Shown piece by piece: positions 1 to 64,000 of a DNA stretch of 64,000 bases. The stretch is taken from contig OZ244977.1 of NCBI GenBank assembly GCA_965222995.1, positions 582,095 through 646,094 of the forward strand. The letters are read 5' to 3'. The position numbers were made by a program, and so were the translations under genes. The notes under the pieces were generated by a model. That model worked only from the letters and a program-made list of their open reading frames with translations, did not search any database and was not told the DNA's origin. Source of the DNA: Bacteroidia bacterium (GTDB taxonomy: Bacteria > Bacteroidota > Bacteroidia > UBA8524). Position 1 is the stretch's first letter; every line of letters begins with the position of its first letter.

Positions 1-348
1 CTTATACACTCGTGGTACTATAGTATTAGCCATATCATCTTCCATTGAAGGTGAAGTAGCTTGATTGTTATTGATAGTAATTTTAATGGCTTTCTGAAAT
101 TTAGCAGATTTAATTTCAGAAGTAAATTGTCTTATTACCCCATTGCTACCGTCATTAACAATTGGGCAAGCAAAATTTAGGTCTTTACCTGCTTCAAACT
201 TAAAGTAGTTGCCATTAATTTTACACTCAAGCCATACTTGTGGAGTTCCTTCAATAGGTTTGGGAAGCTCATTTTTGGTACAACCTCCAAAAACAACTAT
301 TAAAATAAAACTTAGGGTAAGTGTTTTAATATTCCTTAAATGTTTCAT
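1..348 (-). CDS. Hypothetical lipoprotein, 5'-truncated by window edge; paralog of the next gene
   Basis: Minus-strand frame is open from the window edge to an ATG at 346-348. The N-terminus MKHLRNIKTLTLSFILIVVFGGC has a lipobox-like Cys. Its GTPQVWLECKINGNYFKFEAG segment resembles GKPTVWVEGYVNGVPFKYEAG of ORF 348..965. Confidence 0.5.
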   Translation of the reverse strand, partial: MKHLRNIKTLTLSFILIVVFGGCTKNELPKPIEGTPQVWLECKINGNYFKFEAGKDLNFACPIVNDGSNGVIRQFTSEIKSAKFQKAIKITINNNQATSPSMEDDMANTIVPRVYK

Positions 349-965
349 TACTCTTCTCCGAAAGGAATATAACCATGACCATCTGTAATATCATACCAGA
401 AACCATTTGAGGGGTTTTTAACCCTACAATGGAAAAATATTTCTGCTACTTTATAGCGTTTGCCATTATACATAACATCGCTTACAGAAGCAATTTCAAA
501 TCTTGAATTTATGCTGTTTTGGTCATAAGGAACTGTATAAAACTTAGATTGTGTATTATGGTCTATATACAATAAAATAATTTCACTGGTTCTGTAAGGT
601 ACATAAGGGAAAGAATTAGAGTGAACAAACTTATACGTACCTGTTTGTATGGTTTTATCTAAGTCTTCCTGCACTGTACCTAGTTTTCTAGCACCATTGT
701 TTATAGAAATCTCAAGCGATTTATTCAAATCAGGTGCATTAATTTTAAAAATATATTGTCTGCTTTGGCTATCAATATTATGAGCTATGACATTTGCATA
801 ACTTGCATTAGTGCCCGCCTCATATTTAAAAGGTACACCATTAACATACCCTTCTACCCAAACAGTAGGTTTACCGTCAACGGCTTGTGGTAGCTCATTT
901 TTTTTGCATGAGCTGATACCCGTTAAAAGCAGAGATATAAAAGCTATGTATATTAACTTTTTCAC
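348..965 (-). CDS. Hypothetical lipoprotein (signal peptide with lipobox LTGISSC)
   Basis: 205-aa ORF with N-terminus MKKLIYIAFISLLLTGISSCKK. It is the tandem paralog of the partial ORF at 1..348 and lies directly downstream of the sigma/anti-sigma pair. Confidence 0.6.
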   Translation of the reverse strand: MKKLIYIAFISLLLTGISSCKKNELPQAVDGKPTVWVEGYVNGVPFKYEAGTNASYANVIAHNIDSQSRQYIFKINAPDLNKSLEISINNGARKLGTVQEDLDKTIQTGTYKFVHSNSFPYVPYRTSEIILLYIDHNTQSKFYTVPYDQNSINSRFEIASVSDVMYNGKRYKVAEIFFHCRVKNPSNGFWYDITDGHGYIPFGEE

Positions 966-2309
966 TTATCGTGTTAAATTCAGTTTCACAAATAACTGCA
1001 AATGCGCAGGTAAATGTTTTTTATTGTTATTAAAAAAGCTGTTTTTAGTTACGTCATTAAACATTTGGTTATAGCGTACACCCAAGCTATATTTACTAGG
1101 CAGGTTAAATTCATAACCCAGCAATAAACCATAGTTAAATGTATTTAAATCTTCGTACACACCGTTTTTCGTAACTGTTGTTGATGATTTTTCTGCAAAT
1201 CTTTCCCTTTGTTCTGCAACTTCTGTCTTAGCATTTACCAACCACATAGCTGATGTTCCTATGCTAAACTTATGTTTTGGTGTTAATGAGTAGTTTACAG
1301 ATATAGGCAACTGCACATAATCCAATGCCTTGGTAACTAAAAAGAAGTTGGTAGTAGTTTTCTCCAAGAAAAACTCTGTTTGTGTTACATTTCTGGTAAT
1401 GTTATTACCTGTGCTGCGTAAGTAGTTTAGCTCTGCATTAACAGCCCATCGGCGGCTTAAATTTTTACCAAAAAATATCCCTACCATAACGCCACTACCC
1501 ACTTGGAAGTTGTTTGAAGAAGTACTTAGTACTCTATTAAAATTACCTCCTGCTTGTATACCTACCTGTAAACGGTGGAAACGTCTTATCTCATCCAGTT
1601 TTCTTTCAGCTTTTTGGGCAGAGTCAATAAAAGTTTTCTTAGTAGTAACTAAGCTGCCAAAATCAGGATATTCAAAAGGGAACTCCGGATTAATAGATGT
1701 TAGAAGTGTATTTGATAATAAATTTTTAGTAAACAACTTAATATCTGAGGTCTCTGGAGTTACTTTTTTATCAGTATTTTCAACTACAGTAATTTCATCG
1801 GTTTTTTTACTGTCGTCATTTTTTGCAACTACAGGTGTAGGAGCCTCTTTAACTTCAGCGGTTGAGTTGTTTGATGGTGTTGTCGCCGAAGGTGAAACAT
1901 CAGGCGTATTAGTAATTTCGTTAGCAGCAGTGTTCTCATCAATAGAAATAATACCTGCAGTATTAACATCTTTTGATGAGTTTAACTCATTGTCAGCCGA
2001 TGTAGTGTTGGTTTCTTGTTTTGCAACAGGTGCTTGTGCAACAACTTGCTCATTAGCTTTTGGAGCAACATTTTCAGCATAGGTATTAGTATCGTAGCCC
2101 GAAATATAAGCTACTACGGAGCCTGCCAATATAATTGCACCTGCTACACTGGCAAGTATATATTGGTTTATGTTTTTTAAGACGGAGCCGCTATCGTCAG
2201 CATCAAGCATAGCTTCCATGTTTTCCCAAGCACCGGAAACATATTCGCTTTCATGACCATCCAAGCGGTCTTTAAAAAACTTGTCTATGTCGTTAATATT
2301 ATTGTCCAT
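966..2309 (-). CDS. Anti-sigma-factor-like membrane protein with C-terminal outer-membrane beta-barrel (PorT/OMP_b-brl-like) domain
   Basis: 447 aa. A cytoplasmic N-terminus with a W-x7-D motif (SGAWENMEAMLD) is followed by a single TM segment (ILASVAGAIILAGSVVAYI). A long S/T/N/E-rich low-complexity linker leads to a ~200-aa C-terminus with the alternating hydrophobic pattern of OM beta-barrels. The gene overlaps the upstream ECF sigma gene by 11 nt. Confidence 0.6.
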   Translation of the reverse strand: MDNNINDIDKFFKDRLDGHESEYVSGAWENMEAMLDADDSGSVLKNINQYILASVAGAIILAGSVVAYISGYDTNTYAENVAPKANEQVVAQAPVAKQETNTTSADNELNSSKDVNTAGIISIDENTAANEITNTPDVSPSATTPSNNSTAEVKEAPTPVVAKNDDSKKTDEITVVENTDKKVTPETSDIKLFTKNLLSNTLLTSINPEFPFEYPDFGSLVTTKKTFIDSAQKAERKLDEIRRFHRLQVGIQAGGNFNRVLSTSSNNFQVGSGVMVGIFFGKNLSRRWAVNAELNYLRSTGNNITRNVTQTEFFLEKTTTNFFLVTKALDYVQLPISVNYSLTPKHKFSIGTSAMWLVNAKTEVAEQRERFAEKSSTTVTKNGVYEDLNTFNYGLLLGYEFNLPSKYSLGVRYNQMFNDVTKNSFFNNNKKHLPAHLQLFVKLNLTR

Positions 2310-2865
2310 TGGTAATTTCTACCTTTTCTAAATTAGCCTTTTTTTTAAGCATTACCTTTAGCTTTTGCCTTGCGGCATGCAGGTAAGTGCGTGATGTTAC
2401 TTCTGAAATATTAAGTTGCTCACCAATTTCTCTGTGGCTGTAACCGTCAATTGCATATAAATTGAAAACAGCTTTTGCCATGGGAGGAAGCTGGTGCACC
2501 AACTTCATTATCTCTTCAACATTATATTTTGAAACTACACTATTGTCAGTTTCACCATTATATATTTCTAAATATTCGCTATTGGGTGAGATGTAGTGAT
2601 TATAATTTTTACGCTCTTTTATATAATCAAGCGCAGTGTTAATTATAATTCGCTTAATCCAACCTTCAAAACTACCCTGGTTTCTAAACTGCCCAATATT
2701 CTTAAACACTTTAAAGAAACCTAAATTCAAAACCTCCAACGCCTCATCCTGCTTCTTCATATACCTTAGGCATATTGCATACATTTTTCCAAAGTAATGC
2801 TCATATAGCTTTTTTTGAGCTATTCTATCGTTTTCACGACATTTTTCTATGAGCAATTCATTCAT
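2299..2865 (-). CDS. ECF-type RNA polymerase sigma-70 family factor
   Basis: 188 aa with sigma-70 region 2 motifs (FFKVFKNIGQF, SFEGWIKRIIINTALDYIKER) and a region-4 HTH (YSHREIGEQLNISEVTSRTYLHAARQKL). Confidence 0.85.
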   Translation of the reverse strand: MNELLIEKCRENDRIAQKKLYEHYFGKMYAICLRYMKKQDEALEVLNLGFFKVFKNIGQFRNQGSFEGWIKRIIINTALDYIKERKNYNHYISPNSEYLEIYNGETDNSVVSKYNVEEIMKLVHQLPPMAKAVFNLYAIDGYSHREIGEQLNISEVTSRTYLHAARQKLKVMLKKKANLEKVEITNGQ

Positions 2866-3026
2866 TGGACGAGGTGTGCTATTAATGACGATGCTTTTGG
2901 CAACGATGTTGTTATTAGGTTATAAAAATTTACTTAAGATACTATAAAAAGAACAAAATTGCCGATAAAAGGGTTTTACCTTTATTTATATCTGATGTAT
3001 ATATTAACGTAGCAATAATATCATAG

Positions 3027-3034
3027 TATCTTTG
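3027..3034 (+). promoter_or_regulatory. Bacteroidetes-type -7 promoter element TAtcTTTG upstream of mnmA
   Basis: tatctttg matches TAnnTTTG and lies 13 nt before the ATG at 3047. Confidence 0.4.
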
Positions 3035-3046
3035 CAAAGATAAAAA

Positions 3047-4153
3047 ATGAGTAAAAAAGGTAAAATATTAGTAGCCATGAGTGGCGGCATAGATAGTACC
3101 GTTACAGCTATAATGTTGAAAGAAGAAGGGTATGAGGTGGTAGGAATTACCATGAAAACATGGGACTATGCCAGCTCAGGCGTTAATGGCAAAGAAACAG
3201 GCTGCTGCAGCTTAGATTCTATAAACGATGCACGTGCCATTGCCGTTGAGCATGGCATACACCACTTTATATTGGATATACGCGATGAATTTGGCGATTT
3301 TGTAATAGACAATTTTGTAGATGAATATTTGGCAGGTCGTACACCAAACCCTTGCGTACTTTGCAATACCCATATTAAGTGGGAAGCACTATTGAAACGT
3401 GCCGATATGTTGGATTGTGAGTTTATTGCCACAGGACATTATGCCAACCTAAATATTAACCCCATTAACAACAGGTATTATGTATCAAAAGGGTTGGATG
3501 AAAACAAAGACCAATCTTATGTTTTGTGGGGTTTGGCGCAAAAAAACTTAGCACGTACAAAATTCCCAATGGGTAAATACCATAAGCCTGATATAAAACA
3601 AATGGCAATTGATATGGGCTACCATGAATTAGCTAAGAAAAGCGAAAGCTATGAGATTTGCTTTGTGCCTGACAATGATTACCGAGGATTTTTGAAAAAT
3701 AGGGTAGAAGGCTTAGAAGAGCGTGTTGAAGGAGGAAACTTTGTAAGAGCAGACGGTACTATAATTGGTAAACACAGAGGGTACCCGTTTTATACTGTGG
3801 GGCAACGTAAAGGACTGGAAATAGCCCTTGGAGAGCCTATGTTTGTGCTTGAAATACAGCCAGATACAAATACAGTTGTTTTAGGCACTAAAGACGAACT
3901 GGAACGTAGTGGTATGCTTGTGCGTAGCATTAACTTACAAAAGTATGATGCTATAGATACCGAGTTAGACAGCATTACAAAAATAAGGTATAAAGACGCG
4001 GGTACACCTGCAGTTATCACTCAGAAAGAGAACAAAATGGAGGTGATATTCAATAGTAAAGTAAATGCTATTGCACCGGGGCAATCGGCAGTTTTTTATG
4101 AGGGGAACGATGTAATTGGCGGTGGTTGGATTGAAAAAAGTTTTGAGGTATAA
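3047..4153 (+). CDS. mnmA: tRNA-specific 2-thiouridylase MnmA
   Basis: 368 aa with a PP-loop (VAMSGGIDSTV) and the conserved CCSLDS, NPCVLCN and GHYA segments. Length and layout are typical of MnmA. Confidence 0.92.
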   Translation: MSKKGKILVAMSGGIDSTVTAIMLKEEGYEVVGITMKTWDYASSGVNGKETGCCSLDSINDARAIAVEHGIHHFILDIRDEFGDFVIDNFVDEYLAGRTPNPCVLCNTHIKWEALLKRADMLDCEFIATGHYANLNINPINNRYYVSKGLDENKDQSYVLWGLAQKNLARTKFPMGKYHKPDIKQMAIDMGYHELAKKSESYEICFVPDNDYRGFLKNRVEGLEERVEGGNFVRADGTIIGKHRGYPFYTVGQRKGLEIALGEPMFVLEIQPDTNTVVLGTKDELERSGMLVRSINLQKYDAIDTELDSITKIRYKDAGTPAVITQKENKMEVIFNSKVNAIAPGQSAVFYEGNDVIGGGWIEKSFEV

Positions 4154-4172
4154 TTTTTAAACACACATACAT

Positions 4173-4193
4173 AAGGCAGGTACTACCTGCCTT
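4173..4193 (+). terminator. Possible intrinsic terminator after mnmA (weak T tract)
   Basis: Inverted repeat aaggcaggta c tacctgcctt is followed by aattatttt. It ends immediately before the next start codon. Confidence 0.35.
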
Positions 4194-4202
4194 AATTATT
4201 TT

Positions 4203-5879
4203 ATGAAAACATATTTTGTAGTATTTTTTTTAATAGTATCTGTTTTTGCTAAAGCTGATTCTAATGACTCAATAAAATTTTGGGTATCCTTTAAAGACAA
4301 AAAAAGCACTCCATATTCTGTCAACAAGCCGGAAAAATTTCTTTCAAAAAGAGCAATTGAAAGACGCAAAACCTTCAACATAAAAATAACAGAGCAAGAC
4401 TTCCCTGTAAACCCTTCATACGTTAATAAAATAGAAAAAACAGGAGTAAAAGTGCTTAATAGATCGCGTTGGCTAAACGGGGTATCTATTTTAACTGCAG
4501 ATAATAAAAAGATTAAAGAAATTCTTGAACTTCCATTTGTAGCTGATGTGAAAAAGGTAGGGGTATATAGCAAAAAAGATAATTCTAAAATGGATTATTT
4601 AATGGAGCTTTTTATGAGTTTAGGAGGGGACAGCGATACTTCAAAAATTGATGGGCCGTACTACGGGGATGGTTTAAACCAAATACAAATGCTAAATGGT
4701 GTGGAAATGCACAAAAAGGGGTATACCGGCAAGGGCGTTGTTATTGCAGTACTTGATGGGGGGTTTATGAACGTACACAAAATAAAGACCTTCAGGCATT
4801 TGTTTATCAACAATCAAATATTAGGTGCCTGGGATTTTGTACAACTTGATAGTAATGTATACAACGATAATAATCACGGTATGAATGTACTAAGTTGTAT
4901 GGCTGCTAAAACTCCTTACAAAATGGTGGGTACTGCTCCTGATGCTCAATACTGGTTGTTAAGAACAGAAGATGCTAATACAGAGTATTTAATTGAAGAG
5001 TATAACTGGGCTAGCGGCGCTGAATTTGCTGATAGTGCCGGTGCAGATATCATAAACTCATCATTAGGGTATACCACTTTTGATGATAAAACTATGAACC
5101 ATACCTATAAAGACTTAAACGGGAAAAAATCGGTATGTACACAAGCTGCAGCAATTGCAGCACAAAAAGGAATTATAGTATGCAATGCTGCAGGAAATGA
5201 GGGAGATGATAAATGGAAGTATTTGGGTGCCCCTGCCGATGCCGTTGGAATAATTACTGTTGGTGGAGTGAATGGTGATAGTACACATGCTGAGTTTAGC
5301 TCGTATGGCCCAACTGCTGATGGTAGAATAAAACCCACAGTTGTTGCACAGGCAACCAAAGCTATTGTGTCTTCTGTTGACGATAAATTTTATGGTTCTC
5401 AAGGGACATCGTTTTCATCACCAATATTATGTGGTATGGTAGCTTGTTTGAGGCAAGCAAACCCAACAAAAACAGTTGATGAAGTTATAACAGCCATTCA
5501 GTTTAGTGCTACACAGTATCATGCCCCCGATACAGTTTTGGGTAGTGGAATTCCTAATTTTGTTTTAGCAAACCAATATTTAGGAGGTGATGAATACTTT
5601 GACTATAAAAGAAATCAAATAGCCGTTCCCCCTTCATCAATCTTTAAAGAAACCATAAGTTTCACCACATTTTCGCCCAAATACGATAGTATAGTTGTTA
5701 CCATAACCGATACAAAAGGGAATATAGTTTTACGTAAATCTATACTACCTGATGTGAAAAATCCGTTGGGTTTTCATAAAATTAATTTAAGCGAGGCAAA
5801 TAACTTTGCAACAGGAACTTATACCTGTACTGTAAAAATTGATAAAGAAGTAGCAGTATACAAATTAACCAAAGAATAA
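4203..5879 (+). CDS. Secreted subtilisin-like S8 serine peptidase, probable T9SS C-terminal sorting domain
   Basis: Signal peptide MKTYFVVFFLIVSVFA. The catalytic triad context is VLDGGF (Asp), HGMNV (His) and GTSFSSPILCGMVA (Ser). The C-terminal ~80 aa end in GTYTCTVKIDKEVAVYKLTKE, consistent with a Por-secretion CTD. Confidence 0.85.
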   Translation: MKTYFVVFFLIVSVFAKADSNDSIKFWVSFKDKKSTPYSVNKPEKFLSKRAIERRKTFNIKITEQDFPVNPSYVNKIEKTGVKVLNRSRWLNGVSILTADNKKIKEILELPFVADVKKVGVYSKKDNSKMDYLMELFMSLGGDSDTSKIDGPYYGDGLNQIQMLNGVEMHKKGYTGKGVVIAVLDGGFMNVHKIKTFRHLFINNQILGAWDFVQLDSNVYNDNNHGMNVLSCMAAKTPYKMVGTAPDAQYWLLRTEDANTEYLIEEYNWASGAEFADSAGADIINSSLGYTTFDDKTMNHTYKDLNGKKSVCTQAAAIAAQKGIIVCNAAGNEGDDKWKYLGAPADAVGIITVGGVNGDSTHAEFSSYGPTADGRIKPTVVAQATKAIVSSVDDKFYGSQGTSFSSPILCGMVACLRQANPTKTVDEVITAIQFSATQYHAPDTVLGSGIPNFVLANQYLGGDEYFDYKRNQIAVPPSSIFKETISFTTFSPKYDSIVVTITDTKGNIVLRKSILPDVKNPLGFHKINLSEANNFATGTYTCTVKIDKEVAVYKLTKE

Positions 5880-5938
5880 TATTTAAAGGTTAGTTGAAAC
5901 TTTTTTGGCTGATTTTTTGTCTGTTTGATGTGAAACTT

Positions 5939-8326
5939 ATGAAAACAATTCTAAGGCGGTTTTCCGTTTTATTTATATTAGTCTTAATATCATTTATTTC
6001 AGCCCAATCACAGAGCTATATCTTAAGTGGTAAAGTTACTGATGAGCAAACAGGTGAGTCTCTTATTGGTGCGGCGATACTCAATATTAATAATGCAAAA
6101 CAATATGCTACCACTAATGAAAAAGGGTACTATCAGATTTTTTTAGAGCCGGGGAAGTATACTTTCAAAATAAGTTCAGTAGGTTATGAGGCTAAACAAG
6201 TAAGCCTTGAAATAAAAAAGAATACATCAAAAAACTTTCAATTAAAGCCCAAAGCCGTAAATGTGGGTGAAGTTATTGTTAAAAGTGAGGCAAGTGATAA
6301 AAATGTGAAGAGTATTGAGATGAGCAAAGTGCAACTCTCAGGCAAAACAATTAAAAAACTACCTGTAATTTTTGGGGAGACTGATGTACTGAAAACCATA
6401 ACACTTTTACCCGGTATAAAAAGTGGTGGTGAAGGAAATACAGGGTTTTATGTAAGAGGAGGAGGCCCTGACCAAAATTTAGTGCTGCTTGATGATGCTG
6501 TGGTATATAATGCTTCACATTTACTGGGTTTTTTCTCTGTATTTAATGGAGATGCAGTAGAAGATATAGAAGTAATAAAAGGAGGGATGCCGGCTAATTA
6601 TGGGGGAAGACTATCGTCAATTGTTAGTGTGGGGATGAAGGAGGGAGACAAATATAAATATAGAGTTAATGGGGGTGTGGGTTTAATTTCATCAAGATTA
6701 CAAGTTGAAGGACCTATACAAAAAGGAAAAAGTTCTTTTGTTATAAGTGGGCGAAGAACATATGGCGATGTTGTTGCAAGACCTTTTTTGGCGGATAGTT
6801 TAAAAGAGAATGCACTCTATTTTTACGATTTAAATGCAAAGCTTACTTTTAACTTAAGCCCTAAAGACCGTTTATACTTTACAGGGTATTTAGGTAGAGA
6901 TGTTTTTCGTTTTGTGAATAACCGTGTTAACCGTTTTACTTTTACAGTTGGATGGGGAAACCGTATAGCTTCAGCTAAGTGGAATCATATATATAACTCT
7001 AAACTTTCATCAAATGTTAGTCTTACTTATAATGATTTTGAGCTGGGGTCAAACGCTGAATTTGCCGGTGGTACTTTAGATGTATTTTCAGGTTTAAGAG
7101 ATATTACAGGCAAAGCAGACTATATATATATACCTCAAAAAAATATAAAGCTCAAGTATGGGATACAATACATATATCATACATTCATCCCCGGTATTTT
7201 ATCTGCTCAACAAGCAGGAGTAAATATCAATAGCGAAATAAACAGGCAGTTTGCTCACGAGGGTGCCGCTTATGTTTCATTAGACTGGGAGGCAAGTACC
7301 CGATGGTTTATTAATGCCGGCTTGCGTTATTCTGCTTTCGACCAAGTTGGTCCTTATAAACAACCCTTGTTTGATGAGTTAGGCGCACCCACCGGAGAGT
7401 TTCTAGAGTTTAGCAGAGGCACTTCAATACAATTATGGCATGGGGCAGAACCTCGATTTTCATTCCGCTATATTATAAATCCAACAACTTCAATAAAAGG
7501 CTCATATACACGAACTTTACAATATTTGCATTTAGCAACATCATCATCAGCAACCCTACCAACAGACTTATGGGTGCCTAGTTCTCGGTTAGTTAGACCT
7601 CAAATAGCAAATCAAGTAGTATTGGGGCTATTTAAGAACTTTAAAGAGGATACTTATGAAACATCTATAGAAACATATTACAAGCCCATGCAAAACCAGA
7701 TAGAGTTTAAGCCCGGAGCGCAATTGTTTTTTAATCAGAATTTAGAAAACGAAATGGTATTTGGCTCAGGATTATCGTATGGGGTTGAGTTCTTAATAAA
7801 GAAAGTGAAAGGGAAGACAACAGGCTGGATTGGGTATACATGGAGTAAAACTACCCGTACCTTTGATATATTTAATAATGGAGACCCTTATTTTTATAGA
7901 TACGACCGTAGACACGATATATCGGTAGTTATAAGCCACCAAATCAATAAAAAATGGGATTTTAATTTTGTGTTCGTTTATGGTTCAGGCAATGTATTAA
8001 CACTTCCACAACAACGCTTTACTTATAGTTTTGGAGTAAGCCCACAAGCACCTGCACCATTCTTTAATATTATTGATAGGTATGTAGATATTGCCAATTA
8101 CCGCATGCCTGCATACCATAGAGCAGATATTTCTTTTAACTATACTCCTAAGCCTGATGCTAAAAAATTTAAAAGTAGCTGGAACTTCTCCATCTATAAT
8201 TTATACAGCAGGGCAAATCCATACTTTATATACTTTGACCCTGATGTGTTAACCCAAACAGTTAAAGCACGTATGGTGTATCTTTTCCCTATTATACCAT
8301 CAGTAACGTGGAATTTTAAATTTTAA
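5939..8326 (+). CDS. TonB-dependent outer membrane receptor (CarboxypepD_reg-like N-domain + plug + barrel)
   Basis: Signal peptide MKTILRRFSVLFILVLISFISAQS. GKVTDEQTGESLIGAAI is a carboxypeptidase-regulatory-like motif. Plug-like segments follow. The C-terminal barrel ends in an aromatic residue (NFKF). An upstream in-frame ATG at 5894 is the alternative start. Confidence 0.9.
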   Translation: MKTILRRFSVLFILVLISFISAQSQSYILSGKVTDEQTGESLIGAAILNINNAKQYATTNEKGYYQIFLEPGKYTFKISSVGYEAKQVSLEIKKNTSKNFQLKPKAVNVGEVIVKSEASDKNVKSIEMSKVQLSGKTIKKLPVIFGETDVLKTITLLPGIKSGGEGNTGFYVRGGGPDQNLVLLDDAVVYNASHLLGFFSVFNGDAVEDIEVIKGGMPANYGGRLSSIVSVGMKEGDKYKYRVNGGVGLISSRLQVEGPIQKGKSSFVISGRRTYGDVVARPFLADSLKENALYFYDLNAKLTFNLSPKDRLYFTGYLGRDVFRFVNNRVNRFTFTVGWGNRIASAKWNHIYNSKLSSNVSLTYNDFELGSNAEFAGGTLDVFSGLRDITGKADYIYIPQKNIKLKYGIQYIYHTFIPGILSAQQAGVNINSEINRQFAHEGAAYVSLDWEASTRWFINAGLRYSAFDQVGPYKQPLFDELGAPTGEFLEFSRGTSIQLWHGAEPRFSFRYIINPTTSIKGSYTRTLQYLHLATSSSATLPTDLWVPSSRLVRPQIANQVVLGLFKNFKEDTYETSIETYYKPMQNQIEFKPGAQLFFNQNLENEMVFGSGLSYGVEFLIKKVKGKTTGWIGYTWSKTTRTFDIFNNGDPYFYRYDRRHDISVVISHQINKKWDFNFVFVYGSGNVLTLPQQRFTYSFGVSPQAPAPFFNIIDRYVDIANYRMPAYHRADISFNYTPKPDAKKFKSSWNFSIYNLYSRANPYFIYFDPDVLTQTVKARMVYLFPIIPSVTWNFKF

Positions 8327-8332
8327 GAAATC

Positions 8333-9196
8333 ATGAGAAACTTGAAGCACATAATAAGTATACTAATAATAGCAATAACTTTAGTTTCTTGTGAGAAAGA
8401 AATTGATGTCCCTTTACCACCTACTGAAAGTGAGATAGTTGTAGAAGCATATATAAACCAACTTGACCCATTATTTAATTATGTGGTTTTAACGCGTTCT
8501 GTAGATTACTTTAATCCACAACTGGATGCCATAGCCGTGAGTAATGCGCAAGTTTTTATAACTGAAGGTTTGGTTAATGGTACCGATACAGTTTGGGACG
8601 ATGCAAACAAGAAGCAATTAGTCGAGGTAGCTCAAGATACTATACCGGGTATATACTTCAATATAAACTTAGTAGGGCGCATCGGATATGTATATAGATT
8701 AGAGATAAATGCTGATGGTAAATACATTCATGGGGTAACCAGTATACCGGCTTTGGTACCGTTAGATAGTTTAACATCAAGCTTCAGGGTTAACCCTGTA
8801 AATGATAAAGATACAGGCTATTTTATGACAATTCATTTTGATGAACCTGTTGAAACCGGTAATAATTATCGATATTTATTTAAAGTAGGAGGGGATACAA
8901 TCTCTTTTGGTTGGGGTAGTATAAATGATGAAGACGGAGCTTTTAATGATGAGATTGTTAACGGTGTATATAGAAGCTTCACTTTTGGCGATAGATTTAA
9001 GTTTAACGATACAGTAAGTTTTTATTTAACCTCTATAGATAGACCGGCATTTAACTTCTGGGATTCATATTCTCAAGCAAGAAGCAATGGAGGACCTTTT
9101 GCCACTCCTGTTCAGCTAAAATCTAATATCAATGGAGCTATTGGCTCATTTACAGGAAAGGCAGTGAGTAGGAAGCGATTAATTTTTAAGCCTTAA
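8333..9196 (+). CDS. DUF4249-like lipoprotein commonly partnered with TonB-dependent receptors
   Basis: Lipoprotein signal (LVSCEKE). It starts 7 nt after the receptor stop. This size and position are typical of the Bacteroidetes receptor-associated lipoprotein family. The family name is from memory. Confidence 0.55.
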   Translation: MRNLKHIISILIIAITLVSCEKEIDVPLPPTESEIVVEAYINQLDPLFNYVVLTRSVDYFNPQLDAIAVSNAQVFITEGLVNGTDTVWDDANKKQLVEVAQDTIPGIYFNINLVGRIGYVYRLEINADGKYIHGVTSIPALVPLDSLTSSFRVNPVNDKDTGYFMTIHFDEPVETGNNYRYLFKVGGDTISFGWGSINDEDGAFNDEIVNGVYRSFTFGDRFKFNDTVSFYLTSIDRPAFNFWDSYSQARSNGGPFATPVQLKSNINGAIGSFTGKAVSRKRLIFKP

Positions 9197-9224
9197 ATAT
9201 ATAATATGGATACTAATTACTAAT

Positions 9225-9752
9225 ATGGATACAAAAAGTTATAAGTTAAGCTATCCTATCGGTGAGTTTTCTCCTCCAAAAAAAATTACCTCTAATCAAA
9301 TAGATGTCTGGGTTGAAGATATTACTCAACTGCCTAAACAATTAGAACAAGTTTTAGCTAAACTTAGAACAGAACAACTGAACAAACCATACAGGCCTAA
9401 TGGCTGGACAGGGCATCAAGTGGTACATCATATAGCTGATAGCCACATGAATGCTTTTATAAGGTTTAGCCTCACTCTTACTGAAGATACACCTTCTATT
9501 AGACCTTATCTTCAGGATGAATGGATGAACCTTTCTTATATTAATGCTACCCCAATCCAATTGTCTGTGGATTTAATAAGAAACCTCCATGCACGTTGAT
9601 CTATTTTACTTTCTTCATTAACAACTGGTGATTGGGAAAGAGAATATTTTCATCCGGAGTATAATTATACCATTCCACTTAAAGAAGTGGTTGGTTTACA
9701 TGCCTGGCATAGCAAACATCATGTAAAACATTTAGAACTGTTACTAAAATAA
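9225..9752 (+). pseudogene. DinB_2/YfiT-type metal-dependent hydrolase-like gene interrupted by an in-frame TGA at 9597-9599
   Basis: A 124-aa ORF (SYPIGEF, QVVHHIADSHMNAFIRFSL, PSIRPY) is followed in the same frame by 50 more codons (EREYFHPEYNYTIPLKEVVGLHAWHSKHHVKHLELLLK). The TGA sits where homologs have Trp (HxRW), one transition away from TGG. Confidence 0.6.
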
Positions 9753-9770
9753 ATACTAGATACATAAATC

Positions 9771-9809
9771 AAAAAAGCCCTTGGTATTATAATACCAAGG
9801 GCTTTTTTA
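9771..9809. terminator. Bidirectional intrinsic terminator between convergent genes
   Basis: The sequence is aaaaaAGCCCTTGGTATTA/TAATACCAAGGGCTtttttt. A perfect 14-bp-arm hairpin is flanked by an A-run and a T-run. Confidence 0.65.
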
Positions 9810-9828
9810 TAGTAATTAAAATTTTAGT

Positions 9829-12800
9829 TTATCGTAGAAGAGTAACGGTCCCACTAAATGTATATGGTTTACCTGCGAAGCTGGTTACATTCACCACATA
9901 CGTATACACATCTTGCTGAGCGAACTCCCCTTTAAAGAATCCGTCCCAACCCTCAGTAATATCCGTAGAGTAATATACCTTTTCACCCCAACGGTTAAAC
10001 ACAAACACCTCAAACGTCTCATAACCCTCCGCACTTACATAGAACCTGTTATTACGTTCATCCCCGTATAAATTAGGCGTAAACGCATTCGGGATATACA
10101 CCGTAATATCCGGGCCGATAATCAACGTATCCAAATGTTCAGACGAACAACCCTTATCCGTAATCGCCGTTAAACGCACAATATACGTACCCGTATCCGT
10201 AGGATACTCAAACATAGGACTAAACGCCTTAGAATTCGTATTACTCAAATCACCGAACTCCCAAGTATAATCCAGCGTTTGTCTGTTCGCCGGAGCATCC
10301 ACCACAGTTAAATTCGTAAACTGAATATCCGTAGCCGCCACCGTAGTAACCTCACGCGACATAGAAAAATTAGCATACGGCGTAGGATCAATAGTAACAT
10401 TCACAGGCGTAGCATCACGGAAACACGACGTATTTCTATTCGTAACCCTCAAAGTAATCGTATACGTACCCTCACTATTATACACATGCGTTTCAGAAGC
10501 ATTAGAACCCGTATTATTCGCACCACTGGCAGGATCCCCGAAATTCCACACATAATCCGCCTCAGATGCCTGATCCGTCAACGAAGAAAAATCAACCGGT
10601 CTAGGCTCACAACCACCCAGCGGCGGTAAAATTTCAGCCGTAGGAATAGGATAAATAGAAATATCAAACGATTGAGAAGCAGGTGCACACACATCATTCG
10701 CAATAGTATTCGTAGTAAACACACTCACAGAAAACTTCTGCGTAGCATTATCCTGCGAACCCGGCGTATACACAGGCGCATCCGCCGTAGTACTGCTAAA
10801 AGCACCATCCCCTTGCGAAGACCACTGCACCCCGGTAGCCGCCGTATACGCAGCCGAAAGATTAAACGGCTCACCCTCACAAGCAGCAGGAGGAACAGTA
10901 ACATTCAACGTAGGCGTTTCCTGCACCTCAATAGAACCATTCGCCTCCACCGTACACTGGTAGAAATTCGTTACCGAATACTTCAAATCAAACGTACCCG
11001 GACCCGAATTACCCGCATCAAACTGACCACCGGCACTCACCGTACCGTTTTGCGAGCTCCATACCCCGTTAGAAGGAGAACCGTAAGCCGTAACAGAGAA
11101 GAATCCAACATCCTCACACTGTTTAGGAATAGCCGCAATAGCCGTTTGAGGGATAGGGAATATCGTAACCTCCATAGAATCCGTTACCGGACAATTATTA
11201 TTCGGAATATCATACTCATAATATACCCAGCTTTTTGCAGGAACCGTAGCCGTAGACGGGAACAAGCCCGGATTAAAACTAGTACCCTGCAAGCCCATAG
11301 CCCCTAGCTTTTGCGACCAAGTACCCCCCGCAGGAGCAGCACCCGACACCACATTCAAATCCACAGCAGAAGCATTTTGGCATAACGCAGGCGGAATACC
11401 CGCATCCACATTAGGCACCTCACGTACCGTAACCTTAGCCGTATCATAATTAATACACTTAGTAGACGTACTGGTAACCCGCATAACCATATTATACGTA
11501 GCCTTCTGAGCCAACTTACTCAAATCTAAATTGTAACCACCCAAACCGGGCGACAACGCATTATTAGCTTGCGTATTCGGCGAAGACCACACAATAGTAG
11601 AATTAAACTGATTCGTATTCGGGCCGATATGATTACCCATAGTAATCACCCCGTCATACCCGCAATAACTACCATCCAAAGTCTCAGCAATAGGCAAAGG
11701 ATTTACAGGCACAGCCACCACCTTGCTATTCTTACAACCCTGGTTATCCGTAACAGAATATTTCACCATATGTTGAGTAGGTCCCGGAGCACCCGGGTTA
11801 GCACCCGCACTATCCGGATAGAAGAAGCCACCGTTAACAATACTCGGTTTCACAACCCCTTCCCAAGTACCCGTAGTAATCGTAGGCCAAACCAAAGCCT
11901 CAGACGTTAAACTAAACGGAGGGTCATTTACACAACGTGCAGAAACAGGAGCAAAATTAATCTCCGGCAAATCACTTTTAGTAACCTGTACCGTATCCGT
12001 ATTCGTACAAGTAACCCCCTGATACGTTCTGGTAGCCTTAATATGCACCTCACGGTCACCCGTAACCACAAAACTATGCTGGTTAAACGTAGACACCGGT
12101 GTATTCAAATTAGGAACAATATACCACTCATACGTATCCGCACCCGTAGCCGTCATAAACACCGTATCCTGGTCACAAATAGTCTGGTTAGGACCACCAT
12201 CCACAGGCACCGTATTCACAAACAAATTCATCGTATCGTAATTACTACAGCCCAAACTATCCGTTAGCTGTAAAATATACTCACCGCTATCCGAAATATT
12301 CGTAAAACGAGAAGTATCCCCGTTACTCCATAAGAACGTATACGGAATAGAATCATTTCCACCATCCAAAGTTTGGATAGCATCATAACAAATACGGAGA
12401 TCCGGACCGATACTCACAGGAGGAAGCGGTTTCCAGAATACATCCACCGTATCACTATTCTCACAACCGTCCTGGTCTTTTACAGCCACCCAGAACGTAG
12501 AATCCCCTCCTGGATTAATAATAGCGCTAGAAGAAGTATCCCCCGAACTCCAGGTATACTCATAATGAGGAATACCGTCCCAGGTAATCGCATTCAAAGT
12601 CATCGGATTACCGTCACAAATCAAAGTATCAAACGGTAAATCCACCTGAACAAACGGGTCAATATCAATCGTATCCACAAAAGCATTAATACAAGGCGTA
12701 GACGTACGCAAGGTTAAAAACAAACGGTTTTTACCCGGCTGCATACGAATTGTATCCTGCTTTTTACTTGCAAAAGCAATATTTCTGTTATTAGAATCCT

Positions 12801-14085
12801 TCACCAACCAATCGTGCGTCAGTCCCGGATAATTATTCTTCTTCGGCGTATAATCCACAGCCACCAAACCACAATTCAGTTTAGTCCATTGGATAGTAGC
12901 CTCAGGACTTTCCCGAACCGTAATACTAAAGGCCCGGATAGACTGACCTGCCAACGGGCAAGCATCATCCTTAGCCGTAATGGTAAACGTATAAGGGATA
13001 TTACTTACATCAGCATTCGTAGGCGTCCAGCAGACACTACCCGTGGCCAAACGTTTAGAGCCGTTGGTATGTGTAAACACCGCCCCTCGAATACCCTTGT
13101 TCCAGGAAATTTTAACCGTATCCTTCTTATCATTATCCTCAGTTTCAATATCAATACACGTTTGTTGTCCCGCACAAGCAATGGCACTTTGTCCCTTAAT
13201 ACGGGGTACCTTATTGTTCGGACAAGGGACGACGATAATCTGCATATCCCGTCGGGTAATACCCACTTTGGTCATCACCCCGTTAATCTTTCGCCACTCA
13301 GTAACCTCAAGTACCAAAACAGTAACTTGGTTTTGAACGGTAGGACGGAAGCTTAAGTCACCGGTTACAGGGTCTAAACGGAAGCCAGCGGGTTGGTTAA
13401 GACCTGCATTAGGGAATCCTAAGAAAGAAATAGGACGTTGAGCACTCCATGAACCACTGTAAGATATCTTGGCTCCCTGACCGCTTAAAGGCTCTACCAA
13501 ACGGTAAGAAAGAGAGTCTCCATTATCTACAGTATCCAGAGCACCGTTGTTAAACACAAAATCCTGACCTACACAAATAAGGGCAGCAGGTTTAGAAGTA
13601 AATACAGGTGAACTGTTACAAGGAGTTTGGCATTTATTTAATACAGCCTCGGTATAAAAGTTCTGGTTAGCTGCTCCGGTAGTAATATTACTGTTACGGC
13701 AACATTGAGACCAGCTTAAGGTTACCTCACAGCAGTTAAGTACACTTAAGTCTATAATGCCTCTAAAAACGTGCTCTTCAATACCGTAAGCATAGCTACC
13801 GCTACATCTACTTTGGGTAGGACAGCGGGAATCTATACCCGTAATGTCTTTCCTGCTTATAAGTGGTAAGGTAAAACTACGGGTACCTGCATTACAACGT
13901 GCCTGTATAGGTGAGTTGCTTAACTGTATACCGTTACAATCACGATATACGGTAGCAGTTACTTCATATCTTCCGTTACCCAAACACTTGTAGGTAATAT
14001 CACTACCCATTACGTGGGTAGCCTGTACTTCAGTTACAGTAAATATACCAGCAAGGGCAAAAATTAGTAGTAATATTTTTTTCAT
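9829..14085 (-). CDS. Large (1418 aa) cell-surface adhesin-like protein with type-B T9SS (gliding-motility-associated) C-terminal domain
   Basis: Signal peptide MKKILLLIFALAGIFTVTEVQA. The body is Cys-, Thr-, Gly- and Asn-rich and repetitive. The C-terminal ~90 aa (ITVYIPNAFTPN...DERNNRF...FNRWGEKVY...GWDG...YTYV) match the CHU_C/gliding-associated CTD pattern. Confidence 0.85.
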   Translation of the reverse strand: MKKILLLIFALAGIFTVTEVQATHVMGSDITYKCLGNGRYEVTATVYRDCNGIQLSNSPIQARCNAGTRSFTLPLISRKDITGIDSRCPTQSRCSGSYAYGIEEHVFRGIIDLSVLNCCEVTLSWSQCCRNSNITTGAANQNFYTEAVLNKCQTPCNSSPVFTSKPAALICVGQDFVFNNGALDTVDNGDSLSYRLVEPLSGQGAKISYSGSWSAQRPISFLGFPNAGLNQPAGFRLDPVTGDLSFRPTVQNQVTVLVLEVTEWRKINGVMTKVGITRRDMQIIVVPCPNNKVPRIKGQSAIACAGQQTCIDIETEDNDKKDTVKISWNKGIRGAVFTHTNGSKRLATGSVCWTPTNADVSNIPYTFTITAKDDACPLAGQSIRAFSITVRESPEATIQWTKLNCGLVAVDYTPKKNNYPGLTHDWLVKDSNNRNIAFASKKQDTIRMQPGKNRLFLTLRTSTPCINAFVDTIDIDPFVQVDLPFDTLICDGNPMTLNAITWDGIPHYEYTWSSGDTSSSAIINPGGDSTFWVAVKDQDGCENSDTVDVFWKPLPPVSIGPDLRICYDAIQTLDGGNDSIPYTFLWSNGDTSRFTNISDSGEYILQLTDSLGCSNYDTMNLFVNTVPVDGGPNQTICDQDTVFMTATGADTYEWYIVPNLNTPVSTFNQHSFVVTGDREVHIKATRTYQGVTCTNTDTVQVTKSDLPEINFAPVSARCVNDPPFSLTSEALVWPTITTGTWEGVVKPSIVNGGFFYPDSAGANPGAPGPTQHMVKYSVTDNQGCKNSKVVAVPVNPLPIAETLDGSYCGYDGVITMGNHIGPNTNQFNSTIVWSSPNTQANNALSPGLGGYNLDLSKLAQKATYNMVMRVTSTSTKCINYDTAKVTVREVPNVDAGIPPALCQNASAVDLNVVSGAAPAGGTWSQKLGAMGLQGTSFNPGLFPSTATVPAKSWVYYEYDIPNNNCPVTDSMEVTIFPIPQTAIAAIPKQCEDVGFFSVTAYGSPSNGVWSSQNGTVSAGGQFDAGNSGPGTFDLKYSVTNFYQCTVEANGSIEVQETPTLNVTVPPAACEGEPFNLSAAYTAATGVQWSSQGDGAFSSTTADAPVYTPGSQDNATQKFSVSVFTTNTIANDVCAPASQSFDISIYPIPTAEILPPLGGCEPRPVDFSSLTDQASEADYVWNFGDPASGANNTGSNASETHVYNSEGTYTITLRVTNRNTSCFRDATPVNVTIDPTPYANFSMSREVTTVAATDIQFTNLTVVDAPANRQTLDYTWEFGDLSNTNSKAFSPMFEYPTDTGTYIVRLTAITDKGCSSEHLDTLIIGPDITVYIPNAFTPNLYGDERNNRFYVSAEGYETFEVFVFNRWGEKVYYSTDITEGWDGFFKGEFAQQDVYTYVVNVTSFAGKPYTFSGTVTLLR

Positions 14086-14256
14086 TTCAAATGTTCCTTT
14101 TTTTACTATCTCGTTCCACTATACTAGATAGGGTGAGATTAATAAAACGTTGCCTAACCTTTAAAGTTTTTTAATTCTTTTACATTGCTAATATATGTAT
14201 TAACAAATAAAATGACAACTGTTTGAAAATGCTTAATATAGCAAACAGTTTATTTT

Positions 14257-17200
14257 TTATACCAAGCTGATTTTGTTGAACTTAGTAAAATTACACCATT
14301 CACAATCTTCTCTGCCACAACCTTTGCTAAATTGGTGATTTTTTATAGATGAATATGTAGATTTTATTTGCTCTTTTACTATTTGTATATCTCCGAAAGA
14401 AATAGGTACATTTTGCTGAATATATTCGTTGGTTTTTTTGTCGGGTTCTACAAAGTCGAAAATGGCTTGTTGCATCTCCCAGTCTTTAGTTTTTTCATTA
14501 TCAAGTAATAAGCGGTAAAAAACGGCTTGCCGCCAGTAATCACCACCATTTACAGCTTCATGACTGTCTTTATTTGCATTTGCTCCCTCAACTGGCGGTT
14601 TTATTTTTTTGCGTGCATTTTCAGGCTTGCCTGTTTTATAATCTACCACCGTTGCCAATTTCCCATCAAACTCAATCTTATCCATTTTACCGTTTAGCGG
14701 TACCCCCTCAACAATAATATTCCTAAATACCCTTTCTACTGTAACGATTTTATTCCAACTATTGATATATGTATCGTAATAATCAGGCAAAATTTCTAAG
14801 CCATAAGCTAAACGGCGTTTGTATTGCTCTTCTATAAAGTTCTGCTTTAGCAACATCATATAATATCTAAAGTCTTGCAGCATTTGTTCTTTGGTAGGAA
14901 ACTGCTTTTTATCACTAGCCAGCATTTTTCTAAACAGCGACTCTAAGGTGTTGTGCACTGCTGAGCCAAATGCCATATACTCGTTTTGCGGAGCAGGAAC
15001 CCGTAGTATATTGTTAAAGTAAAAAGCAACAGGGCAACGCAAGTAATTTGATAAATGGGTAACACTTAGAGAATAGTTTTTTAATATATCTGCCAGGTAC
15101 TGTTTATCCAAGAGTTCTATCTCTGGTTCTTCAGCAGGTTGTAGTAAATGCTCTATAAAATCACTTAAAGCTTCATCTTTAAGAGTAATATTTTCTTTTT
15201 CTATTTCTGACAAATGCTCTATTTCTGCCACAAATCGGGAACGTTCCAGTTGTTTCTCATTAGTATTTTGTTGGGCATAACTAATGTATAGTTCTTTTTT
15301 AGCACGGGTCAGGGCTACAAAAAATAAACGACGGGCTTCTTCAGTTTCTATATCAGCATCTTTTTTCACTGAGTCAGATACAATGGTATCAGGCAAACTG
15401 TAGGTATAACTGCGTCCTGCCTTATCCCAAATGGTATTGTTGCAGCCTAAAAGGAAAACGGTATCAAACTCAAGCCCCTTTGATGAATGTGCTGTAATAA
15501 GGTTTACCCCATCTGTTCTGCCTGATGTTCTTGTAAACGAAAGCTCAATATTATCAGCATACATTAGGTCTAATACATGTATAAGCTTACTAACGTGTAT
15601 GGTAGGCGTACGGTTAAACTCTTCTTCAACAAAACCAAAAAAGGCTTTTAACATTTCTAGCTGTGTAAATTTATCAGGGCTTTTCATAACCGTAGCTAAA
15701 ATGCCTGAGTTATTTATTAGCTTTTCTATAAGCTGTGGCAGGGTAAGATTATCTGCTTGCGAAAGCCAGTAGTCTATATCCTCACCCAATCGCTTCATTC
15801 CGGGGTTGGAGAAATGTTGGTCGAAAAGTGAGGGGGCTTGTTTTTTGCCGAAAGTAGGGTCTAATAATTCTTCGCGAAAGGAGGTAGAGCGTTCTTTATA
15901 GTTTTTTCTTGAGATGGATATACTAAGTTTTGCAGCTTCAATAGGAGGGATGTTAAAAAAATCGAAGTGCATAATCTCGAATAATAAATACTCACCACTA
16001 TGTGGAGTCTCTAACTCTAAAGCTATGTAACGAAGTATGGTAATAAGCTTATAAATAAGCGGCTCATTAAGCAGATTGATTTTCTTTTTTATGTGGTATG
16101 GAATTTTTTTAACCTCTAAGTACTTTACTAAATCATCGCATTGGCGGTGGTTGCGATAAATAATGGCAACCTCGGTTAAGTCTTTGCCTTGGTGGTGTAT
16201 GGCTTCTACCTTATGGGCAATATCTATAATTTCATGGTAGGTGTTTGCATAACTACGAATTATAGGTTTTGTATCTAAATTTTTCAGTTTTTGGTTTGAT
16301 GATACTAAGTCTTTCTTTAAATAATTAAACCCTGTGTGGTTTATTAAACGCTCGTTATTATTTTCTATTAATGTATGAGCAGCAGTAAGTACAGTAGGTA
16401 CAGAGCGGTAGTTTTCTGTTAGTACTACCACTTGCAAATTAGTGCTGTATTTTAATGCAAAATCTTCTATATTTTTTACATTAGCCCCTTGAAAACGGTA
16501 GATTGATTGGTCATCATCTCCCACAGCAAAAACATTAGGACTGTCCCAAAAATCTGTAAGTTGTGAAAGCAATTCGTTTTGAGAGCCACTTGTGTCTTGA
16601 AACTCATCTATCAAAAAATATAAAAAACGTTCTTGGTAGCTGTACAGTAAATCTTCGTGTTGTTTAAATGCTTGTAGTACCCACAAAATCATGTCGGCAA
16701 AATCGTAACGCTGGCGTTTTTTTAATAACTCTTGGTAATTATCAAACTCTTTGGCTGCGGCAACCAATTTTTCCATTTTGCCTTTTTCCAGCTCAATCTT
16801 GTCAGTTTTTAAGTCGCCAACTTCTATGCCTCGTTTTTTGTTGGCACGCTTGTAGGTAAACTCTTCACGGTTGGGCAAGTCATCAATATACTGCTGGGCT
16901 TTTTCTTCAATATGCTCTGCTGTCCAGTCTTCTGTTTTCATTAGCTGGAAAAGCCTGTCTAGTCTTGAGGTTTCATAGTACACTTCACCCGTCCAGCGCT
17001 TTAGGGGATGTTGTGCATCAAAAGTATCTACCAGTTCACGTAATATTTCAATCTTTTCTAAATCAGAAACAGGCTGTAGCCCTCTATAGCCAAAATAATC
17101 AGGGTTTTCTTGTATTACCTCATTACAAAAACTGTGAAAGGTTTCTATTTTTACCCTATAGGCATCAGGACCTATAAAAGTTATGAGGCGGTTACGCATA

Positions 17201-17436
17201 GCCAATGCTCCCGCCTCTGTATAGGTAAGGCAAAGAATATTCTCGGGCTTGCTATCGGTATTTAAAAGTATATAGCCAATGCGGGCAGCAAGAACTTGTG
17301 TTTTACCCGTACCCGGTCCTGCAATTACCAAAACAGGTCCTTCTGTAGTTTCTACAGCTTTGCGCTGAGCAGGGTTTAGCTTTTCTAACTCTTGTAAAAA
17401 ATGTTGTTGGTATTGTTGTGGTTGTTGTGCCTGCAT
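14257..17436 (-). CDS. UvrD/REP-family SF1 helicase fused to C-terminal PD-(D/E)XK (RecB/Cas4-like, Fe-S) nuclease domain
   Basis: The N-terminus has Walker A (AGPGTGKTQVL) and UvrD motifs (DEFQDTS, VGDDDQSIY, TAHSSKGLEFD). The C-terminus has the Cys pattern C...C-x4-C-x2-C (LRCP....KGCGREDCEWC) with acidic and Lys residues typical of RecB-like nucleases. Confidence 0.85.
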   Translation of the reverse strand: MQAQQPQQYQQHFLQELEKLNPAQRKAVETTEGPVLVIAGPGTGKTQVLAARIGYILLNTDSKPENILCLTYTEAGALAMRNRLITFIGPDAYRVKIETFHSFCNEVIQENPDYFGYRGLQPVSDLEKIEILRELVDTFDAQHPLKRWTGEVYYETSRLDRLFQLMKTEDWTAEHIEEKAQQYIDDLPNREEFTYKRANKKRGIEVGDLKTDKIELEKGKMEKLVAAAKEFDNYQELLKKRQRYDFADMILWVLQAFKQHEDLLYSYQERFLYFLIDEFQDTSGSQNELLSQLTDFWDSPNVFAVGDDDQSIYRFQGANVKNIEDFALKYSTNLQVVVLTENYRSVPTVLTAAHTLIENNNERLINHTGFNYLKKDLVSSNQKLKNLDTKPIIRSYANTYHEIIDIAHKVEAIHHQGKDLTEVAIIYRNHRQCDDLVKYLEVKKIPYHIKKKINLLNEPLIYKLITILRYIALELETPHSGEYLLFEIMHFDFFNIPPIEAAKLSISISRKNYKERSTSFREELLDPTFGKKQAPSLFDQHFSNPGMKRLGEDIDYWLSQADNLTLPQLIEKLINNSGILATVMKSPDKFTQLEMLKAFFGFVEEEFNRTPTIHVSKLIHVLDLMYADNIELSFTRTSGRTDGVNLITAHSSKGLEFDTVFLLGCNNTIWDKAGRSYTYSLPDTIVSDSVKKDADIETEEARRLFFVALTRAKKELYISYAQQNTNEKQLERSRFVAEIEHLSEIEKENITLKDEALSDFIEHLLQPAEEPEIELLDKQYLADILKNYSLSVTHLSNYLRCPVAFYFNNILRVPAPQNEYMAFGSAVHNTLESLFRKMLASDKKQFPTKEQMLQDFRYYMMLLKQNFIEEQYKRRLAYGLEILPDYYDTYINSWNKIVTVERVFRNIIVEGVPLNGKMDKIEFDGKLATVVDYKTGKPENARKKIKPPVEGANANKDSHEAVNGGDYWRQAVFYRLLLDNEKTKDWEMQQAIFDFVEPDKKTNEYIQQNVPISFGDIQIVKEQIKSTYSSIKNHQFSKGCGREDCEWCNFTKFNKISLV

Positions 17437-17457
17437 AGCTACAGCGAATGTAGCTAA

Positions 17458-18546
17458 TTAGAAATATTTTAAAGGGGTATTATCATATAGCGTTCCAATA
17501 AACTTAGGTGCAGTAAATCTAAAACCTATGCTTAAGACGGTTGAGTAATAGGTAGTAGAAGCATCCATACCCGGTAATGAAACCATAGTTCTATCACCCC
17601 GAGCTACTAAGCCGGCATAAAACCTTTTATCGTTATAACCTACTGAGAAAAAAGCATCACCTAAAAGTGTAGGTCTCCAACCTGTTGAAATTCTTTGCCC
17701 TTTATTATCTACTGTATTGTGATACTGGAAATCGCCCATAAAGTATAGACCAAAAGAAGCAAACCATTTTTTCAGTACAAATGTACCTGAAAAACCGGGG
17801 CCCAAGCCCAGTGAATACACCTGAAAGTTTTTTAAGTTTTGATAGTTTCCAAAAAAGCCCTCTTGCCCACGATTAAAAATGGCAGAGTCTGCATTAGCCC
17901 GCATTCTATAAATATGGCTAACTGCAAAAAAAGTGGCTTGCGATTTTTTTTGTTGTTCACTGAAGCTGTACGCTGCCCCATAAGAGAACTTTTCATGATT
18001 GAAAATATAAAAAGCTTTGGCTTTGGTGTAACGCATGCTTAAGTCGGGGCGTTTTATAAAAGGCTCTTCATCGGTTTGTAGACTGTCATAACTAGGTGTA
18101 TTTGCATCGGAAAAACCTTTAAATACATTGTGGTAAAACTCAAACACAAAGGGACTGGTATTTAACCTAAGTTTTAAAATACTGTACTGGGTTTTACCGT
18201 ATATTTTTTCATTTTCAGGAATTATAGGTCCCTTGAAACCAATAGATAATGATACTGCCCTATAATTAATATCAAAACCCGTTACATCTCTTAAGTAAGG
18301 TTCATAACTGCTGCTTTTTTCTGCTAAGCTATCGTCTAAAGGTTCAAACCGAAACTCGAATGTGGGGACGGCTATCCAAGGCTCAATTGCCATTACATTA
18401 TCACCAAATTTATGTATATAGTTGGTATCGTAATTTAGTTTTTTAGGGATAGAAGTTAAAATAGAATCTTCAGTCTGTATTTGTGAAAATGCAGTATTTA
18501 GGCAACAAATTAATGCCGTTAGCAGATATAGCCTTAACGTTTTCAA
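17458..18546 (-). CDS. Secreted beta-rich protein of unknown function, tandem paralog 1 of 3
   Basis: 362 aa with a signal peptide. Blocks shared with the neighbours include YDTNYIHKFG, YEPYLRDVTGF, LRLNTSPFVFEFYHN and a YDNTPLKYF C-terminus. Confidence 0.7.
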   Translation of the reverse strand: MKTLRLYLLTALICCLNTAFSQIQTEDSILTSIPKKLNYDTNYIHKFGDNVMAIEPWIAVPTFEFRFEPLDDSLAEKSSSYEPYLRDVTGFDINYRAVSLSIGFKGPIIPENEKIYGKTQYSILKLRLNTSPFVFEFYHNVFKGFSDANTPSYDSLQTDEEPFIKRPDLSMRYTKAKAFYIFNHEKFSYGAAYSFSEQQKKSQATFFAVSHIYRMRANADSAIFNRGQEGFFGNYQNLKNFQVYSLGLGPGFSGTFVLKKWFASFGLYFMGDFQYHNTVDNKGQRISTGWRPTLLGDAFFSVGYNDKRFYAGLVARGDRTMVSLPGMDASTTYYSTVLSIGFRFTAPKFIGTLYDNTPLKYF

Positions 18547-18593
18547 GAATGTACAAAAGTGATACTTATATTATTATATCGCAAAAAATGAGC

Positions 18594-19685
18594 TTATAAG
18601 TATTTTAGAGGGGTGTTGTCGTACACCTTTCCAAAAATTTTAGGGGCAGTAAAACGGATGCCTATGTTTATTTCCGCATTGAAAAAGAGTGTAGATGCAT
18701 CTACATTAGGAAGTGAGATTACACTTCGGTCTCCCTTAGCAATAAAACCGGCATAAAATCTATCTCCGTTATATCCGAATGAAAAAGAGGCATCTCCCAT
18801 GATTGCACCTCGTGTACCTTCAGAAAGTAAGACATTTTTATTGTCAAAAGCAGTATGATATTGTACGTCTCCCAGTACTTGTACATTGAAGGAAAAAAAC
18901 CACTTTTTGTGTACTAAAGTACCTGCAATACCAGGACCTAAACCAAAAGAATACACTTTTAAACTTTTCAACTCTCCATACCTGCCAAACAAGCGCTCTT
19001 GACCTCTATTGAAAAACGAAGAATCGCCCCATGTATTAATTCTGTATAAGTGTGAGCTTATAAATGCAGATGCCCTGCTTTTCTTTTGACGTTCAATAAA
19101 TCTATTAGCTGCTCTATACGAATATTTTTTGTATGAGTGGATATACAATACTCTTAGTTTGGTGTATTGCATATTTATGTCTCTACGCTTTATGAAAGGA
19201 TTTGCCTTTGTTCTTGTAGAGTCGTATTCTCTTGCATTCCTATCAGAAAAACCTGAGAATGTATTGTGATAAAAATCAAATAGAAAAGGGTTGGTATTTA
19301 GCCGTAAGCGAATGATAGAATAATCTGTAGAACCAAAGCGTTCTTGCTCTTCAGGCGAAATTCTACCTTTTACTCTAAGTGATAGAGTTACTGCTCTATA
19401 TGTAGTTGTAAAACCTATTACATCTCGCAAATAAGGTTGGTAACGGTTGTGTTTATGTTTTAAACTGTCTATTTCAGGCTGAAAACGCAATTCAAAATTA
19501 GGCGCAGAAATTAACGGGGCAATAGAAAGTATATCTTTATCAAACTTATGTACATAATTAGTATCGTGCTTATGACGTTTAGGAGTTTTTTTAACCTCTA
19601 CCGTAGTGTTTTGGGCACCAAGGCTAAAAGTATAAAAAAGGGCTATAAACAGCAGATATGTTTTGACGGTAGGCAAGCGGCACAA
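18594..19685 (-). CDS. Secreted beta-rich protein of unknown function, tandem paralog 2 of 3
   Basis: 363 aa with HDTNYVHKF, YQPYLRDVIGF, LRLNTNPFLFDFYHN and a YDNTPLKYL C-terminus. Confidence 0.7.
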   Translation of the reverse strand: MCRLPTVKTYLLFIALFYTFSLGAQNTTVEVKKTPKRHKHDTNYVHKFDKDILSIAPLISAPNFELRFQPEIDSLKHKHNRYQPYLRDVIGFTTTYRAVTLSLRVKGRISPEEQERFGSTDYSIIRLRLNTNPFLFDFYHNTFSGFSDRNAREYDSTRTKANPFIKRRDINMQYTKLRVLYIHSYKKYSYRAANRFIERQKKSRASAFISSHLYRINTWGDSSFFNRGQERLFGRYGELKSLKVYSFGLGPGIAGTLVHKKWFFSFNVQVLGDVQYHTAFDNKNVLLSEGTRGAIMGDASFSFGYNGDRFYAGFIAKGDRSVISLPNVDASTLFFNAEINIGIRFTAPKIFGKVYDNTPLKYL

Positions 19686-19693
19686 AAATATAA

Positions 19694-20806
19694 CTAATGT
19701 GATTTAAAATACTTAAGTGGAGTATTATCATAAATTGTGCTAAAAATTTTAGGTGCATTAAAACGCATACCTATACTAAGCTCATTATTAAAAAATGAGG
19801 TTGTACCATTTATGTGAGGCAGGTTTATTAAGTTTCTATCTACACTAGAAATAAAGGTAGCGTAAAACTTATCTCCATTATAGCCAAAAGAAAGAGCAAT
19901 ATCTCCCATTATGCCCCCACGCCAACCTTTTGAAAGTAAAGCTTCATTTGGGTTTTTAGCATTATGGTGTAACATATTTCCTAAAACCTCTGCCCTAAAT
20001 GAGAAAAACCATTTTTTCCATACCATATTGGCTATAAAACCGGGACCAATACCCATTGAAAATACTCTTAGGTTAGAGAGGTTTTGCATACTGCCAAAAG
20101 CATTTTCTTGTCCACGATTAAAAAAGGAACTGTCGCCCCAATTGTTTAGGCGGTACGCGTGAGAAGAAATGTAGAACGATGTTTTAGATTTCTTTTGCCT
20201 TTCTGTAAACCGAAAAGCTGCCCTGTACGAGAATTTTTTGTGAGAGAAAATATACAACACTTTAAGTTTGGTGTACCGTGTTCTTAAATCAGGACGAATA
20301 ATGAAAGGCGCACCATTAGGCAGTGTGGTGTTATAAGCCTCAGTATTTCTATCACTTAATCCATTAAAAGCATTGTGAAAAAAATCGAAAATAAAAGCAT
20401 TGGTATATAAGCGAAGCCTGTATAAATTGTATTTGGTTTTGCCATATAAATTTTCATCCTCTGGTGAGATGCGTCCCTTTACTTTTGCAGAAAACGTAAT
20501 GGCACGATAACTAAAAGTAAAGCCGATAATATCTCTTAAATAGGGGCGGTAAACATTAAATTTATCTTCGAAACCTGACTTTTTTGGTGTGTAAGCTATA
20601 CTAAAAGTAGGAGCAGAAATAAGCGGAGCAAAGGAAACTATGTTACTACCGTATTTCTGTATATAATTGCTATCATAATCAAAAAGTTCTTCTTTGCTAA
20701 GGGCATCTTTTATTTTACCCAATTCTTTTTCAATTATCTGGGCATAAATATGTTGCACAGCTACTAGCAGTAATGCACTAAAAAGATATTTTTTTAGCAG
20801 TCTCAA
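19694..20806 (-). CDS. Secreted beta-rich protein of unknown function, tandem paralog 3 of 3
   Basis: 370 aa with YDSNYIQKYG, YRPYLRDIIGF, LRLYTNAFIFDFFHN and a YDNTPLKYFKSH C-terminus. Confidence 0.7.
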   Translation of the reverse strand: MRLLKKYLFSALLLVAVQHIYAQIIEKELGKIKDALSKEELFDYDSNYIQKYGSNIVSFAPLISAPTFSIAYTPKKSGFEDKFNVYRPYLRDIIGFTFSYRAITFSAKVKGRISPEDENLYGKTKYNLYRLRLYTNAFIFDFFHNAFNGLSDRNTEAYNTTLPNGAPFIIRPDLRTRYTKLKVLYIFSHKKFSYRAAFRFTERQKKSKTSFYISSHAYRLNNWGDSSFFNRGQENAFGSMQNLSNLRVFSMGIGPGFIANMVWKKWFFSFRAEVLGNMLHHNAKNPNEALLSKGWRGGIMGDIALSFGYNGDKFYATFISSVDRNLINLPHINGTTSFFNNELSIGMRFNAPKIFSTIYDNTPLKYFKSH

Positions 20807-20906
20807 AACCCAAACAAATTTCGACTTTAATTTTTGTGATGTTTCAAAAACTTAATCACCTAACAGAAAAATGCAGTAGAATGTTGAATTTATACCCTAA
20901 AATGTT

Positions 20907-21779
20907 TTACGGGTAGTATTCTATTTCGTAGGTGAAAAAACGAAGTAATGTTTTATTAGAAATTGCTGAAAACCTTAAAAGGTTATGTAGCTCATCATAA
21001 AAATATAAATGTTTAGTTTCACCACGACTGTATTTATAACGAGGTTTATATTTGAATTTCACTTTTTCAGCACGATTTTTATGGTCAATATTATACCTGT
21101 ACCTCGTTTTTATTTTAAACTGGCTGCCCAGCTTTTTTAAGAAAAACTTACTTTTAAGTATTTTAGACTTCCCTCTGAGGTTATATTTATACTTGGTAGC
21201 AGAAATAGATGTAGAATCATAACCTTCTATTTCTCTTACCAAGCCTCTAAGGTTGTATTTATAGCTGAATTTAGAGGTTACATTACCGCTAGCATCATAA
21301 TCTATTTTTTCTTTTAACCTTCCTTTTTTATTATAATTATATTCTCCAAATAAAACCCCTTTATCTTTCAGGTTTTGTATAGGTGTAGCATCAATTAACT
21401 CTTCGTTTGGGAGTTTAATTTCTGCTGTTATATTCCCATCTTTATTTAGTACTGCAATAATTATTGATGAAGTTTGAGGAAAAGTGATTTTTATGAAACT
21501 ATCATAGTAGTTATAAAACTCTGTTTTCACTATGCTATCATAATTACTTACTTTTCTTTTTTTAAGAAAACCTTCTTTAGAAAACTCATAAGTAATAAAC
21601 TTATTTTTAGTAGAGTCTGCAATGGTAGAATCACCTTTAATCTTGTTATACAGCTTATTTTCAATAATAATTTTCACATTTCCCTTTAGCCTAAAATCTT
21701 TTTCGGCTCTGTATTTTAATTGAGCTGTGGTTGGCAGTGAGTAAATAACAAGTAGCCAAAAAAAAGCAAGTGTTTTCAT
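20907..21779 (-). CDS. Lys-rich secreted hypothetical protein with YD-like short repeats
   Basis: The likely start is at 21779, giving signal peptide MKTLAFFWLLVIYSLPTTAQ. The ORF track extends to 21803. It has repeats FSYKYNLRG / KYKYNLRGK and a segment GRLKEKIDYDASGNV reminiscent of YD repeats. Confidence 0.5.
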   Translation of the reverse strand: MKTLAFFWLLVIYSLPTTAQLKYRAEKDFRLKGNVKIIIENKLYNKIKGDSTIADSTKNKFITYEFSKEGFLKKRKVSNYDSIVKTEFYNYYDSFIKITFPQTSSIIIAVLNKDGNITAEIKLPNEELIDATPIQNLKDKGVLFGEYNYNKKGRLKEKIDYDASGNVTSKFSYKYNLRGLVREIEGYDSTSISATKYKYNLRGKSKILKSKFFLKKLGSQFKIKTRYRYNIDHKNRAEKVKFKYKPRYKYSRGETKHLYFYDELHNLLRFSAISNKTLLRFFTYEIEYYP

Positions 21780-21786
21780 ATAGATG

Positions 21787-23778
21787 TTATTCATTAATAT
21801 CAATACCTAACTCAGGGTAATACTCAATATTCGGTGGCGGTGGAATGGAAAAACTATCTATAGGAGTGATAAAGTTTTTTGCTCTGCCTTTTAACTCTAC
21901 TTGGGGGCTAAAGTTAGTAGAGTCGCTTGCGGGTAATTGCTCACGTTGTACCATGCGGCGTATTACCAAATTGGCTTTTTCTTGCAGCCAATATTTCATG
22001 GTGCCGTCTTTCTCAAACCCATATTTAAATGCTTTTGGTCGGGGTATAATATTAGAGAGGTAAATACCTTCGGCAAGGGTTAAATCAGCCGGTTTTTTAT
22101 TAAAGTAGAACTCACTAGCCTCGCCAATACCATATATATTGGGTGCAAACTCTATTATGTTTAGGTACGCCTCAAACATACGTTCTTTACTTACCAAGCG
22201 GTTGTTTTCTATAAGCCATACTATTAGGACTTCTTCTACCTTGCGAGCTACAGTTTTCCTGCGTTTTAAAAAGGCATTTTTAACCAATTGCATGCTAATG
22301 GTGCTACCACCGCGTACAAATTTTAAGTCAGCTTTGTAAACGGCAGCAATGGCATCTCTAAACGATTGGGGAATAAAACCCCTGTGCCTGAAAAACGAAG
22401 GGTCTTCGTTTATAAGTAAAGCATTAGTAAAATATGGGCTTACTTCTACTAAAGGAGTAAAGTAAGGATTGGTATCGCTAACATTTATGGTACGTAGTTT
22501 TTGGTCTCCCTCATAAACAGTATGCATAAAGGGCTGGTTTATTTTAGTATAGTTAACCTTTCCGTACTTTACTATTCTAAAACCCTCTTTTTGCAGTGAT
22601 GATTCAAACTGTAAACTATCGGGCACGGCCCCATCTATAAAACAGTTTAGGCGGTAACTTAGGTTACCCTTTACCTCTATACCTTTAAAAGTACTAAACA
22701 TGCCTTGTGGTAAGGCATTAAAAAAGTTTTGTGCAGGGGTAGAGGGCATAATTACTTTTAAACTATACAGTTTCTTTTTACCCAACGGGTATTGTATAAA
22801 TGTATTAAAATCAATACCATTAGTACTAATTTTTGAGCTGGAATCTATGGTTAAAAAAGCTTTGTTTATATAAGCATCAATATCTCCGCCTGCTTGGTTA
22901 AATACAACCGTGTCTTTAGCAATTTTAGCGTTATAAATAGCCAGTGTGTCAATAGTTCCTTTGCCTTTAAATATCAGTTTTTTGTTTTGATAGTCTAGCT
23001 CGTTAACGGTTAGATGCAGTTTTTTAAACTGTAAGCCAGATTTGAAAAGGGAAGCGAAATATATGTTTATGCCTTCATTACCAAATAGTTCTAGCCCACC
23101 TTTAATACCATCCTTATCAAAACTGCCTTTGGCTATCCATGGGCTGTTGCCAAACTCCTTTTGAGGCAGTAATGTGGCCGTAAATTTGGTGTTTTTCCAA
23201 TCTAAATTTTGTAAGGTAATATGTCTTAAACTATCACCGTACTTTAGGCTAAATTTGGTATTAGAAACATTTACAGCATCAGGCAAGTAACCTAATGCAG
23301 TTTTTATATAATTAAATATTTTTTTCGAGTAATCGCTATTAACCACATCACTGTTTTTCTGTTTTTTTCTAGGTTTTAATAAGGCCCTAAAATTGGTTTG
23401 CGAGCTGTCTTTTCTAAGGTAAATATGGGTATTAGTAACCTGTAAATTACTGAGATTTATTTTCCTGAAAAGGGCAGGTAAAAGCTTTATAGAAACTGAT
23501 ACAGTATCTGTTTTGAGTAAGGTATCTCTGTTTTGGGGTACTAAACTAATTTGCGCAAGCTGTACAGTGTTTAGCGAGGTAAACCTAGCACTGCCTACAT
23601 TAAAAGTAAGGTAGGTGGTATTTTCTATTTTGGTTTTTACTTTGGTAAGCGCCTTTTGTAAAACATAACTACGCAAAGAGAAATAACCTATTACCCCGAT
23701 AAGCAAAAACGCTGAAATAGTAATAAATACATATTTCAGCGTTTTAAATGAGAATATTTTATTTATAAAGCGGCTCAC
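21787..23778 (-). CDS. Membrane-anchored protein with C-terminal peptidoglycan glycosyltransferase (GT51 transglycosylase) domain
   Basis: An N-terminal TM segment and ~430 aa of unknown region are followed by transglycosylase motifs (EDPSFFRHRGF, RGGSTISMQLVKN, RKVEEVLIVWLIE). Confidence 0.75.
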   Translation of the reverse strand: MSRFINKIFSFKTLKYVFITISAFLLIGVIGYFSLRSYVLQKALTKVKTKIENTTYLTFNVGSARFTSLNTVQLAQISLVPQNRDTLLKTDTVSVSIKLLPALFRKINLSNLQVTNTHIYLRKDSSQTNFRALLKPRKKQKNSDVVNSDYSKKIFNYIKTALGYLPDAVNVSNTKFSLKYGDSLRHITLQNLDWKNTKFTATLLPQKEFGNSPWIAKGSFDKDGIKGGLELFGNEGINIYFASLFKSGLQFKKLHLTVNELDYQNKKLIFKGKGTIDTLAIYNAKIAKDTVVFNQAGGDIDAYINKAFLTIDSSSKISTNGIDFNTFIQYPLGKKKLYSLKVIMPSTPAQNFFNALPQGMFSTFKGIEVKGNLSYRLNCFIDGAVPDSLQFESSLQKEGFRIVKYGKVNYTKINQPFMHTVYEGDQKLRTINVSDTNPYFTPLVEVSPYFTNALLINEDPSFFRHRGFIPQSFRDAIAAVYKADLKFVRGGSTISMQLVKNAFLKRRKTVARKVEEVLIVWLIENNRLVSKERMFEAYLNIIEFAPNIYGIGEASEFYFNKKPADLTLAEGIYLSNIIPRPKAFKYGFEKDGTMKYWLQEKANLVIRRMVQREQLPASDSTNFSPQVELKGRAKNFITPIDSFSIPPPPNIEYYPELGIDINE

Positions 23779-23779
23779 A

Positions 23780-24343
23780 TTATACCGTCATTATTTCTTT
23801 TTCTTTAGTAGCAACTAAATCATCAATTTTTTTAATATACTGGTTAGTAAGGTCTTGTACATCGCTTTCGCCGCCTTTAGCAGCATCTTCTGCTAACCCG
23901 TCTTTCTGTAGTTTTTTTATGCTTTCATTGCTGTCTTTACGAACGTTACGTATGCTAATTTTTGCTTGTTCAGCTTCAGCTTTTACTTTTTTAACCAAGT
24001 CTTTACGACGCTCTTCTGTTAATGGGGGTACATTTATGCGAATTAAATCACCATCGTTTTGAGGGTTCAGTCCAAGATTAGCGTCTGTAATTGCTTTTTC
24101 TAAATCGGCAATCATACTTTTATCAAAAGGCTGTACTGTTATAGTACGGGGATCTGGAGTTGAAACGTTCGCTGTTTGGTTAATAGGTGTCATTGAACCG
24201 TAGTAGTCTACATTAACACCATCAAGCATACTGGCAGATGCTTTTCCCGCTCTTATTTTCAAAAACTCATTTTCAGTGTGTGTAATACACTTTTTCATCC
24301 CTTCCTCAGCTTCCTCAAGTACAAATTGTAGTTCTTCACTCAT
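23780..24343 (-). CDS. frr: Ribosome recycling factor
   Basis: 187 aa with the overall RRF pattern (LEEAEEGMKK...RNVRKD...KEKEIMTV). Confidence 0.93.
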   Translation of the reverse strand: MSEELQFVLEEAEEGMKKCITHTENEFLKIRAGKASASMLDGVNVDYYGSMTPINQTANVSTPDPRTITVQPFDKSMIADLEKAITDANLGLNPQNDGDLIRINVPPLTEERRKDLVKKVKAEAEQAKISIRNVRKDSNESIKKLQKDGLAEDAAKGGESDVQDLTNQYIKKIDDLVATKEKEIMTV

Positions 24344-24493
24344 AACTGTTTGCGTAAATTATAATTTTCGATTTAAAAAAATTAAGGTTGCAAAATAAAG
24401 CTTTTATAGCATTTATATAAAGTATTCTTAGGTGTACAAAATATTTATTAAAATCTTATTGAAGGTATATCCATTGAGAATATATTGAAACTA

Positions 24494-24501
24494 TATATTT
24501 G
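24494..24501 (+). promoter_or_regulatory. -7 promoter element TATATTTG upstream of gpmA
   Basis: The TAnnTTTG match lies 22 nt upstream of the ATG at 24523. Confidence 0.4.
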
Positions 24502-24522
24502 CAGCAAAATATAAAAACTTGT

Positions 24523-25128
24523 ATGGCACAGTTAGTTATTATTAGGCACGGACAATCGCAATGGAATTTAGAAAACCGCTTTACCGGTTGGGTTGATGTG
24601 GATTTATCTCCCAAAGGAATTGAAGAAGCAAAAAAAGCAGCTGAAATGCTAAAAGACTACAAGTTTGATATGGCTTTTACCTCGGCATTGCAACGTGCAC
24701 AAAAAACACTAAGTGCTATTTTGGAAATAACCGGTCAGGCAGATATACCTGTAACTAAACATGAAGCTTTGAATGAGCGCATGTATGGTGATTTACAAGG
24801 ATTGGACAAAGCAGAAACTGCAAAAAAATATGGCGATGAGCAAGTACATATTTGGCGTAGAAGTTATGATGTGCCTCCACCAAACGGTGAAAGCTTAAAG
24901 GATACTGAGGCAAGGGTTATCCCTTATTATAAAGAGCACATAGAGCCTTTACTAAGAGAGGGTAAAAATATTATAATCTCAGCACATGGTAATAGCTTGC
25001 GTGCCTTGATTATGTATTTGGAAAACTTAACTCCCGAAGAAATTTTGAAGAAAGAGTTGGGCACCGCCCGCCCCATTGTTTATGATTTAGACGAAAACGC
25101 CAAAGTTCTCAAAGCACAAGCGATGTAG
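24523..25128 (+). CDS. gpmA: 2,3-bisphosphoglycerate-dependent phosphoglycerate mutase
   Basis: The RHGQSQWN catalytic His motif, [10 protein letters not shown] and the [10 protein letters not shown] second His motif are present. The ORF-track start at 24499 is further upstream. I prefer the ATG at 24523 ([10 protein letters not shown]). Confidence 0.9.
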
Positions 25129-25168
25129 TTAGAAAATTTTGAATTATAATACAATTCGAAATTTCAAA

Positions 25169-26218
25169 TTACGAATTAGTTAAGTGTTGCCAACCTTGGG
25201 CTTTTAGGGCAAACTTGTTGTCGTTTTTAGTCATTAAGTGTATACCTTCTTCTTTGGGTGTGCAATGCCCAATAATACTTATCAAATCAGTTTTTTGAAG
25301 TTTTTCATAATCAGCTTGAGGAATGGTGAATAGCAACTCGTAATCTTCGCCACCATTAAGTGCGGCAGTAGAAGGGTCTATGTTAAACTCTTCTGCCATT
25401 TGTATGGTTTGGTGGTCCATGGGTAACTTGCTTTCATACACATTCATTCCTACGTTAGAGTGCTGACATAAATGATAAACTTCTGAGGCTAAACCATCTG
25501 AAACATCAATCATACTGGTAGGCACAATACCCTGTGCATCCAACCACTCTACAAAATCTTTTTGCGCTTCGGGTCGTAACTGACGACCTACTATATAGTC
25601 CCAGCCTCCCAAATCAGGTTGCATATTAGGGTTAGCAATATATACTTGCTTTTCGCGCTCTAATAAATTTAAACCCATATATGCACCACCTAAATCTCCT
25701 GTTACACACAACAAGTCGTTATCTTTTGCGCCTTTTCGGTAAGTAATTTTTTTCTCATCAGCATAACCAATGGCAGATATAGAAATAATTAAACCCTGCT
25801 TTGAAGATGAAGTATCTCCACCCACTACATCTATCCCATATTTTTCACAAGCTATATAAATACCTTTATATAGTTCTTCTACAGCTTCGAGGGAAAAGCG
25901 ATTAGAGAAACCAACTGAAACGGTAATCTGTTCGGGCTTCCCATTCATGGCATAAATGTCTGAAAGGTTTACAACAACTGCTTTATACCCCAAGTGCTTA
26001 AGTGGCATGTATGACAAATCAAAATGTACCCCTTCAAGTAACATGTCAGTACTAACCAACATTTTTTTGCCATCTGCATCAATTACTGCGGCATCATCAC
26101 CCACACCTTTAACGGTAGATTTGTTTTTAAGCTCAATATCTTTGGTAAGGTGGTCTATTAAACCAAACTCACCCAAATTACCAATTTCAGTGCGCCCTGC
26201 GTTTTCAAACATTTCCAT
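25169..26218 (-). CDS. thiL: Thiamine-monophosphate kinase
   Basis: AIR-synthase-related fold motifs GDDAAVI, VVNLSDIYAMNG, GGDTSSS, DVSDGL and NGGEDYELLF. I prefer the internal start MEMFENAG at 26218. The longer ORF would overlap the divergent ComF gene. Confidence 0.85.
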   Translation of the reverse strand: MEMFENAGRTEIGNLGEFGLIDHLTKDIELKNKSTVKGVGDDAAVIDADGKKMLVSTDMLLEGVHFDLSYMPLKHLGYKAVVVNLSDIYAMNGKPEQITVSVGFSNRFSLEAVEELYKGIYIACEKYGIDVVGGDTSSSKQGLIISISAIGYADEKKITYRKGAKDNDLLCVTGDLGGAYMGLNLLEREKQVYIANPNMQPDLGGWDYIVGRQLRPEAQKDFVEWLDAQGIVPTSMIDVSDGLASEVYHLCQHSNVGMNVYESKLPMDHQTIQMAEEFNIDPSTAALNGGEDYELLFTIPQADYEKLQKTDLISIIGHCTPKEEGIHLMTKNDNKFALKAQGWQHLTNS

Positions 26219-26265
26219 AGAAGTGCAAAGGTACATCAGTTTTACATTTGTTATTCTAAATTGCA

Positions 26266-26955
26266 GTGATGAATCTGATTGCTGATTTTGTTTCTCTTTT
26301 CTATCCTCAAATTTGTGCTGCTTGTGACGGTGAACTGCTGAATGGGGAGGAGCATATTTGTTTAGATTGCCAGCTACAACTGCCTTATACGGGGTTTGCA
26401 AACCAAAGCCCTAATGCTGCTGAGCAAATGTTTTGGGGTAGAGTAGAACTTGAAGGGGCTACAGCTTTTTTATATTTCAAGAAAGGGAGCCGTACCCGCA
26501 AGCTAATGCATAGAATTAAATATAAAGCTGAAAAAGAGTTGGCATTACATATTGGTAGAATGATGGGCGAAGAGTTGAAACAAAGTGGAAGATTTGCAAC
26601 GGTTGAAGGTATAATTCCTATTCCACTTCATAAAAAGAAACAACGCAAACGTGGTTTTAACCAAAGCGAATGGTTTGCCAAAGGGCTGGCTGAAAAGTTA
26701 GAAGTTAATGTAATTACAAATGTGCTTTTAAAAATCTCTGAAACTAAAAGTCAAACCAAAAAAAACCGTTGGCAACGCTGGCTAAATATGGGCGAACAGT
26801 TTGTAGTTAAGCAGCCTGATAGCATAAAGGGTAAGCATATTTTACTGGTTGATGATATTGTAACCACAGGGGCTACTTTAGAATCGTGTGTAGTAACATT
26901 AAAAGAAAATATCGGTTGCACTGTTAGTATTGCTACTATGGCAATTACTGAGTGA
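26266..26955 (+). CDS. ComF-family protein (zinc-ribbon + phosphoribosyltransferase domain)
   Basis: An N-terminal double CxxC (CAACDG...CLDCQ) is followed by the PRTase motif ILLVDDIVTTGATL. Confidence 0.8.
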   Translation: MMNLIADFVSLFYPQICAACDGELLNGEEHICLDCQLQLPYTGFANQSPNAAEQMFWGRVELEGATAFLYFKKGSRTRKLMHRIKYKAEKELALHIGRMMGEELKQSGRFATVEGIIPIPLHKKKQRKRGFNQSEWFAKGLAEKLEVNVITNVLLKISETKSQTKKNRWQRWLNMGEQFVVKQPDSIKGKHILLVDDIVTTGATLESCVVTLKENIGCTVSIATMAITE

Positions 26956-28075
26956 GTAGAGCTGCTAACTTTTCTCCCGTATTACTTCCCAGTGCTATAC
27001 CCATACCATTGCAACCGAAGCCCAAAGCAATATTTTCCGTGATATTTTTAATTATGGGTTGCTTGTTGGGCGAAAAACCCATTATACCCTGCCAGTTGCG
27101 TTCAACCTCTAATTCAGTATTTGGGGCTATTACAGTTTTCAGGTAGTGCTCTAGCTTATGTAGTATGGTATTGTTAGGTTCAAAAGTTGTAGTTTCTTCG
27201 TGTTTTAAGTCTAAGTTTCTGCCACCACCAAAAAGTATTTGGTTTCCGTAATTTCTAAAGTAATAAAAGCCTTCTTCAAAATGGAAGGTCCCTTTTAATC
27301 TTAAATTTTCTATAGGTTTAGTGGCAATTACTTGTCCACGCCCGGGCTTAATACCTAGCTCCGGTAAAAATTGATGGGTGAATGCGTTGGTACACAAACC
27401 CATTTTTTTGCAAGTAAACTCTACATTTTTATTAAGCTGGTGGTGATGCACAAAAACGCTAACACCCATTTCGGTTTCATCAAATTCAATTACCTCAGCA
27501 CCATAGATAATTTTTATACCCAACCCTGTAGCATAGCGCGAGAGATTCTCCATCATTAAACCCGTATCAATTTGTCCTTCAAGTGGGGTGTAAATCAGGT
27601 GCTTGGTATTGCCAAAGCCAAAGTTTGGTATTAAATCGTTTTTTAATTCAAAAACCTTGGTGTTAAAATAGGGTCGTAGTTGTTGGTTTAGCGTGTCAAT
27701 TTTTTGGGGTTCAAAGCTTTCATCATCATCAAAAATAAGTTCATAACCACCATTTTGCTCATAGCCAATTTTGTTGTCTCCCAATCGGTGGCGCAGCTTT
27801 TCTAACCCCTTTTGGCGTTCAACTGCAAGTTTGGCAACAGTATCAGCATCAGTAAGCTCCATGTCGGCCATCATTTCACAAGCTTTTGCAAAGCAAGCAA
27901 AACCGGCATTTTTAGTACTTGCACCTGTTGGGAAAATGCCTCTTTCAAGTACTAATACATCTTTCTCGGGATTTTTTTCTTTTAGTGAGCAAGCTGTGGA
28001 AAGCCCTGTGATTCCTGCCCCAATAATTATTACATCATATTTTGTAAATGAATTTTGTTCCCAAAAACTAATCAT
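26945..28075 (-). CDS. FAD-dependent oxidoreductase (DAO family)
   Basis: N-terminal Rossmann motif VIIIGAGITGLSTA and a DAO-like layout over 376 aa. Confidence 0.8.
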   Translation of the reverse strand: MISFWEQNSFTKYDVIIIGAGITGLSTACSLKEKNPEKDVLVLERGIFPTGASTKNAGFACFAKACEMMADMELTDADTVAKLAVERQKGLEKLRHRLGDNKIGYEQNGGYELIFDDDESFEPQKIDTLNQQLRPYFNTKVFELKNDLIPNFGFGNTKHLIYTPLEGQIDTGLMMENLSRYATGLGIKIIYGAEVIEFDETEMGVSVFVHHHQLNKNVEFTCKKMGLCTNAFTHQFLPELGIKPGRGQVIATKPIENLRLKGTFHFEEGFYYFRNYGNQILFGGGRNLDLKHEETTTFEPNNTILHKLEHYLKTVIAPNTELEVERNWQGIMGFSPNKQPIIKNITENIALGFGCNGMGIALGSNTGEKLAALLTQ

Positions 28076-28203
28076 GTTGCAATGTTAGTATAATGCTTAA
28101 AAAATTCTATGATTAGCAATTATCTATCCTAAAAAGATATTAATCGAGTTTTTTACTGAACATAACCCCAGTTGTATGTACTTTTACGCAAATTTCATAG
28201 CCT

Positions 28204-29121
28204 ATGCTGAAGATTGAAAGTGTTACTAAACAATATGCTGAAAAACTGGCTTTAGACAATGTAAGTTTTGAAGTACCGGAAAGAAGCATATTTGGTTTGT
28301 TAGGTCCCAATGGGGCAGGGAAAACATCGCTTATTAGGATAATTACCCGTATTACAGCTGCCGATGAAGGGAGGGTGTATATAAATGGAGAGCTTTTGAA
28401 CCCCAAACATGTTGAGATAGTTGGGTATTTGCCTGAAGAGCGCGGGCTATATAAGAAAATGCCCATTATAGACCAAGCTATGTATTTTGCCCAGCTTAAA
28501 GGGCTAAGCAAAAAAGAGGCAAAAACTGCTATAGATTATTGGTTTGATAAGTTTGATATAAATAGCTGGCGAACAAAAAAGGTTGAAGACCTTTCAAAAG
28601 GAATGCAGCAAAAGGTGCAATTTATTTTAACCGTATTACACCAACCCAAACTTATTATTTTGGATGAACCTTTTACAGGTTTTGACCCTGTTAATGCCGA
28701 GCTTATTCGCAAAGAAATAATTGAGTTAAGGGATAAAGGTGCTACAGTAATACTTTCCACACACCGTATGGAGTCTGTAGAACAGATGTGCGACCATATA
28801 GCACTGATAAACAATTCGCAAAAGGTATTAGACGGTAAGCTTAAGGAAATTAAAAATAACTACAAGCAAAACAAGTATGAAGTTATTACCGACGTATTTG
28901 AAAGCAGTGTTATAAGTGGTTTTACTATCGCAGAAACTGAACAACTGGAAGAAAATAAGCAAAAAACTGTTTTTGAAGTTGTGGGGGAGAATAATAACCC
29001 AAATACCTTGCTTCAACAGTTATTGCAAGCAACTAAGGTGTATGCCTTTAATGAGGTATTGCCCAGCATTAATGATATTTTTATTGAAATAGTAACACCG
29101 GCAGGGGAGGTAATGGCATGA
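28204..29121 (+). CDS. ABC transporter ATP-binding protein (ABC-2 type)
   Basis: Walker A GPNGAGKTS, a signature LSKGMQQKV and Walker B ILDEPFTGFD. The stop TGA overlaps the next ATG (ATGA). Confidence 0.9.
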   Translation: MLKIESVTKQYAEKLALDNVSFEVPERSIFGLLGPNGAGKTSLIRIITRITAADEGRVYINGELLNPKHVEIVGYLPEERGLYKKMPIIDQAMYFAQLKGLSKKEAKTAIDYWFDKFDINSWRTKKVEDLSKGMQQKVQFILTVLHQPKLIILDEPFTGFDPVNAELIRKEIIELRDKGATVILSTHRMESVEQMCDHIALINNSQKVLDGKLKEIKNNYKQNKYEVITDVFESSVISGFTIAETEQLEENKQKTVFEVVGENNNPNTLLQQLLQATKVYAFNEVLPSINDIFIEIVTPAGEVMA

Positions 29122-30455
29122 AACAAATTTGGTTAATTACAAAGCGAGAGTTTTTAAGCAGAGTAAAAAAGAAATCGTTTTTAATAATGACTCTTTTAGG
29201 ACCTTTGCTAATTGCAGGTTTTTATGCAGCTATTATCTGGGTAACTGTTGGACAGGCAAAAGGTGATAAGCTAAGGATTATTGAAGTTATTGACAAAAGT
29301 GGTGTTGTAGACGGCGAGTTAAAAAACACTAAGAATATTGTTTTTGATTTTAAAGACGGAAATATTGATAGTGCCAGAAAAGACTTAAATAACTCAGAAA
29401 GTTATGGTTTATTGTACTTCCCACCTTCTTTTACCTTAGAAAGGCCTGTAGGTATTCAGCTTTTTACCCGCGAGCAAAGTAGTATAGCCACACAAGAACG
29501 TATTGAAAGAAGTATAGAACGGGAGTTAAAATCTCAGCGAATGCGAATAGCGGGGCTTAGTCAGGATAAAATAGACAGCTTACGTGTTGAAATTGACTTA
29601 AATGTATTACTGAACAGTAGCAATGGTGATGAAGTGAAAAAGTCGGAAACTGCAGTATTAACCGCCATTGGTTTCGCCCTTACTTTTTTGATGTACATGT
29701 TTGTTTTTATGTATGGTGTGCAGGTAATGCGTGGGGTAATGGAAGAAAAAACCAACAGGATTGTAGAGGTAATTATTTCAACAGTGCGTCCTTTCCAGCT
29801 AATGTTGGGAAAAATATTCGGTATTGCTATGGTGGGACTTACCCAGTTTTTGATGTGGATAATATTGGGTGCGGGACTTTCATTTGTTGTAGCAATAGCA
29901 TTGGGTGTTACTATGGATACGGGTGATTTGCAAAGCATGCAATCATCGCAAGCCAATAGCCAGGAAATTGCAGAACAGGTGGCTGATATGCAAGCCGATG
30001 GTCTCTCATTTTGGGGAATTATTAATACCGCTTTGGGATACTTACCCTTTTTCTTGTTTTATTTCATTTTTGGGTACTTAATGTATAGCTCATTGTTTGC
30101 TGCTGTGGGTTCGGCAGTTGATAGTGAAACCGATACTCAACAGTTTATGTTTCCTATTACTATACCTATAGTTTTCTCTTTTATAGTCTCTATATCAGCC
30201 ATTACGAACGACCCACACAGTACTTTAGCATGGTGGATGTCAGTTATTCCGCTTACCTCTCCGGTTACCATGATGGCTCGGCTTCCTTTTATTGAGGGAC
30301 ATGAATGGGATTTGGTACTCTCTATGGTATTGTTAATTCTTGGCTTTTTAGGCTCTACTTGGTTAGCGGGACGAATTTATCGTACCGGTATATTGATGTA
30401 CGGTAAGAAAGTAAACTATAAAGAAATCTTCAAATGGATTAGATATAAAGGGTAG
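29118..30455 (+). CDS. ABC-2 family transporter permease
   Basis: 445 aa with an N-terminal TM segment, a large extracytoplasmic loop and then ~5 TM helices. It is translationally coupled to the ATPase. Confidence 0.8.
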   Translation: MKQIWLITKREFLSRVKKKSFLIMTLLGPLLIAGFYAAIIWVTVGQAKGDKLRIIEVIDKSGVVDGELKNTKNIVFDFKDGNIDSARKDLNNSESYGLLYFPPSFTLERPVGIQLFTREQSSIATQERIERSIERELKSQRMRIAGLSQDKIDSLRVEIDLNVLLNSSNGDEVKKSETAVLTAIGFALTFLMYMFVFMYGVQVMRGVMEEKTNRIVEVIISTVRPFQLMLGKIFGIAMVGLTQFLMWIILGAGLSFVVAIALGVTMDTGDLQSMQSSQANSQEIAEQVADMQADGLSFWGIINTALGYLPFFLFYFIFGYLMYSSLFAAVGSAVDSETDTQQFMFPITIPIVFSFIVSISAITNDPHSTLAWWMSVIPLTSPVTMMARLPFIEGHEWDLVLSMVLLILGFLGSTWLAGRIYRTGILMYGKKVNYKEIFKWIRYKG

Positions 30456-30525
30456 GAGAGTGAATTAAGGCAGTATCTTTCTTTGTTAATTGCATTATAG
30501 AAATATAAAAAGTAATTTTAGCGAT

Positions 30526-31776
30526 ATGAAAACAATAAAAAACCTACTCGTTTTACCATTATTGTTTACTAGTTTACTACTCACTGCCCAACAAGTAATA
30601 AAGAAACCTTTATTACAATTGAAAGGGCATAAAGGTATAGTTGAAGGAATTGCTTACTCACCCAATGGTAAATACATTGCATCAACCGGCTGGGACAAAA
30701 CCATTAAAATTTGGAGTGTAGATAGTGGCAAACTGGTTCATAGCTTTAAAGCTCATGATGGAGCTGTGAGATGTTTGGCATATAGTCGTGATGGCAAAAT
30801 GCTTATTTCAGGGGCAAGGGATAACTCTGTGAAAATTTGGGATACCTCTTACAATGCAAAATATAACCTTTTTGGGCATCAGAATATAATAAATGCTGTC
30901 GTTATCGCTCCCAGCTTGCGTTATGCCTACTCAGGCGGTGATGATATGCAGCTTAAGGTATGGGATTTGAAAAAGAAAGGAGAATCGCGTACACTTAAAA
31001 AAATGCCACGTAAAATTAATGCTATTGCGGTAAGTGTAAGGGGAAGAGATATTTATGTAGCTACAGAAGGTCCTGATATATATAATCTAACGGCAGCGGG
31101 AAAAGAAAAGAATGCTTTTTCAGGTCACACGGATGAGGTTAATGATTTAGCTTATGCACTAAACAACCGCTATTTAATTTCGGGCTCATCTGATAAAACA
31201 GCAATTATTTGGGATGTTAAAAATGGAAAAGTAGTGCATACCCTTGTAGGGCATACCTGGAAGGTTACCCAAGTAGCTTTTTCAAACGACTCTCGCTTTG
31301 CTATAACGGGGTCTACAGACGGGACAATAAAAATTTGGGATGTTGAAACCGGCAAGCAATTATACTCATACGAAAATGGAGTTAACGCCATTACCTCTTT
31401 AGCTTTTTCACCTGATATTACCCGAATAGCTTCGGCAGCTATGGTAAACAGTTATGTTGATGAGGATAAGAAAAACTTAATTTACCTGTGGGACAGTAAA
31501 CAAGAGTTGGTTACTGTTACCAAGGCTCGCATACAACGACAACGTTTAGATTCTATTGCCAAAGCAAAAAAAGAGTTTAAAAGGCAAAGAGATTCGGCAA
31601 TAAGAGCTAAGGATTCACTTAAACGCGTTGAGAGGCAACGTAAAATTGAAGAAAAGAAAAAGGCTATAGAAAAACGAAAAAAAGAGTTGGAAGAACAAGA
31701 AAAGAAAAAGAATAAAGGAACTCCAAAAAAAGAAAAATCAGGCTACGCAATTCTGGAAGAAGAATTTAACATTTAA
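30526..31776 (+). CDS. Secreted WD40-repeat protein with highly charged K/E-rich C-terminal tail
   Basis: Signal peptide MKTIKNLLVLPLLFTSLLLTAQQ. At least six WD repeats are present (GH...WD, KIWS, KIWD, IIWD, KIWD). The last ~90 aa are a K/E/R-rich predicted coiled coil. Confidence 0.8.
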   Translation: MKTIKNLLVLPLLFTSLLLTAQQVIKKPLLQLKGHKGIVEGIAYSPNGKYIASTGWDKTIKIWSVDSGKLVHSFKAHDGAVRCLAYSRDGKMLISGARDNSVKIWDTSYNAKYNLFGHQNIINAVVIAPSLRYAYSGGDDMQLKVWDLKKKGESRTLKKMPRKINAIAVSVRGRDIYVATEGPDIYNLTAAGKEKNAFSGHTDEVNDLAYALNNRYLISGSSDKTAIIWDVKNGKVVHTLVGHTWKVTQVAFSNDSRFAITGSTDGTIKIWDVETGKQLYSYENGVNAITSLAFSPDITRIASAAMVNSYVDEDKKNLIYLWDSKQELVTVTKARIQRQRLDSIAKAKKEFKRQRDSAIRAKDSLKRVERQRKIEEKKKAIEKRKKELEEQEKKKNKGTPKKEKSGYAILEEEFNI

Positions 31777-32207
31777 TCTATATGGGGCACCTTAACACGT
31801 ATGTACACTAAATCTACATAATTGTTTAATTGTGTGTTAGGTACAGAAAAAATCAATTTGTCTTCTTCAATACTTTTTATGTTATACTCAATACCTTCAA
31901 GTTTTGCATTAAAAATTACTAACTGTTTGCTTTTAGCATCATATTGATAGGTATTAGCCATTTTAGTTTTTTCGGTATTGCCAAAATAATGGGTAGCGGG
32001 TGAGCCAAAAAACAAGCTGTCTTTTAAAAATATTCTATACTCTTCTTTTAAGTGCGTGGGTAGCATATCGTTATGCTCTACTACCCAAACCCCTTGCAGT
32101 AGCTGGAAAGGACTAATGATTTCTATTTTTTCTGCTGTGTTTTCCTGTGCAGACGCTAAACCAAAAGAGAACAATAGTATAAAAATACTAAGAATCAATT
32201 TTTTCAT
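31773..32207 (-). CDS. Hypothetical secreted protein
   Basis: 144 aa with signal peptide MKKLILSIFILLFSFGLASAQ. It is convergent with the WD40 gene and overlaps it by 4 nt. Confidence 0.5.
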   Translation of the reverse strand: MKKLILSIFILLFSFGLASAQENTAEKIEIISPFQLLQGVWVVEHNDMLPTHLKEEYRIFLKDSLFFGSPATHYFGNTEKTKMANTYQYDAKSKQLVIFNAKLEGIEYNIKSIEEDKLIFSVPNTQLNNYVDLVYIRVKVPHID

Positions 32208-32285
32208 AACCTTTAAACCAGTTTCAACTATAAAGATAGTGATTTTGAAATTAATGTTGCTTTTAGTCGTTTATATAGTAAGAAA

Positions 32286-32974
32286 CTATTTTCCTAAATC
32301 TTCTTCGGTTAATCCTCGAGCAAATAGTTTTGCTTTCAGTATTTCAAATTGTTCTTCCTCATGTATTCGGTTTTTATCTTCTACTAAGCCAATATTTAAA
32401 GAGTATCTACAGTTAAAGATTTCAATACCCACCAAAGAAATCTTTACTTTATTATTAATCCATTCGATAACCCCCAAATCAAAATTTCCGAATTTTTCTA
32501 AGTCTGTTTTAGTTGGTTCACCCAGTAAATCAGTGATATGATCTTTCAAGTAATGAAACCTTTTCATTCCATCATCATCATGCCCTATATTCTCTGTGAT
32601 TTCAGTTATAGGATAATGCCAAAGCCAAAAATGTATTTCATAGTCTCAAGGTGGCACTCTTCACCATCAAGAATATTATGCTTTCCTAAGTACCAATTAA
32701 CCCTATCTCCGCTATTTCTCCTTTGTTCTTTATACTTTCCAAGCTTGTTAAAGGGAGTATTCCAAGGAATAAATACACCTTTATCTTCAAGTAAAAGACC
32801 CTTTTGGAGGTTACTCCATACTTGTTGCCTCTTTATTTCTTTATTGCTAGAATAAGGATATGTATAAGTATAATTCAGCTTCTCTGTCTTTTTGAGAAGT
32901 GATAATAGCTCAGCGATTTTATCCTTAAATAGATGTAAAAGCATCATAATTTTGATGCAATTACTATAAAGCAA
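32286..32974 (-). pseudogene. Possible frameshifted hypothetical gene (two adjacent ORFs in different frames)
   Basis: ORFs 32606..32974 and 32286..32567 are collinear. The downstream ORF's frame stays open upstream of its Met to 32645 and so overlaps the upstream ORF's end. This is consistent with a single ~230-aa gene broken by a frameshift near 32610-32640. Confidence 0.3.
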
Positions 32975-34643
32975 CCGTTTCTTTTGAGGCTAAACGTTCT
33001 TTAATATCTAAGCGGTGTTTGCGTGCGGTATCTTGTGCAATATCATATCCTGCATCAGCATGGCGAATAACCCCCATAGCAGGGTCGTTATGTAACACAC
33101 GGTACAGTCTGCGCTCAGCATCTTCAGTACCGTCTGCCAATATCACCATACCTGCGTGTATAGAATAGCCCATACCTACACCGCCGCCATGGTGAATACT
33201 TACCCAACTGGCACCCCCGGCAGTGTTTATTAATGAGTTAAGTATAGGCCAATCGGCAACGGCATCACTACCGTCTTTCATAGCTTCTGTTTCACGATTT
33301 GGCGATGCTACCGAGCCTGTATCTAAATGGTCTCTGCCAATAACTATTGGGGCTTTTACTTTACCCTCTTTAACCAAATTGTTAAAAGCAATACCAGCCT
33401 TTTCACGTTCGCCTTGTCCTAACCAGCAAATGCGGGCGGGCAAACCTTGAAACTCAATTTTTTCTTGAGCCATTTTTATCCAACGGTGCAAGCTTTCATG
33501 TTCAGGAAACAGCTCTAATAAAACACGGTCGGTTTCATAAATATCTTGTGGGTCTCCTGATAAGGCTGCCCAGCGGAAAGGCCCACGCCCTTCACAAAAC
33601 TGCGGACGGATAAATGCCGGCACAAATCCGGGAAAATCAAAAGCGTTTTTCACTCCTTTTTCTAAGGCTCTTCCGCGAAGATTATTACCATAATCAAAAG
33701 TGATACTTCCTTTTTTCTGAAATTCAAGCATTAACTCTACATGGCGTGCCATACTCTCATAGCTTAGCTCTACATATTTATCAGGGTTTTCCTTTCTTAA
33801 ACGGTCTGCCGCTTCAACATCTAAAGTGTGAGGAAAATATCCCACTAAGGGGTCGTGTGCACTGGTTTGGTCGGTAAGGCTATCAGGAATAACACCTCTG
33901 TCCATCATGCGTTGCAATAAATTTACTGCATTGGCTACAACCGCTATAGATACAGCTTTACCTTCTTCTTTGGCTTTTAATGCCATATCTATACCTTCAT
34001 CAATATTGCGGGTCATTACATCGCAATAGCGGGTTTGCAAACGTTTGCGAACACGCCACTCTTCAACTTCAGCAGCTAGGCAAACTCCCTCATTCATAGT
34101 AATAGCAAGTGGCTGTGCACCTCCCATTCCGCCTAAGCCTGCGGTTACATTTAATGTGCCTTTAAGGGAACCGCCATAATGTTGGCGGGCTAGTTCTGCA
34201 AAAGTTTCATAAGTACCTTGTACAATACCTTGCGAGCCTATATATATCCAGCTACCGGCAGTCATTTGCCCGTACATCATCAATCCTTTTTTGTCTAACT
34301 CTCTAAAATGCTCCCAGTTTGCCCAGTTGGGTACCAACATACTGTTAGAGATAAGTACACGAGGGGCATCTTTATGGGTAGGTAAAATACCTACAGGCTT
34401 TCCGCTTTGTATAAGCAGGGTTTCATCTTCTTCTAAATCGCGTAGGGCTTTTACAATTAAGTCTAAGCTTTCCCAATTACGTGCAGCCTTACCTAAACCA
34501 CCATATACTATAAGGTCTTCGGGGCGTTCTGCTACTTCACTGTCTAAGTTATTCATTAGCATGCGTAGGGCAGCCTCCTGTACCCAACCTTTACAACTAA
34601 TTTCTGTTCCTCTCGGTATTTTTAAATCGTTTATACTTATCAT
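32964..34643 (-). CDS. hutU: Urocanate hydratase
   Basis: 559 aa. Length, Gly-rich NAD-binding segments ([10 protein letters not shown]) and overall conservation are typical of urocanase. Confidence 0.93.
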
Positions 34644-34736
34644 ATCCTAAATTCTTATTTCTTGTAACAGTATGGGGCAAAAATAGTTCAAATAATCAAA
34701 GGCTTTATAGTTAGGTATGGCATTTGTATATTTGCA

Positions 34737-35165
34737 ATGGTGTTGCAACAAGAACATACAAAAGCAGTAGATACACTTAAAAGCCATAAGCTGCGTATCA
34801 CAGAAACCCGAACTAAGGTTTTAGGCTTATTTATGAACGGACATTTAGCCCTGAAACAGTCTGATGTTGAAGATGCTTTGGGTACTAAGTACGACCGTGT
34901 TACTATTTATCGTACTTTAAATTCTTTTTTAGAAAGTGGCATTATCCATAAAATACCTGACGATAGCGGGGCTACTCAATATGCTTTGTGCGATAATTGT
35001 GATGCACACGAACACCATGATGAGCATATCCATTTTAAATGCACCAAGTGCAATAAGCTGGAGTGTTTAGACCACTATACCGTACCTAAATTTGAAGTTC
35101 CTTTAGGATATACTGTAGCCTCTGCCGATATGGTAGTAATAGGCATTTGTGCAGAGTGTACTTAG
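34737..35165 (+). CDS. Fur-family transcriptional regulator
   Basis: A winged-helix N-domain (LRITETRTKVLGLF, RVTIYRTLNSFLESGIIHKI) and a C-terminal metal site (HEHHDEH, CTKCNK...C...C). Confidence 0.85.
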   Translation: MVLQQEHTKAVDTLKSHKLRITETRTKVLGLFMNGHLALKQSDVEDALGTKYDRVTIYRTLNSFLESGIIHKIPDDSGATQYALCDNCDAHEHHDEHIHFKCTKCNKLECLDHYTVPKFEVPLGYTVASADMVVIGICAECT

Positions 35166-36091
35166 TCTTTTAGTTCTCTAGAAATTAAGTTCTCATATTG
35201 CTGAAACTTATAGTTTTCTGATGTTGCGTTTGAAGAACCAACAACATGCCGAATAATTTTTCCATTTTTATCTACAAGAAACTGTTGGGGAACTCCTTGA
35301 ATATTTAAATGTGATGTGAGTTTTCCATCAACATCATAAAGTATTTTAATACCTTTATTAGCAAAATATTTATTTGTAAAGGCTTGTTTGTAAGTATCTA
35401 TCCTGCCTGTATTTAGTAATATTACTTCAAAATTCTCTTTTTTAAATTTATCTTGTACTTTAGTAAGTAATGGTAATTGTTCGATACAAGGCAAGCAACT
35501 GTTTCTATAAAATTCAAATAGAATAATTTTGCCTTGTAAATTGCCAATATTAGTTTTAATTGAGTCTTTGTTTAAAAGTGCATGTGGCGGGGTGCCATTA
35601 TATATATTTGTATTCAGTTTTGGTGATGTTAAGTTATCGATTAACTCATCCCAACGCCCTATTGAGTTGGCATAAATTATATTACTAATGGATACAAAAA
35701 CAATAAAAACTATAACTATGTAAGTTTTTTTTAATGAATGGACTAAATAACCTAAGTAGAACGAAAGGGTTGCCCAAAAAGGTAGTAGAGGCAAATCATG
35801 CCAAAACATTATTTGATGAGAATTATATGTTGAAAGTATGATGTATAAAGAAGGCAAGAGTAATAAAATAACCTCTAGCAATTTTATTTTTTTTGATTTA
35901 ACTATAAGACCTATAATAAAAAACAGAGTTGAAATTACTGTTGGTCTAAAGTATATATTTTCAATATAGCCGCTTCTAGTAAAACTCCATACTGTAACAA
36001 CTCCAAATCCTAGAACTAATAAGATTATATATTTTAATATTTTTTTCATTTTAAATAGTTCCAGTTTAATTAAGTTTATTAACTGGAACAA
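35162..36091 (-). CDS. Polytopic membrane protein with C-terminal TlpA-like thioredoxin (thiol-disulfide oxidoreductase) domain
   Basis: Roughly five N-terminal TM segments are followed by a thioredoxin fold with the active site CLPC (LFEFYRNSCLPCIEQLPLL) and a cis-Pro region (IQGVPQQFLVDKNGKI). A possible alternative start lies at 36049 (MKKILKYIILL). Confidence 0.75.
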   Translation of the reverse strand: MFQLINLIKLELFKMKKILKYIILLVLGFGVVTVWSFTRSGYIENIYFRPTVISTLFFIIGLIVKSKKIKLLEVILLLLPSLYIILSTYNSHQIMFWHDLPLLPFWATLSFYLGYLVHSLKKTYIVIVFIVFVSISNIIYANSIGRWDELIDNLTSPKLNTNIYNGTPPHALLNKDSIKTNIGNLQGKIILFEFYRNSCLPCIEQLPLLTKVQDKFKKENFEVILLNTGRIDTYKQAFTNKYFANKGIKILYDVDGKLTSHLNIQGVPQQFLVDKNGKIIRHVVGSSNATSENYKFQQYENLISRELKD

Positions 36092-36109
36092 TTACGACAC
36101 TGTAATTTA

Positions 36110-36763
36110 CTATGGGATATTCAGTGCAATAGGGCATAAACCATCACAAGCCCACCTCCAAAAAGTGCCACAACCCGACTTTTTCTTTTTACATGAGTTT
36201 CTTTTTTCACAATCACCTAAAAAAGGGATGCACCAATCTGAACCAGAAGAACATTTACAATTATTATTATCATCCTCTTCAAATATATCATCATTTAAAT
36301 AGTTGGGGTCAATGTCATCTAATGTATTTACTATTCTTTTAATAGTATTTTCATTGAAGTTCGGAATAGCTGATGCCACCCATGTTGGTTCAAATGTATT
36401 TTTAAAACTGATGTCTTCAGCACTCCCATCGGTGAATAAATTAATACTCAACTGGTTAAAAATACTATTCAAATCACTTAACTGTGCAGAGTTCCATACT
36501 GTTAATCCTAACACCTGGTTTTTCTTATCCAACCAAATATTATATTTCTCTGTGGGCGTACAAGTATTGTAAGTAGCTTTCCTTACTGATGGAGAAAGAG
36601 TTAGGAGATATGCTCTTGTAATTGTTGTTTTACGTTGAAAGGCTACTTTTTCATCACTATTATTAATTTGAGGTTCTGTTTCAGACTGAGTGGTTTTAGT
36701 GCAAGAACTCATTATTAATAGCCCGGCTATTAATAATGCAAATTGACTTTTTAATTGTTTCAT
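36110..36763 (-). CDS. Lipoprotein with Cys-rich C-terminal module (9 Cys in last ~50 aa)
   Basis: Lipobox LLIMSSC. The C-terminus is NNNCKCSSGSDWCIPFLGDCEKRNSCKKKKSGCGTFWRWACDGLCPIALNIP. It lies 18 nt upstream of the TlpA-like gene on the same strand. Confidence 0.6.
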   Translation of the reverse strand: MKQLKSQFALLIAGLLIMSSCTKTTQSETEPQINNSDEKVAFQRKTTITRAYLLTLSPSVRKATYNTCTPTEKYNIWLDKKNQVLGLTVWNSAQLSDLNSIFNQLSINLFTDGSAEDISFKNTFEPTWVASAIPNFNENTIKRIVNTLDDIDPNYLNDDIFEEDDNNNCKCSSGSDWCIPFLGDCEKRNSCKKKKSGCGTFWRWACDGLCPIALNIP

Positions 36764-36913
36764 TTCAAGAATTACTTAAGTTAATGAATTGATAATTACG
36801 CAATATCAATATTAAGTTTTAATTACTTAACTTTAATAAAACAAGTTTTAGTATTTCCGCTTATCTAATTTTTTTTAATACTAGTAATGATGTTTTTGGT
36901 AACATCGTTGCAT

Positions 36914-36945
36914 AAAAAACCCCTTCACTTTGTAAGCAAAGGGGC
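36914..36945 (-). terminator. Intrinsic terminator downstream of lipoprotein gene 36981..37745
   Basis: The minus strand reads GCCCCTTTGCTTACAAAGTGAAGGGG followed by TTTTTT. Confidence 0.5.
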
Positions 36946-36980
36946 TCAACCTATATACTAATTACAATTATGAAAAAGAT

Positions 36981-37745
36981 TTAATCCCAGTGTACATGAT
37001 ACTCAACATCAGCATCGTTGTTTTTCAGGTCAAAGGCTTCAATAATTAATTCGTATTCACCTTTTGGCCAAGATGGATCAAAAACAATTTTCTCAGTAAA
37101 ATTTTCTCCCGTCCCGCTTAAGTTTCCATCAATATCTACATAATTTTTTTCTGTTCCTTCATGTATAAGCTTAATTTCATAACTCTTCAAGCCTTTATCA
37201 TCTCCTACAGTACCCTCAATTGTAATTTCATTACTATTTTTTAATTCTATTTCATTATTTGCATCAGGTGCAGGAGTGGTATTTACATTAAGAGTTGGGG
37301 CTATTAAATCTTCGGCGTTTTTTATTACTATTTCAGAAACAATAAAGTCAGCCTCATTGCCGGCTTTGTCAATTACTCGCATCGTAAAATCATAATTTCC
37401 AGCAGCTATATCAATGGGTAAAGTAATTTTAAAATTCAAATTAGCCGTTTTACCACTCAAATTAATAATACTGTCCCACTCAAAAGCAGGTGAGCCATTT
37501 TTCATGTGGGCATGTCCATCAAAGTTTTCGTGTATTTCTATCTTAGCCTGGCTAAGCTCAGTATCATCGTTAATGGTAGCTGAAATTGTAATATCATTCC
37601 CAGATGTAAACTCATCATCTTTTGAAGGGCTATTTAGCTGTACTGATGGCTTAGTGGTATCTTTTGGGCTGTTGTCATCATCTTTTTTACATGATGAGAT
37701 ACCTATTAATAGTAAGGCTGCAAGTGCTAAACTTAGTTTTTTCAT
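36981..37745 (-). CDS. Lipoprotein with two tandem Ig-like repeat domains (DUF4625-like)
   Basis: The start at 37745 gives MKKLSLALAALLLIGISSC. There are two repeats of ~90 aa (ITISATINDDTELSQAKIEIHE / ITIEGTVGDDKGLKSYEIKLIHE). The family name is from memory. Confidence 0.6.
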   Translation of the reverse strand: MKKLSLALAALLLIGISSCKKDDDNSPKDTTKPSVQLNSPSKDDEFTSGNDITISATINDDTELSQAKIEIHENFDGHAHMKNGSPAFEWDSIINLSGKTANLNFKITLPIDIAAGNYDFTMRVIDKAGNEADFIVSEIVIKNAEDLIAPTLNVNTTPAPDANNEIELKNSNEITIEGTVGDDKGLKSYEIKLIHEGTEKNYVDIDGNLSGTGENFTEKIVFDPSWPKGEYELIIEAFDLKNNDADVEYHVHWD

Positions 37746-37783
37746 TTCTATAGTTATTATTTTATATGACTCTTGTTTTTGAA

Positions 37784-37821
37784 ACATTGTTGCAAATATA
37801 ATTAAATGCAACAATGTTGCA
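37784..37821. promoter_or_regulatory. Composite palindromic operator-like element (TGTTGCA half-sites x3)
   Basis: The sequence is ACATTGTTGCA-aatataattaaa-TGCAACAATGTTGCA. It lies in the divergent promoter region between the lipoprotein gene (minus) and the ECF sigma gene (plus). The core TGCAACA-A-TGTTGCA is a perfect palindrome also found at 43113..43127. Confidence 0.45.
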
Positions 37822-37957
37822 AGTAAAAATGCATTTATCAAAGATTGATTATATTGAGGCTATAGATATTTTACATTAAGAGAAATATTTTTAAGTGCGA
37901 TTACAACCCGCCAACCTTAAATACCGTTAATAACATAAACGACCTTCTCCACACGGG

Positions 37958-38515
37958 ATGATTAGTGATAGTGAACTCATAAAAGGATGCATAAACAACG
38001 ACAGGTTGTACCAAAAACACCTGTATGAAAAGTATGCCCGAAAAATGTTGACAGTGTGCCTATGCTACACTAGAGACAGTTATGAGGCTGAGAATATTTT
38101 GCAAGAAGGGTTTATAAAGGTATTTGAGAATTTAAAAAAATATAAGCCCGTAGGAAGTTTTGAAGGTTGGATTAGAAGAATAATAGTGAACACGGCTACC
38201 GATTACTATCGCAAAATGAAACGTGTGAAGTTTATAGAGGTTGATATAGATGAGGCAGGGCACAAAGTATCTACAATAGATATAGACCAATTTGCCACAG
38301 AAGATATAGTGAAGGCTATACAGAAATTGCCAGAGGGGGGGCGAATGGTATTTACCCTATTTGCCATAGAGGGGTATAGCCACGCAGAGATAGCTGAACA
38401 ACTGGGGATTTCTGTAGGAACATCGAAATCTCAGTATGCCAGAGCAAGAACATTATTGCAAACTACACTAAAGAATAGTGAGAGAAATTTTTTTTTAAAA
38501 CATAAAATACTTTAA
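37958..38515 (+). CDS. ECF-type RNA polymerase sigma-70 family factor (paralog of 2299..2865)
   Basis: 185 aa with FIKVFENLKKY, SFEGWIRRIIVNTATDYYRK and a region-4 HTH YSHAEIAEQLGISVGTSKSQYARAR. Confidence 0.85.
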   Translation: MISDSELIKGCINNDRLYQKHLYEKYARKMLTVCLCYTRDSYEAENILQEGFIKVFENLKKYKPVGSFEGWIRRIIVNTATDYYRKMKRVKFIEVDIDEAGHKVSTIDIDQFATEDIVKAIQKLPEGGRMVFTLFAIEGYSHAEIAEQLGISVGTSKSQYARARTLLQTTLKNSERNFFLKHKIL

Positions 38516-38541
38516 AAACATAGCATAAGCTATATAGAGCA

Positions 38542-39933
38542 ATGAAAATTGTTGATTTAAATAACTATGAAGAGAACGACGGCTTAAGAGACAAGTTGAG
38601 GAAGCGTATGGACACGCATGAACCTGAACTTTCTGATAGCGTGTGGGATAGAATTCACCATGAAATGGACAGGCGAGAGGCAAACCGTAAAAAACGTTTC
38701 TTGTGGTGGTTTTCTTCGGTAGCTGTTGTAATGCTTACCAGCGGTATTGTTTCTTTTTTGGTGTTAAGCAATGCCGATAAGCCAGAAGTAGTGGCACAGA
38801 ATACCAAAGAAATAATTTTTTCTTCTCCTGATAACCCTAGTTCAGAAATAATCACATTATCGCAAGATGATGATGAGACTGATGATAACCTACCTAGTAA
38901 AACAGAAAATACATCAAATACAATTTCTAATTCAGGTTTGAGCAATAGAAATTTAGTTCCACCTGTACCGACACCTGTTAATTATAGTTCTGGGCAGGAG
39001 AATATACCTAACAACAGTGTAGAAACAGAAGATAATAGTACAACAAAAGAGCTTACTGAAAAATTAGAAACTAAAGGAGAAGAAGTTGTGCCTGATGCTA
39101 CTACCGAGTCTTCTGAAAATGAAGATATAACTAAGAAAAATGAAAAAGAGCAAGCTATTGCTTTACCTGTTAAGAAAAAAGAGAAACAAGACGACAGCAA
39201 GAAGACTAAAAAAGCAAAAGCAGCCTCAAATTTTTTAAATAAGCGTTGGTTTGTTGGGATAAATTATAGCTTCAACCAAACATACCGTACTGTTACGGAT
39301 ATAACCCCTTCTTTTTTTTACCCTTCGGCAGAAGAACGCAACAAGTTTGAAAAAGCAGGATATAGTTCTAGCTACGGCTTAGAGTTTGGGTTTTATCCTA
39401 TAAAAAACTTTTTTGTTAAATCAGGCTTGGGAATATTCAACTATAAAGAAAATGTTGAATATGATGTGAAGAAAAGACAGTACTTTCCGGGGGGAGGAAT
39501 AGCAGTTATTTATGGGGATTATAAGGATAGTATAGCTGTTGGTAATAGTGTTAAAAAACAAAATACTTACCAATACATACAAATACCAATTGAAGTGGGC
39601 TATAGCAGAACCATTACACCCAGGTGGCAACTTTTTGTGAGTGGCGGGGCCGTTTTGAATATTTTACAGAATTACAGATATCACATGTATGAGTCATTTT
39701 ACGAGAATGCTGTCATACCACCGGGTGTTGAAGAAAATTATGATGACATGTATACAAACTATGTAATGCTTAGTGGAGGTATAGGAGGGCAGTATGCATT
39801 ATCGAGGAATTGGATGTTAAGCTTTGGTATAAATTACCGTAGGGCTGTAACATCAGCCGCCGACAAAAAATATGCAGTTGATGTAAGACCTTATTCACTG
39901 GGCGCATCAACGGGTTTGGCGTTTAGATTTTGA
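38542..39933 (+). CDS. Anti-sigma-factor-like membrane protein with C-terminal outer-membrane beta-barrel domain (paralog of 966..2309)
   Basis: 463 aa. The N-terminus has the motif DSVWDRIHHEMD, then one TM segment (LWWFSSVAVVMLTSGIVSFLVL), then an S/T/N/E/D-rich linker. The C-terminal ~230 aa are beta-barrel-like, ending GLAFRF. Confidence 0.6.
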   Translation: MKIVDLNNYEENDGLRDKLRKRMDTHEPELSDSVWDRIHHEMDRREANRKKRFLWWFSSVAVVMLTSGIVSFLVLSNADKPEVVAQNTKEIIFSSPDNPSSEIITLSQDDDETDDNLPSKTENTSNTISNSGLSNRNLVPPVPTPVNYSSGQENIPNNSVETEDNSTTKELTEKLETKGEEVVPDATTESSENEDITKKNEKEQAIALPVKKKEKQDDSKKTKKAKAASNFLNKRWFVGINYSFNQTYRTVTDITPSFFYPSAEERNKFEKAGYSSSYGLEFGFYPIKNFFVKSGLGIFNYKENVEYDVKKRQYFPGGGIAVIYGDYKDSIAVGNSVKKQNTYQYIQIPIEVGYSRTITPRWQLFVSGGAVLNILQNYRYHMYESFYENAVIPPGVEENYDDMYTNYVMLSGGIGGQYALSRNWMLSFGINYRRAVTSAADKKYAVDVRPYSLGASTGLAFRF

Positions 39934-40047
39934 ACTTTTGAGTAGAAAGTTATTGGTTAGGTGTTAGCCCTGAGGTAGTAAAATACCACAGGGCTTTTTG
40001 GCTAAACTTAATCGACTAATAAACTTTTTATTTCGACGACCAATGTT

Positions 40048-40055
40048 TATATTTG
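40048..40055 (+). promoter_or_regulatory. -7 promoter element TATATTTG upstream of S8 peptidase gene
   Basis: The TAnnTTTG match lies 26 nt upstream of the ATG at 40082. Confidence 0.35.
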
Positions 40056-40081
40056 ATATATCGTCTTATTAAAGACAAGAC

Positions 40082-41728
40082 ATGAAAAAATATATTTTAC
40101 ATATTGTTTTTTGCATAGCTTTCATTACTCCTGGCTTTGCTCAGATAGCTGAGGATAATGGCTTCATTGCAAATCAGTTATATGTAAAAATCATTCCTCC
40201 AACTGCACAATCTTTCGAAGTACAATATATACCTCACCCAGATAATCCTGATATGGGCAAAAGTGCATGGCAGGTAATAAAAAATTATGGGGGAATGAGT
40301 ATGGTAAATGCCTTTTCAACTACCTATAAAGATTTGCAAAATGTGTATAAAGTAACTTTAAAAGAAGGTTCTGATATTGAAGCATTGTTGAATGCATTGG
40401 GCAAAAACCAAGATGTTGAGTATGTTGAGCGAATACCTGTTTACAATACAACTGCAAAACCTGTTGATTTAGATGAGGGCAAACAATGGTATTTCAAAAC
40501 CATTAACATGGATAGGTCGTGGACTTCGGTACAACGTGTTTCATGGAGGCTAAAAACTATTGCCGTTATTGATAATGGTGTTCTCTACAATCATGAAGAC
40601 TTGGTTGGTAGTATAGAACAGAATTTAGGAGATATTCCCGGAGATGGTATTGATAATGACGGTAACGGTTATATAGATGATTTTTATGGATGGAATGTTG
40701 CTGCAAATAATGGCGACCCAAGACCACATGATATACCTCAAAACCTGAGAAATGATGCCCGCTTTGAAAAATACGGCTGGCATGGAACCCATGTTGCCGG
40801 GGTTATAGCAGCTGGTATTGACAACAATAAGGGGATAGCATCTTTAGGTATAAATAATAAGGTACTTTGTATAAAAGCGGCGGGAGTAATAAATGGTAAA
40901 CCTAACGATGCCATATTATACAACATTAATGAAGCCTTTAGATATGCTATAGATAGAAAGGTTGACATAATAAACTGCTCATTTGGGTCATCAAACCCCT
41001 CTATTGTAACGCAAGCAATTATAAATGAAGCAGCAAGTAAGGGCATTATAATTATTGCTGCAGGAGGGAACGGAGGAACTGATGAAGCATTTTATCCCGC
41101 AGCATACAATAATGTAATAGCTGTTGGTGCTACCACCCGTGATGATAAAATATTGGGTGAAAGTAATTATGGTAGCTATATTGATGTGATGGCACCCGGG
41201 CATGAAATTTACAGTACCGTTAGTACTAGTAATAATAGTTATGGATACTTATCGGGGACTTCAATGGCAGCGCCTATAGTATCAGGGATTGCGGGACTTA
41301 TAATATCTATGGAGCCGCATTTGGCAAACCAAATTGAAGAAATTATTAAGGGAGGATGTGATAATATTGACTCTAAGAATCCAAACTTTAAAGGTAAAAT
41401 GGGTGCAGGAAGGGTTAATGTAGACAGAAGTTATTTGTATATGGAAGGGCTGGTATCTGTAAAAGAGTTTCCAAACTATAAGAACTTTAGCGTTTACCCT
41501 AATCCTTCGTCAAATAACATATATATTCCCTTCAACGAAATTTCTATTTCAGGGCAACCCGTTTTAGTAAAAATATTAAATACGGTTGGTGCCCAAGTTG
41601 CCCAACAAGAAGTTAACTATCAAAACCAACCTGTTTCTGTAACACAATTGTCGCAAGGAATTTATCAAGTTGTTGTTACTAATATTAGTGGAGAGAACTA
41701 TCGCTCTCGTTTGGTCGTAAATCGCTAG
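40082..41728 (+). CDS. Subtilisin-like S8 peptidase with type-A T9SS C-terminal sorting domain
   Basis: Signal peptide. Catalytic motifs are AVIDNGV (Asp), HGTHVAGVIAA (His) and GTSMAAPIVSGIAGL (Ser). The C-terminal ~80 aa (FSVYPNPSSNNIYIPF...GIYQVVVTNISGENYRSRLVVNR) match the Por secretion CTD. Confidence 0.88.
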   Translation: MKKYILHIVFCIAFITPGFAQIAEDNGFIANQLYVKIIPPTAQSFEVQYIPHPDNPDMGKSAWQVIKNYGGMSMVNAFSTTYKDLQNVYKVTLKEGSDIEALLNALGKNQDVEYVERIPVYNTTAKPVDLDEGKQWYFKTINMDRSWTSVQRVSWRLKTIAVIDNGVLYNHEDLVGSIEQNLGDIPGDGIDNDGNGYIDDFYGWNVAANNGDPRPHDIPQNLRNDARFEKYGWHGTHVAGVIAAGIDNNKGIASLGINNKVLCIKAAGVINGKPNDAILYNINEAFRYAIDRKVDIINCSFGSSNPSIVTQAIINEAASKGIIIIAAGGNGGTDEAFYPAAYNNVIAVGATTRDDKILGESNYGSYIDVMAPGHEIYSTVSTSNNSYGYLSGTSMAAPIVSGIAGLIISMEPHLANQIEEIIKGGCDNIDSKNPNFKGKMGAGRVNVDRSYLYMEGLVSVKEFPNYKNFSVYPNPSSNNIYIPFNEISISGQPVLVKILNTVGAQVAQQEVNYQNQPVSVTQLSQGIYQVVVTNISGENYRSRLVVNR

Positions 41729-41814
41729 TTAGCCTTATTTACTTTATCCTTTATCGTAATTGGATTTACAGTATTTCATTTGTTTATATATTGGTGCTCA
41801 CTTATTTTTAGAGC

Positions 41815-42984
41815 ATGAAAAAAATCTTATTTAGTGCGCTACTTCTTATAGCGTTCACATTTTCACAAGCACAAACATTTACAAACAAAGAGGGTAGCAA
41901 GTATAAGTTTACTACTGTTAAAGATATTGAAGCTACAGCAGTAATGAGCCAAAACCGCAGTAGCACTTGTTGGAGTTACTCTTCGCTATCGTTTTTTGAG
42001 AGTGAGCTTATCCGAATGGGTAAACCTGCTGTGAAATTGGCACCTATGTATATAGTGCGTAAGGCTTATGAAGACAAAGTAGAGAAATATGTGCGTATGC
42101 ACGGTACGATAAATCTTGCTGCAGGGGGTGCCTTTCACGATACAAAATATGTATGGGAAAAGTATGGTATTATTCCCTTAGAGTTGGATAGTAGTGATGA
42201 AATTACAGGCGATGAAAACCCTGTACACGGCGAGTTGGATGCGATGATAAAGGCCGCTGCTGATGTTATTATCAAAGCAAAAAATAATAGAAAACTAAGT
42301 AAGGTTTGGGAGAATAGTATTAAGGGAATTTTAGATGCCCATTTTGGTGAGGAGCCTAAAGAATTTGACTATAAAGGTAAAAAGTATACACCTAAAAGCT
42401 ACGCAGAATCATTAGGGTTAAATATGGTCGATTACGTAGCCATAACCTCATTTAACCACCACCCTTTTTATAGTGAGTTTGCGCTTGAAGTGCCTGATAA
42501 CTGGCAGTGGGGTACCTGCCATAATGTACCTTTAGATGAGTTTCAGCAAATTATGGATAATGCCCTTGGCAATGGCTATGGCGTTGCTTGGGCAGCAGAT
42601 GTTAGCGAACTGGGCTTTAACTGGAAAGAAGGTTTGGCTATTGAGCCCGCAGCAGATTTAGGTAAAAGAGGTTCTGATGAATGGGCTGCTGCTTTTAAAT
42701 CACCCGTAAAACAAAAAACAATTACGCAAGAACTTCGCCAACAGGCTTTTGATGATTATACCACACAAGACGACCATGGTATGCATTTTACAGGTATAGT
42801 AAACGACCAGCAGGGCAATGTATACTATAAAGTAAAAAACTCATGGGGAAGCTATAAAGGCAATAGTTGTGAGGGGTACCTGTATGCCTCTCGTGAGTAC
42901 GTACTTTATAAGACTACAAATATCTTAGTTCATAAAGATGCTATACCTAGTGCAATTGCAACGAAAATGGGTTTAAAAAAATAG
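41815..42984 (+). CDS. C1-family cysteine peptidase (aminopeptidase C / bleomycin-hydrolase-like)
   Basis: Signal peptide. The catalytic Cys context is QNRSSTCWSYSSLSFFESE. His/Asn region segments are present in the C-terminus (HGMHFTGIV...NSWG). Confidence 0.8.
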   Translation: MKKILFSALLLIAFTFSQAQTFTNKEGSKYKFTTVKDIEATAVMSQNRSSTCWSYSSLSFFESELIRMGKPAVKLAPMYIVRKAYEDKVEKYVRMHGTINLAAGGAFHDTKYVWEKYGIIPLELDSSDEITGDENPVHGELDAMIKAAADVIIKAKNNRKLSKVWENSIKGILDAHFGEEPKEFDYKGKKYTPKSYAESLGLNMVDYVAITSFNHHPFYSEFALEVPDNWQWGTCHNVPLDEFQQIMDNALGNGYGVAWAADVSELGFNWKEGLAIEPAADLGKRGSDEWAAAFKSPVKQKTITQELRQQAFDDYTTQDDHGMHFTGIVNDQQGNVYYKVKNSWGSYKGNSCEGYLYASREYVLYKTTNILVHKDAIPSAIATKMGLKK

Positions 42985-43004
42985 TAAACGCTTTATTCTA
43001 ATAT

Positions 43005-43039
43005 AAAAGCCCTATGCAACAGCAAAGGGGCTTTTTTTT
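43005..43039 (+). terminator. Intrinsic terminator after C1 peptidase gene
   Basis: AAAAGCCC-(15-nt loop)-GGGCTTTT with a T8 run. Confidence 0.55.
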
Positions 43040-43097
43040 GTAGCTCTAAAACACTTCGATATAGTAGTTACTCTGCATAAGTCAATTTTGAGATAGG

Positions 43098-43142
43098 AAA
43101 ATACACTATAAATGCAACATTGTTGCATTTATAGTGTATTTT
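43098..43142. promoter_or_regulatory. 45-bp near-perfect palindrome (operator-like) overlapping the promoter of oxidoreductase gene 43162
   Basis: AAAATACACTATAAATGCAACA-T-TGTTGCATTTATAGTGTATTTT has 22-nt arms around the core TGCAACA-T-TGTTGCA. The -7-like TATTTTTG at 43137..43144 lies inside the right arm. The ATG is at 43162. Confidence 0.5.
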
Positions 43143-43161
43143 TGTCCCATTAAAAGAAGCA

Positions 43162-44067
43162 ATGAGTAAACTATACGATACAATTATTATTGGTGGGAGC
43201 TATTCTGGTTTATCAGCAGCAATGTCATTAGGGCGGGCATTAAGAAACGTACTAATTATAGATGAGGGAAAACCCTGTAATATCCAAACACCTTATTCAC
43301 ACAATTTTATTACTCAAGATGGCAAAGCACCATTAGTTATAAAAGAAGAAGCTTTAGCACAAGTTTTAAAGTATAATACAGTTGAACTTAAAAAGGGTAA
43401 AGCTGTTTCAGTAGAAAAATTGGCTGAAGGAACCTTTAATATTATGAGCAGTGATGGGAAAGAATGGCAAACTGGGAAACTATTATTTGCTTCGGGAATT
43501 AAGGATATAATGCCAAATATTAAGGGATTTAAAGAGTGTTGGGGTATATCTATACTACATTGCCCTTATTGCCATGGTTATGAAGTAAAGGCCCTTGAGA
43601 CAGGAGTTTTGGCTAAAGGAGATATAGGATTTGAATTTACTAAAATGATAAGTAACTGGACGAATAAATTAACACTATACACTAACGGTGAAGATGATTT
43701 AAGTAAAGAGCAGAGAGAAAAATTAGAAACCAATGATATAATGTTAGACAAAAGAAAAATACAAGAATTTGTGCATGATAGAGGTAACCTGAAAAGGGTT
43801 GTATTTAAGGATGGAAACCATGTGGATTTAACAGTAATGTATGCCAATGTTGAGACAAAACAACATTGTGATTTTCCTGAGCTTTTAGGTTGCGAGTTTA
43901 CTGAATCTGGTCTTATAGAAGTTAACGGGTTTCAACAAACAAGTATTGCAGGGGTTTATGCCGCAGGCGATTGCGCTTCAATGTTTAGGTCAGTAGCTCT
44001 CTCTGTTTCATCGGGTTCGGTTGCCGGAGCAGCCATTAACCATGAATTAATTAACGAAAGTTTTTAG
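43162..44067 (+). CDS. Thioredoxin-reductase-like NAD(P)/FAD-dependent oxidoreductase with CPYC redox motif
   Basis: FAD motif IIIGGSYSGLSAA, a CxxC at ILHCPYCHGYE and a second nucleotide-binding motif GVYAAGDCAS. Confidence 0.8.
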   Translation: MSKLYDTIIIGGSYSGLSAAMSLGRALRNVLIIDEGKPCNIQTPYSHNFITQDGKAPLVIKEEALAQVLKYNTVELKKGKAVSVEKLAEGTFNIMSSDGKEWQTGKLLFASGIKDIMPNIKGFKECWGISILHCPYCHGYEVKALETGVLAKGDIGFEFTKMISNWTNKLTLYTNGEDDLSKEQREKLETNDIMLDKRKIQEFVHDRGNLKRVVFKDGNHVDLTVMYANVETKQHCDFPELLGCEFTESGLIEVNGFQQTSIAGVYAAGDCASMFRSVALSVSSGSVAGAAINHELINESF

Positions 44068-44069
44068 CC

Positions 44070-46454
44070 TTATTTTTTTTCCAAAACAGGAATAATAACC
44101 GTAACTACTACGTTTCTGCCCGGTTCTGGCAAGTTAAGAAAACGCCAACGGCTAAGGTGGTTTAAATAGCGTACATCCGTTAAGTTTTGTACTTGTAAAT
44201 AAACGGTAGCTCGTTTTTTTCCTTTAGTTTCAATTTCAAAACCAGCACCTGCATTCCATAATTGATAGGCAGGTGTGGTTAGCTCATTTCTATCGGTACG
44301 GTTTTGAGCTGTAATATAATTGTGGCTAAGCTGTATAAATAGACCCTTAATATTTCTCCCCACCTTCGGTAATTCCCACTCAACTTCGCTTTTTAGCGAG
44401 GGTGGGGGGGTAAATGGCAATGGTAAATCTTCACTAACATTATAAGTTCTTACCAAGTCTCCCGTAAGAGATAAGTGTAAATGCTTAGTTGGGTGGTACT
44501 CTGCAGTGAATTCACCACCGCTATAAATTGCCTCGGCTTGGGTAAACTGGTATATCTGCCCACCCTCGGGCAAGAAAGAAAAACGGGCTGTTGGGCGTAA
44601 ATAAATATAATTGGTAAAGTAGTTAAAGAAGGGGCTAAAACTAAATAAGAACTTTTCTTTTTCTACGGAGATAACTACATCGGTTTGGTAGCCGTTTTCA
44701 GGTAATAAACTGCTATCACCTACCTCGTGCCGAAAACTGCCATGGTGCAGTCCGTTTACACTTAATTCTTGCGGTGTAGGCATACGGAAAGACTTACCAA
44801 AGTTTAGTTTAAAACTCCAATAATTATTAGGGTTGTATGCAGCACCAATGCTACCGCTCCAGCTATAAAAATCTCTATTAATATCAGGATTACGTTGAGT
44901 ATAGCCTTTAATTGTGGTGGCGTTTTGCCAAACAGGTTGCAGGTGGCGTTCTATAGCTACATTACCATAATCGAAACGAAGACCTGCATTGGCTATAAAT
45001 TTACGGCTTATATGCCATTTTTCTACTGCAAAGGCACCTATGTTAAAGGCATCAAAATTAGGGAGCAGAAACTCAAACCCACCAAAACGGTTTTGCTGGT
45101 AGCTGCTACTAATGCCATATACACCATCCAGTACTTTTAAGGTTTTAGCATGGTAGCGAATATTGGTACTAAAAGTTTGTAGTCTTAGACTATGAGCGGT
45201 AGTGCTATTTATTTGCGGCCCCACACCATGCGCATGCGGACTAGAGTTTTCATTGCGTAAGTTGTTTTGGTAGCCTGCATCAATCTCCATCCAGTTTTTA
45301 CCAATTTGTATATTGGTGTTAGAGATAATTTTAAAGTGGTTTATATCTTGGTTAGGTAAAGCAATATTGCGTTCATCACCATCAGGAGTTAGTTGGTAAG
45401 CTCTTGGAATACCTAAAGCACCGCTAAAAATACCTATTTGTTGGTTGTAGTTACTTATAGTTATATGGCTGTAGCCCCAGTTTTTATTTACCCCCAACAT
45501 TAGCGAGGCATGGCGTTCTCTACCCGCTGTATTTTTCAGTTTTTGGTTATAGATGGGCAATACAAAACGGTTGTATACAAAACTATCGGCTGGTACATTA
45601 TAATCACCATAATCTAGGGCTGTAAGTCTTGCTCTATATACAAACCCCTTGTGGTTTCCCTTTGCTTGTGCAGAAACACCGTATGTATTATTTACACTTT
45701 TGTAGTTGGTAAGAAAAGCCGCGCTGTGGCTACCCTCCATAGGGCTAACAGGATGTTTAAGGTTTACCACACCGCCAATAGCATCAGACCCGTAAACTAA
45801 TGAAGCAGGACCTTTTAATATTTCTATTTGTTCAACGGCAAACTGGTCTATCTCTAAACCGTGGTCGCCGCCCCATTGTTGCCCTTGTTGTTTTATGCCA
45901 TTATCTGCCACTGCAACACGGTTAAAACTCATTCCCCGAATAACAGGTTTAGAAACACCTGTACCCATATTAATGCTATTAATACCAGGCAGCTTATCTA
46001 ATGAGTTCATTAGCGTGGTACCCATATTTTTTTGTAGGTAACCTTCATCAACAGCAATTAACTCTACAGAGCTTTCTTGTTGTGATAGTTTTAGAACGTT
46101 ACTCTCTATTACTACCTCATTTACTTCTAAACTAGTGGGTACAAGTGTTACAGTTAGCTGTACATCTTCATCGGCTATTATAACGTCTCGGGCAGCAGGC
46201 TTATAACCAATCATACGGATATGTATGTGATACCGCCCGTTTTTTACATTTTTTATGGTGAAGTTGCCTAAAGAATCTACACCCACGCCTTGCTGTGTTT
46301 CGTGCAGATATACTGAAGCCGCAAAAGCAGGTTCCTTATTCTCTATTAATACCTTACCACTAATTTTGTATTGGGCAGACAGTAAGGTAGTTATGAGAAT
46401 AAAAAAGAGTAGTAGTATATATTTGCTCTTTGCCAACTTTATAAAAGACGACAA
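44070..46454 (-). CDS. TonB-dependent outer membrane receptor
   Basis: Signal peptide, CarboxypepD_reg-like N-domain (YKISGKVLIENKEPAFAASVYL) and plug segments. The C-terminal barrel is 794 aa. It lies 31 nt downstream of the MarR-like gene on the same strand. Confidence 0.9.
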   Translation of the reverse strand: MSSFIKLAKSKYILLLFFILITTLLSAQYKISGKVLIENKEPAFAASVYLHETQQGVGVDSLGNFTIKNVKNGRYHIHIRMIGYKPAARDVIIADEDVQLTVTLVPTSLEVNEVVIESNVLKLSQQESSVELIAVDEGYLQKNMGTTLMNSLDKLPGINSINMGTGVSKPVIRGMSFNRVAVADNGIKQQGQQWGGDHGLEIDQFAVEQIEILKGPASLVYGSDAIGGVVNLKHPVSPMEGSHSAAFLTNYKSVNNTYGVSAQAKGNHKGFVYRARLTALDYGDYNVPADSFVYNRFVLPIYNQKLKNTAGRERHASLMLGVNKNWGYSHITISNYNQQIGIFSGALGIPRAYQLTPDGDERNIALPNQDINHFKIISNTNIQIGKNWMEIDAGYQNNLRNENSSPHAHGVGPQINSTTAHSLRLQTFSTNIRYHAKTLKVLDGVYGISSSYQQNRFGGFEFLLPNFDAFNIGAFAVEKWHISRKFIANAGLRFDYGNVAIERHLQPVWQNATTIKGYTQRNPDINRDFYSWSGSIGAAYNPNNYWSFKLNFGKSFRMPTPQELSVNGLHHGSFRHEVGDSSLLPENGYQTDVVISVEKEKFLFSFSPFFNYFTNYIYLRPTARFSFLPEGGQIYQFTQAEAIYSGGEFTAEYHPTKHLHLSLTGDLVRTYNVSEDLPLPFTPPPSLKSEVEWELPKVGRNIKGLFIQLSHNYITAQNRTDRNELTTPAYQLWNAGAGFEIETKGKKRATVYLQVQNLTDVRYLNHLSRWRFLNLPEPGRNVVVTVIIPVLEKK

Positions 46455-46485
46455 AAATACCCTAAATGCAAGTATGTTGCAAAAA

Positions 46486-47154
46486 TTAATCTGTGTACGA
46501 GTGCTCAGGACAATCTATTCGCAATTTATCCTTTGGCAATTTTTGCTTAAGAAGATTACAATAACCGCCACCTGTATTTTGGTAGTACTCGCAGGTTAAG
46601 CACATTCTTTGTAGGGTGATTATGCTACTTTTGGTTAATTTATAAATTAGCTCTACCAATGCATTAAATAAATCTTCCTTTTGGGTTTGTGATAGTTGAC
46701 TAATAGGCTTTTGTAAAGGGAGAATAAAGTTTGATGTTTTGTAAGCCAGCTTCTTACCTTTTGGAGTTAGTGTAAGTGAATAGCTTCTAGTATCTAAAGG
46801 GTCTGCATTTTTTTCTATTAGTTTTTTTTGTGAAAGAGCCTTTACTGCATCACTTATAGTCGCTTTAGTTAAGTTAAACTCTTTGGCCAGGTATCCCACC
46901 TTGCAGTATTGATTTTGTGTATGGAAGGCTAAGAAGATTAGTATTTGCATTTGTATAGGGCTTAAAGTATGCTCCTTTGCTTCATCCCAAAGAGCTACTC
47001 TAAATGCTTCTGAAACTCTTTCTAAAGCCACCACAATTTTGCTGTCTAAACTAGAGTTTTGTACATTTAAGTTAAAAGCTGTTTCATCCATAAAAGTAAT
47101 GCAGAGTATAATACCCTGCATTACAAAGTTAGTAGTCCTAACTATTAAAATCAA
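46486..47154 (-). CDS. MarR-family winged-helix regulator with C-terminal Cys4 (CxxC...C...C) extension
   Basis: The MarR-like core is LSPIQMQILIFLAFHTQNQYCKVGYLAKEFNLTKATISDAVKALSQKKLIEK. The C-terminus is RMCLTCEYYQNTGGGYCNLLKQKLPKDKLRIDCPEH. The alternative start MDETAFN lies at 47091. Confidence 0.7.
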   Translation of the reverse strand: MILIVRTTNFVMQGIILCITFMDETAFNLNVQNSSLDSKIVVALERVSEAFRVALWDEAKEHTLSPIQMQILIFLAFHTQNQYCKVGYLAKEFNLTKATISDAVKALSQKKLIEKNADPLDTRSYSLTLTPKGKKLAYKTSNFILPLQKPISQLSQTQKEDLFNALVELIYKLTKSSIITLQRMCLTCEYYQNTGGGYCNLLKQKLPKDKLRIDCPEHSYTD

Positions 47155-47158
47155 AATT

Positions 47159-47743
47159 TTAGAATTCTCCCTCGTTAATGTACGGATGGCACCATAACAG
47201 CGTAGTTAATGTTATGGCTTTAAACCATGCAGTATGCATAGCTTCAACCTCATCTTGGGTATGGCCTTTTTTGGCAAGAAACGGCTTTATGGTTGCTGTT
47301 ATTGGGAAGATAAATGCTACCATATATCTGAAATGGACTATAGGAGTAGCATCTACAGTGTCTGTTTTATTTTTCTTTATAGAGTGGTGGCGAAGAGCAA
47401 TTTCATGCTGGTAATTAAGCCAATCTTGATTATAGGTACGATTACATAGGTCTAGAATCCATTGTTTAAATCTTTCGCGTACTTTATTTAAGTAATCTTC
47501 ATCAGGTGAACTATTTTTACCAAAATAGCTTATCAAATGTTTATGGCTATCTACAAAACCATACCATACATCTAATACATCATCAGTTTGGTCTGCTAAA
47601 ACCACCCCTGCCTTTTTAAGTTGCAACTCGTCTTCTTCTGTAAATAAAACTGTTTGTTTAAGAAGGTCTAAATCTTCAAGTGTAATGGGTGAAGTAGCTA
47701 CTTGCCCATAAGTGTAGCCATGAATGTTTTTTTGTGTTGTCAT
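47159..47743 (-). CDS. Protoglobin-like stand-alone sensor globin
   Basis: 194 aa. Segments GYTYGQV, DVLDVWYGFV, IALRHH and FRYMVAFIFPITATIKPFLAKKGH closely recall archaeal protoglobin (~195 aa), which I am recalling from memory. It lies 4 nt upstream of the MarR-like gene. Confidence 0.7.
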   Translation of the reverse strand: MTTQKNIHGYTYGQVATSPITLEDLDLLKQTVLFTEEDELQLKKAGVVLADQTDDVLDVWYGFVDSHKHLISYFGKNSSPDEDYLNKVRERFKQWILDLCNRTYNQDWLNYQHEIALRHHSIKKNKTDTVDATPIVHFRYMVAFIFPITATIKPFLAKKGHTQDEVEAMHTAWFKAITLTTLLWCHPYINEGEF

Positions 47744-47757
47744 AGTGTTATAAGATT

Positions 47758-47810
47758 AATTTCGTTTTCAAATATAGTTAGGATTCCTAACTATATTTGA
47801 AAACGAAATT
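47758..47810. promoter_or_regulatory. 53-nt perfect palindrome (26-nt arms, 1-nt centre) 15 nt upstream of protoglobin start codon
   Basis: AATTTCGTTTTCAAATATAGTTAGGA-T-TCCTAACTATATTTGAAAACGAAATT, verified base by base. It is AT-rich and followed by TTTTTC on the plus strand. Confidence 0.55.
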
Positions 47811-47902
47811 TTTTCATCTTGAATATTACTAGCAAGAAAACTTAGTATAATAGTGGTTATAAGAGAGGTACAATTAATGAATACCTATGAAAAAATAACC
47901 TG

Positions 47903-48529
47903 CTACCGCTCTATCTTAAACTTAACTGTTAAAGAAAACAAATTGTTATATAAGCCAACCACTCTTTGCGATAGTGAATTATCTACAAAAACAGTACGCC
48001 AATCATCTCTGGCTTGTGAACGAATAGAGTATTGGTAGCGAAGCTGTACAGCCGTTTTTTCATTAATTTCATAAACTGCTCCCAATAAAAACTGGTTGTC
48101 GAATTTTTTAAACTGGTCTGTAAAATCTTGGTTACCCGTAAAGTCTTGTACTTCTGCTTTTAACAATACCCCACCCGCAAAACCAAACTGGAAACTAAAC
48201 TTTTTATATGTATATGCTGCAAATAAAGGAACCTCAATATAGTTTATTCTATACCTGTCAAAAGTTGATGAAGAATTGATAGTATCTTGGCTAGTAGTGC
48301 GCACTGCTCCCTTTTGTGAATATAAAAACTCTAACCCCCCACTCCATTTTTCATTAAAGGAGTAGCTAATCCAAAAACCACCGTTTAGCCCTACTTTGTT
48401 ATAACCCGATAGTCTATCACCATCTAGTTGAGAGAAATTTAAACCGCCTACGACTCCTCCATCAAACTTTTGGGCATTAACACCTAAAAAGCAAACAAGT
48501 GCAAAAAGTAACAGGCTTAGTTTTCTCAT
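47903..48529 (-). CDS. Small outer-membrane beta-barrel protein (OMP_b-brl/PorT-like)
   Basis: 208 aa with a signal peptide and alternating beta-strand pattern. It ends in an aromatic residue (F-x-I-E-R region). Its start overlaps the hutH stop (ATGA on the minus strand). Confidence 0.7.
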   Translation of the reverse strand: MRKLSLLLFALVCFLGVNAQKFDGGVVGGLNFSQLDGDRLSGYNKVGLNGGFWISYSFNEKWSGGLEFLYSQKGAVRTTSQDTINSSSTFDRYRINYIEVPLFAAYTYKKFSFQFGFAGGVLLKAEVQDFTGNQDFTDQFKKFDNQFLLGAVYEINEKTAVQLRYQYSIRSQARDDWRTVFVDNSLSQRVVGLYNNLFSLTVKFKIER

Positions 48530-50001
48530 TTCTGCATAAATTTAATACTAGCTTCTATATGTGAGTGCATGTAGGTATCATTAGTAATAAAAGGAACTAC
48601 CTGGCGGTAGTGCTCTCTTAGTTTTTCTATTTGGGTTGATGATTTTATGTCTTTTCTAAAATCTAAAGCTTGCATAGCAGTAAATAACTCAATAGCTAAA
48701 ATACGCTCTACATTTTGCACCACTTTAAATGCCTTGGTAGCAGCATTTGCCCCCATACTTACATGGTCTTCTTGCCCGTTTGATGAGGTAATACTATCTA
48801 TAGATGCTGGGGTACAATATTGTTTGTTTTGGCTCACCATACTGGCGGCAGTGTATTGCGGTATCATAAAACCCGAATTAACCCCGGGATTAGCTACTAA
48901 AAATTCAGGCAAACCCCGCTGACCGCTTACTAACAGATAAGTTCTTCGTTCTGATATATTACCTAACTCTGCCGTTGCTATTGCTAAATAATCTAATGGT
49001 AATGCAATGGGTTGCCCGTGGAAGTTACCCCCCGAAAGTGTGTCGCCCTCATCAGGGAAAATCAGGGGGTTATCTGTTACACTATTAATTTCTGTATGAA
49101 TGGCTTGTTTTATATAGGCTAAGGCATCTTTACTAGCACCATGTACTTGTGGCATGCAACGGAAAGAGTAGGGGTCTTGCACTGCTTTACCTTCTTGTTT
49201 TACAATTTCACTGTCTATTAATAACTCACCAAAATAGGTAGCAGTATGCATATGCCCCTCATGTGGGCGAATACGGGCTATGCGCTTATCAAATGCCTTT
49301 AAGTTACCGTTAAAGGCTTCAAAACTAACAGCGCCAATAGTATCTGCCCAAAGGGTAAGCTGCTGAGCTTTTAAAACAGTGTAGCAACCGTAGGCACTCA
49401 TAAATTGTGTACCGTTTATTAGCCCTATACCTTCTTTTGCCTGTAGCACTATATTGGGTTTACCTACTATTTTATTAGCCTCGCTACCGTGTAGTTTTTT
49501 CCCTTTATGATAGATTTCACCTTCACCTAAAAGGGGTAAACTTAGGTGGGCCAGAGGTGCTAAATCTCCCGATGCACCTAAACTACCTTGCTGGTACACC
49601 ACGGGAGTAATATCGTGATTGAAATAATCTATAAGCCGTTGTACTGTTTCCAATTGCACGCCCGAATACCCGTAACTAAGCGACTGTGCTTTTAGCACCA
49701 ACATTAGTTTTACAATTTCTTGAGGAACTTCATCCCCTGTTCCACAAGCATGAGATACAAGCAGGTTGTATTGCAGTTGATTTAGCTCATCATTACTAAT
49801 TTGGTTTTTATACAGCGAGCCAAAACCTGTATTGATACCGTAGATAGGCTTATCGTTATTTTTAAGTTTGTTTTCTAAAAACTCACGGCTTTTGGTTATA
49901 CGTGCTGTTGCCGCTTTTGATAACTCTACTTGTGCCCCCTCTTGTTGCAGGGTGTATATATTTTCTAAGGTTAAAAATTTATCTATTTGGTGTTTGCTCA
50001 C
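48526..50001 (-). CDS. hutH: Histidine ammonia-lyase
   Basis: 491 aa with the MIO-forming motif GSLGASGDLAPLAHL and the overall HAL/PAL signature. Confidence 0.93.
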   Translation of the reverse strand: MSKHQIDKFLTLENIYTLQQEGAQVELSKAATARITKSREFLENKLKNNDKPIYGINTGFGSLYKNQISNDELNQLQYNLLVSHACGTGDEVPQEIVKLMLVLKAQSLSYGYSGVQLETVQRLIDYFNHDITPVVYQQGSLGASGDLAPLAHLSLPLLGEGEIYHKGKKLHGSEANKIVGKPNIVLQAKEGIGLINGTQFMSAYGCYTVLKAQQLTLWADTIGAVSFEAFNGNLKAFDKRIARIRPHEGHMHTATYFGELLIDSEIVKQEGKAVQDPYSFRCMPQVHGASKDALAYIKQAIHTEINSVTDNPLIFPDEGDTLSGGNFHGQPIALPLDYLAIATAELGNISERRTYLLVSGQRGLPEFLVANPGVNSGFMIPQYTAASMVSQNKQYCTPASIDSITSSNGQEDHVSMGANAATKAFKVVQNVERILAIELFTAMQALDFRKDIKSSTQIEKLREHYRQVVPFITNDTYMHSHIEASIKFMQK

Positions 50002-50124
50002 GGTGCTTTGGTTGTTAGTTCTTAGTTACTTGTTATTAGGTTATAGTTCTGTGTTTTGAGTTTAAAGTTTCAGGTTCAATGTTAAATGTCCTTTATACCT
50101 TATACTTACTACCTTCTACTATTT

Positions 50125-51501
50125 TCAATTCTTAATTAAGGCAATAGCTTCATCAATGGTATAGCTGCCTTGCTCTCCGCTTTTTAGGTTTTTTAGGGTA
50201 AGCTGCCCGCTTTCCATTTCGCTTTCACCAATAATTACAGCAAAAGGTATTTGGTTTTTATTAGCAAAATCTAGCTGTTTTTTTAGCTTGGCATTAGTGG
50301 GATAAATTTCTGTATTTATACCCGCTTGTCTTGCTTTTACAGCTAAAGGAATGGCATAATCAATACCTTCACTTGTCATGCAGCAAAATAGCAGTTGCGT
50401 AAAATTACCATTTTGTTGCGGGAAGAGGTTTAGGGCATCCATTACATCGTAAATTCTATCTGCCCCAAAAGAAATGCCCACACCGGAAACTCCTTTCAAT
50501 CCGAAAATCCCCGTAAGGTCGTCATACCGTCCACCACCACCAATGCTCCCCATTGGGGTATCGTTGGCAGTGACTTCAAAAATGGCTCCCGTATAGTAGT
50601 TTAATCCTCGCGCGAGGGTAAGGTCAAGGTTCAGTTTAGTAAAGTCAAAGTTGGTTGCTTGTAAATATTTCCAAACCGTTTCCAGTTCTTCAATCCCTTT
50701 TTTACCGTCTTCACTAGTTTCTAGAGTTGTTTTAAGATAGGCTAATGTGGCTGTATTATCTCCCTTAAAGTTTATAATTTCTATAGCTTTTTTGGCTTGC
50801 TCATTAGTAAAACCTTTTTCTAAAAGTTCTTTTTCTACACCCTCAGCACCAATTTTATCCAACTTATCAATAGCTACTGTTAAAGGAGTAAGTTTATCTT
50901 CAACACCAATAGCTTGGGCAATGCCCATAAGTACTTTGCGGTTGTTAATTTTTATGGTAACGTTTATGCCCAGCTGCTCAAAAGCTTCGGCATAAATCAT
51001 TACTAAATCAGCTTCATTTAAAAGAGAGTCAGAGCCGATAATATCGGCATCGCATTGATAAAACTCACGGTAACGCCCTTTTTGGGGTCTATCAGCACGC
51101 CAAACGGGCTGCATTTGGTAGCGGCGGAAAGGGAAAGTAATATGAGTTTGGTTCATCACTACATAGCGGGCAATAGGTACGGTAAGGTCATAACGTAAGC
51201 CTTTTTCACTTATTTGTGATATCAGCTTATTGCTGTTGCGTTCATTCCAATCTTGTTCTTTTGCTTTTTTTGCGAAATCGCCTGAGTTAAGCACTTTGAA
51301 TAATAGAGTATCACCTTCGTCGCCATATTTACCCGTAAGGGTATTCAAGTTTTCCATACTTGGTGTTTCTATAGGCATAAAGCCATAGCGTTGAAACACC
51401 TGCTCTATAGTATTGAAAATATAGCGGCGGCGGGCGACTTCAATAGGTGAGAAGTCTCGGGTTCCTTTAGGTATTGATGGTTTTTGCATTACTCTGGGCA
51501 A
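50125..51501 (-). CDS. hisS: Histidine--tRNA ligase
   Basis: Class II aaRS motifs (GTRDF, RYDLTVP, FYQCDADIIG, GGGRYD) and a C-terminal anticodon-binding domain. The start could alternatively be at M5. Confidence 0.93.
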   Translation of the reverse strand: MPRVMQKPSIPKGTRDFSPIEVARRRYIFNTIEQVFQRYGFMPIETPSMENLNTLTGKYGDEGDTLLFKVLNSGDFAKKAKEQDWNERNSNKLISQISEKGLRYDLTVPIARYVVMNQTHITFPFRRYQMQPVWRADRPQKGRYREFYQCDADIIGSDSLLNEADLVMIYAEAFEQLGINVTIKINNRKVLMGIAQAIGVEDKLTPLTVAIDKLDKIGAEGVEKELLEKGFTNEQAKKAIEIINFKGDNTATLAYLKTTLETSEDGKKGIEELETVWKYLQATNFDFTKLNLDLTLARGLNYYTGAIFEVTANDTPMGSIGGGGRYDDLTGIFGLKGVSGVGISFGADRIYDVMDALNLFPQQNGNFTQLLFCCMTSEGIDYAIPLAVKARQAGINTEIYPTNAKLKKQLDFANKNQIPFAVIIGESEMESGQLTLKNLKSGEQGSYTIDEAIALIKN

Positions 51502-51634
51502 AAGTAATTAAATTTGATTGTTGGCGTTTTATACTTACCGTTGAATATATTTTCGTATAAAATTATCGAAATATTTTTCTTATTTCGGTTGAAATAAGTA
51601 TAATTATTTATCAATTCATTTAAAATTTTAGACT

Positions 51635-52123
51635 ATGAAAAAAATTGCATTAATCACTTTAATTTCATTTTTCAGTATCACATACTCTTATGCGTGGGTC
51701 AAAACTACTACTACAAAGACGAATGGAGGGCTGTTCGGGTATTCTTCTATTCAAGAACAATTAAGTGGACCCCCTACTTCTACAAACTGCACTTTTACTT
51801 TAAAATGTTGGGACCCAGGGTGGACAAAATGTAAATTTATTTATTATGATATTGCCAGTACATCTCAATATGGTTGTCAGTCGATTGTGATAAATAACCA
51901 AGGAGATGATGATTGGTGGGATGTTTTAAATGATGATATTAATAATCAAATTACTAATGGTCATTCAAGCGGTACTTTTGTGAGACAGGATATACAAATA
52001 ACACACCCCACAACTAACAACCTTGAAAATGCAGTAGTAACTTGGTCTTACTCTAGCTCTAATGATATTCTTGAAATGACGGTTTACAGTTATGGAGAAG
52101 CACAAGGTTTGGGAGTCATTTAA
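51635..52123 (+). CDS. Small secreted 4-Cys protein, paralog A
   Basis: 162 aa with a signal peptide. Cys spacing is C-x5-C-x7-C-x16-C. It shares the block SGTFVRQDIQITHPTTNN with paralog B. Confidence 0.6.
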   Translation: MKKIALITLISFFSITYSYAWVKTTTTKTNGGLFGYSSIQEQLSGPPTSTNCTFTLKCWDPGWTKCKFIYYDIASTSQYGCQSIVINNQGDDDWWDVLNDDINNQITNGHSSGTFVRQDIQITHPTTNNLENAVVTWSYSSSNDILEMTVYSYGEAQGLGVI

Positions 52124-52150
52124 AGTAAAAACTATCAAAACAATATAATT

Positions 52151-52633
52151 ATGAAAAAAGTAATAACATTAGTAACCGTTTCCCTAATATTTTTGGGTGA
52201 AGCAAATGCTTGGATAAAAATAAATTATCAAAAAGATAGGTGGAGACTTTTTGGGTATAAAAATGTACAAGAGAATTTTTCAAAATCAGGGACAAACTGT
52301 TCTTTTAGCTTGAACTGTAATAATCCTGGATTAAGCAGATGTAAATTTACTACTTATGACATTGAAAATCCTTCCTTATATGGCTGCCAAGCCATTGTAG
52401 TTAATAATTCCAGCGATAATGATTGGGCAGGAGTGTTAGATACTGATATAAAGGCTCAAATTGCAAATGGTAATAACAGTGGAACATTTGTTAGACAAGA
52501 TATACAAATAACGCATCCAACAACCAATAATTCAGAAAATGCGGTTGCGGTATGGTCTTATACTGCTGCCACAGATATAATAGAAATTTATATTTATAGC
52601 TACAATGAGGCTGTTGAGTTAGATATTATATGA
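52151..52633 (+). CDS. Small secreted 4-Cys protein, paralog B
   Basis: 160 aa with the same Cys spacing and the identical 18-aa block. Many synonymous differences at the nucleotide level indicate an old duplication kept under selection. The TGA stop overlaps the next ATG. Confidence 0.6.
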   Translation: MKKVITLVTVSLIFLGEANAWIKINYQKDRWRLFGYKNVQENFSKSGTNCSFSLNCNNPGLSRCKFTTYDIENPSLYGCQAIVVNNSSDNDWAGVLDTDIKAQIANGNNSGTFVRQDIQITHPTTNNSENAVAVWSYTAATDIIEIYIYSYNEAVELDII

Positions 52634-53844
52634 AAGGATTAATATTTTTAATAACGCTACGGTTAGTCTTTATAACTGTAGCGTTATTGTATTCGGTTAG
52701 TTGTTTTTCTCAAGGCTGCCATGAAACAGAATTTTCAGATTTTTCAGTTTTAGGATATAAAGGCAACCCCTTTAATGAGAACTATATTATTAGACAAAAA
52801 GGAGATAAAATTTATGCTGTGAAAACAGGTAATACTGCTTTTCTTATACAAAGTATTAGAGAGTTTGATACATTATGGGTTTATAATATAAAAACGAAAA
52901 ATATTAGTTTTTTCAAAGTGTCTAGTCAAGACATGAAGAGGAAGTTTAAAAACGATACTGGTAAAGATTTTTATATTAGTAATGACGGCAAACTTTATGT
53001 TCAGACTTATAGGTCAATTCACATTTACATTAAAAATGATAATGGTTTCAATTTTTTTAAATCAATAAAACCAAAATTTTCTTACTCATATATTTTAGGC
53101 GAAATTGGAAAGTTTCTGATATTATATGAAGGTTATAATTATCACCCTTTAGACCAAAGAGAAAAGGTTATTATCTCAAAGTTTTCTACAGTGAGTGATA
53201 AAGTTGTGAAGTCTATTTACCCCAAAATGCTTGGGGTTGAGTTAACCCACTCAAATAAACGCTTTTGTGATATATATAAAAATACTATTCTTTTTGCACA
53301 GCCCTTTAGCGATACTATTTGCATTTATAACAGTGAGTTGGAACGTATTGGCAATATTGAACTTAAACACAAAGTTGACTCTACAATAAAGATAAACTAT
53401 AAAGAATATAGCACCGACCAAATACAGAAACTATTAATGGAGGATTATCTGTATAAAAGGAACATTAAAGTTGATGTATTTGGAGATACTTTATTAGTTC
53501 TTTTTAAAAAGAAGTTTCAAAACTTTAGGGGTAGTGTTTGGTTTGATGTATACACTCATAAAAACAACACTTGGCAGTTAACAGATACTTCAAAGTTTAT
53601 ATCGTTTACGTTTGACAGTACTAAGAAGGTAACACCAACAACTACCTATGTGCCTTACATTATAGATAATAACCAAATTATAGTATATGAAGGTAATATG
53701 TATGAACTAATTAATAAGCATATTGAAATAGGAAAACCCATTTCATATAAAGAATATAACAACCTTGTTGATGTAGCATTTTATGAAAATACTTTTAAAG
53801 TAGCATTGCAAAAGCAGCCTTTAAAGTGTTTATTAAATCCTTAA
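52630..53844 (+). CDS. Hypothetical membrane-anchored or secreted protein (404 aa), translationally coupled to paralog B
   Basis: N-terminal hydrophobic segment LIFLITLRLVFITVALLYSV. The body is rich in Y/K/N/F. No motif I can assign. Confidence 0.5.
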   Translation: MKGLIFLITLRLVFITVALLYSVSCFSQGCHETEFSDFSVLGYKGNPFNENYIIRQKGDKIYAVKTGNTAFLIQSIREFDTLWVYNIKTKNISFFKVSSQDMKRKFKNDTGKDFYISNDGKLYVQTYRSIHIYIKNDNGFNFFKSIKPKFSYSYILGEIGKFLILYEGYNYHPLDQREKVIISKFSTVSDKVVKSIYPKMLGVELTHSNKRFCDIYKNTILFAQPFSDTICIYNSELERIGNIELKHKVDSTIKINYKEYSTDQIQKLLMEDYLYKRNIKVDVFGDTLLVLFKKKFQNFRGSVWFDVYTHKNNTWQLTDTSKFISFTFDSTKKVTPTTTYVPYIIDNNQIIVYEGNMYELINKHIEIGKPISYKEYNNLVDVAFYENTFKVALQKQPLKCLLNP

Positions 53845-53942
53845 TTATAAATCAATTGAAAAAGTAATTAAATTTGATACTAACATTTTGGCATCTAATG
53901 ATGTCTTATAGAAAAAGACTTAATTTATACTCAATAATAAAA

Positions 53943-54812
53943 ATGAAAAAAGTATTACTTAGTGCATTTGCTATAATGCTAATTTTCTCAGCTTGTAAGC
54001 CGGAAGACAACACAGTTGAGCCTACTACAACACCAGACCCAAATAATGGAGGTGGTAATGAACCACAAGAAATTGTAGTACCTGAAGTTAACATGTCTAT
54101 GGTAACTAAAGTAACAGGGTCTCTTTGCCCTCCTTGCGGAAGTTGGGGATGGACTGCTTTTGAAAGCCTAATTAACACGAATAAAGATGATGCATTTTTT
54201 GTAGGGGCTTATAGTGATAACTACGTAGCCAGATTGTTTATTACTGATGAGGCAGAAACTATGGAACGTGCTTGGGGAGTTACGGGTTTCCCAACATTTG
54301 CAGCCAATGGAATGCCTCAACTAGACCGTAATAGTGGAGTGAATGTTCAAAGCGAAATTAGTAAAACCAATGCTGTTGTAGCTTCACACAAATCAGGTGA
54401 AGTATTTGTGAATAGTGGCTTCCGTACTAGTGTTGATGCTAATAATATGATGACTATTGAAACCAAAACTAAATTTTTCAAAGATGTAGGCGGTGATGTT
54501 TTTGTTGCTGTTTATGTTATTGAAGACAAAGTTATTGGTGCCCAAAGCGGTCATCCTGATGGTGCTAATGCTTCTCACCACTATGTATTACGTGGTGCTG
54601 CTAAACTGGATGGTGCTGCAAAAGCTGAGACATGGGGATACCAAATAGGTAACCCGGGTACTACTATTACTCCTGCAAATACTGAAGTAGAAAACACTTT
54701 TACTATTGATGTAAGCGGATACGACCAAGCTAATACATCCGTAGCAGTTGTTGTTTATAGAAAAGTAGGTGTGCGTTACCAATTTTTAAATGCGTATAGC
54801 AATCAAAAATAA
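53943..54812 (+). CDS. Lipoprotein with thioredoxin-like features (CPPC motif + GFPT cis-Pro-like loop)
   Basis: The start at 53943 gives MKKVLLSAFAIMLIFSAC. The motif SLCPPCGSWGW is followed ~60 aa later by VTGFPTF. It has a ~150-aa C-terminal extension. Confidence 0.55.
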   Translation: MKKVLLSAFAIMLIFSACKPEDNTVEPTTTPDPNNGGGNEPQEIVVPEVNMSMVTKVTGSLCPPCGSWGWTAFESLINTNKDDAFFVGAYSDNYVARLFITDEAETMERAWGVTGFPTFAANGMPQLDRNSGVNVQSEISKTNAVVASHKSGEVFVNSGFRTSVDANNMMTIETKTKFFKDVGGDVFVAVYVIEDKVIGAQSGHPDGANASHHYVLRGAAKLDGAAKAETWGYQIGNPGTTITPANTEVENTFTIDVSGYDQANTSVAVVVYRKVGVRYQFLNAYSNQK

Positions 54813-54834
54813 AAATCATAAAAACAATAAATTA

Positions 54835-54861
54835 AGCCTCGCCTACAGCGGGGCTTTTTTT
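54835..54861 (+). terminator. Intrinsic terminator ending the four-gene cassette
   Basis: AGCCTCGC-ctaca-GCGGGGCT (8 bp with one G-U pair) followed by T7. Confidence 0.6.
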
Positions 54862-54885
54862 GTACATTGGTGTAGGAGCAATACC

Positions 54886-54893
54886 TATCTTTG
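54886..54893 (+). promoter_or_regulatory. -7 promoter element TATCTTTG upstream of glycosyltransferase gene
   Basis: TAnnTTTG lies 27 nt upstream of the start codon at 54920 (apparently TTG). Confidence 0.4.
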
Positions 54894-54919
54894 TGCGCTG
54901 AAAAATCAGGATTTGTGTT

Positions 54920-56659
54920 TTGAATAGAGTAGCAAAATCTCTCCCTTTTGTAATTTTAATATTAGTTTACATTCTAGCTCTTTTTATCGATGTAATGGAC
55001 GTTGATTCATCTCAGTATGCTGCTATGGCTATGGAGATGGTACAAAACAACAGCTATTTAGAGATTACTGACCAAGGAAGAAATTATTTAGATAAGCCCC
55101 CATTATTATTTTGGCTTTCAGCATTCTCATATCAATTATTTGGTATGAGCAATGCAACTTTCAAATTGCCTTCTATGCTATTTGCATTGTTGGGAATATT
55201 ATCTACCTATAGACTGGCAAAGCTGTACTATGGTGAAAAAGTTAGCTATTGGGCAGCACTGATTGTGGGTAGTACGCAAGCCTTTTTTTTAATGGTAAAT
55301 GATGTGCGTACCGACCTGATGCTTACCGGGGCTGTAATTTTTGCCGTTTGGCAAATAGCTGAATATATTGAGAAAAAGCAGTGGTATAATTTTGTTTTGG
55401 GCTTTGTGGGGATAGGGTTGGCTATGTTGGCAAAAGGGCCTATTGGCTTGGTGTTACTGGCTATGGCATTGGGCATACATTTGGTTTTGTTAAGAGATTG
55501 GAAAACTATTTTTAAGTGGCAATGGCTGGCTGGGTTGGTTATAATAGGTATTGTTTTGCTGCCTATGATGATAGGACTTTACACTCAGTATGATAGTAAC
55601 CCAACGGTTGAAGTTAATGGAAAAGTAGGAGAATCAGGCTTGAAATTTTATTTCTGGACACAAAGCTTCGGACGGATAACGGGTGAAAATGTGTGGGATA
55701 ATAATGCAGGACCTCTATTTTTAACCGAGTCAACTTTATGGGCTTTTTTACCGTGGACAATCCTTCTTTTTTCAGCGTGGATAGGTGGCTGGTTTAAAAT
55801 TATAAAAGCAAAGTTTAAAATTGAAAAAGGGCAGGAGGCAATAACTATCGGCACGTTTACTTTTGCATTGTTGGCTTTAAGTAAAAGCAGCTATCAGCTA
55901 CCTCACTACATATTTGTAGCCTATCCTTTTGCAGCTATTTTCACAGCCAAGTGGGCTATTTGTGTTTTAGAGCATAGTTGGCAATGGGCTAAAAATACCA
56001 TTAAAATAACACAAATAATTATCTCTATTCTGATATGGGGAGCTATAGCCGGATTATTTTATGTTTTTGCTCCCAGTAATGTATTATTACCAGCCATATT
56101 AGTGGTGGGACTAATAATGGTACTATATTATTTGGCTAAAAATTTCAATAAACCCACAGCGGTGTTACAAGCAAGCTTCATTAGCATTTGCTTTTTTAAC
56201 CTAGCAATGAATACCCATTTTTACCCCAAGCTTTTAAATTATCAGGCGTTTAGTGTTGGAGGCAAGTATATAAACAGCAAAGTTTCTGATGAAAAAATAA
56301 ACAACGAGAACTTTATTATATTTCCTATGGGTGCAGCACACTCACTTGATTTTTATACAGGTTGGATAGTCCGAAGTATATGGAGTGAGCATTATTTTAG
56401 CAATTTTAAAAATGGTGATATAGTGTGGGTATATACTAACGAGAAAGGTAAAGAAAGACTAAAAAAACAATTGCCTGAATATGAAATTGTTGAGGATAAG
56501 CACATGCACTTTTATAAACCTGCAGAGTTACGTATTGAGTTTTTAAACCCTGAAACCAGAATAAATACCTTAAAGAACCACTACATTTTAAAAGTAAAAA
56601 TTAAACAGCAAGAAAAAGTTGATTTTTCTAAATTCTTGGTGCAGAAAAAATACAATTAG
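54920..56659 (+). CDS. ArnT/PMT-like (GT39/GT83 family) membrane glycosyltransferase
   Basis: 579 aa with ~12 predicted TM helices. The first periplasmic loop has YLDKPPLLFWLSA (DxP-like motif). Confidence 0.8.
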   Translation: MNRVAKSLPFVILILVYILALFIDVMDVDSSQYAAMAMEMVQNNSYLEITDQGRNYLDKPPLLFWLSAFSYQLFGMSNATFKLPSMLFALLGILSTYRLAKLYYGEKVSYWAALIVGSTQAFFLMVNDVRTDLMLTGAVIFAVWQIAEYIEKKQWYNFVLGFVGIGLAMLAKGPIGLVLLAMALGIHLVLLRDWKTIFKWQWLAGLVIIGIVLLPMMIGLYTQYDSNPTVEVNGKVGESGLKFYFWTQSFGRITGENVWDNNAGPLFLTESTLWAFLPWTILLFSAWIGGWFKIIKAKFKIEKGQEAITIGTFTFALLALSKSSYQLPHYIFVAYPFAAIFTAKWAICVLEHSWQWAKNTIKITQIIISILIWGAIAGLFYVFAPSNVLLPAILVVGLIMVLYYLAKNFNKPTAVLQASFISICFFNLAMNTHFYPKLLNYQAFSVGGKYINSKVSDEKINNENFIIFPMGAAHSLDFYTGWIVRSIWSEHYFSNFKNGDIVWVYTNEKGKERLKKQLPEYEIVEDKHMHFYKPAELRIEFLNPETRINTLKNHYILKVKIKQQEKVDFSKFLVQKKYN

Positions 56660-56664
56660 CTTTA

Positions 56665-59421
56665 TTATTTCCAGTGAGGTAAATCTATTGTTGCACTAAA
56701 ATAAATCATTCTACCCACACGGGGGCCACCATACACTTGTATAACTTTATTATTTAGCAGATTACTGGCACCAAACTTAAAGGTGGTATATATACGGCTT
56801 ACTTTATAGTTTATTTGTGCGTCAACCATATCATAAGTAGGAACAAAGCCTGTAAACTGTGGTGAACCTTCAAAAGTAAAACCTTCAACCCACCTGTAAT
56901 TAATGCTATACCCCCAGTTACGTATATGTTTACTACCGATTTTGGTGTTTATTTCTCTTCCGTTTATTCCAATATTAAATTTATGCTCGGGGGTATTAAA
57001 AGCCGGTATTATAGGATCCGTGCTTCCTTGCCTATCTAAAACATTCCAACTGTAATTGCCTGCAAAATTTATCCAAGATTTGATGTAATAGTTCACACCT
57101 ACCGAAAACCCTGTAGTTGTAACTAAATCTTTTGAGTTTGTGGTAACCCTAAATACATCGGTTTTGGTGGGGAAGTTTGTATTGGAATCAATTTCTAAAT
57201 CCATACCGATTTTAAATCCTAAAAAGTCTTGGTATACACTATAATAATAGCTGGCATCAATAAATAATTTTTTACCTATTGTAGTTCTGTACCCTACTTC
57301 GGCTGTCCGTACACGTTCAGGTTTTACTGCATCTACATTAAAAAAGTCTAAGTCATTTCGGTTCAAGGTATTCAGATATGTTAAAAAAGACTCAACTGTT
57401 ACCAAATTACTATATCCCTCTAAATTTCCTATAAGGGTTGCTCTACCCACATTTAAAAAGAAATATTGGTCGGTAAGTGTGGGGTTACGGATTGCCGAGG
57501 CAAATGAAAACCTGAAAATATTTTTGTTTTGCACATATACGGCGGTAAAAGCAGGAGAAAACAAGTGGTCAAAATTCTGGTTTTTATCCATACGTAATGT
57601 GGCACTTAGTTTTAGTTTTTCATCCAAAACTTTTTTCTCTAAGCCCGTATATACTCCATATTCAAAATTACTAATCCGTTCGCCTGCCGTATCAATAAAT
57701 AAAGTTCCTTGTGAGAAGGGCCTATACAGTCGGGCACTTGCACCAAAGCGTATATCAGCAAATTTTGGGTTAAAAATATATTCTCCTTGTGCATGGTAAA
57801 GAGCTGATTTATCAAAAAAGCGTGAACCCCCTTCTGTAACTTTGGTTGAAGTAATAGCATTGAAAGCAGAGTCGAAGGCTCTTGAACCCGGTGCAAAACG
57901 TTCTGCAATATTTATATTTTCATTATCAGCAAAAGTTCTGGTTTCTGCATGCCATTTCACAAATGAGTCATAATAATTGTTTTGAACAAACTCTTGCCTA
58001 CGACGGGCCAGTGTTGTATCTCCCGGTTGAAAAGGAGGAAAGCCCGGCAAAGCCCTCACGCGGCTATCAATATTCTGGTTCCAGTAGTTTGCATAGTCTA
58101 AACTCCACTGCACATCGGCTTTAGAGTTGTCTTGCAACAGTAAGGCAGTTCTAAACGCATCGTATGAGTTTCCTGCATCCTCATGTGTGGCATAAACTCT
58201 GAAAAAATATTTTTTATTTTTTCTTATCTCTAATCTATTCTGAAAGAAAAGAATATCACGCAAACTGAAACGGTTATCTCCCTGATACACGGTAGTACCT
58301 GTACCAAAGTTAAAAGCATAAATCAACTCAACATCTTTTTTTATTTTATAATGGGCTGCCAAGCTACTTTTAAAATTTCGGGTATCGTAGTCTACAATAT
58401 CAATTTCTTTGTAGCCTGTTCGGTAGTATACACCCAGCCCGGGAACAGATAATTGCCCAGAACGGTCGTTTCGTTGCTGGTATTCATCACCATAAACATT
58501 AACTGCATCCCAACCACCGGGGTTGCCAAATGGAGAGCGAGATTGAGGGGTAGCTTCATAATTTTCAGCTTCCCAGTCATCGGCACGTAAAGCAAAAAGA
58601 TTTACTTTATAAGCAAATTTATCTTCGCCCTTTTTATTTTTAAAAGATTGTGCAAAACGCACTGCCATTTCTCCCAAATTTCTTTCACCCACTTTCACTT
58701 GTGCAGTAATTCCTTGGTGGTCGAAAGGGTTTTTGGTAGTCATATTAATCACTCCATTAAACGCATTGGGACCATAATATGCACCACTGGCACCCACAAT
58801 TAAATCTACTTTTAATACATCCAGCTCAGGCGCACCTAAAAAATTACCGAGTGAGAAATTAAGACCCGGAGCTTGGTTATCAACTCCATCTATCAGCTGT
58901 AATGAACGTACCGGAGATGTACTATTAAATCCTCTGGTATTAATTACTTTAAAACCAATACTTGCAGCGGTTAAGTCTACCCCTTTTAAATGCGAAAGAC
59001 CTTCATAAAAATTGGCTGCAGGGGTTTCTTTAATAGAGATTAAATCTAGCGATTCAATGGTTAAAGGCGCTTGCTTTTGCTTTTCTGAAATTCGCATTTC
59101 AGTTACTTCAACTTCACCAACATTAACCACATTTGGGACTAGTCTTATTGTAATATTTTTTTTTGTATTTGTTATATTAATTTCTCGGTTAACATAACCT
59201 GTATAACTAATTACTAAAGCTGTAGGTAGCTGTGAAATGCTTAGTTTAAAATTTCCATTATAATCGGTAGTAGTACCTTTTGATGAGTTTTTTATTAAGA
59301 TGGATGCTCCAATTAATTCTTCATTAGTTTCAGCATCTTTTACTTTACCTTTTAGTATTTGCTGGGCACTAAGTATTGAAGCTCCCCATATAAAAAGTAG
59401 GGTAGTAAAAATATACCTCAT
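56665..59421 (-). CDS. TonB-dependent outer membrane receptor
   Basis: 918 aa with a signal peptide, a CarboxypepD_reg-like motif (LKGKVKDAETNEELIGASIL) and a plug. The barrel ends HWK. Confidence 0.9.
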   Translation of the reverse strand: MRYIFTTLLFIWGASILSAQQILKGKVKDAETNEELIGASILIKNSSKGTTTDYNGNFKLSISQLPTALVISYTGYVNREINITNTKKNITIRLVPNVVNVGEVEVTEMRISEKQKQAPLTIESLDLISIKETPAANFYEGLSHLKGVDLTAASIGFKVINTRGFNSTSPVRSLQLIDGVDNQAPGLNFSLGNFLGAPELDVLKVDLIVGASGAYYGPNAFNGVINMTTKNPFDHQGITAQVKVGERNLGEMAVRFAQSFKNKKGEDKFAYKVNLFALRADDWEAENYEATPQSRSPFGNPGGWDAVNVYGDEYQQRNDRSGQLSVPGLGVYYRTGYKEIDIVDYDTRNFKSSLAAHYKIKKDVELIYAFNFGTGTTVYQGDNRFSLRDILFFQNRLEIRKNKKYFFRVYATHEDAGNSYDAFRTALLLQDNSKADVQWSLDYANYWNQNIDSRVRALPGFPPFQPGDTTLARRRQEFVQNNYYDSFVKWHAETRTFADNENINIAERFAPGSRAFDSAFNAITSTKVTEGGSRFFDKSALYHAQGEYIFNPKFADIRFGASARLYRPFSQGTLFIDTAGERISNFEYGVYTGLEKKVLDEKLKLSATLRMDKNQNFDHLFSPAFTAVYVQNKNIFRFSFASAIRNPTLTDQYFFLNVGRATLIGNLEGYSNLVTVESFLTYLNTLNRNDLDFFNVDAVKPERVRTAEVGYRTTIGKKLFIDASYYYSVYQDFLGFKIGMDLEIDSNTNFPTKTDVFRVTTNSKDLVTTTGFSVGVNYYIKSWINFAGNYSWNVLDRQGSTDPIIPAFNTPEHKFNIGINGREINTKIGSKHIRNWGYSINYRWVEGFTFEGSPQFTGFVPTYDMVDAQINYKVSRIYTTFKFGASNLLNNKVIQVYGGPRVGRMIYFSATIDLPHWK

Positions 59422-59502
59422 TAGCCTTGGTTGCGGTTAGTTGTTGTAAATATAAAGTAAACAAGCAAAAATGCATTCAGAATGTTTGCCCACAAAAGTT
59501 TA

Positions 59503-60000
59503 CTAATTATTATTTTCTCTATACCACATAATTAAGTCTGTTTGTGGCATGGCACCAGTAAAGCCTAACTGGCGCATAAAGCCAATAATTTGTCCGCGAT
59601 GAAAAGCACTGTGGTGGGTGAGCTGTAATAATATTTGGTATATAGGCTGTGTAAATTGGGTTCCTCTAAAATTGGTATACTCAATTTCAGTAGCCAGATA
59701 ATCTTCTGTTTTATTTGCTAGTAGTTTGTTGTATTGCTCATAGCTCTTCAAAATTTCTTTTTTTAATTCATTATACGAACCTGTAAAGTTTTTAGAGGGC
59801 AAAGGCATATCCTTTTTGTGATATACCCTGTTATACCAAACGTTTTGGGCATTCCAAAGGTGTATGAGTATGGCTTTTATGTTTGGAAAACTGCTATTGA
59901 TAGGCTGCTCTAAATACTCCTCTAGCAGAGCATTCATAATACTTTCGATAGCCCAGTATGAGGCTAAGTGCATTTCTTTAAAATGTTTTAGACTATACAT
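59503..60000 (-). CDS. DinB-family (four-helix-bundle) protein
   Basis: 165 aa with conserved His positions (HLWNAQNVW, THHSAFHRGQ). Confidence 0.75.
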   Translation of the reverse strand: MYSLKHFKEMHLASYWAIESIMNALLEEYLEQPINSSFPNIKAILIHLWNAQNVWYNRVYHKKDMPLPSKNFTGSYNELKKEILKSYEQYNKLLANKTEDYLATEIEYTNFRGTQFTQPIYQILLQLTHHSAFHRGQIIGFMRQLGFTGAMPQTDLIMWYRENNN

Positions 60001-60107
60001 TTGTAGTTAAATAAGTTGTGAATGTATATGCAAAACGTTGTTTTATAGTTTTTTAATAAAATGGTTAACTTGTTTTACTAATATTAAACATTATAAAAAT
60101 AACTACT

Positions 60108-60491
60108 ATGAACAAAGATAGCAATGCAATTAACTGGTTTGAAATTCCTGTAACTGATATAAACAGGGCAAAAACGTTTTATCAAACAATTTTTGGTTTG
60201 AGTGATATGGAGGAAATGGAAATGATGGGTAACAAAATGGCGTTTCTTCCCTTTGAGGATGGTAATGGAAAAGTATCAGGTGCTTTAGTGCAGGGTGAGG
60301 GTTATAAACCTACAATGGATGGTGCTTTAATTTACTTAAATGCCGACCCTAGTATGGAGGCGTCAGATAAAATTGAAGGTGCCGGTGGAAAAATTATAAT
60401 GCCTAAAACAAACATTGGAGATAATATAGGGTTTATGGCTGTTTTTATTGATAGTGAGGGTAATAGAATGGCTCTTCACTCTAATGGATAA
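60108..60491 (+). CDS. VOC (glyoxalase/bleomycin-resistance) family protein
   Basis: 127 aa with the small beta-alpha-beta-beta-beta fold pattern (WFEIPVTDINRAKTFY...MALH). Confidence 0.75.
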   Translation: MNKDSNAINWFEIPVTDINRAKTFYQTIFGLSDMEEMEMMGNKMAFLPFEDGNGKVSGALVQGEGYKPTMDGALIYLNADPSMEASDKIEGAGGKIIMPKTNIGDNIGFMAVFIDSEGNRMALHSNG

Positions 60492-60495
60492 AGCT

Positions 60496-61185
60496 TTAGA
60501 GTTCCATAAGCAACTGCTTTAGTTCAGCCACCCCTTCGGTGGCTGTTTTGTTTATTACGGTAAGGTTTTCTACACCATATACAGGCTCACCGTTAGGGTC
60601 TATTAAATATTTTGGAATTTTAGCAGCTGCGTAGTGCAATAAGCCTGCTGCGGGGTATACCTGTAACGATGTACCTATTACAGCCAATATATCTGCCCGA
60701 GCAGTTATCATAGTAGCAACATCCATCATAGGTACTTCTTCTCCGAACCAAACTATGTGGGGCCGAAGTTGGTTGCCGTCCTCTGCCAAATCTCCCCATT
60801 TTAGTTCCCAACCGTTTAGCTCGTGAACCTTAAACGCATTTTTTACACTACGCACCTTTTTGAGTTCTCCATGTAAATGTACTATGTTAGATGAACCTCC
60901 ACGTTCATGCAAGTCGTCTACATTTTGGGTAATTATGTGTACATCAAAATGCTGTTCTAGTTCTGCTAAACCTGTATGCCCAGTGTTTGGTGTAACTTCT
61001 TGTAACTGCTCACGGCGTTGATTATAAAACTCTAGTACTAGTTTAGGGTTACGGTTCCACCCGTCTATGCTGGCAACTTCCATTACATCGTGATTTTCCC
61101 ATAGTCCGCCACTATCTCTAAAGGTTTTTAAACTACTTTCAGCACTCATACCTGCACCTGTAAGTACTACAAGTTTTTGTTTCAT
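60496..61185 (-). CDS. cobB: NAD-dependent protein deacylase (Sir2 family)
   Basis: Motifs GAGMSAESS, TQNVDDLHERGG, HGEL and GTSLQVYPAAGL are present. No Zn-ribbon Cys are visible, so it is the short Sir2 type. Confidence 0.88.
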   Translation of the reverse strand: MKQKLVVLTGAGMSAESSLKTFRDSGGLWENHDVMEVASIDGWNRNPKLVLEFYNQRREQLQEVTPNTGHTGLAELEQHFDVHIITQNVDDLHERGGSSNIVHLHGELKKVRSVKNAFKVHELNGWELKWGDLAEDGNQLRPHIVWFGEEVPMMDVATMITARADILAVIGTSLQVYPAAGLLHYAAAKIPKYLIDPNGEPVYGVENLTVINKTATEGVAELKQLLMEL

Positions 61186-61296
61186 GGTATAAAATTAGTT
61201 TAAGTTTTTCGTCATTACGAACGTAGTGAAGTAATCTTTGGTTTTTTAAGGCAAAAAGATTGCTTCATTGTGTCTCCTCGAAATGACGGTAAGGAG

Positions 61297-63072
61297 TTAC
61301 ATTCTTTCAGGAGCATTAATTCCTAATAGGTTTAGCCCTTGTTTTAGTACTTTGCCCGTAGTCTCGGTAAGTTTTATTCGGAAAGATTTTAAGGTTTCGT
61401 TTTCTTCTTTGCTTACAGGGCTATCCCTATAAAAACGGTTATATAGTTTTGCTAAATCATATACGTAAGCAGCAATGGCAGCAGGGTTATAGTCTCTACC
61501 CGCTTCTTCTACCGCTTTAGGAAATTTAGAAAGCCCAATAATTAAATCTCGCTCAGCTTCATTCATTTCTTTTGGAGCCTCGTTATTAACAGTAAAGCCT
61601 CCATCGCTATTATTTTTCAGTAATGAGCATATACGTGCATGTGTGTATTGTATAAACGGGCCTGTATTACCTGCAAAATCAATACTCTCTTTCGGGTCGA
61701 ACAATAAACGCTTGGCAGGGTCAACCCTTAGTAAAAAGTATTTTAAGGCACCCATTCCTAAGGTCTCAAATAGTTCGCTTTGCTCTGCTTTGCTTAACCC
61801 CTCTATTTTGCCAAGTTCTTCGCTAAGTTCTTTGGCTGTAGCGTGCATTTCGTCCATAAGGTCATCTGCATCTACCACTGTTCCTTCGCGAGACTTCATT
61901 TTACCTTCGGGTAAATCTACCATGCCGTAGCTAAGGTGGTATAGCCCATCGGCATAGCTTCTTCCTAGTTTTTTTAGTATGGCAAACAATACCTTAAAAT
62001 GGTAATCTTGCTCGTTACCAACAACGTATATAGAGTTATCACAACCGTACTGCTTAAATTTTTCATCAGCGGTACCAATATCCTGCGTTATATATACGGA
62101 TGTACCGTCTTTACGTAGTAAAAGCTTCTCATCCAGCTTTTCTTTTTGTAAGTCTATCCATACGCTACTATCGTCTTTCTTGAAAAATATATCACGCTCC
62201 AGCCCTTCTTTTACCACATCTTTGCCTAACAGGTAGGTATTACTTTCGTAATAATACTGGTCAAAACTTACACCCATACGGTCATAGGTTTTTCCAAAAC
62301 CATCATACACCCAGCCATTCATAGTTTTCCAAAGGTTTATCACTTCTTCGTCGCCTGCTTCCCATTTGCGTAGCATTTCTTGGGCTTCTTTTAGTAATGG
62401 TGTTTCTTTTCCGTCTTCACCCTTAGCCTTTAAAATAGCTTGTTCTTCTTTATAGTGTTTATCAAACTCTACGTAGTATTTGCCCACTAAATGATCTCCT
62501 TTTATGCCACTACTTTCAGGAGTTTCGCCGTTGCCAAATTTTTGCCACGCCAGCATACTTTTGCATATATGTATACCGCGGTCGTTTACCAGGTTGGCTT
62601 TAATTACTTCATATCCGTTATGTTCCAGTATTTGGCTTACGCTAAACCCTAAAAGGTTATTACGCACATGCCCTAAATGCAAAGGCTTGTTGGTATTTGG
62701 CGATGAATACTCTACCATTACTTTTTTGCCTTTACCTAATTGGGTTTTACCAAAGTCTTCAGCGGTATGAATGGTATTGCTAAAGTGGTTTACCCAATAA
62801 GTATCTGCAATTTCAAGGTTTAAGAAACCTTTTATTACGTTGTAATTGGCAATCTCATCGCAATTAATCTTTAGGTACTCGCCAATGTCTGTAGCAGTAT
62901 CTTCAGGCTTTTTTTTGCTGCTTCGCAAAAAAGGAAATACTACAAAGGTGTAGTCTCCCACAAAATCGGGTTTTGTAGTTTCCATTTTCAAAGTTTCAGC
63001 AGCTATATCAGCACTATATAAACTATTTAGTGCAGCAGCTACATGTTGTTGTAAAATCGCCTCTATACTCAT
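61297..63072 (-). CDS. argS: Arginine--tRNA ligase
   Basis: 591 aa with the class I HIGH-like motif PLHLGHVRN and a C-terminal DALR anticodon-binding region. Confidence 0.93.
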   Translation of the reverse strand: MSIEAILQQHVAAALNSLYSADIAAETLKMETTKPDFVGDYTFVVFPFLRSSKKKPEDTATDIGEYLKINCDEIANYNVIKGFLNLEIADTYWVNHFSNTIHTAEDFGKTQLGKGKKVMVEYSSPNTNKPLHLGHVRNNLLGFSVSQILEHNGYEVIKANLVNDRGIHICKSMLAWQKFGNGETPESSGIKGDHLVGKYYVEFDKHYKEEQAILKAKGEDGKETPLLKEAQEMLRKWEAGDEEVINLWKTMNGWVYDGFGKTYDRMGVSFDQYYYESNTYLLGKDVVKEGLERDIFFKKDDSSVWIDLQKEKLDEKLLLRKDGTSVYITQDIGTADEKFKQYGCDNSIYVVGNEQDYHFKVLFAILKKLGRSYADGLYHLSYGMVDLPEGKMKSREGTVVDADDLMDEMHATAKELSEELGKIEGLSKAEQSELFETLGMGALKYFLLRVDPAKRLLFDPKESIDFAGNTGPFIQYTHARICSLLKNNSDGGFTVNNEAPKEMNEAERDLIIGLSKFPKAVEEAGRDYNPAAIAAYVYDLAKLYNRFYRDSPVSKEENETLKSFRIKLTETTGKVLKQGLNLLGINAPERM

Positions 63073-63251
63073 TGTGGGTGCAAAGATATTTTGTGAAGTG
63101 GGATAATGGGAATTTTTTTGTTGCTGTCTCAGAAATAGGACTTTATAATATCATTAAAAAAGTACTTATAAACGCCGTATTTATAAATACTGATATCTTG
63201 GGTATAAACTAAAGTATATATTTGTTTAAATATTATCTGCAATTTTTAAAA

Positions 63252-64000
63252 GATGCTTCAGAGGGTATTGAATTCATCATTCCTGATAAATGTTTTAAGT
63301 AACAAATCTTTATTGGTAAAAAAGATAAGTTATTTCACCCTAGCAATTGTTGGACTTCAGCTGATAATGGGTGTTTTTTTAGATTACCCAAATATGGTTT
63401 TTGGGTTTATACTTCTTATAGCACTTTGCCAAGTTATCATTCTTTGGCTGATAAAAGCCAAGCAGGAAACAGCTGCAAAAATTGCTTTTTTAAGCAGTTC
63501 ATACACGTTCATTTTTTTCTTGACACCCATCTTTGGATATGAATATAATACACACTTATTCCTAGTGCCGGGTGTAGGGATGGCTCTTATTTTCTTTGAT
63601 AAAGAAATAGGAAAAAAGAAATGGTTTTTTGTTTTACTGGGGTTGCCAATGTGGCTAGCGATAGAAGTTTGGGCAAGGCATTTACCTGTTGTAGTATCAG
63701 TTTCTATTGAGCAAGCAGAACTAATGGGACAAATAAATATTGGGCTTACTATTATAACTTCAATTTTTATGTTCTATGTATTTACAAGTAGGCTAAATGA
63801 ACAGCTTAAAACTATTGAAGAAGAAAAGCAAAATGCAGAAAACTCCATAAAAAGACTTACCCAATTCAATAACCTGTTAACACACGATTTAAAGTCGCCA
63901 CTAGCCAATATTATTGACATAGTGAACTTAGTTGATAGAGATGACTTGAGTGATGAGAATAAAGAATTGTTTACTCTTTTAGATGATAAGGCAAAAGGAG
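63252..64000 (+). CDS. Membrane sensor histidine kinase, 3'-truncated by window edge
   Basis: The frame is open from the ATG at 63252 to the window end. It has ~5 TM helices and then the H-box NLLTHDLKSPLANI. It is absent from the ORF track because no stop falls within the window. Confidence 0.65.

What the first reader, a model, noticed from the sequence alone, without database searches (positions are those of the whole stretch)
44070..47743. Stand-alone protoglobin upstream of a Cys4-tailed MarR regulator and a TonB-dependent receptor
ORF 47159..47743 is 194 aa and reads like an archaeal-type protoglobin (GYTYGQ..., WYGFV, IALRHH, FRYMVAFIFPITATIKPFLAKKGH). Protoglobins are rare, single-domain haem sensors. 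It lies 4 nt upstream of a MarR-type regulator whose C-terminus carries CxxC...C...C (46486..47154), a plausible redox or metal switch. That regulator is followed after 31 nt by a TonB-dependent receptor (44070..46454). A gas/redox-sensing globin, a thiol-based regulator and an outer-membrane importer in one co-directional block suggests haem or redox sensing coupled to uptake. On the opposite strand just beyond the receptor sits an oxidoreductase gene (43162) under its own large palindromic operator.
Basis: partly seen in the sequence, partly recalled or inferred. Interest (0 to 1): 0.72.

Follow-up and report, generated by a model that had tools for sequence, protein, structure and literature searches.

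The report
Protoglobin with dedicated Cys4-MarR repressor
A genuine stand-alone protoglobin is paired with a MarR-type regulator that has a four-cysteine tail and its own conserved DNA operator, a pairing found across several bacterial phyla that gives a testable handle on what protoglobins do; the neighbouring TonB receptor and oxidoreductase belong to a separate Fur-type metal regulon.

Summary
ORF 47159..47743(-) is a full-length single-domain protoglobin: Pfam PF11563 E=1.3e-32, and 58% identical to Methanosarcina MaPgb with every haem-pocket residue kept. The next gene is a MarR with an invariant C-terminal C-x2-C...C...C-P-E-H tail.

The block is not one three-gene unit.
- The MarR starts at ATG 47091 (201 aa), 67 nt after the globin stop, not 4 nt.
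- A 15-bp palindrome, GTTAGGAnTCCTAAC, lies upstream of the globin and again upstream of the MarR, each time abutting or overlapping a Bacteroidetes -7 promoter box.
- In 160 related loci this motif occurs 204 times; 202 sites lie just upstream of MarR-operon genes or globins (2-9 expected by chance).
- About 84% of informative protoglobin loci carry an adjacent same-strand Cys4-MarR, in Bacteroidota and a Kryptoniota MAG, with a divergent arrangement in an Acidobacteriota MAG; the regulator family itself also includes Bipolaricaulota and Actinomycetota members. Only 3 of 80 of the closest MarR loci carry a globin.

So the globin is a target of a self-contained Cys4 sensor-repressor.

The TonB receptor and oxidoreductase are syntenic only in one close relative. 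They carry a different operator, shared with a Fur-family gene 12 kb away.

Protoglobins are not rare (>2000 homologues). The regulator class and its regulon appear undescribed.

The parts
47159..47743 (-). pgb: single-domain protoglobin, 194 aa. Haem-pocket residues W60 (B9), Y61 (B10), V88 (E7), R91, F92 (E11), R118, H119 (F8 proximal His), F144 (G8), I148, W184; also C100, the equivalent of native MaPgb Cys101.
   Evidence: Pfam PF11563 E=1.3e-32. MaPgb 2VEB E=4.6e-75, 110/190 identical. Invariant columns in alignment A1.
47775..47793 (.). Operator A1: TAGTTAGGAaTCCTAACTA, with the 15-bp core GTTAGGAnTCCTAAC at 47777-47791. It is centred about 41 nt upstream of the pgb ATG and directly abuts the -7 box.
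   Evidence: 0 mismatches; chance expectation 0.05 per window. The same motif lies a median 46 bp upstream of the globin in 41 other loci. The core is conserved in L001 while the flanks diverge.
47758..47810 (.). Perfect 53-bp palindrome (26-nt arms) that embeds operator A1. The extension beyond the ~19-bp core is specific to this genome.
   Evidence: RNA fold -32 kcal/mol, z=-11. L001 keeps only the core.
47769..47776 (-). Bacteroidetes-type -7 promoter box TATATTTG (consensus TAnnTTTG) for pgb. It starts exactly where the operator core ends.
   Evidence: Read directly from the sequence. The same register occurs in 74 of 179 low-GC operator sites. The TAnnTTTG consensus is from my own knowledge of Bacteroidetes promoters.
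47126..47144 (.). Operator A2: TAGTTAGGAcTaCTAACTt, in the 67-nt pgb-marR spacer.
   Evidence: 2 mismatches to the 19-mer. Conserved in L001 as TAGTTAGGACTGCTAACT. 22 sites directly precede MarR genes in other loci.
47124..47131 (-). -7 box TAACTTTG for marR, overlapping the last 4 nt of operator A2.
   Evidence: Read directly from the sequence. The same -4 register occurs in 36 of 179 low-GC sites.
47096..47124 (-). Hairpin GUAAUGCAGGGUAU-U-AUACUCUGCAUUAC followed by UUUU-AUG(marR). Candidate attenuator of pgb read-through or marR 5'-UTR element.
   Evidence: dG -18 kcal/mol, z=-6.4. The L001 counterpart gives -15 kcal/mol, z=-3.95, with a different loop and one compensatory A-U to G-C change.
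46486..47091 (-). marR: 201-aa MarR-family repressor (wHTH at about residues 45-108) with a C-terminal Cys4 module. C164, C167, C178, C194 and H197 are invariant; R162 and D193 are also invariant.
   Evidence: Pfam MarR_2. Family length and start. Invariant columns over 58 sequences at 35-72% identity. AF2 and Foldseek give a MarR core only.
46489..46650 (-). Region coding for the Cys4 tail module (residues 148-201). No Pfam, PDB-sequence or PDB-fold counterpart.
   Evidence: An exhaustive HMMER search finds it essentially only at the C-terminus of ~190-215-aa proteins.
46464..46482 (.). Operator B (Fur-family-type box) TTGCAACATACTTGCATTT upstream of the TonB receptor, followed by the -7 box TATTTTTG (46452-46459). 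NOT part of the pgb-marR unit.
   Evidence: 0 mismatches. Conserved in L001.
44070..46436 (-). TonB-dependent receptor (CarboxypepD_reg + Plug + barrel), probable start TTG 46436. An adjacent gene belonging to a separate regulon.
   Evidence: Nearest NCBIfam models are ZnuD and haem receptors, all far below their cut-offs. Start taken from the L001 gene call. No synteny in 160 loci.
43098..43142 (.). Perfect 45-bp palindrome with operator B core AAATGCAACATTGTTGCATTT (43110-43130), overlapping the -7 box TATTTTTG of the oxidoreductase gene.
   Evidence: Conserved in L001 with symmetric changes in both arms.
43162..44067 (+). Thioredoxin-reductase-like FAD/NAD(P) oxidoreductase (CPYC motif). 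Separate regulon.
   Evidence: Pfam Pyr_redox_2 E=2e-25. TIGR01292 79 bits against a cut-off of 343.
34737..35165 (+). Fur-family regulator gene with operator B on its own start (34730-34748). Candidate regulator of the TonB receptor, the oxidoreductase and the DUF4625 lipoprotein (36981..37748, with tandem boxes at 37779-37824).
   Evidence: Pfam FUR E=3.4e-11 and DUF4625 E=2e-31. Motif B occurs 9 times against 2.2 expected. Sequences read.

Best explanation
The core of the finding is a two-gene, self-regulated unit, pgb-marR.

The MarR is a 201-aa dimeric winged-helix repressor with a small C-terminal module built on four invariant cysteines (plus His197 in most members).

It binds the palindrome GTTAGGAnTCCTAAC. 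In this window one copy abuts the -7 promoter box of the protoglobin gene and a second copy overlaps the -7 box of marR itself. The bound regulator therefore blocks RNA polymerase at both promoters.

The signal is perceived by the regulator's own Cys4 module. Most likely this is a metal centre, either an Fe-S cluster or a Zn-thiolate site, that is modified by NO, O2/ROS or thiol-oxidising stress. Its loss or oxidation releases the DNA.

The protoglobin is then made as an effector: a haem protein that binds or converts the offending small ligand. It is not the upstream sensor.

In other bacteria the same regulator and operator also control a 77-aa thioredoxin-fold CPVC protein, a DUF2024 metal-binding protein, a 245-aa secreted protein and sometimes a truncated haemoglobin. 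The protoglobin is one interchangeable member of this regulon.

The TonB-dependent receptor and the divergent oxidoreductase are neighbours only in this lineage. They are controlled through a different operator (TTGCAACAnnnTTGCA), probably by the Fur-family regulator encoded at 34737.

Status of each step:
- Shown: gene identities, operator conservation and position, pairing statistics, and the separateness of the two motifs.
- Inferred: that this MarR is the protein binding motif A, that it represses, the nature of the metal centre and the signal, and the globin's chemistry.
For: - Globin identity.
- MarR start and invariant Cys4.
- Motif A in the window: 2 sites, both in this unit, with 0.05 expected by chance.
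- Motif A across 160 loci: 204 sites, 202 of them within 3 kb upstream of the MarR start or within 150 bp upstream of a globin. Shuffles give 2-9. 74 of 80 MarR loci have at least one site.
- Fixed register with the -7 box in 110 of 179 low-GC sites.
- In high-GC marR-first loci the motif sits directly after a TTGACA...TATAAT promoter.
- Pairing: 52 complete same-strand Cys4-MarRs, plus 6 cut by contig ends, among 80 globin loci. That is about 84% of informative loci.
- Named or annotated genome contexts: Terrimonas, a Pyrinomonadaceae MAG and an ENA contig; Chitinophagaceae, Pseudochryseolinea and a Kryptoniota MAG.
- Regulator independent of the globin: 77 of 80 of the closest MarR loci have no globin within the fetched flanks, yet keep the tail and the operator.
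- TonB receptor and oxidoreductase not syntenic. Distinct motif B shared with the Fur-family gene and the DUF4625 gene and conserved in L001.
- Precedent for the logic: ArnR and NsrR are Fe-S repressors of the globin gene hmp that are released by NO (PMC12343034).
Against: - No experiment shows that this MarR binds motif A. The assignment rests on co-occurrence.
- The cofactor of the tail is unknown. The AF2 tail confidence is only 52-72, and there is no Pfam, PDB-sequence or fold match.
- Cys4 could be a purely structural Zn site, with the real effector binding in the MarR cleft.
- Repression rather than activation is inferred from geometry only.
- 11 of about 70 informative globin loci lack an adjacent MarR.
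- The 80 globin loci are the closest relatives of this globin (56-70% identity), so archaeal protoglobins were not sampled.
- The 53-bp perfect palindrome is much longer than the conserved operator and is unexplained.
- The assignment of motif B to the Fur-family protein rests on one window plus one relative.
Confidence: 0.68

Rival explanations
1. Split globin-coupled sensor. The protoglobin is the gas or redox sensor, and it passes the signal to the MarR by protein-protein contact. The MarR is the output domain of a two-protein sensor.
For: - Globin and MarR are adjacent and co-directional in about 84% of informative globin loci, often 6-35 nt apart.
- Protoglobin-type domains do act as sensors when fused to kinases (AfGcHK/NmpU, PMC11841059).
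Against: - The same MarR family, with the same invariant tail and operator, occurs without any globin in 77 of 80 of the closest loci.
- No globin-MarR fusion protein was found in the exhaustive tail search. The 459-aa and 240-aa exceptions are TPR or RsmG chimeras.
- The operator sits in front of the globin gene itself, which marks the globin as a target.
- The window MarR is as similar to unlinked family members (53-61%) as to globin-linked ones (44-57%).
Confidence: 0.13
2. Globin, MarR and TonB-dependent receptor form one co-transcribed block that couples haem or redox sensing to outer-membrane uptake.
For: - The three genes are co-directional and close together.
- The order globin-MarR-receptor-oxidoreductase is kept in one related contig, L001.
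- The receptor's nearest NCBIfam models include haem receptors.
Against: - An orthologous receptor or oxidoreductase is absent from all 160 other globin or MarR loci.
- The receptor promoter region carries motif B and its own -7 box, not motif A.
- Motif B recurs at a Fur-family gene and a DUF4625 gene 9-12 kb away.
- All NCBIfam receptor hits are far below their cut-offs: 136 bits against 950 for ZnuD, and 121 against 317 for the haem receptor model.
Confidence: 0.05
3. The Cys4 tail is only a structural Zn knuckle. The regulator senses a small molecule, for example haem or a porphyrin as in the MarR haem sensor PefR, or an aromatic or thiol-reactive compound, in the canonical MarR ligand cleft. 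The operator-target relation stays the same.
For: - Haem-sensing MarRs exist, and PefR (7DVT) appears among the fold matches.
- The targets are haem proteins (protoglobin, truncated haemoglobin).
- A CxxC...C...C pattern is compatible with Zn.
Against: - Four Cys, R162 and D193 are invariant over 35-72% identity, and the Cys persist at 24-30% identity. That is more constraint than a spacer needs, though it also fits a structural Zn site.
- The last Cys is usually followed by Pro, as in ferredoxin-type cluster motifs (my own knowledge).
- The regulon is rich in thiol-redox proteins.
- The 2024 review lists only AdcR/ZitR as MarR metalloregulators, so there is no precedent either way (PMC11672702).
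Confidence: 0.14

Closest known systems
Methanosarcina acetivorans protoglobin MaPgb (PDB 2VEB) and Aeropyrum pernix ApPgb (7UTE)
   Same: - Single-domain ~195-aa globin with the N-terminal extension.
- 58% identity to MaPgb over 190 residues.
- W60/Y61 (B9/B10), V88 (E7), F92 (E11), H119 (F8), F144 (G8) and the native Cys (C100) are all conserved.
   Different: - Bacterial, from a low-GC Bacteroidota-like genome, rather than archaeal.
- Embedded in a regulator-operator unit that has not been described for the archaeal proteins.
- Physiological function is unknown in both cases.
ArnR (Corynebacterium glutamicum) and SufR, COG2345 [4Fe-4S] wHTH repressors; also NsrR-hmp
   Same: - Same architecture and logic: a winged-helix DNA-binding domain, a dimerisation helix and a C-terminal Cys-rich sensory module.
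- ArnR and NsrR repress a globin gene (hmp) and are released by NO (PMC12343034; bioRxiv 10.64898/2025.12.26.696629).
   Different: - No sequence similarity was detected.
- Ligand pattern differs: C-x2-C-x10-13-C-x15-C(P) here, against C-x13-C-x29-C plus His/Glu there.
- The tail is about 45 residues rather than a ~100-residue domain.
- The core is a canonical MarR fold.
- No GRP AT-hook was looked for or seen.
- The cofactor here is unproven.
Thiol- or metal-sensing MarRs (OhrR, MgrA, AdcR/ZitR) and the haem-sensing MarR PefR
   Same: - MarR fold and a palindromic operator overlapping the promoter.
- Autoregulation.
- Derepression by a chemical signal.
   Different: - In those proteins the sensor residues lie inside the MarR core.
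- Here an appended ~45-residue Cys4 module has no counterpart in any solved MarR.
- A 2024 review names AdcR/ZitR as the only characterised MarR metalloregulators (PMC11672702).
Globin-coupled sensors (HemAT, AfGcHK/NmpU)
   Same: The globin belongs to the same Pfam family (PF11563) as the sensor domains of these proteins.
   Different: - There is no fused output domain.
- The regulator works without the globin in most genomes.
- No fusion was found.
Fur/Zur-regulated TonB-dependent uptake loci of Bacteroidota (receptor plus DUF4625 lipoprotein)
   Same: The receptor, the DUF4625 lipoprotein, the oxidoreductase and the Fur-family gene all carry the same palindromic box at their promoters.
   Different: - Metal specificity is unknown.
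- The receptor fails every NCBIfam equivalog cut-off.
- The link between this box and this Fur-family protein is an inference.

Membership tests
Protoglobin (Pfam PF11563; MaPgb/ApPgb-type single-domain globin) | Significant match to the family model above the curated cut-off | tested here: met
   113.4 bits against a cut-off of 25, E=1.3e-32.
Protoglobin (Pfam PF11563; MaPgb/ApPgb-type single-domain globin) | Stand-alone ~195-aa protein, including the N-terminal extension, with no output domain | tested here: met
   194 aa. Aligns at residues 5-194 with MaPgb residues 4-195.
Protoglobin (Pfam PF11563; MaPgb/ApPgb-type single-domain globin) | Proximal His F8 and distal Trp B9/Tyr B10, Phe E11, Phe G8 | tested here: met
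   H119, W60, Y61, F92 and F144 align with MaPgb H120, W60, Y61, F93 and F145. They are invariant in 15 homologues. The residue roles come from my own knowledge of the MaPgb structures.
Protoglobin (Pfam PF11563; MaPgb/ApPgb-type single-domain globin) | Binds haem b and diatomic ligands | not testable with these tools
   Needs purified protein and spectroscopy.
MarR family transcriptional regulator | Winged helix-turn-helix of MarR type, above the Pfam cut-off | tested here: met
   MarR_2 39.7 bits (cut-off 27) and MarR 26.6 bits (cut-off 24.6).
MarR family transcriptional regulator | MarR fold with N- and C-terminal dimerisation helices | tested here: met
   AF2 model pLDDT 80.8 overall and 81-97 over residues 11-150. 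Foldseek top 50 are all MarR proteins, with TM to target 0.55-0.82.
MarR family transcriptional regulator | Palindromic operator at its own and target promoters | tested here: met
   GTTAGGAnTCCTAAC at the pgb and marR promoters and at 202 of 204 family-associated positions. Binding itself was not tested.
ArnR/SufR (COG2345) Fe-S regulators | Sequence or profile similarity to the family and its C-x12-13-C-x27-29-C plus Glu/His ligand set | tested here: not met
   The spacing here is C-x2-C-x10-C-x15-C. No Pfam hit for the tail even at E<=10. The profile search against the PDB returns only canonical MarRs. It is a functional analogue only.
ArnR/SufR (COG2345) Fe-S regulators | Binds a [4Fe-4S] cluster required for DNA binding | not testable with these tools
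   Needs anaerobic purification and spectroscopy.
Globin-coupled sensor | Globin domain fused to a transmitter domain | tested here: not met
   The protein is a single domain of 194 aa. No fusions with the MarR tail were found.
TonB-dependent receptor; ZnuD or haem-receptor subfamilies | Plug plus 22-strand barrel domains (family level) | tested here: met
   Plug 66.8 bits, barrel 99.5 bits and CarbopepD_reg_2 59 bits.
TonB-dependent receptor; ZnuD or haem-receptor subfamilies | Score above the curated NCBIfam cut-off for ZnuD (950) or TonB-hemin (317) | tested here: not met
   135.9 and 121.3 bits. The substrate cannot be assigned.
Fur-family regulon (for the receptor and the oxidoreductase) | A Fur-family regulator gene, and a shared palindromic box at its own and the target promoters | tested here: met
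   FUR domain E=3.4e-11. Motif B at 34730, 37779/37804, 43110 and 46464: 9 matches against 2.2 expected, with none of 100 shuffles reaching 9. Conserved in L001.
Fur-family regulon (for the receptor and the oxidoreductase) | Metal-dependent binding of that protein to that box | not testable with these tools
   Needs EMSA with and without metal, or expression data.

The most novel reading that the evidence does not exclude
The Cys4-tailed MarRs are a new, phylum-spanning class of metal-centre (Fe-S or redox-active Zn-thiolate) sensor-repressors with a fixed operator, GTTAGGAnTCCTAAC. Their conserved regulon (protoglobin, truncated haemoglobin, a small thioredoxin-fold protein, DUF2024) is a so-far unrecognised small-ligand or redox stress response. 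It would give the first physiological context for bacterial protoglobins.
Probability: 0.45. Interest if true: 0.78.

Novelty: new variant of a known kind. Interest (0 to 1): 0.6.

Why it matters
Protoglobins have been studied structurally since 2004 and are now workhorses of enzyme engineering. In the papers I could search, no established physiological role emerged: a 2012 review reports only a proposed role in anaerobic CO metabolism for MaPgb (PMC3820574), and most recent hits are biocatalysis papers.

A dedicated, conserved regulator with a recognisable sensor module and a sharply defined operator makes that question experimentally approachable. One can ask which signal derepresses the promoter, and which partner genes are co-induced (the thioredoxin-fold protein and DUF2024).

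It would also add an appended Cys4 sensory module to the MarR family, whose only characterised metalloregulators so far are the Zn sensors AdcR and ZitR (PMC11672702).

Two unrelated regulons abut here.

Tried and rejected
- The genome scan with the single MarR sequence found nothing. The scan with alignment A2 worked.
- The window's own globin is not on record in the contig index, and its cluster carries no name or accession. The source organism stays unidentified.
- The AF2 model from 16 sequences gave a tail pLDDT below 58. With 58 sequences it rose only to 52-72, so I drew no conclusion from the Cys geometry.
- Foldseek against the PDB, the profile search against PDB sequences and Pfam at E<=10 gave nothing for the tail.
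- Rosetta-stone search: the tail-only HMMER search over 1.84 billion representatives found 178 hits at E<=0.001. Of the 150 listed, nearly all have the same ~200-aa architecture or are fragments. The 459-aa and 240-aa exceptions are TPR or RsmG chimeras, not globin fusions.
- ArnR/SufR homology, a lead from memory, was rejected as membership and kept as an analogy.
- Rfam found no family in the window, so the palindromes are not known RNA elements.
- The sigma-70 promoter scan is uninformative here: 15 found against 18 expected. Bacteroidetes -7 boxes were read by eye and then quantified.
- Literature: no paper in the library links protoglobin with a MarR (the hits were 'marrow' and similar). 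DUF2024 appears only as 'metal-binding protein'. There is no functional study of bacterial single-domain protoglobins.
- The other usual regulon genes (DUF2024, the Trx-like protein, the C4 secreted protein, the truncated haemoglobin) are not in this 64-kb window.

Full report

The four ORFs are present as listed.

The 194-aa product of 47159..47743(-) matches Pfam Protoglobin at 113 bits against a cut-off of 25 (E=1.3e-32). It aligns end to end with the crystallised Methanosarcina acetivorans protoglobin (2VEB, E=4.6e-75) and with Aeropyrum ApPgb (E=2.7e-62).

Counting the printed alignment gives 110/190 identical residues (58%). Every residue I know to line the MaPgb haem pocket is conserved: W60, Y61, V88, R91, F92, R118, H119 (the proximal His), F144, I148 and W184. 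The native Cys, replaced by Ser in the crystallised protein, is also kept. These positions are invariant in 15 bacterial homologues.

The next ORF is a MarR (MarR_2 E=5e-10) and the third is a TonB-dependent receptor with CarboxypepD_reg, Plug and barrel domains. The divergent gene at 43162 is a thioredoxin-reductase-like flavoprotein behind a perfect 45-bp palindrome.

Two details of the observation do not hold.

First, start sites:
- The MarR family has hundreds of members of about 201 aa that begin at the equivalent of 'MDETAF'. The gene therefore starts at ATG 47091, and the spacer after the globin stop is 67 nt, not 4.
- The receptor most likely starts at TTG 46436, as called in the related contig L001. 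That leaves 49 nt after the MarR stop.

Second, protoglobins are not rare. The word-indexed search returned more than 2000 homologues at E<=0.001. The best 120 are 64-75% identical, many come from Bacteroidota, and several are already named 'protogloblin ApPgb'.

**2. What is conserved around it?**

A close relative (Logan contig L001, globin 75% identical) keeps the whole order: globin, MarR, receptor, then the oxidoreductase, a C1 peptidase and an S8 peptidase on the opposite strand. That is ordinary short-range synteny.

To look further I fetched two sets of loci:
- 80 loci from named genomes, anchored on the MarR.
- 80 metagenome loci, anchored on the globin.

I then searched all of them with the window's proteins. 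The result is asymmetric.

From the globin side:

| Class of globin-anchored locus | Number |
|---|---|
| Complete MarR homologue on the same strand with the four-Cys tail | 52 |
| MarR homologue cut by the contig end | 6 |
| Unclear | 1 |
| No MarR, flanks too short to judge | 10 |
| No MarR despite long flanks | 11 |

That is about 84% of informative loci. The MarR homologues range from 24 to 60% identity to the window protein, in loci of 33-73% GC.

From the MarR side, only 3 of the 80 closest family loci have a globin within the fetched flanks (up to 10 kb each side): a Chitinophagaceae MAG, Pseudochryseolinea flava and a Candidatus Kryptoniota MAG.

No locus in either set has an orthologue of the receptor or the oxidoreductase. 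Only weak generic TonB-receptor hits at 24-26% identity appear.

Annotated contexts agree. Terrimonas pollutisoli, a Pyrinomonadaceae (Acidobacteriota) MAG and an ENA contig each show the globin with a ~202-204-aa Cys4-MarR and otherwise unrelated neighbours. The third homologue search shows that the regulator family also includes Candidatus Bipolaricaulota, Actinomycetota and Rubrobacter members.

**3. The operator**

Comparing the window with L001 shows that only a core of the 53-bp palindrome upstream of the globin is conserved: TAGTTAGGA-N-TCCTAACTA. The same sequence recurs in the globin-MarR spacer of both genomes.

In the window the 19-mer occurs exactly twice, at 47775-47793 and 47126-47144, against 0.05 expected.

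In the 160 fetched loci the 15-mer GTTAGGAnTCCTAAC (up to 2 mismatches) occurs 204 times:
- 202 of these lie within 3 kb upstream of the MarR start or within 150 bp upstream of a globin.
- Shuffled sequences give 2-9 sites.
- 74 of 80 MarR loci have at least one site.
- The median distance from a site to the next gene start is 55 nt.

The genes that follow the sites are:

| Gene following the site | Sites |
|---|---|
| 77-aa thioredoxin-fold CPVC protein | 59 |
| DUF2024 | 41 |
| Protoglobin | 35 |
| 245-aa secreted protein without Pfam | 30 |
| The MarR itself | 22 |
| GGACT protein | 3 |
| Truncated haemoglobin | 3 |

In low-GC loci the Bacteroidetes -7 box TAnnTTTG starts exactly at the end of the 15-mer in 74 of 179 sites. 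It overlaps the last four bases of the 15-mer in a further 36. The window shows one site of each kind.

In distant, high-GC, marR-first loci a variant (TTTAGGAgTACTAAA) follows directly on a TTGACA-N17-TATAAT promoter. A glutaredoxin-like ORF lies between marR and the globin.

An operator in a fixed register on the promoter's -7/-10 element is the classical arrangement of a repressor. That this MarR is the protein binding it is an inference from strict co-occurrence.

**4. The regulator**

Across 58 sequences at 35-72% identity the following are invariant: C164, C167, C178, C194, H197, R162 and D193. The four Cys persist at 24-30% identity, where His197 is replaced by Phe or Tyr.

The AF2 model is a confident MarR core (pLDDT 81-97 over residues 11-150) with a lower-confidence tail (52-72). 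Foldseek returns only canonical MarRs covering about 135-150 columns. The PDB profile search stops at about residue 154. Pfam has nothing for the tail even at E<=10.

An exhaustive HMMER search with the 54-residue tail found 178 representatives. Essentially all have the tail at the C-terminus of ~190-215-aa proteins or are fragments. There are no globin fusions.

The closest functional precedents are ArnR and SufR. These are wHTH repressors with a C-terminal Cys3+His/Glu [4Fe-4S] domain, and ArnR represses the flavohaemoglobin gene hmp until NO attacks the cluster (PMC12343034; bioRxiv 10.64898/2025.12.26.696629). Their ligand spacing and domain size differ, and no sequence similarity was detected, so this is analogy and not membership.

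A 2024 review states that the Zn sensors AdcR and ZitR are the only characterised MarR metalloregulators (PMC11672702). I found no paper linking a protoglobin to a MarR.

**5. Mechanism proposed**

Apo- or holo-MarR, most likely in its metal-loaded form, binds the two operators and blocks the pgb and marR promoters. A chemical insult to the Cys4 centre releases it, and the protoglobin is then produced as an effector. Candidate insults are NO, O2/ROS and thiol oxidants. The regulon's globins and thioredoxin-fold proteins point this way, but do not prove it.

The sensor is in the regulator and not in the globin, because the regulator, its tail and its operator function without a globin in most genomes.

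The hairpin at 47096-47124 has dG -18 kcal/mol and z=-6.4. It is conserved in L001 with one compensatory change. It lies between the marR -7 box and the marR ATG. It may limit read-through from pgb or structure the marR leader. This point is open.

**6. The receptor and the oxidoreductase**

Their promoters carry a different palindrome, TTGCAACAnnnTTGCATTT, conserved in L001. In the window it occurs 9 times against 2.2 expected. The sites include:
- One directly on the start of a Fur-family gene (34737..35165; FUR E=3.4e-11).
- A tandem pair in front of a DUF4625 lipoprotein gene (36981..37748).

Both the receptor and the oxidoreductase have their own TAnnTTTG boxes. I therefore assign them to a Fur-family metal regulon that merely abuts the pgb-marR unit in this lineage. 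The receptor's substrate cannot be named, since all NCBIfam subfamily scores are far below their cut-offs.

**7. Verdict**

The globin is a new member of a known family.

The three-gene 'sensing coupled to uptake' idea is not supported.

What is worth carrying forward is the conserved protoglobin-Cys4-MarR-operator module and its wider regulon. It appears undescribed in the literature I could search, which is open-access only, so a description elsewhere cannot be excluded. It would make the physiological role of protoglobins directly testable.

Limits:
- No binding or expression data.
- The cofactor of the tail is unknown.
- The globin loci sampled are the nearest relatives only.
- The source organism is unidentified.

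Noticed in passing
window 34730-34748, 37779-37824, 43110-43130, 46464-46482: A second operator motif (TTGCAACAnnnTTGCATTT) marks a Fur-family regulon. It sits on the Fur-family gene's own start, in tandem before a DUF4625 lipoprotein gene, before the TrxR-like oxidoreductase and before the TonB receptor. Metal specificity is unknown.
   Followed up: partly
window 47758-47810: The globin's operator is embedded in a perfect 53-bp palindrome, although only the ~19-bp core is conserved in the nearest relative. The extension mirrors the -7 box. It could also act as the terminator of the upstream beta-barrel OMP gene (47903..48529).
   Followed up: partly
window 47096-47124; L001 808-837: A stable hairpin followed by UUUU-AUG lies between the marR -7 box and the marR start. 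It is conserved in L001 with a different loop and one compensatory A-U to G-C change.
   Followed up: partly
L087, L088, L090, L097, L105 (globin-anchored metagenome loci): These loci carry two tandem protoglobin paralogues, followed in varying combinations by DUF2024, a 207-aa CPGC protein or an 82-aa protein (neither with a Pfam match), the Cys4-MarR, and in some a 101-aa Cys-rich protein. This is a larger version of the same operon.
   Followed up: no
MarR-anchored loci L004-L083 (e.g. L042 5996-6391): A truncated haemoglobin (Bac_globin) lies within 16 of 80 Cys4-MarR loci, three times directly behind the operator. The regulator is therefore linked to two unrelated globin types.
   Followed up: partly
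e.g. L008 8580-9317; 28 of the MarR-anchored loci: A 245-aa secreted protein family with no Pfam match is a frequent operator-preceded member of the regulon (30 sites).
   Followed up: no
L123, L125, L127, L137, L156, L158, L163: In high-GC genomes the order is marR, then a glutaredoxin/NrdH-like ORF of roughly 85-95 aa, then the globin. An operator variant, TTTAGGAgTACTAAA, follows directly on a sigma-70 TTGACA-N17-TATAAT promoter.
   Followed up: partly
window 9829..14085 (-): The GC-rich stretch (0.43-0.47 against about 0.35) is a single 1418-aa ORF with PKD domains and a CHU_C type IX secretion signal.
   Followed up: partly
window 35162..36763 (-): A TlpA-like membrane redoxin (309 aa) and a Cys-rich 217-aa lipoprotein with no Pfam match sit immediately downstream of the Fur-family gene, on the opposite strand (convergent with it).
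   Followed up: no
window 32964..34643 (-) and 48526..50001 (-): On sequence grounds these look like the histidine-utilisation genes hutU (urocanate hydratase) and hutH (histidine ammonia-lyase). They lie about 14 kb apart, on either side of the region studied.
   Followed up: no
whole window: No Rfam family reaches its gathering score anywhere in the 64 kb.
   Followed up: yes

What the first reader, a model, noticed from the sequence alone, without database searches (positions are those of the whole stretch)
47758..47810. 53-nt perfect palindrome immediately upstream of the protoglobin start codon
AATTTCGTTTTCAAATATAGTTAGGA-T-TCCTAACTATATTTGAAAACGAAATT has two 26-nt arms that are exact reverse complements, checked base by base. 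It ends 15 nt before the protoglobin ATG. It is also the only intergenic space after the hutH-OMP pair. A perfect inverted repeat this long is very unlikely by chance in AT-rich DNA. The arms are too AT-rich for a canonical terminator stem on the minus strand, where the genes lie. A T-run follows only on the plus strand. It could be the operator of the adjacent MarR-like regulator, a 5'-UTR RNA hairpin controlling translation, or a cruciform-prone recombination site.
Basis: seen in the sequence. Interest (0 to 1): 0.6.

Follow-up and report, generated by a model that had tools for sequence, protein, structure and literature searches.

The report
Repressor operator upstream of protoglobin gene
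The 53-base perfect palindrome is built around a 19-base DNA site that is conserved across several bacterial phyla and is most likely where the neighbouring MarR-type regulator (with a four-cysteine tail) binds to shut off the protoglobin promoter; only the unusually long outer arms are peculiar to this genome.

Summary
Positions 47758-47783 and 47785-47810 are exact reverse complements (26-nt arms, 1-nt centre), against a maximum of 8-15 nt in shuffles.

The central 19 bp, TAGTTAGGA-N-TCCTAACTA (47775-47793), is a conserved site. It lies upstream of protoglobin genes, of the adjacent MarR-like gene, and of thioredoxin-like, cytochrome P460 and DUF2024 genes, in Bacteroidota, Chloroflexota, Acidobacteriota and others.

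Among 69 protoglobin loci the site occurs only where the MarR-like gene is present (23/35 versus 0/34). A motif-first metagenome scan recovered that regulator or protoglobin in 52 of 80 loci.

The site sits at a fixed position on the promoter. It shares its last TA with the Bacteroidetes -7 box TAnnTTTG, or fills the TTGACA-N17-TATAAT spacer.

I therefore read the core as the operator of an uncharacterised MarR subfamily with four invariant C-terminal cysteines.

The outer 17 nt of each arm are specific to this lineage. The closest relatives keep the core and the promoter-proximal flank only.

A 5'-UTR hairpin, a canonical terminator, a known RNA family and a dispersed repeat are not supported. 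The role of the extension is unresolved; it may come from hairpin-templated mutation or act as a read-through insulator.

The parts
47758..47810 (.). 53-nt perfect palindrome (26-nt arms, centre base 47784)
47775..47793 (.). Core operator O1, TAGTTAGGA-T-TCCTAACTA. This is the only part conserved across phyla (weak extra conservation of the flanking ATA/TAT, 47773-47795). Inferred binding site of the MarR-4Cys dimer.
   Evidence: high information content only in these 19 positions
47769..47776 (-). Bacteroidetes-type -7 promoter box TATATTTG of the protoglobin gene. It shares its TA with the last two bases of the operator. The inferred transcription start lies a few bases downstream (about 47765-47760).
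   Evidence: Conserved as TATATTTGAAAAC in L070/L071/L075/L076. TAnnTTTG starts exactly at core position 18 in 45 of 112 oriented sites. The consensus itself is from established knowledge.
47794..47810 (-). Distal outer arm (AATTTCGTTTTCAAATA on the gene strand). It is a lineage-specific exact mirror of the proximal flank. It is homologous to the relatives' -33 region but carries a 3-nt insertion and substitutions that make it perfectly complementary. On the plus strand it holds a mirror copy of the -7 box (47792-47799) with no gene to drive.
47758..47774 (-). Proximal outer arm: most of the -7 box, the inferred initiation region and the first bases of the 5' UTR. The first 13 bases (TATATTTGAAAAC with the box) are conserved in the closest relatives.
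47159..47743 (-). Protoglobin gene (194 aa, PF11563), the regulated gene
47126..47144 (-). Second operator O2 (gene strand TAGTTAGGACTACTAACTT), upstream of the MarR-like gene. Its 3' end plus TG forms the -7 box TAACTTTG (47131->47124), with a -33 TTTG 20 nt upstream.
   Evidence: identical arrangement in L070, L071, L075, L076, L003; box at core position 14 in 6 marR sites
47096..47124 (-). Hairpin GTAATGCAGGGT-atta-TACTCTGCATTAC followed by TTTTATG, ending at the marR start codon. It looks like a terminator or attenuator for protoglobin transcripts, while transcripts from the O2 promoter would start inside its 5' arm.
   Evidence: z -6.1; 3 of 11 pairs with compensatory changes in 6 sequences
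46486..47091 (-). MarR-family regulator with an invariant C-terminal C-x2-C-x10-17-C-x15-C tail (201 aa from the conserved ATG 47091; the ORF list and the public annotation start further upstream). Inferred to bind O1 and O2.

Best explanation
The palindrome is a composite of an operator and a promoter. Its central 19 bp (47775-47793) is the binding site for a dimer of the MarR-family regulator encoded two genes' worth of DNA downstream (46486-47091). That regulator has a C-terminal tail with four invariant cysteines. The site lies in the spacer of the protoglobin promoter and shares its last two bases with the -7 box TATATTTG, so a bound dimer would block RNA polymerase: repression by occlusion. 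A second, slightly degenerate copy (47126-47144) overlaps the regulator's own promoter, which gives autoregulation. By analogy with other cysteine- or Fe-S-bearing repressors of globin genes, a redox or NO-type signal acting on the Cys4 site is inferred to release the protein and induce the regulon. In other genomes that regulon also includes a small thioredoxin-like protein, cytochrome P460 and DUF2024. The outer 17 nt of each arm are not part of the conserved site. The proximal one is promoter and 5'-UTR sequence. The distal one is the ancestral -33 region rewritten into an exact mirror of the proximal one, most simply by a single hairpin-templated (quasi-palindrome) mutation in this lineage. 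That event would have come around the time DNA between the OMP gene and protoglobin was lost. Shown: the symmetry, the conservation, the co-occurrence with the regulator, and the fixed phasing with promoter boxes. Inferred: binding, repression, the signal, and the origin of the extension.
For: Conservation. The core is found with at most 2-4 mismatches upstream of protoglobin or of the MarR-like gene in loci from Bacteroidota, Chloroflexota, Acidobacteriota, Calditrichota and others.

Co-occurrence. Among 69 loci retrieved by protoglobin homology, the motif (at most 2 mismatches) is in 23 of 35 loci that carry the MarR-like gene and in 0 of 34 that lack it (Fisher p = 9e-10). Shuffled loci give 0 hits against 24 observed.

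Motif-first test. An exact-core scan of metagenome contigs gave 108 stretches. Of the 80 listed, 50 have the MarR-4Cys gene and 13 have protoglobin within 2.5 kb, 52 with either.

Regulon. The genes directly downstream of sites form a few families: protoglobin 35, MarR-4Cys 34, thioredoxin-like 34, cytochrome P460 9, DUF2024 5.

Promoter phasing. Information content is high only in the 19-bp core. TAnnTTTG begins at core position 18 in 45 of 112 sites. In non-Bacteroidota the core fills the spacer, for example TTGACA-N17-TATAAT in L018 and TTGACA-N18-TAAAAT in L005.

Regulator. All four cysteines are invariant in 43 of 43 homologues.

Lineage-specific extension. The closest relatives keep TTAGTTAGGACTCCTTACTATATTTGAAAAC but not the mirrored left arm. 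Their 59-nt MFE is -4 to -12 kcal/mol against -31 for the window.
Against: No binding or expression data exist; regulator-operator pairing rests on co-occurrence and position. The promoter boxes and start site are inferred from consensus and not mapped. In the window the -33 element is degenerate (TTTC, 22-nt spacing), so the promoter might lie elsewhere. The Cys4 tail could be a structural zinc site rather than a sensor, and the AlphaFold model is unreliable there (pLDDT 40-60). The neutral-mutation reading of the outer arms is weakened in two ways. First, perfect symmetry beyond the core is over-represented at such sites: 10 of 140 sites have an extension of 6 nt or more against 0.07 expected, although two of these are probably eukaryotic false positives. 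Second, another operator-centred palindrome 4.6 kb away keeps long perfect arms in three relatives through paired changes.
Confidence: 0.78

Rival explanations
1. Dual-use element. Besides being an operator at the DNA level, the full 25-bp stem forms in read-through RNA from the upstream co-directional hutH-OMP unit. There it acts as a terminator, an RNase III target or an insulator that keeps the repressed protoglobin promoter from being bypassed. The extension was selected after the deletion brought the OMP gene to within 159 nt.
For: It is the only significant structure between the OMP stop (47903) and protoglobin; the rest of the spacer folds no better than shuffles (z -0.74). The minus-strand hairpin is -32 kcal/mol. 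Four of the six longest bona fide extensions in other genomes lie 14-17 nt after the stop of a co-directional gene: L159, L120, L088, L162. Relatives have 0.7-1.5 kb more DNA, including a divergent gene, between OMP and protoglobin, and that gene is absent from the window.
Against: No U-run follows the stem on the minus strand (AAUCUUAU). Clear terminators in this window do have T-runs, for example 9771-9808 and 43010-43040. Internal sites are not significantly more extended than first-in-operon sites (Mann-Whitney p = 0.16). The second long palindrome (43098-43142) already has a canonical terminator just upstream, so long arms arise without that need.
Confidence: 0.2
2. Bidirectional promoter. 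The mirrored -7 box on the plus strand (47792-47799) drives a divergent transcript, either antisense to the OMP 3' end or a small ORF (47877-48038), under the same operator.
For: A perfect mirror copy of the -7 box and initiation region exists. In L095 one operator with -7 boxes on both sides sits between divergent genes. Relatives have a divergent 113-aa gene next to the operator.
Against: No credible plus-strand gene follows; the only ORF lies antisense inside the OMP coding region. The relatives' divergent gene is absent from the window, and the relatives show no -7 box abutting the operator on that side.
Confidence: 0.1
3. A 5'-UTR RNA hairpin in the protoglobin mRNA sequesters or exposes the start region and controls translation.
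For: The hairpin is very stable and ends 14 nt before the ATG.
Against: The conserved -7 box is inside the proximal arm, so the inferred transcript lacks the 5' arm. The closest relatives lack the long hairpin. The core is conserved in sequence across phyla without covariation. No Rfam family matches at gathering score, only sub-threshold generic miRNA-precursor hits.
Confidence: 0.04
4. A dispersed repeat (REP, MITE or foldback element), or an assembly artefact.
For: Long perfect palindromes are typical of such elements. Two metagenome hits to the core (L176, L100) are long palindromes in non-coding, probably eukaryotic DNA.
Against: There is a single copy in 64 kb. There are none in 184 fetched loci or in viral contigs. 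Both arms are homologous to the orthologous promoter region of relatives.
Confidence: 0.02

Closest known systems
MarR-family repressor operators (e.g. MarR/marO, OhrR/ohrA, SlyA)
   Same: A dyad-symmetric site of about 19 bp overlapping the core promoter, with a second site that autoregulates the regulator gene. The regulator has a MarR winged-helix domain (PF12802/PF01047) and PDB relatives that are MarR proteins.
   Different: The regulator carries an extra C-terminal tail of about 40 residues with four invariant cysteines, which has no Pfam family and no solved relative. The operator sequence gave no hit in the searched literature. In this genome the site is embedded in a 53-nt perfect palindrome.
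NsrR-hmp (Rrf2-family [4Fe-4S] NO-sensing repressor of flavohaemoglobin; from established knowledge)
   Same: A cysteine-liganded sensor-repressor binds a palindromic site over the promoter of a globin gene and is inferred to be released by NO or redox stress.
   Different: Different protein family (MarR, not Rrf2) and different operator. Metal or cluster binding and the signal are untested here.
ArnR of Corynebacterium (wHTH plus a C-terminal cysteine-bound [4Fe-4S]; NO abolishes DNA binding; represses hmp and narK; PMC12343034)
   Same: Same architecture: a MarR/ArsR-like winged helix, then a helix, then a C-terminal Cys-bearing sensory part. Same kind of target, a globin-family NO-detoxifying gene.
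   Different: ArnR has three conserved Cys, is reported only in Actinobacteria, and belongs to the SufR-like group.
Quasi-palindrome (hairpin-templated, template-switch) mutation, as described in E. coli and phage T4 (from established knowledge)
   Same: Clustered substitutions and a 3-nt insertion in one arm, all of which raise complementarity to the other arm and turn an imperfect palindrome into a perfect one.
   Different: Here it is only inferred from a comparison of five genomes. Selection for a hairpin would leave the same pattern.
Intrinsic (rho-independent) terminators
   Same: A strong stem-loop in an intergenic spacer downstream of a co-directional gene.
   Different: AT-rich stem (6 G-C pairs among the 20 stem pairs the scan counts; 25 pairs form in all), and no U-run on the gene strand.

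Membership tests
MarR-type operator | Dyad-symmetric site of about 16-20 bp | tested here: met
   19-bp core TAGTTAGGA-N-TCCTAACTA; information content is confined to it
MarR-type operator | Overlaps the core promoter elements of the regulated gene | tested here: met
   Shares TA with the -7 box TAnnTTTG in 45 of 112 sites. Fills the TTGACA-N17-TATAAT spacer in L018. The boxes are consensus matches, not mapped promoters.
MarR-type operator | A MarR-family gene is encoded next to the site and carries its own copy (autoregulation) | tested here: met
   Window O2 at 47126-47144. 34 sites lie directly upstream of MarR-4Cys genes. Fisher p = 9e-10 for co-occurrence.
MarR-type operator | Specific binding by the regulator, relieved by its signal | not testable with these tools
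   Needs EMSA or footprinting and reporter assays
Intrinsic terminator | G+C-rich stem followed by a U-run on the transcribed strand | tested here: not met
   On the minus strand the tail is AATTAATCTT, and only 5-6 of the 20 stem pairs the scan counts are G-C. The T-run is on the plus strand, where no gene ends.
Known cis-regulatory RNA (Rfam) | Match to a curated covariance model at gathering score | tested here: not met
   0 matches in the window at gathering score. Only sub-threshold eukaryotic miRNA-precursor hits at the hairpin.
5'-UTR regulatory hairpin | Both arms lie inside the mRNA, and the structure is conserved with covariation | tested here: not met
   The -7 box lies in the proximal arm. 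The long stem is absent in the closest relatives. The core is conserved in sequence. The start site is inferred, not measured.
REP/MITE-like dispersed repeat | Multiple copies per genome | tested here: inconclusive
   One copy in the 64-kb window, none in 184 loci or in viral contigs. The rest of the source genome was not available.
Fe-S or redox-sensing repressor of a globin gene (NsrR/ArnR-like mode of action) | Conserved cysteine ligands in the sensor part | tested here: met
   Four Cys invariant in 43 of 43 homologues from several phyla
Fe-S or redox-sensing repressor of a globin gene (NsrR/ArnR-like mode of action) | Cluster or metal binding, and loss of DNA binding on exposure to NO or oxidant | not testable with these tools
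   The structure model of the tail has low confidence. Biochemistry is required.

The most novel reading that the evidence does not exclude
The palindrome marks a previously undescribed regulon that spans several phyla. A MarR subfamily with a Cys4 (possibly Fe-S) sensor tail would repress protoglobin, a CPVC thioredoxin-like protein, cytochrome P460 and DUF2024 through one almost invariant 19-bp operator. That would tie bacterial protoglobins to NO, hydroxylamine or redox stress. In addition, operator-centred palindromes in this clade would be actively kept long and perfect, whether as a cruciform or hairpin with its own function or through recurrent hairpin-templated conversion.
Probability: 0.45. 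Interest if true: 0.7.

Novelty: new member of a known kind. Interest (0 to 1): 0.5.

Why it matters
The physiological role of bacterial protoglobins is unknown. This finding supplies a conserved operator, a dedicated regulator with a candidate sensor site, and a short list of co-regulated genes (cytochrome P460, a thioredoxin-like protein, DUF2024). Together these give a testable hypothesis: NO, hydroxylamine or redox stress is the inducing signal. The operator can also be scanned in any genome to read out the regulon. The palindrome as such is an ordinary repressor site. Its exceptional length is an illustration, not yet an explanation, of how operator palindromes can grow.

Tried and rejected
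- Rfam at gathering score on the whole window, and at E <= 1 on 47000-48000: nothing real, only generic miRNA-precursor hairpin hits.
- tRNA/tmRNA scan: none.
- Exact look-up of the window's protoglobin to find the source contig: not on record. The source genome is not in genome contigs; the best hit is 72% identical. A whole-genome copy count was therefore impossible.
- Searches for other copies of the arm or outer arm in the window, the 184 loci and viral contigs: none.
- Literature searches gave no description of this regulator or operator. Searched: protoglobin+MarR, protoglobin+P460, protoglobin+regulator+NO, MarR+Fe-S, and the motif strings.
- PDB sequence search: only ordinary MarR proteins covering the winged-helix part.
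- AlphaFold model of the regulator: mean pLDDT 65, C-terminal tail 40-60. I judged it too poor for a fold search, so none was run.
- Test of whether extended palindromes mark internal sites after a co-directional gene: not significant, p = 0.16.
- The sigma-70 scan hit (ATGAAA-16-TATAGT) was set aside. The organism shows Bacteroidetes-type boxes, and promoter-like hits in the region were fewer than in shuffles.
- The two longest palindromes retrieved by the core scan (L176, L100) were rejected as probable eukaryotic false positives. A palindromic query enriches for centres of long palindromes.

Full report
**Observation.** The window sequence at 47758-47810 reads AATTTCGTTTTCAAATATAGTTAGGA-T-TCCTAACTATATTTGAAAACGAAATT. 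The repeat finder reports arms 47758-47783 and 47785-47810, 26 nt, 100% complementary, one base between them. It is the longest inverted repeat in the 64-kb window. Sixty dinucleotide-preserving shuffles gave longest perfect arms of 8-15 nt, and base composition predicts about 1e-9 such arms. Neither the arm nor its outer 17 nt recur in the window. As RNA the hairpin is worth -32.1 kcal/mol on the minus strand and -35.8 on the plus strand; as DNA it is worth -23.6, with z-scores of -10 to -12. Fourteen nucleotides, not 15, separate it from the protoglobin ATG. It is also not the only intergenic spacer in the gene row.

**Context.** On the minus strand the genes are as follows:
- hutH (50001-48526) and an OMP beta-barrel protein (48529-47903);
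- a 159-nt spacer that holds the palindrome;
- protoglobin (47743-47159, PF11563);
- a MarR-family protein (to 46486);
- a TonB-dependent receptor (46454-44070).

A TrxB-like flavoprotein (43162-44067) is convergent on the plus strand. The genome is Bacteroidota-like: it has Por_Secre_tail proteins and TAnnTTTG boxes, and its closest relatives are Chitinophagales and Saprospiraceae MAGs. The source genome itself could not be retrieved.

**What the core is.** I fetched 69 loci by protoglobin homology. The MarR-like gene is linked to protoglobin in 35 of them, across Bacteroidota, Chloroflexota, Acidobacteriota, Calditrichota and others. A search for inverted repeats upstream of these protoglobin genes repeatedly returned the same sequence, TAGTTAGGA-N-TCCTAACTA. 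That is the centre of the window's palindrome.

Scanning all loci for this 19-mer found sites upstream of protoglobin, directly upstream of (or overlapping) the MarR-like start codon, and between the two genes. With at most 2 mismatches the motif is in 23 of 35 loci that carry the MarR-like gene and in 0 of 34 that lack it (Fisher p = 9e-10). Shuffled loci give no hits against 24 observed. Most of the 12 MarR-positive, motif-negative loci have a site at 3-4 mismatches.

As an independent, motif-first test I scanned the metagenome collection for the exact core. Of the 80 listed loci, 50 carry the MarR-like gene and 13 carry protoglobin within 2.5 kb, 52 with either. Many of the others are short contigs or have the site at a contig end. 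Two (L176, L100) are long palindromes in non-coding, probably eukaryotic DNA. That is an expected kind of false positive for a palindromic query.

**Regulon.** Clustering the ORFs that start within 160 nt of a site gives the following families:

| Family | Members |
|---|---|
| protoglobin | 35 |
| MarR-like regulator | 34 |
| 77-aa CPVC thioredoxin-like protein | 34 |
| cytochrome P460 (PF16694) | 9 |
| unknown, about 206 aa | 8 |
| unknown, about 113 aa (divergent) | 6 |
| DUF2024 (PF09630) | 5 |

None of the accessory members is in the window.

**Phasing with the promoter.** Information content is high only in the 19 core positions, with weak ATA/TAT flanks. In 45 of 112 oriented sites the Bacteroidetes -7 box TAnnTTTG begins exactly at core position 18, so it shares the operator's last TA. 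In six marR sites it begins at position 14. In other phyla the core fills the spacer of sigma-70 promoters, for example cTTGACA-TAGTTAGGATTCCTAAC-TATAAT in L018 and TTGACA-N18-TAAAAT in L005. In Chloroflexota it follows a -10-like box and runs into the ATG.

In the window the box is TATATTTG (47776->47769). The four closest relatives (L070, L071, L075, L076; protoglobin 72-75% identical) all keep TTAGTTAGGACTCCTTACTATATTTGAAAAC in front of the gene. With the box inside the proximal arm, the transcript is inferred to start around 47765-47760 and to contain only the last few palindrome bases. The -33/-7 consensus is established knowledge for Bacteroidetes promoters. The start site is inference.

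**Regulator.** The protein has a MarR winged helix and ordinary MarR proteins as PDB relatives. It has an extra C-terminal tail in which four cysteines (C-x2-C-x10-17-C-x15-C) are invariant in all 43 homologues extracted from the loci. Public annotation calls it only 'MarR family'. No paper in the searchable library links protoglobin to such a regulator or contains the motif. The structure model is poor in the tail.

The closest functional parallels are NsrR-hmp (established knowledge) and ArnR of Corynebacterium. ArnR is a winged-helix protein with a C-terminal cysteine-bound [4Fe-4S] cluster that represses hmp and loses DNA binding with NO (PMC12343034). The idea that the Cys4 tail senses NO or redox is inferred from this analogy and from the P460 and thioredoxin-like regulon members.

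**The outer arms.** They are not conserved. In alignment A1 the window's distal arm is homologous to the relatives' -33 region (…ATGAAA(A/G)TTTATTT(G/T)CATT|TAGTTAGGA). It carries a 3-nt insertion and substitutions, every one of which makes it the exact complement of the conserved proximal flank. Relatives have only a 9-nt core stem with one persistent mismatch. Their 59-nt folding energies are -4 to -12 kcal/mol against -31 for the window. The relatives' -33 TTTG (21-nt spacing) is replaced in the window by TTTC at 22 nt.

Relatives also have 0.7-1.5 kb, including a divergent 113-aa gene, between OMP and protoglobin. The window has 159 nt and no trace of that gene. The simplest reading is a hairpin-templated (quasi-palindrome) mutation in this lineage, possibly linked to that deletion.

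I cannot exclude selection for the long stem, for three reasons:
- Perfect symmetry beyond the core is over-represented among sites: an extension of 6 nt or more in 10 of 140 sites against 0.07 expected.
- The bona fide long cases (L159, L120, L088, L162) lie 14-17 nt after the stop of a co-directional gene, which hints at a hairpin role in read-through RNA. The contrast with first-in-operon sites is not significant, however (p = 0.16).
- The palindrome is the only strong structure in the OMP-protoglobin spacer.

Against a terminator role, the gene strand has no U-run, whereas clear terminators in this window do.

**Verdict.**
- The 5'-UTR hairpin idea is not supported.
- A dispersed repeat is not supported within the data available.
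- The cruciform or recombination idea survives only as a possible origin of the extension.
- As a kind of element it is an ordinary repressor operator. What is new is the subfamily of regulator, the very conserved site and the regulon it reveals for protoglobin.

Noticed in passing
window 47096-47144 (minus strand): A second operator O2 (TAGTTAGGACTACTAACTT) forms the -7 box TAACTTTG with the next TG. It is followed at once by a hairpin plus TTTTATG that ends at the marR start. The hairpin shows compensatory changes in relatives (GTAATGC/GCATTAC, GTACTGC/GCAGTAC, GTAGTGC/GCACTA). It looks like a terminator or attenuator for protoglobin transcripts that transcripts from the O2 promoter would escape, because they start inside its 5' arm.
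   Followed up: partly
window 43098-43142; also L071 5212-5258, L070 4811-4847: A second long perfect palindrome (22-nt arms) lies 19 nt upstream of the TrxB-like gene. It is centred on a different box, aaaTGCAACAnTGTTGCAttt, and its right end overlaps the -7 box TATTTTTG. Relatives also have perfect 18-23-nt arms, but with different outer sequences changed on both arms (CACT/AGTG, GTTC/GAAC, CATT/AATG). A canonical terminator (43010-43040) lies just upstream, so a terminator role does not explain it.
   Followed up: partly
window 46467-46481, 37780-37794, 37807-37821: The same TGCAACA-N-TGTTGCA box sits in the 31-nt gap before the TonB-dependent receptor (conserved in L003, L070, L071, L075, L076). 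It also occurs twice upstream of an ECF sigma factor gene (37958-38515). So the receptor has its own promoter and a different, unidentified regulator shared with the TrxB-like gene. The listed TTG start of the receptor (46454) coincides with the TTG of the -7 box TATTTTTG, so the true start is probably a few codons downstream.
   Followed up: partly
window 46486-47154: The mechanical ORF (222 aa, TTG) and the public protein (211 aa, P0121) start upstream of the conserved hairpin. Relatives (203-204 aa) and all tblastn alignments support the ATG at 47091 (MDETAF...), giving 201 aa.
   Followed up: yes
L037-L057, L060-L063 (Nitrosomonas loci), about 36-38 nt upstream of protoglobin: Nitrosomonas protoglobin genes lack the MarR-4Cys gene within 4 kb and lack the core motif. 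They carry a different conserved inverted repeat, CATAACTAAC-N10-GTTAGTTATG, which suggests another regulator for the same gene family.
   Followed up: no
L007, L008, L009, L031: Some Chitinophagales-type loci carry two tandem protoglobin paralogues (about 66% and about 52% identity to the window protein) before the MarR-4Cys gene.
   Followed up: no
L176 429-447, L100 778-796: Two metagenome hits to the exact core are centres of much longer perfect palindromes (arms of at least 37 and 31 nt). They lie in DNA without bacterial-looking ORFs and with no MarR or protoglobin, so they are probably eukaryotic foldback sequences. This is a reminder that a palindromic query enriches for long palindromes.
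   Followed up: partly
window 9771-9808: A 38-nt perfect palindrome, AAAAAAGCCCTTGGTATTA|TAATACCAAGGGCTTTTTT, has the form of a bidirectional intrinsic terminator (A-run, G+C-rich stem, T-run). It served as an internal example of what terminators look like in this genome.
   Followed up: no

What the first reader, a model, noticed from the sequence alone, without database searches (positions are those of the whole stretch)
51563..54861. Compact secreted four-gene cassette: two paralogous 4-Cys small proteins, a 404-aa protein and a thioredoxin-like lipoprotein
Genes 51635..52123 and 52151..52633 encode ~140-aa mature secreted proteins with the same Cys spacing (C-x5-C-x7-C-x16-C). They share an identical 18-aa block (SGTFVRQDIQITHPTTNN) despite many synonymous nucleotide changes, so this is an old duplication under purifying selection. 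The second overlaps, by ATGA, a 404-aa hydrophobic-N-terminus protein of no recognisable family. Thirty nt further on is a lipoprotein with CPPC and a downstream GFPT loop, a thioredoxin-like oxidoreductase signature. The block is bracketed by nested hairpins at 51563..51600 (CGAAATA/TATTTCG and CTTATTTC/GAAATAAG) and a clean terminator at 54835..54861, so it looks like a self-contained unit. The pairing of disulfide-bonded exported proteins with a dedicated redox lipoprotein recurs in the window (see 35162..36763). Possible roles are lectin- or effector-like proteins with their own folding catalyst, or a toxin/immunity-type arrangement. I cannot place any of the four in a known family.
Basis: partly seen in the sequence, partly recalled or inferred. 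Interest (0 to 1): 0.65.

Follow-up and report, generated by a model that had tools for sequence, protein, structure and literature searches.

The report
Three-gene exported-protein cassette beside resident lipoprotein
The block is a rare, GC-poor three-gene cassette found only in Bacteroidota (two small exported disulfide-loop proteins, a conserved RNA hairpin, then an exported beta-propeller) that sits next to an unrelated resident redox-type lipoprotein; none of its families has been described and its function is unknown.

Summary
All four ORFs exist and A and B are true paralogues. The unit, however, has three genes, not four.

- **Linkage.** A-B-C occurs without the lipoprotein D in another genomic context. 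D occurs next to hisS without A-B-C. One relative keeps C and D but lacks A and B.
- **Boundaries.** The cassette is a 30% GC trough in 39% GC flanks. Its edges are an exact 19-nt direct repeat that carries a Bacteroidota -7 promoter box.
- **D.** D is an Omp28-family lipoprotein with a probable thioredoxin-like N-terminal domain.
- **Wider family.** A profile search found about 50 clusters of distant relatives of A/B, none with a Pfam or NCBIfam match. All nine distant neighbourhoods I examined read: small gene(s), then a C-like ~390-aa protein, then a ~120-180-aa gene. In all eight that could be read, that last gene encodes an exported CxxC protein.
- **C.** The model of C is a beta-propeller. 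Its nearest solved structures are uncharacterised Bacteroides exported propellers (DUF4221, BF0058).
- **New feature.** A terminator-like hairpin with strong covariation follows the last small gene in nearly all modules. This implies the small proteins are made in excess over the propeller.

The redox-partner idea therefore holds for the family but not for D. I found no literature on any of these families.

The parts
51500..51518 (+). Left copy of the exact 19-nt direct repeat AAAAGTAATTAAATTTGAT. It contains TAAATTTG (51509-51516), which matches the Bacteroidota sigma-A -7 box TAnnTTTG. It marks the left edge of the GC trough.
   Evidence: exact repeat, spacing 2360; the empty site in L012 has one copy. 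GC profile. PMC9723704 for the -7 consensus.
51568..51599 (+).
   Evidence: -8.6 kcal/mol, z -2.1. In L004 only the second hairpin is predicted (z -1.0). No Rfam match.
51635..52123 (+). Gene A. A Sec/SPI-exported acidic small protein (mature about 142 aa, pI 4.3). It has the motifs K-x-NGGLFGY, C-x-DPG-x3-C and C-terminal YSxxEAxxLG[IV]I, plus a second, subfamily-specific Cys pair.
   Evidence: Family profile hits. AF2 model pLDDT 66, with only generic alpha/beta matches.
52151..52633 (+). Gene B, a paralogue of A (52% identity) with the same motifs. It is the position-2 orthologue group.
52649..52689 (+). Conserved 17-bp stem-loop followed by a U-rich stretch. It starts 19 nt into gene C, inside the signal-peptide codons. 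I read it as an attenuator/terminator, or a 3' stabiliser of the A-B transcript.
   Evidence: I8.: -24.2 kcal/mol, z -4.8, present in all six loci of this subfamily; 10 of 14 pairs compensatory, 97.6% of cells paired, 0 of 500 shuffles; absent in the C-only locus L005 and present in most distant modules.
52630..53844 (+). Gene C. An exported (cleavage ...CFS|QGC, Q at +1) basic protein (pI 9.2) of 404 aa, modelled as a beta-propeller. The family-wide motif is Y-x-[YF]-H-P-x-D.
53860..53878 (+). Right copy of the 19-nt repeat, with the -7-like box at 53869-53876. It is the probable promoter of D and the right edge of the GC trough.
53943..54812 (+). Gene D. A resident neighbour, not a cassette member. 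It is a lipoprotein with a CPPC/GFPT thioredoxin-like N-terminal region and an Omp28-family C-terminal domain.
   Evidence: PF11551, E 9e-11; weak hit to Omp28 structure 2r2c; hhalign against thioredoxin, probability 62%; found without the cassette.
54834..54856 (+). Intrinsic terminator of D.

Best explanation
The feature is a three-gene accessory operon (A, B, C). It is one subfamily of a rare module that appears confined to Bacteroidota.

**Canonical form of the module**
1. One or two small, acidic, Sec-exported proteins with an invariant Cys-x-[DN]-P-G-x3-Cys loop.
2. A terminator-like hairpin.
3. An exported beta-propeller of about 390-400 aa.
4. An exported CxxC protein of about 120-180 aa.

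**Shown**
- The gene order and linkage.
- The export signals.
- The conserved hairpin, supported by covariation.
- Indel behaviour of the cassette at the hisS-D site.
- Independence of D from the cassette.

**Inferred**
- The hairpin stops or stabilises most transcripts after the small genes. A and B are then the abundant products, and the propeller (and CxxC protein, where present) is made in smaller amounts by read-through.
- A and B act as a pair, because position-specific orthologue groups are kept.
- The module's CxxC protein forms the loop disulfide of the small proteins.
- The basic propeller binds the acidic small proteins, either as a guard/immunity protein or as an assembly/maturation factor.

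**This genome.** The cassette has no CxxC gene of its own. It sits between hisS and the resident CPPC lipoprotein D, under a duplicated copy of D's promoter segment. D could supply redox help incidentally, but it is not dedicated to the cassette.

**Role.** The patchy, GC-poor, strain-variable distribution, together with retention of C alone in one lineage, makes a role in competition or defence my leading guess (about 0.3). A maturation or assembly role for C is about equally likely.
For: **Linkage**
- A-B-C are together in W, L004, L007, L009, L013 and L001-L003.
- Nine distant neighbourhoods all read small gene(s), then a ~383-408-aa protein, then a ~120-180-aa gene: L018-L023, L025, L026 and a contig of GCA_041443065.1.
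- The C-like proteins are homologous to C (E 4e-6; HMM E 1e-8 to 1e-19; alignment).
- The third protein carries CxxC in all 8 cases where it could be read.

**Hairpin**
-.

**Export signals**
- Read directly from the sequences. C-like and CxxC proteins follow the Bacteroidetes Q-rule (PMC5837995).

**Indel behaviour**
- The empty site L012 is 96.7% (hisS) and 99.0% (D) identical in nucleotides to the occupied L007, and lies inside a cassette-bearing clade.
- GC is 30.4% against 39% in the flanks.

**Selection and charge**
- Purifying selection: dN/dS 0.07-0.17.
- Small proteins have pI 4.2-6.2. The propeller has pI 8.5-9.2 in 7 of 10 modules.
- L005/L006 keep an intact C with a new but valid signal peptide and no hairpin.
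Against: - No biochemical function is established for any component.
- Both AF2 models are only moderate (pLDDT 66-67).
- The CxxC proteins match no thioredoxin model. Their CxxC could be a metal site rather than a redox site.
- In this window the U-tract after the hairpin is weak, and the consensus terminator scan did not flag it. The hairpin may act on translation or RNA stability rather than on termination.
- No expression data exist.
- No route across the outer membrane is evident: there is no T9SS C-terminal domain and no lipobox in A, B or C.
- Retention of C alone argues against C being only a helper for A/B.
- Low dN/dS argues against a classic diversifying toxin-immunity pair.
Confidence: 0.5

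Rival explanations
1. One reading: a self-contained four-gene unit in which the CPPC lipoprotein D is the dedicated folding catalyst for A, B and C.
For: - D follows C in every hisS-locus relative that has the cassette.
- There is no terminator between C and D.
- D's N-terminal region aligns to thioredoxin with CPPC and GFPT in register.
- Canonical modules have a CxxC gene at exactly this position.
- The same 19-nt promoter segment precedes both the cassette and D.
Against: - A-B-C occurs without D in L001-L003.
- D occurs without A-B-C in L012, L011, L014 and L015.
- D has its own promoter-like box and a normal GC content of 39%, against 30% for the cassette.
- D is not detectably homologous to the module's CxxC family (hhalign probability 0.1%; no HMM hit).
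Confidence: 0.12
2. A Sec-dependent, two-component protein bacteriocin. A and B are made in excess and released, for example in outer-membrane vesicles. C is the periplasmic immunity protein. The CxxC protein is a disulfide accessory factor, like PedC of pediocin loci (own knowledge).
For: - The layout of structural gene(s), hairpin, then downstream partner genes matches the operon logic of many bacteriocin loci (own knowledge; hairpin).
- Two paralogous structural genes are kept as position-specific groups.
- The module is a patchy, GC-poor islet gained or lost among close relatives.
- C is retained intact, with dN/dS 0.17, after A/B were lost in L005/L006. This is the pattern of an orphan immunity gene.
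- The family is very rare: about 50 clusters among 1.84 billion representative proteins.
Against: - There is no toxin, pore or hydrolase signature.
- A/B are acidic, not cationic.
- No transporter, lysis gene or outer-membrane export signal is present.
- The proposed immunity protein is three times larger than the proposed toxin.
- There is no sign of diversifying selection.
- No homologues occur on plasmids, phages or IMG/VR contigs.
Confidence: 0.25
3. A periplasmic enzyme system. C is a catalytic beta-propeller and A/B are its small subunits, substrates or inhibitors. The CxxC protein is its dedicated oxidoreductase. Analogies (own knowledge) are methylamine dehydrogenase (propeller heavy chain, small disulfide-rich light chain, thioredoxin-like MauD) and assT-dsbL-dsbI.
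For: - C-family proteins keep a polar motif set across modules at or below about 20% identity: Y169, H172, P173, D175, K184, Y233, R277, D306 and W315.
- The propeller fold is shared with many periplasmic enzymes, including the aromatic amine dehydrogenase heavy chain (TM about 0.4).
- The C-like and CxxC genes overlap, which suggests coupled synthesis.
- C persists without A/B.
Against: - The structural matches to enzymes are no better than to generic propellers. The best hits are uncharacterised exported Bacteroides proteins.
- Trp residues of A/B are not conserved across the family, so a TTQ-type cofactor is unlikely.
- No transporter, electron carrier or regulator for a metabolic pathway is linked.
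- The hairpin implies unequal stoichiometry, which is atypical for obligate subunits.
Confidence: 0.13

Closest known systems
DUF4221 (PDB 3s9j, BVU_1028) and BF0058 (PDB 4raa): uncharacterised exported beta-propellers of Bacteroides
   Different: There is no sequence-level relationship: no Pfam hit at E <= 1 and no PDB profile hit at E <= 10. Identity in the structural alignments is 8-13%. These families have no known function either, and a literature search for DUF4221 found nothing.
Omp28 outer-membrane lipoprotein family (PF11551; P. gingivalis Omp28, PDB 2r2c)
   Same: D passes the Pfam gathering score (42.4 against 34.9 bits, residues 106-276). It has a lipoprotein signal and a local match to the 2r2c sequence.
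   Different: D scores far below the NCBIfam Omp28 cut-off (17.6 against 150). It also carries a CPPC/GFPT thioredoxin-like N-terminal region, and the CPPC part lies outside the Pfam match. D is a neighbour, not a module component.
Operons with abundant structural gene(s), then a hairpin, then low-abundance accessory genes (own knowledge: nisA-type bacteriocin loci, pediocin pedA-B-C with the thioredoxin-like PedC, cpcBA or pufBA followed by a hairpin)
   Same: The gene logic matches: one or two tandem paralogous small genes, a conserved stem-loop, then partner genes that include a CxxC protein.
   Different: There is no homology to any of these. Export uses Sec signal peptides, not double-glycine leaders. 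No ABC transporter is present. The small proteins are folded alpha/beta domains of 110-140 aa. The differential expression is inferred, not measured.
Propeller enzymes with dedicated thiol-disulfide partners (own knowledge: MauB/MauA/MauD of methylamine dehydrogenase; assT-dsbL-dsbI)
   Same: An exported propeller, small Cys-containing exported protein(s) and an exported CxxC protein are encoded together.
   Different: There is no sequence similarity. The cofactor Trp residues are not conserved. The CxxC proteins are not recognisably thioredoxin-fold. No electron-transfer partners are linked.

Membership tests
Omp28 family (PF11551 / NF033782), for D | Match to the family HMM above the curated threshold | tested here: met
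   Pfam PF11551: E 8.8e-11, 42.4 bits against a cut-off of 34.9. The stricter NCBIfam NF033782 is not reached (17.6 against 150), so D is a divergent member.
Omp28 family (PF11551 / NF033782), for D | Lipoprotein signal peptide with a lipobox Cys | tested here: met
   MKKVLLSAFAIMLIFSAC, with Cys18. It is invariant in orthologues.
Thioredoxin-like fold, for the N-terminal region of D | CxxC at the beta1-alpha1 junction and a cis-Pro loop about 45-55 residues later, with homology to thioredoxin profiles | tested here: inconclusive
   CPPC is at 62-65 and GFPT at 115-118, both conserved down to 26% identity. hhalign against TrxA/TXN/PDI-a gives probability 62% and E 7e-5, with both motifs in register. 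No Pfam thioredoxin family hits at E <= 1.
DUF4221 (PF13970), for C | Match to the family HMM | tested here: not met
   No Pfam family at E <= 1 for C or for its distant homologues. No PDB sequence hit to 3s9j.
DUF4221 (PF13970), for C | Same fold (exported Bacteroides-type beta-propeller) | tested here: met
Thioredoxin-fold oxidoreductase, for the CxxC proteins of distant modules | Detectable homology to thioredoxin-fold families | tested here: not met
   No Pfam hit. No relevant PDB hit. hhalign against thioredoxin gives probability 0.1%. Only the strand-CxxC-helix pattern and a later Pro-strand pattern are visible.
Class II / two-peptide bacteriocin locus | Double-glycine leader and a dedicated ABC transporter/peptidase | tested here: not met
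   A/B have classical Sec/SPI signal peptides (...SYA|W...ANA|W). No transporter gene lies in any of the loci.
Class II / two-peptide bacteriocin locus | Antibacterial activity of the products and protection by the adjacent gene | not testable with these tools
   This needs growth-inhibition and immunity assays.
Intrinsic terminator / attenuator, for 52649-52689 | Stable GC-containing stem-loop conserved by covariation | tested here: met
   Folding energies run from -20 to -27 kcal/mol, z -4.3 to -6.1, in six loci. 10 of 14 pairs are compensatory and 0 of 500 shuffles reach the observed values.
Intrinsic terminator / attenuator, for 52649-52689 | U-tract immediately 3' of the stem | tested here: inconclusive
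   The U-tract is clear in L004, L007, L009, L013, L018, L019, L020 and L026. It is weak in the window (UUAUUGUAUU) and was not flagged by the consensus scan.
Transposon or integrative mobile element, for the cassette | Encoded transposase/integrase and terminal inverted repeats | tested here: not met
   The repeats enclose only A, B and C. There are no terminal inverted repeats. Direct repeats of variable length (5, 9 and 19 nt) flank the cassette in different lineages. No plasmid or phage homologues were found.

The most novel reading that the evidence does not exclude
The small Cys-loop proteins, the C-type propeller and the CxxC protein make up a previously undescribed exported system that appears confined to Bacteroidota. 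It could be a new kind of Sec-dependent two-component protein effector with a propeller immunity or maturation partner. It is expressed through a conserved intra-operon attenuator and is gained and lost as a small islet.
Probability: 0.25. Interest if true: 0.75.

Novelty: categorically new. Interest (0 to 1): 0.5.

Why it matters
Three co-inherited protein families have no Pfam or NCBIfam model, and I found no literature on the families searched. Together with a covarying RNA hairpin they form a recognisable module in uncultured Bacteroidia. If the module mediates competition or envelope defence, it would add a new class of exported effector and partner system to a phylum whose secreted-protein biology is known mostly from T9SS, T6SS and MACPF toxins.

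Natural presence/absence pairs give ready-made comparisons:
- L007 (occupied) against L012 (empty site).
- L004 (A-B-C) against L005 (C only).

The practical lesson is that apparent functional pairing with a neighbouring redox lipoprotein can be plain synteny. The real redox-type partner showed up only in distant relatives.

Tried and rejected
**Family and structure searches that found nothing useful**
- Pfam, NCBIfam, PHROGs and PADLOC scans of A, B and C gave nothing. The same holds for 31 family members.
- PDB sequence searches with profiles of A/B, C, the wider C family and the CxxC family gave nothing meaningful.
- The afdb50 structure library was unavailable.
- Multi-repeat proteins hit by the A/B profile (P0030, P0067, P0068) are HYR or Ig-like repeat proteins, so those matches are spurious.

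**Collection searches**
- The first genome-contig scan with D alone found nothing. The scan with an alignment worked.
A narrower alignment worked.
- Plasmid, phage and IMG/VR searches were all negative.
- An exact-sequence look-up of A and of P0001 found no record.
- The source organism could not be named.

**Other checks**
- Homology of D to the module's CxxC family was rejected.
- Rfam found nothing in the region.
- Literature searches on Omp28/thioredoxin, NVEALA/beta-propeller, DUF4221 and BF3164/DUF5128 returned nothing relevant.
- Positive selection on A, B or C was rejected: dN/dS is <= 0.17.
- A transposon-type insertion was rejected: there is no transposase and no inverted repeats.


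Full report
**1. The observation**

The four ORFs are real: A 51635..52123, B 52151..52633, C 52630..53844, and a lipoprotein gene D.
- A and B are 52% identical, E 1e-61.
- The 18-residue block is identical in both, with 11 of 54 nucleotides different.
- B and C overlap by ATGA.
- D carries CPPC and GFPT.
- The terminator at 54834-54856 is strong.

Four details are wrong.
- The last Cys spacing is x14, not x16.
- D starts at 53943 (MKK...FSAC), as in its orthologues. C and D are therefore 98 nt apart, not 30.
- The upstream hairpins are two weak, mutually exclusive AU-rich alternatives, z -2.1.
- Hairpins and terminator do not bracket one unit, as shown below.

**2. What belongs together**

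The family is extremely narrow.
- A retrieves only 7 proteins from 5.8 billion.
- C retrieves only 6.

Their genomic contexts settle the linkage question.
- In a Bacteroidia MAG (L001-L003) the trio A-B-C lies between a 3-HAO cupin gene and a response-regulator/histidine-kinase pair. No D is present.
- In relatives syntenic with the window the order is hutH-hisS-A-B-C-D-PMT-TonB receptor (L004, L007, L009, L013).
- In L005/L006 only C and D are present, and 106 bp separate hisS from C.
- In L012, a complete Bacteroidia chromosome, hisS is followed after 87 bp directly by D.
- In L011, 6.6 kb of unrelated genes (TetR, two SDRs and others) fill the same gap.
- D homologues at 26-39% identity exist without the cassette in L014 and L015.

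So A-B-C is the unit, and D is a resident neighbour. Pfam places D in the Omp28 family.

**3. The cassette as an indel**

- An exact 19-nt direct repeat, AAAAGTAATTAAATTTGAT, lies at 51500-51518 and 53860-53878. The empty site in L012 has one copy.
- The repeat contains TAAATTTG. This fits the sigma-A -7 consensus TAnnTTTG of the phylum (PMC9723704). The cassette and D are therefore each preceded by the same promoter-like segment.
- Other lineages have shorter junction repeats, about 5 nt in L007 and about 9 nt in L013.
- GC is 30.4% in A-B-C, against 39% in hutH-hisS and in D. The trough edges coincide with the repeats.
- L012 is 96.7% (hisS) and 99.0% (D) identical in nucleotides to the occupied L007, and nests inside a cassette-bearing clade. 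L005 is closest to the A/B-bearing L004.
- The most economical history is an old acquisition at this site, followed by a precise loss in L012 and loss of A/B in L005. The junctions differ between the two clades, so remodelling or repeated insertion cannot be excluded.
- The cassette contains no transposase or integrase. No plasmid, phage or viral-contig homologues were found.

**4. Selection**

- Against L004, the flanking genes have dN 0.02-0.03. A and B have dN 0.14-0.19, with dN/dS about 0.1.
- C in L005, which lacks A/B, has dN/dS 0.17 and remains intact. Its signal peptide is different but still valid.
- The cassette genes evolve several times faster than their neighbours but remain under purifying selection. 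C appears to keep a function without A/B.

**5. The wider family**

- A profile of A/B searched against 1.84 billion representative proteins gave 55 hits at E <= 1e-3. Three are spurious repeat proteins.
- The rest are exported proteins of 120-167 aa that share three features:
  - K-x-NGGLFGYK-x-V-x-E;
  - an invariant C-x-[DN]-P-G-x3-C loop;
  - a conserved C-terminus, YSxxEAxxLG[LI][IL].
- The second Cys pair of A/B is specific to their subfamily.
- No member matches Pfam or NCBIfam.

I examined nine neighbourhoods of distant members, at 21-35% identity to A.

| Loci | Gene order |
|---|---|
| L019, L021, L022, L023 | two tandem small genes, a C-like protein of 395-408 aa, a protein of 158-179 aa |
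| L018, L020, L025, L026, and a contig of GCA_041443065.1 | one small gene, then 383-401 aa, then about 120-140 aa |

- The large proteins are homologous to C. They share Y-x-[YF]-H-P-x-D and a few other polar positions.
- The last protein has a signal peptide and a strand-CxxC-helix motif in all eight readable cases: CRSC, CSSC, CIGC, CKSC, CSGC, CHQC, CRDC and CFDC. It often overlaps the end of the propeller gene.
- This CxxC family has no detectable relation to thioredoxin models or to D. A redox role is plausible, but a metal-binding role is not excluded.
- The window's subfamily lacks this gene, both at the hisS site and in L001.

**6. Structures**

- The C model (pLDDT 67, pTM 0.69) is a beta-propeller.
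  - The best Foldseek match is BF0058, PDB 4raa.
  - Both are uncharacterised exported Bacteroides proteins. There is no sequence-level link to either.
- The A model (pLDDT 66) is an alpha/beta sandwich with only generic matches.
- D's N-terminal region aligns to thioredoxin/PDI with CPPC and GFPT in register, probability 62%.

**7. A conserved hairpin**

- A 17-bp stem-loop at 52649-52689 begins 19 nt into C: -24.2 kcal/mol, z -4.8.
- Equivalent hairpins occur in all six loci of this subfamily, including the unrelated context L001. Their sequences differ, and 10 of 14 pairs show compensatory changes. 97.6% of cells are paired, and no shuffle out of 500 reaches the observed values.
- Most are followed by a U-run.
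- The C-only locus L005 has none.
- Distant modules have a comparable hairpin plus U-run directly after the last small gene:
  - intergenic in L020 and L026;
  - over the C-like start codon in L018;
  - inside the 5' end of the C-like gene in L019, L021 and L022;
  - weak in L023 and absent in L025.
- What these positions share is that they follow the small genes. This points to partial termination or 3'-end stabilisation, so the small proteins would be made in excess over the propeller and the CxxC protein.
- Translation in this phylum is also tuned by mRNA structure near start codons (abstract of PMC6847099), which would act in the same direction. This is inference; no expression data were available.

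**8. Mechanism**

- All components carry Sec signals. The C-like and CxxC proteins follow the Q-rule (PMC5837995).
- None has a T9SS domain, and only D has a lipobox.
- The small proteins are acidic, and the propeller is basic in 7 of 10 modules.
- Position-1 and position-2 small proteins form separate clades.

My best reading:
- an abundant exported A/B pair whose loop disulfide is made by the module's CxxC protein where one is present;
- a less abundant propeller that binds the pair.

Whether the propeller guards against them (immunity), matures or assembles them, or is itself an enzyme cannot be decided here.
- Islet-like, strain-variable distribution and the orphan C favour a competition or defence role.
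- Low dN/dS, acidic products and the lack of an export route or toxin signature argue against a classic bacteriocin.

**9. Verdict**

The block is a member of an undescribed three- or four-component module with a conserved RNA element. Its function is unknown.

Noticed in passing
window 52649-52689 (also L004 4178-4214, L007 8023-8057, L009 7988-8020, L013 6721-6751, L001 5574-5608): A strong stem-loop with covariation lies just after the B stop and C start. It is conserved across contexts and absent where A/B are absent.
   Followed up: yes
window 51489-51518, minus strand: The left 19-mer also reads TACTTTTG on the minus strand, 9 nt upstream of the hisS ATG. The segment may therefore be a back-to-back (bidirectional) -7 box serving hisS and the cassette, which would leave hisS almost leaderless.
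   Followed up: partly
L011 1339-8000: In this relative the hisS-D gap holds 6.6 kb of unrelated genes (TetR-type regulator, two short-chain dehydrogenases, a 497-aa exported protein, a small lipoprotein). The hisS-D intergenic region is thus a hotspot for variable content. The record is titled 'uncultured Burkholderiales', but the gene content and synteny are Bacteroidia-like, so it is probably mis-binned.
   Followed up: partly
L005 7895-8080: The C-only allele has about 85 nt of different upstream sequence and a completely different but still valid signal peptide (MDSIFSKKTFSFLLVSFTLLSLQPIFA|QGC). A 13-nt stretch (TTAGCTTTAAAAG) is shared with the left junction of L011, which hints at recombination between alleles rather than a simple deletion.
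   Followed up: partly
A membrane-anchored TlpA/Redoxin-type thioredoxin protein (CLPC; Pfam Redoxin, E 5e-13) lies next to a 217-aa lipoprotein with a Cys-rich C-terminal tail and no Pfam match. The thioredoxin assignment here is solid. Linkage across genomes was not tested.
   Followed up: partly
window 36981-37742, minus strand: A lipoprotein with two DUF4625 domains (E 2e-31) lies just upstream of the Cys-rich lipoprotein/TlpA pair.
   Followed up: no
L001 4579-5547: In the non-syntenic context the two small genes cluster with each other rather than with A-type and B-type clades. This suggests gene conversion or an independent duplication in that lineage.
   Followed up: no
L019 1397-1765, L022 2879-3118, and the GCA_041443065.1 contig gene at 1199-1531: Small helix-turn-helix (XRE-type) genes lie immediately upstream of three distant modules, possibly as dedicated regulators. 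No such gene is present in the window.
   Followed up: no
window 53874-53942: The longest-ORF rule extends D by 23 codons from a TTG. This extension overlaps the promoter-like repeat and is absent in orthologues, so it is an annotation trap.
   Followed up: yes
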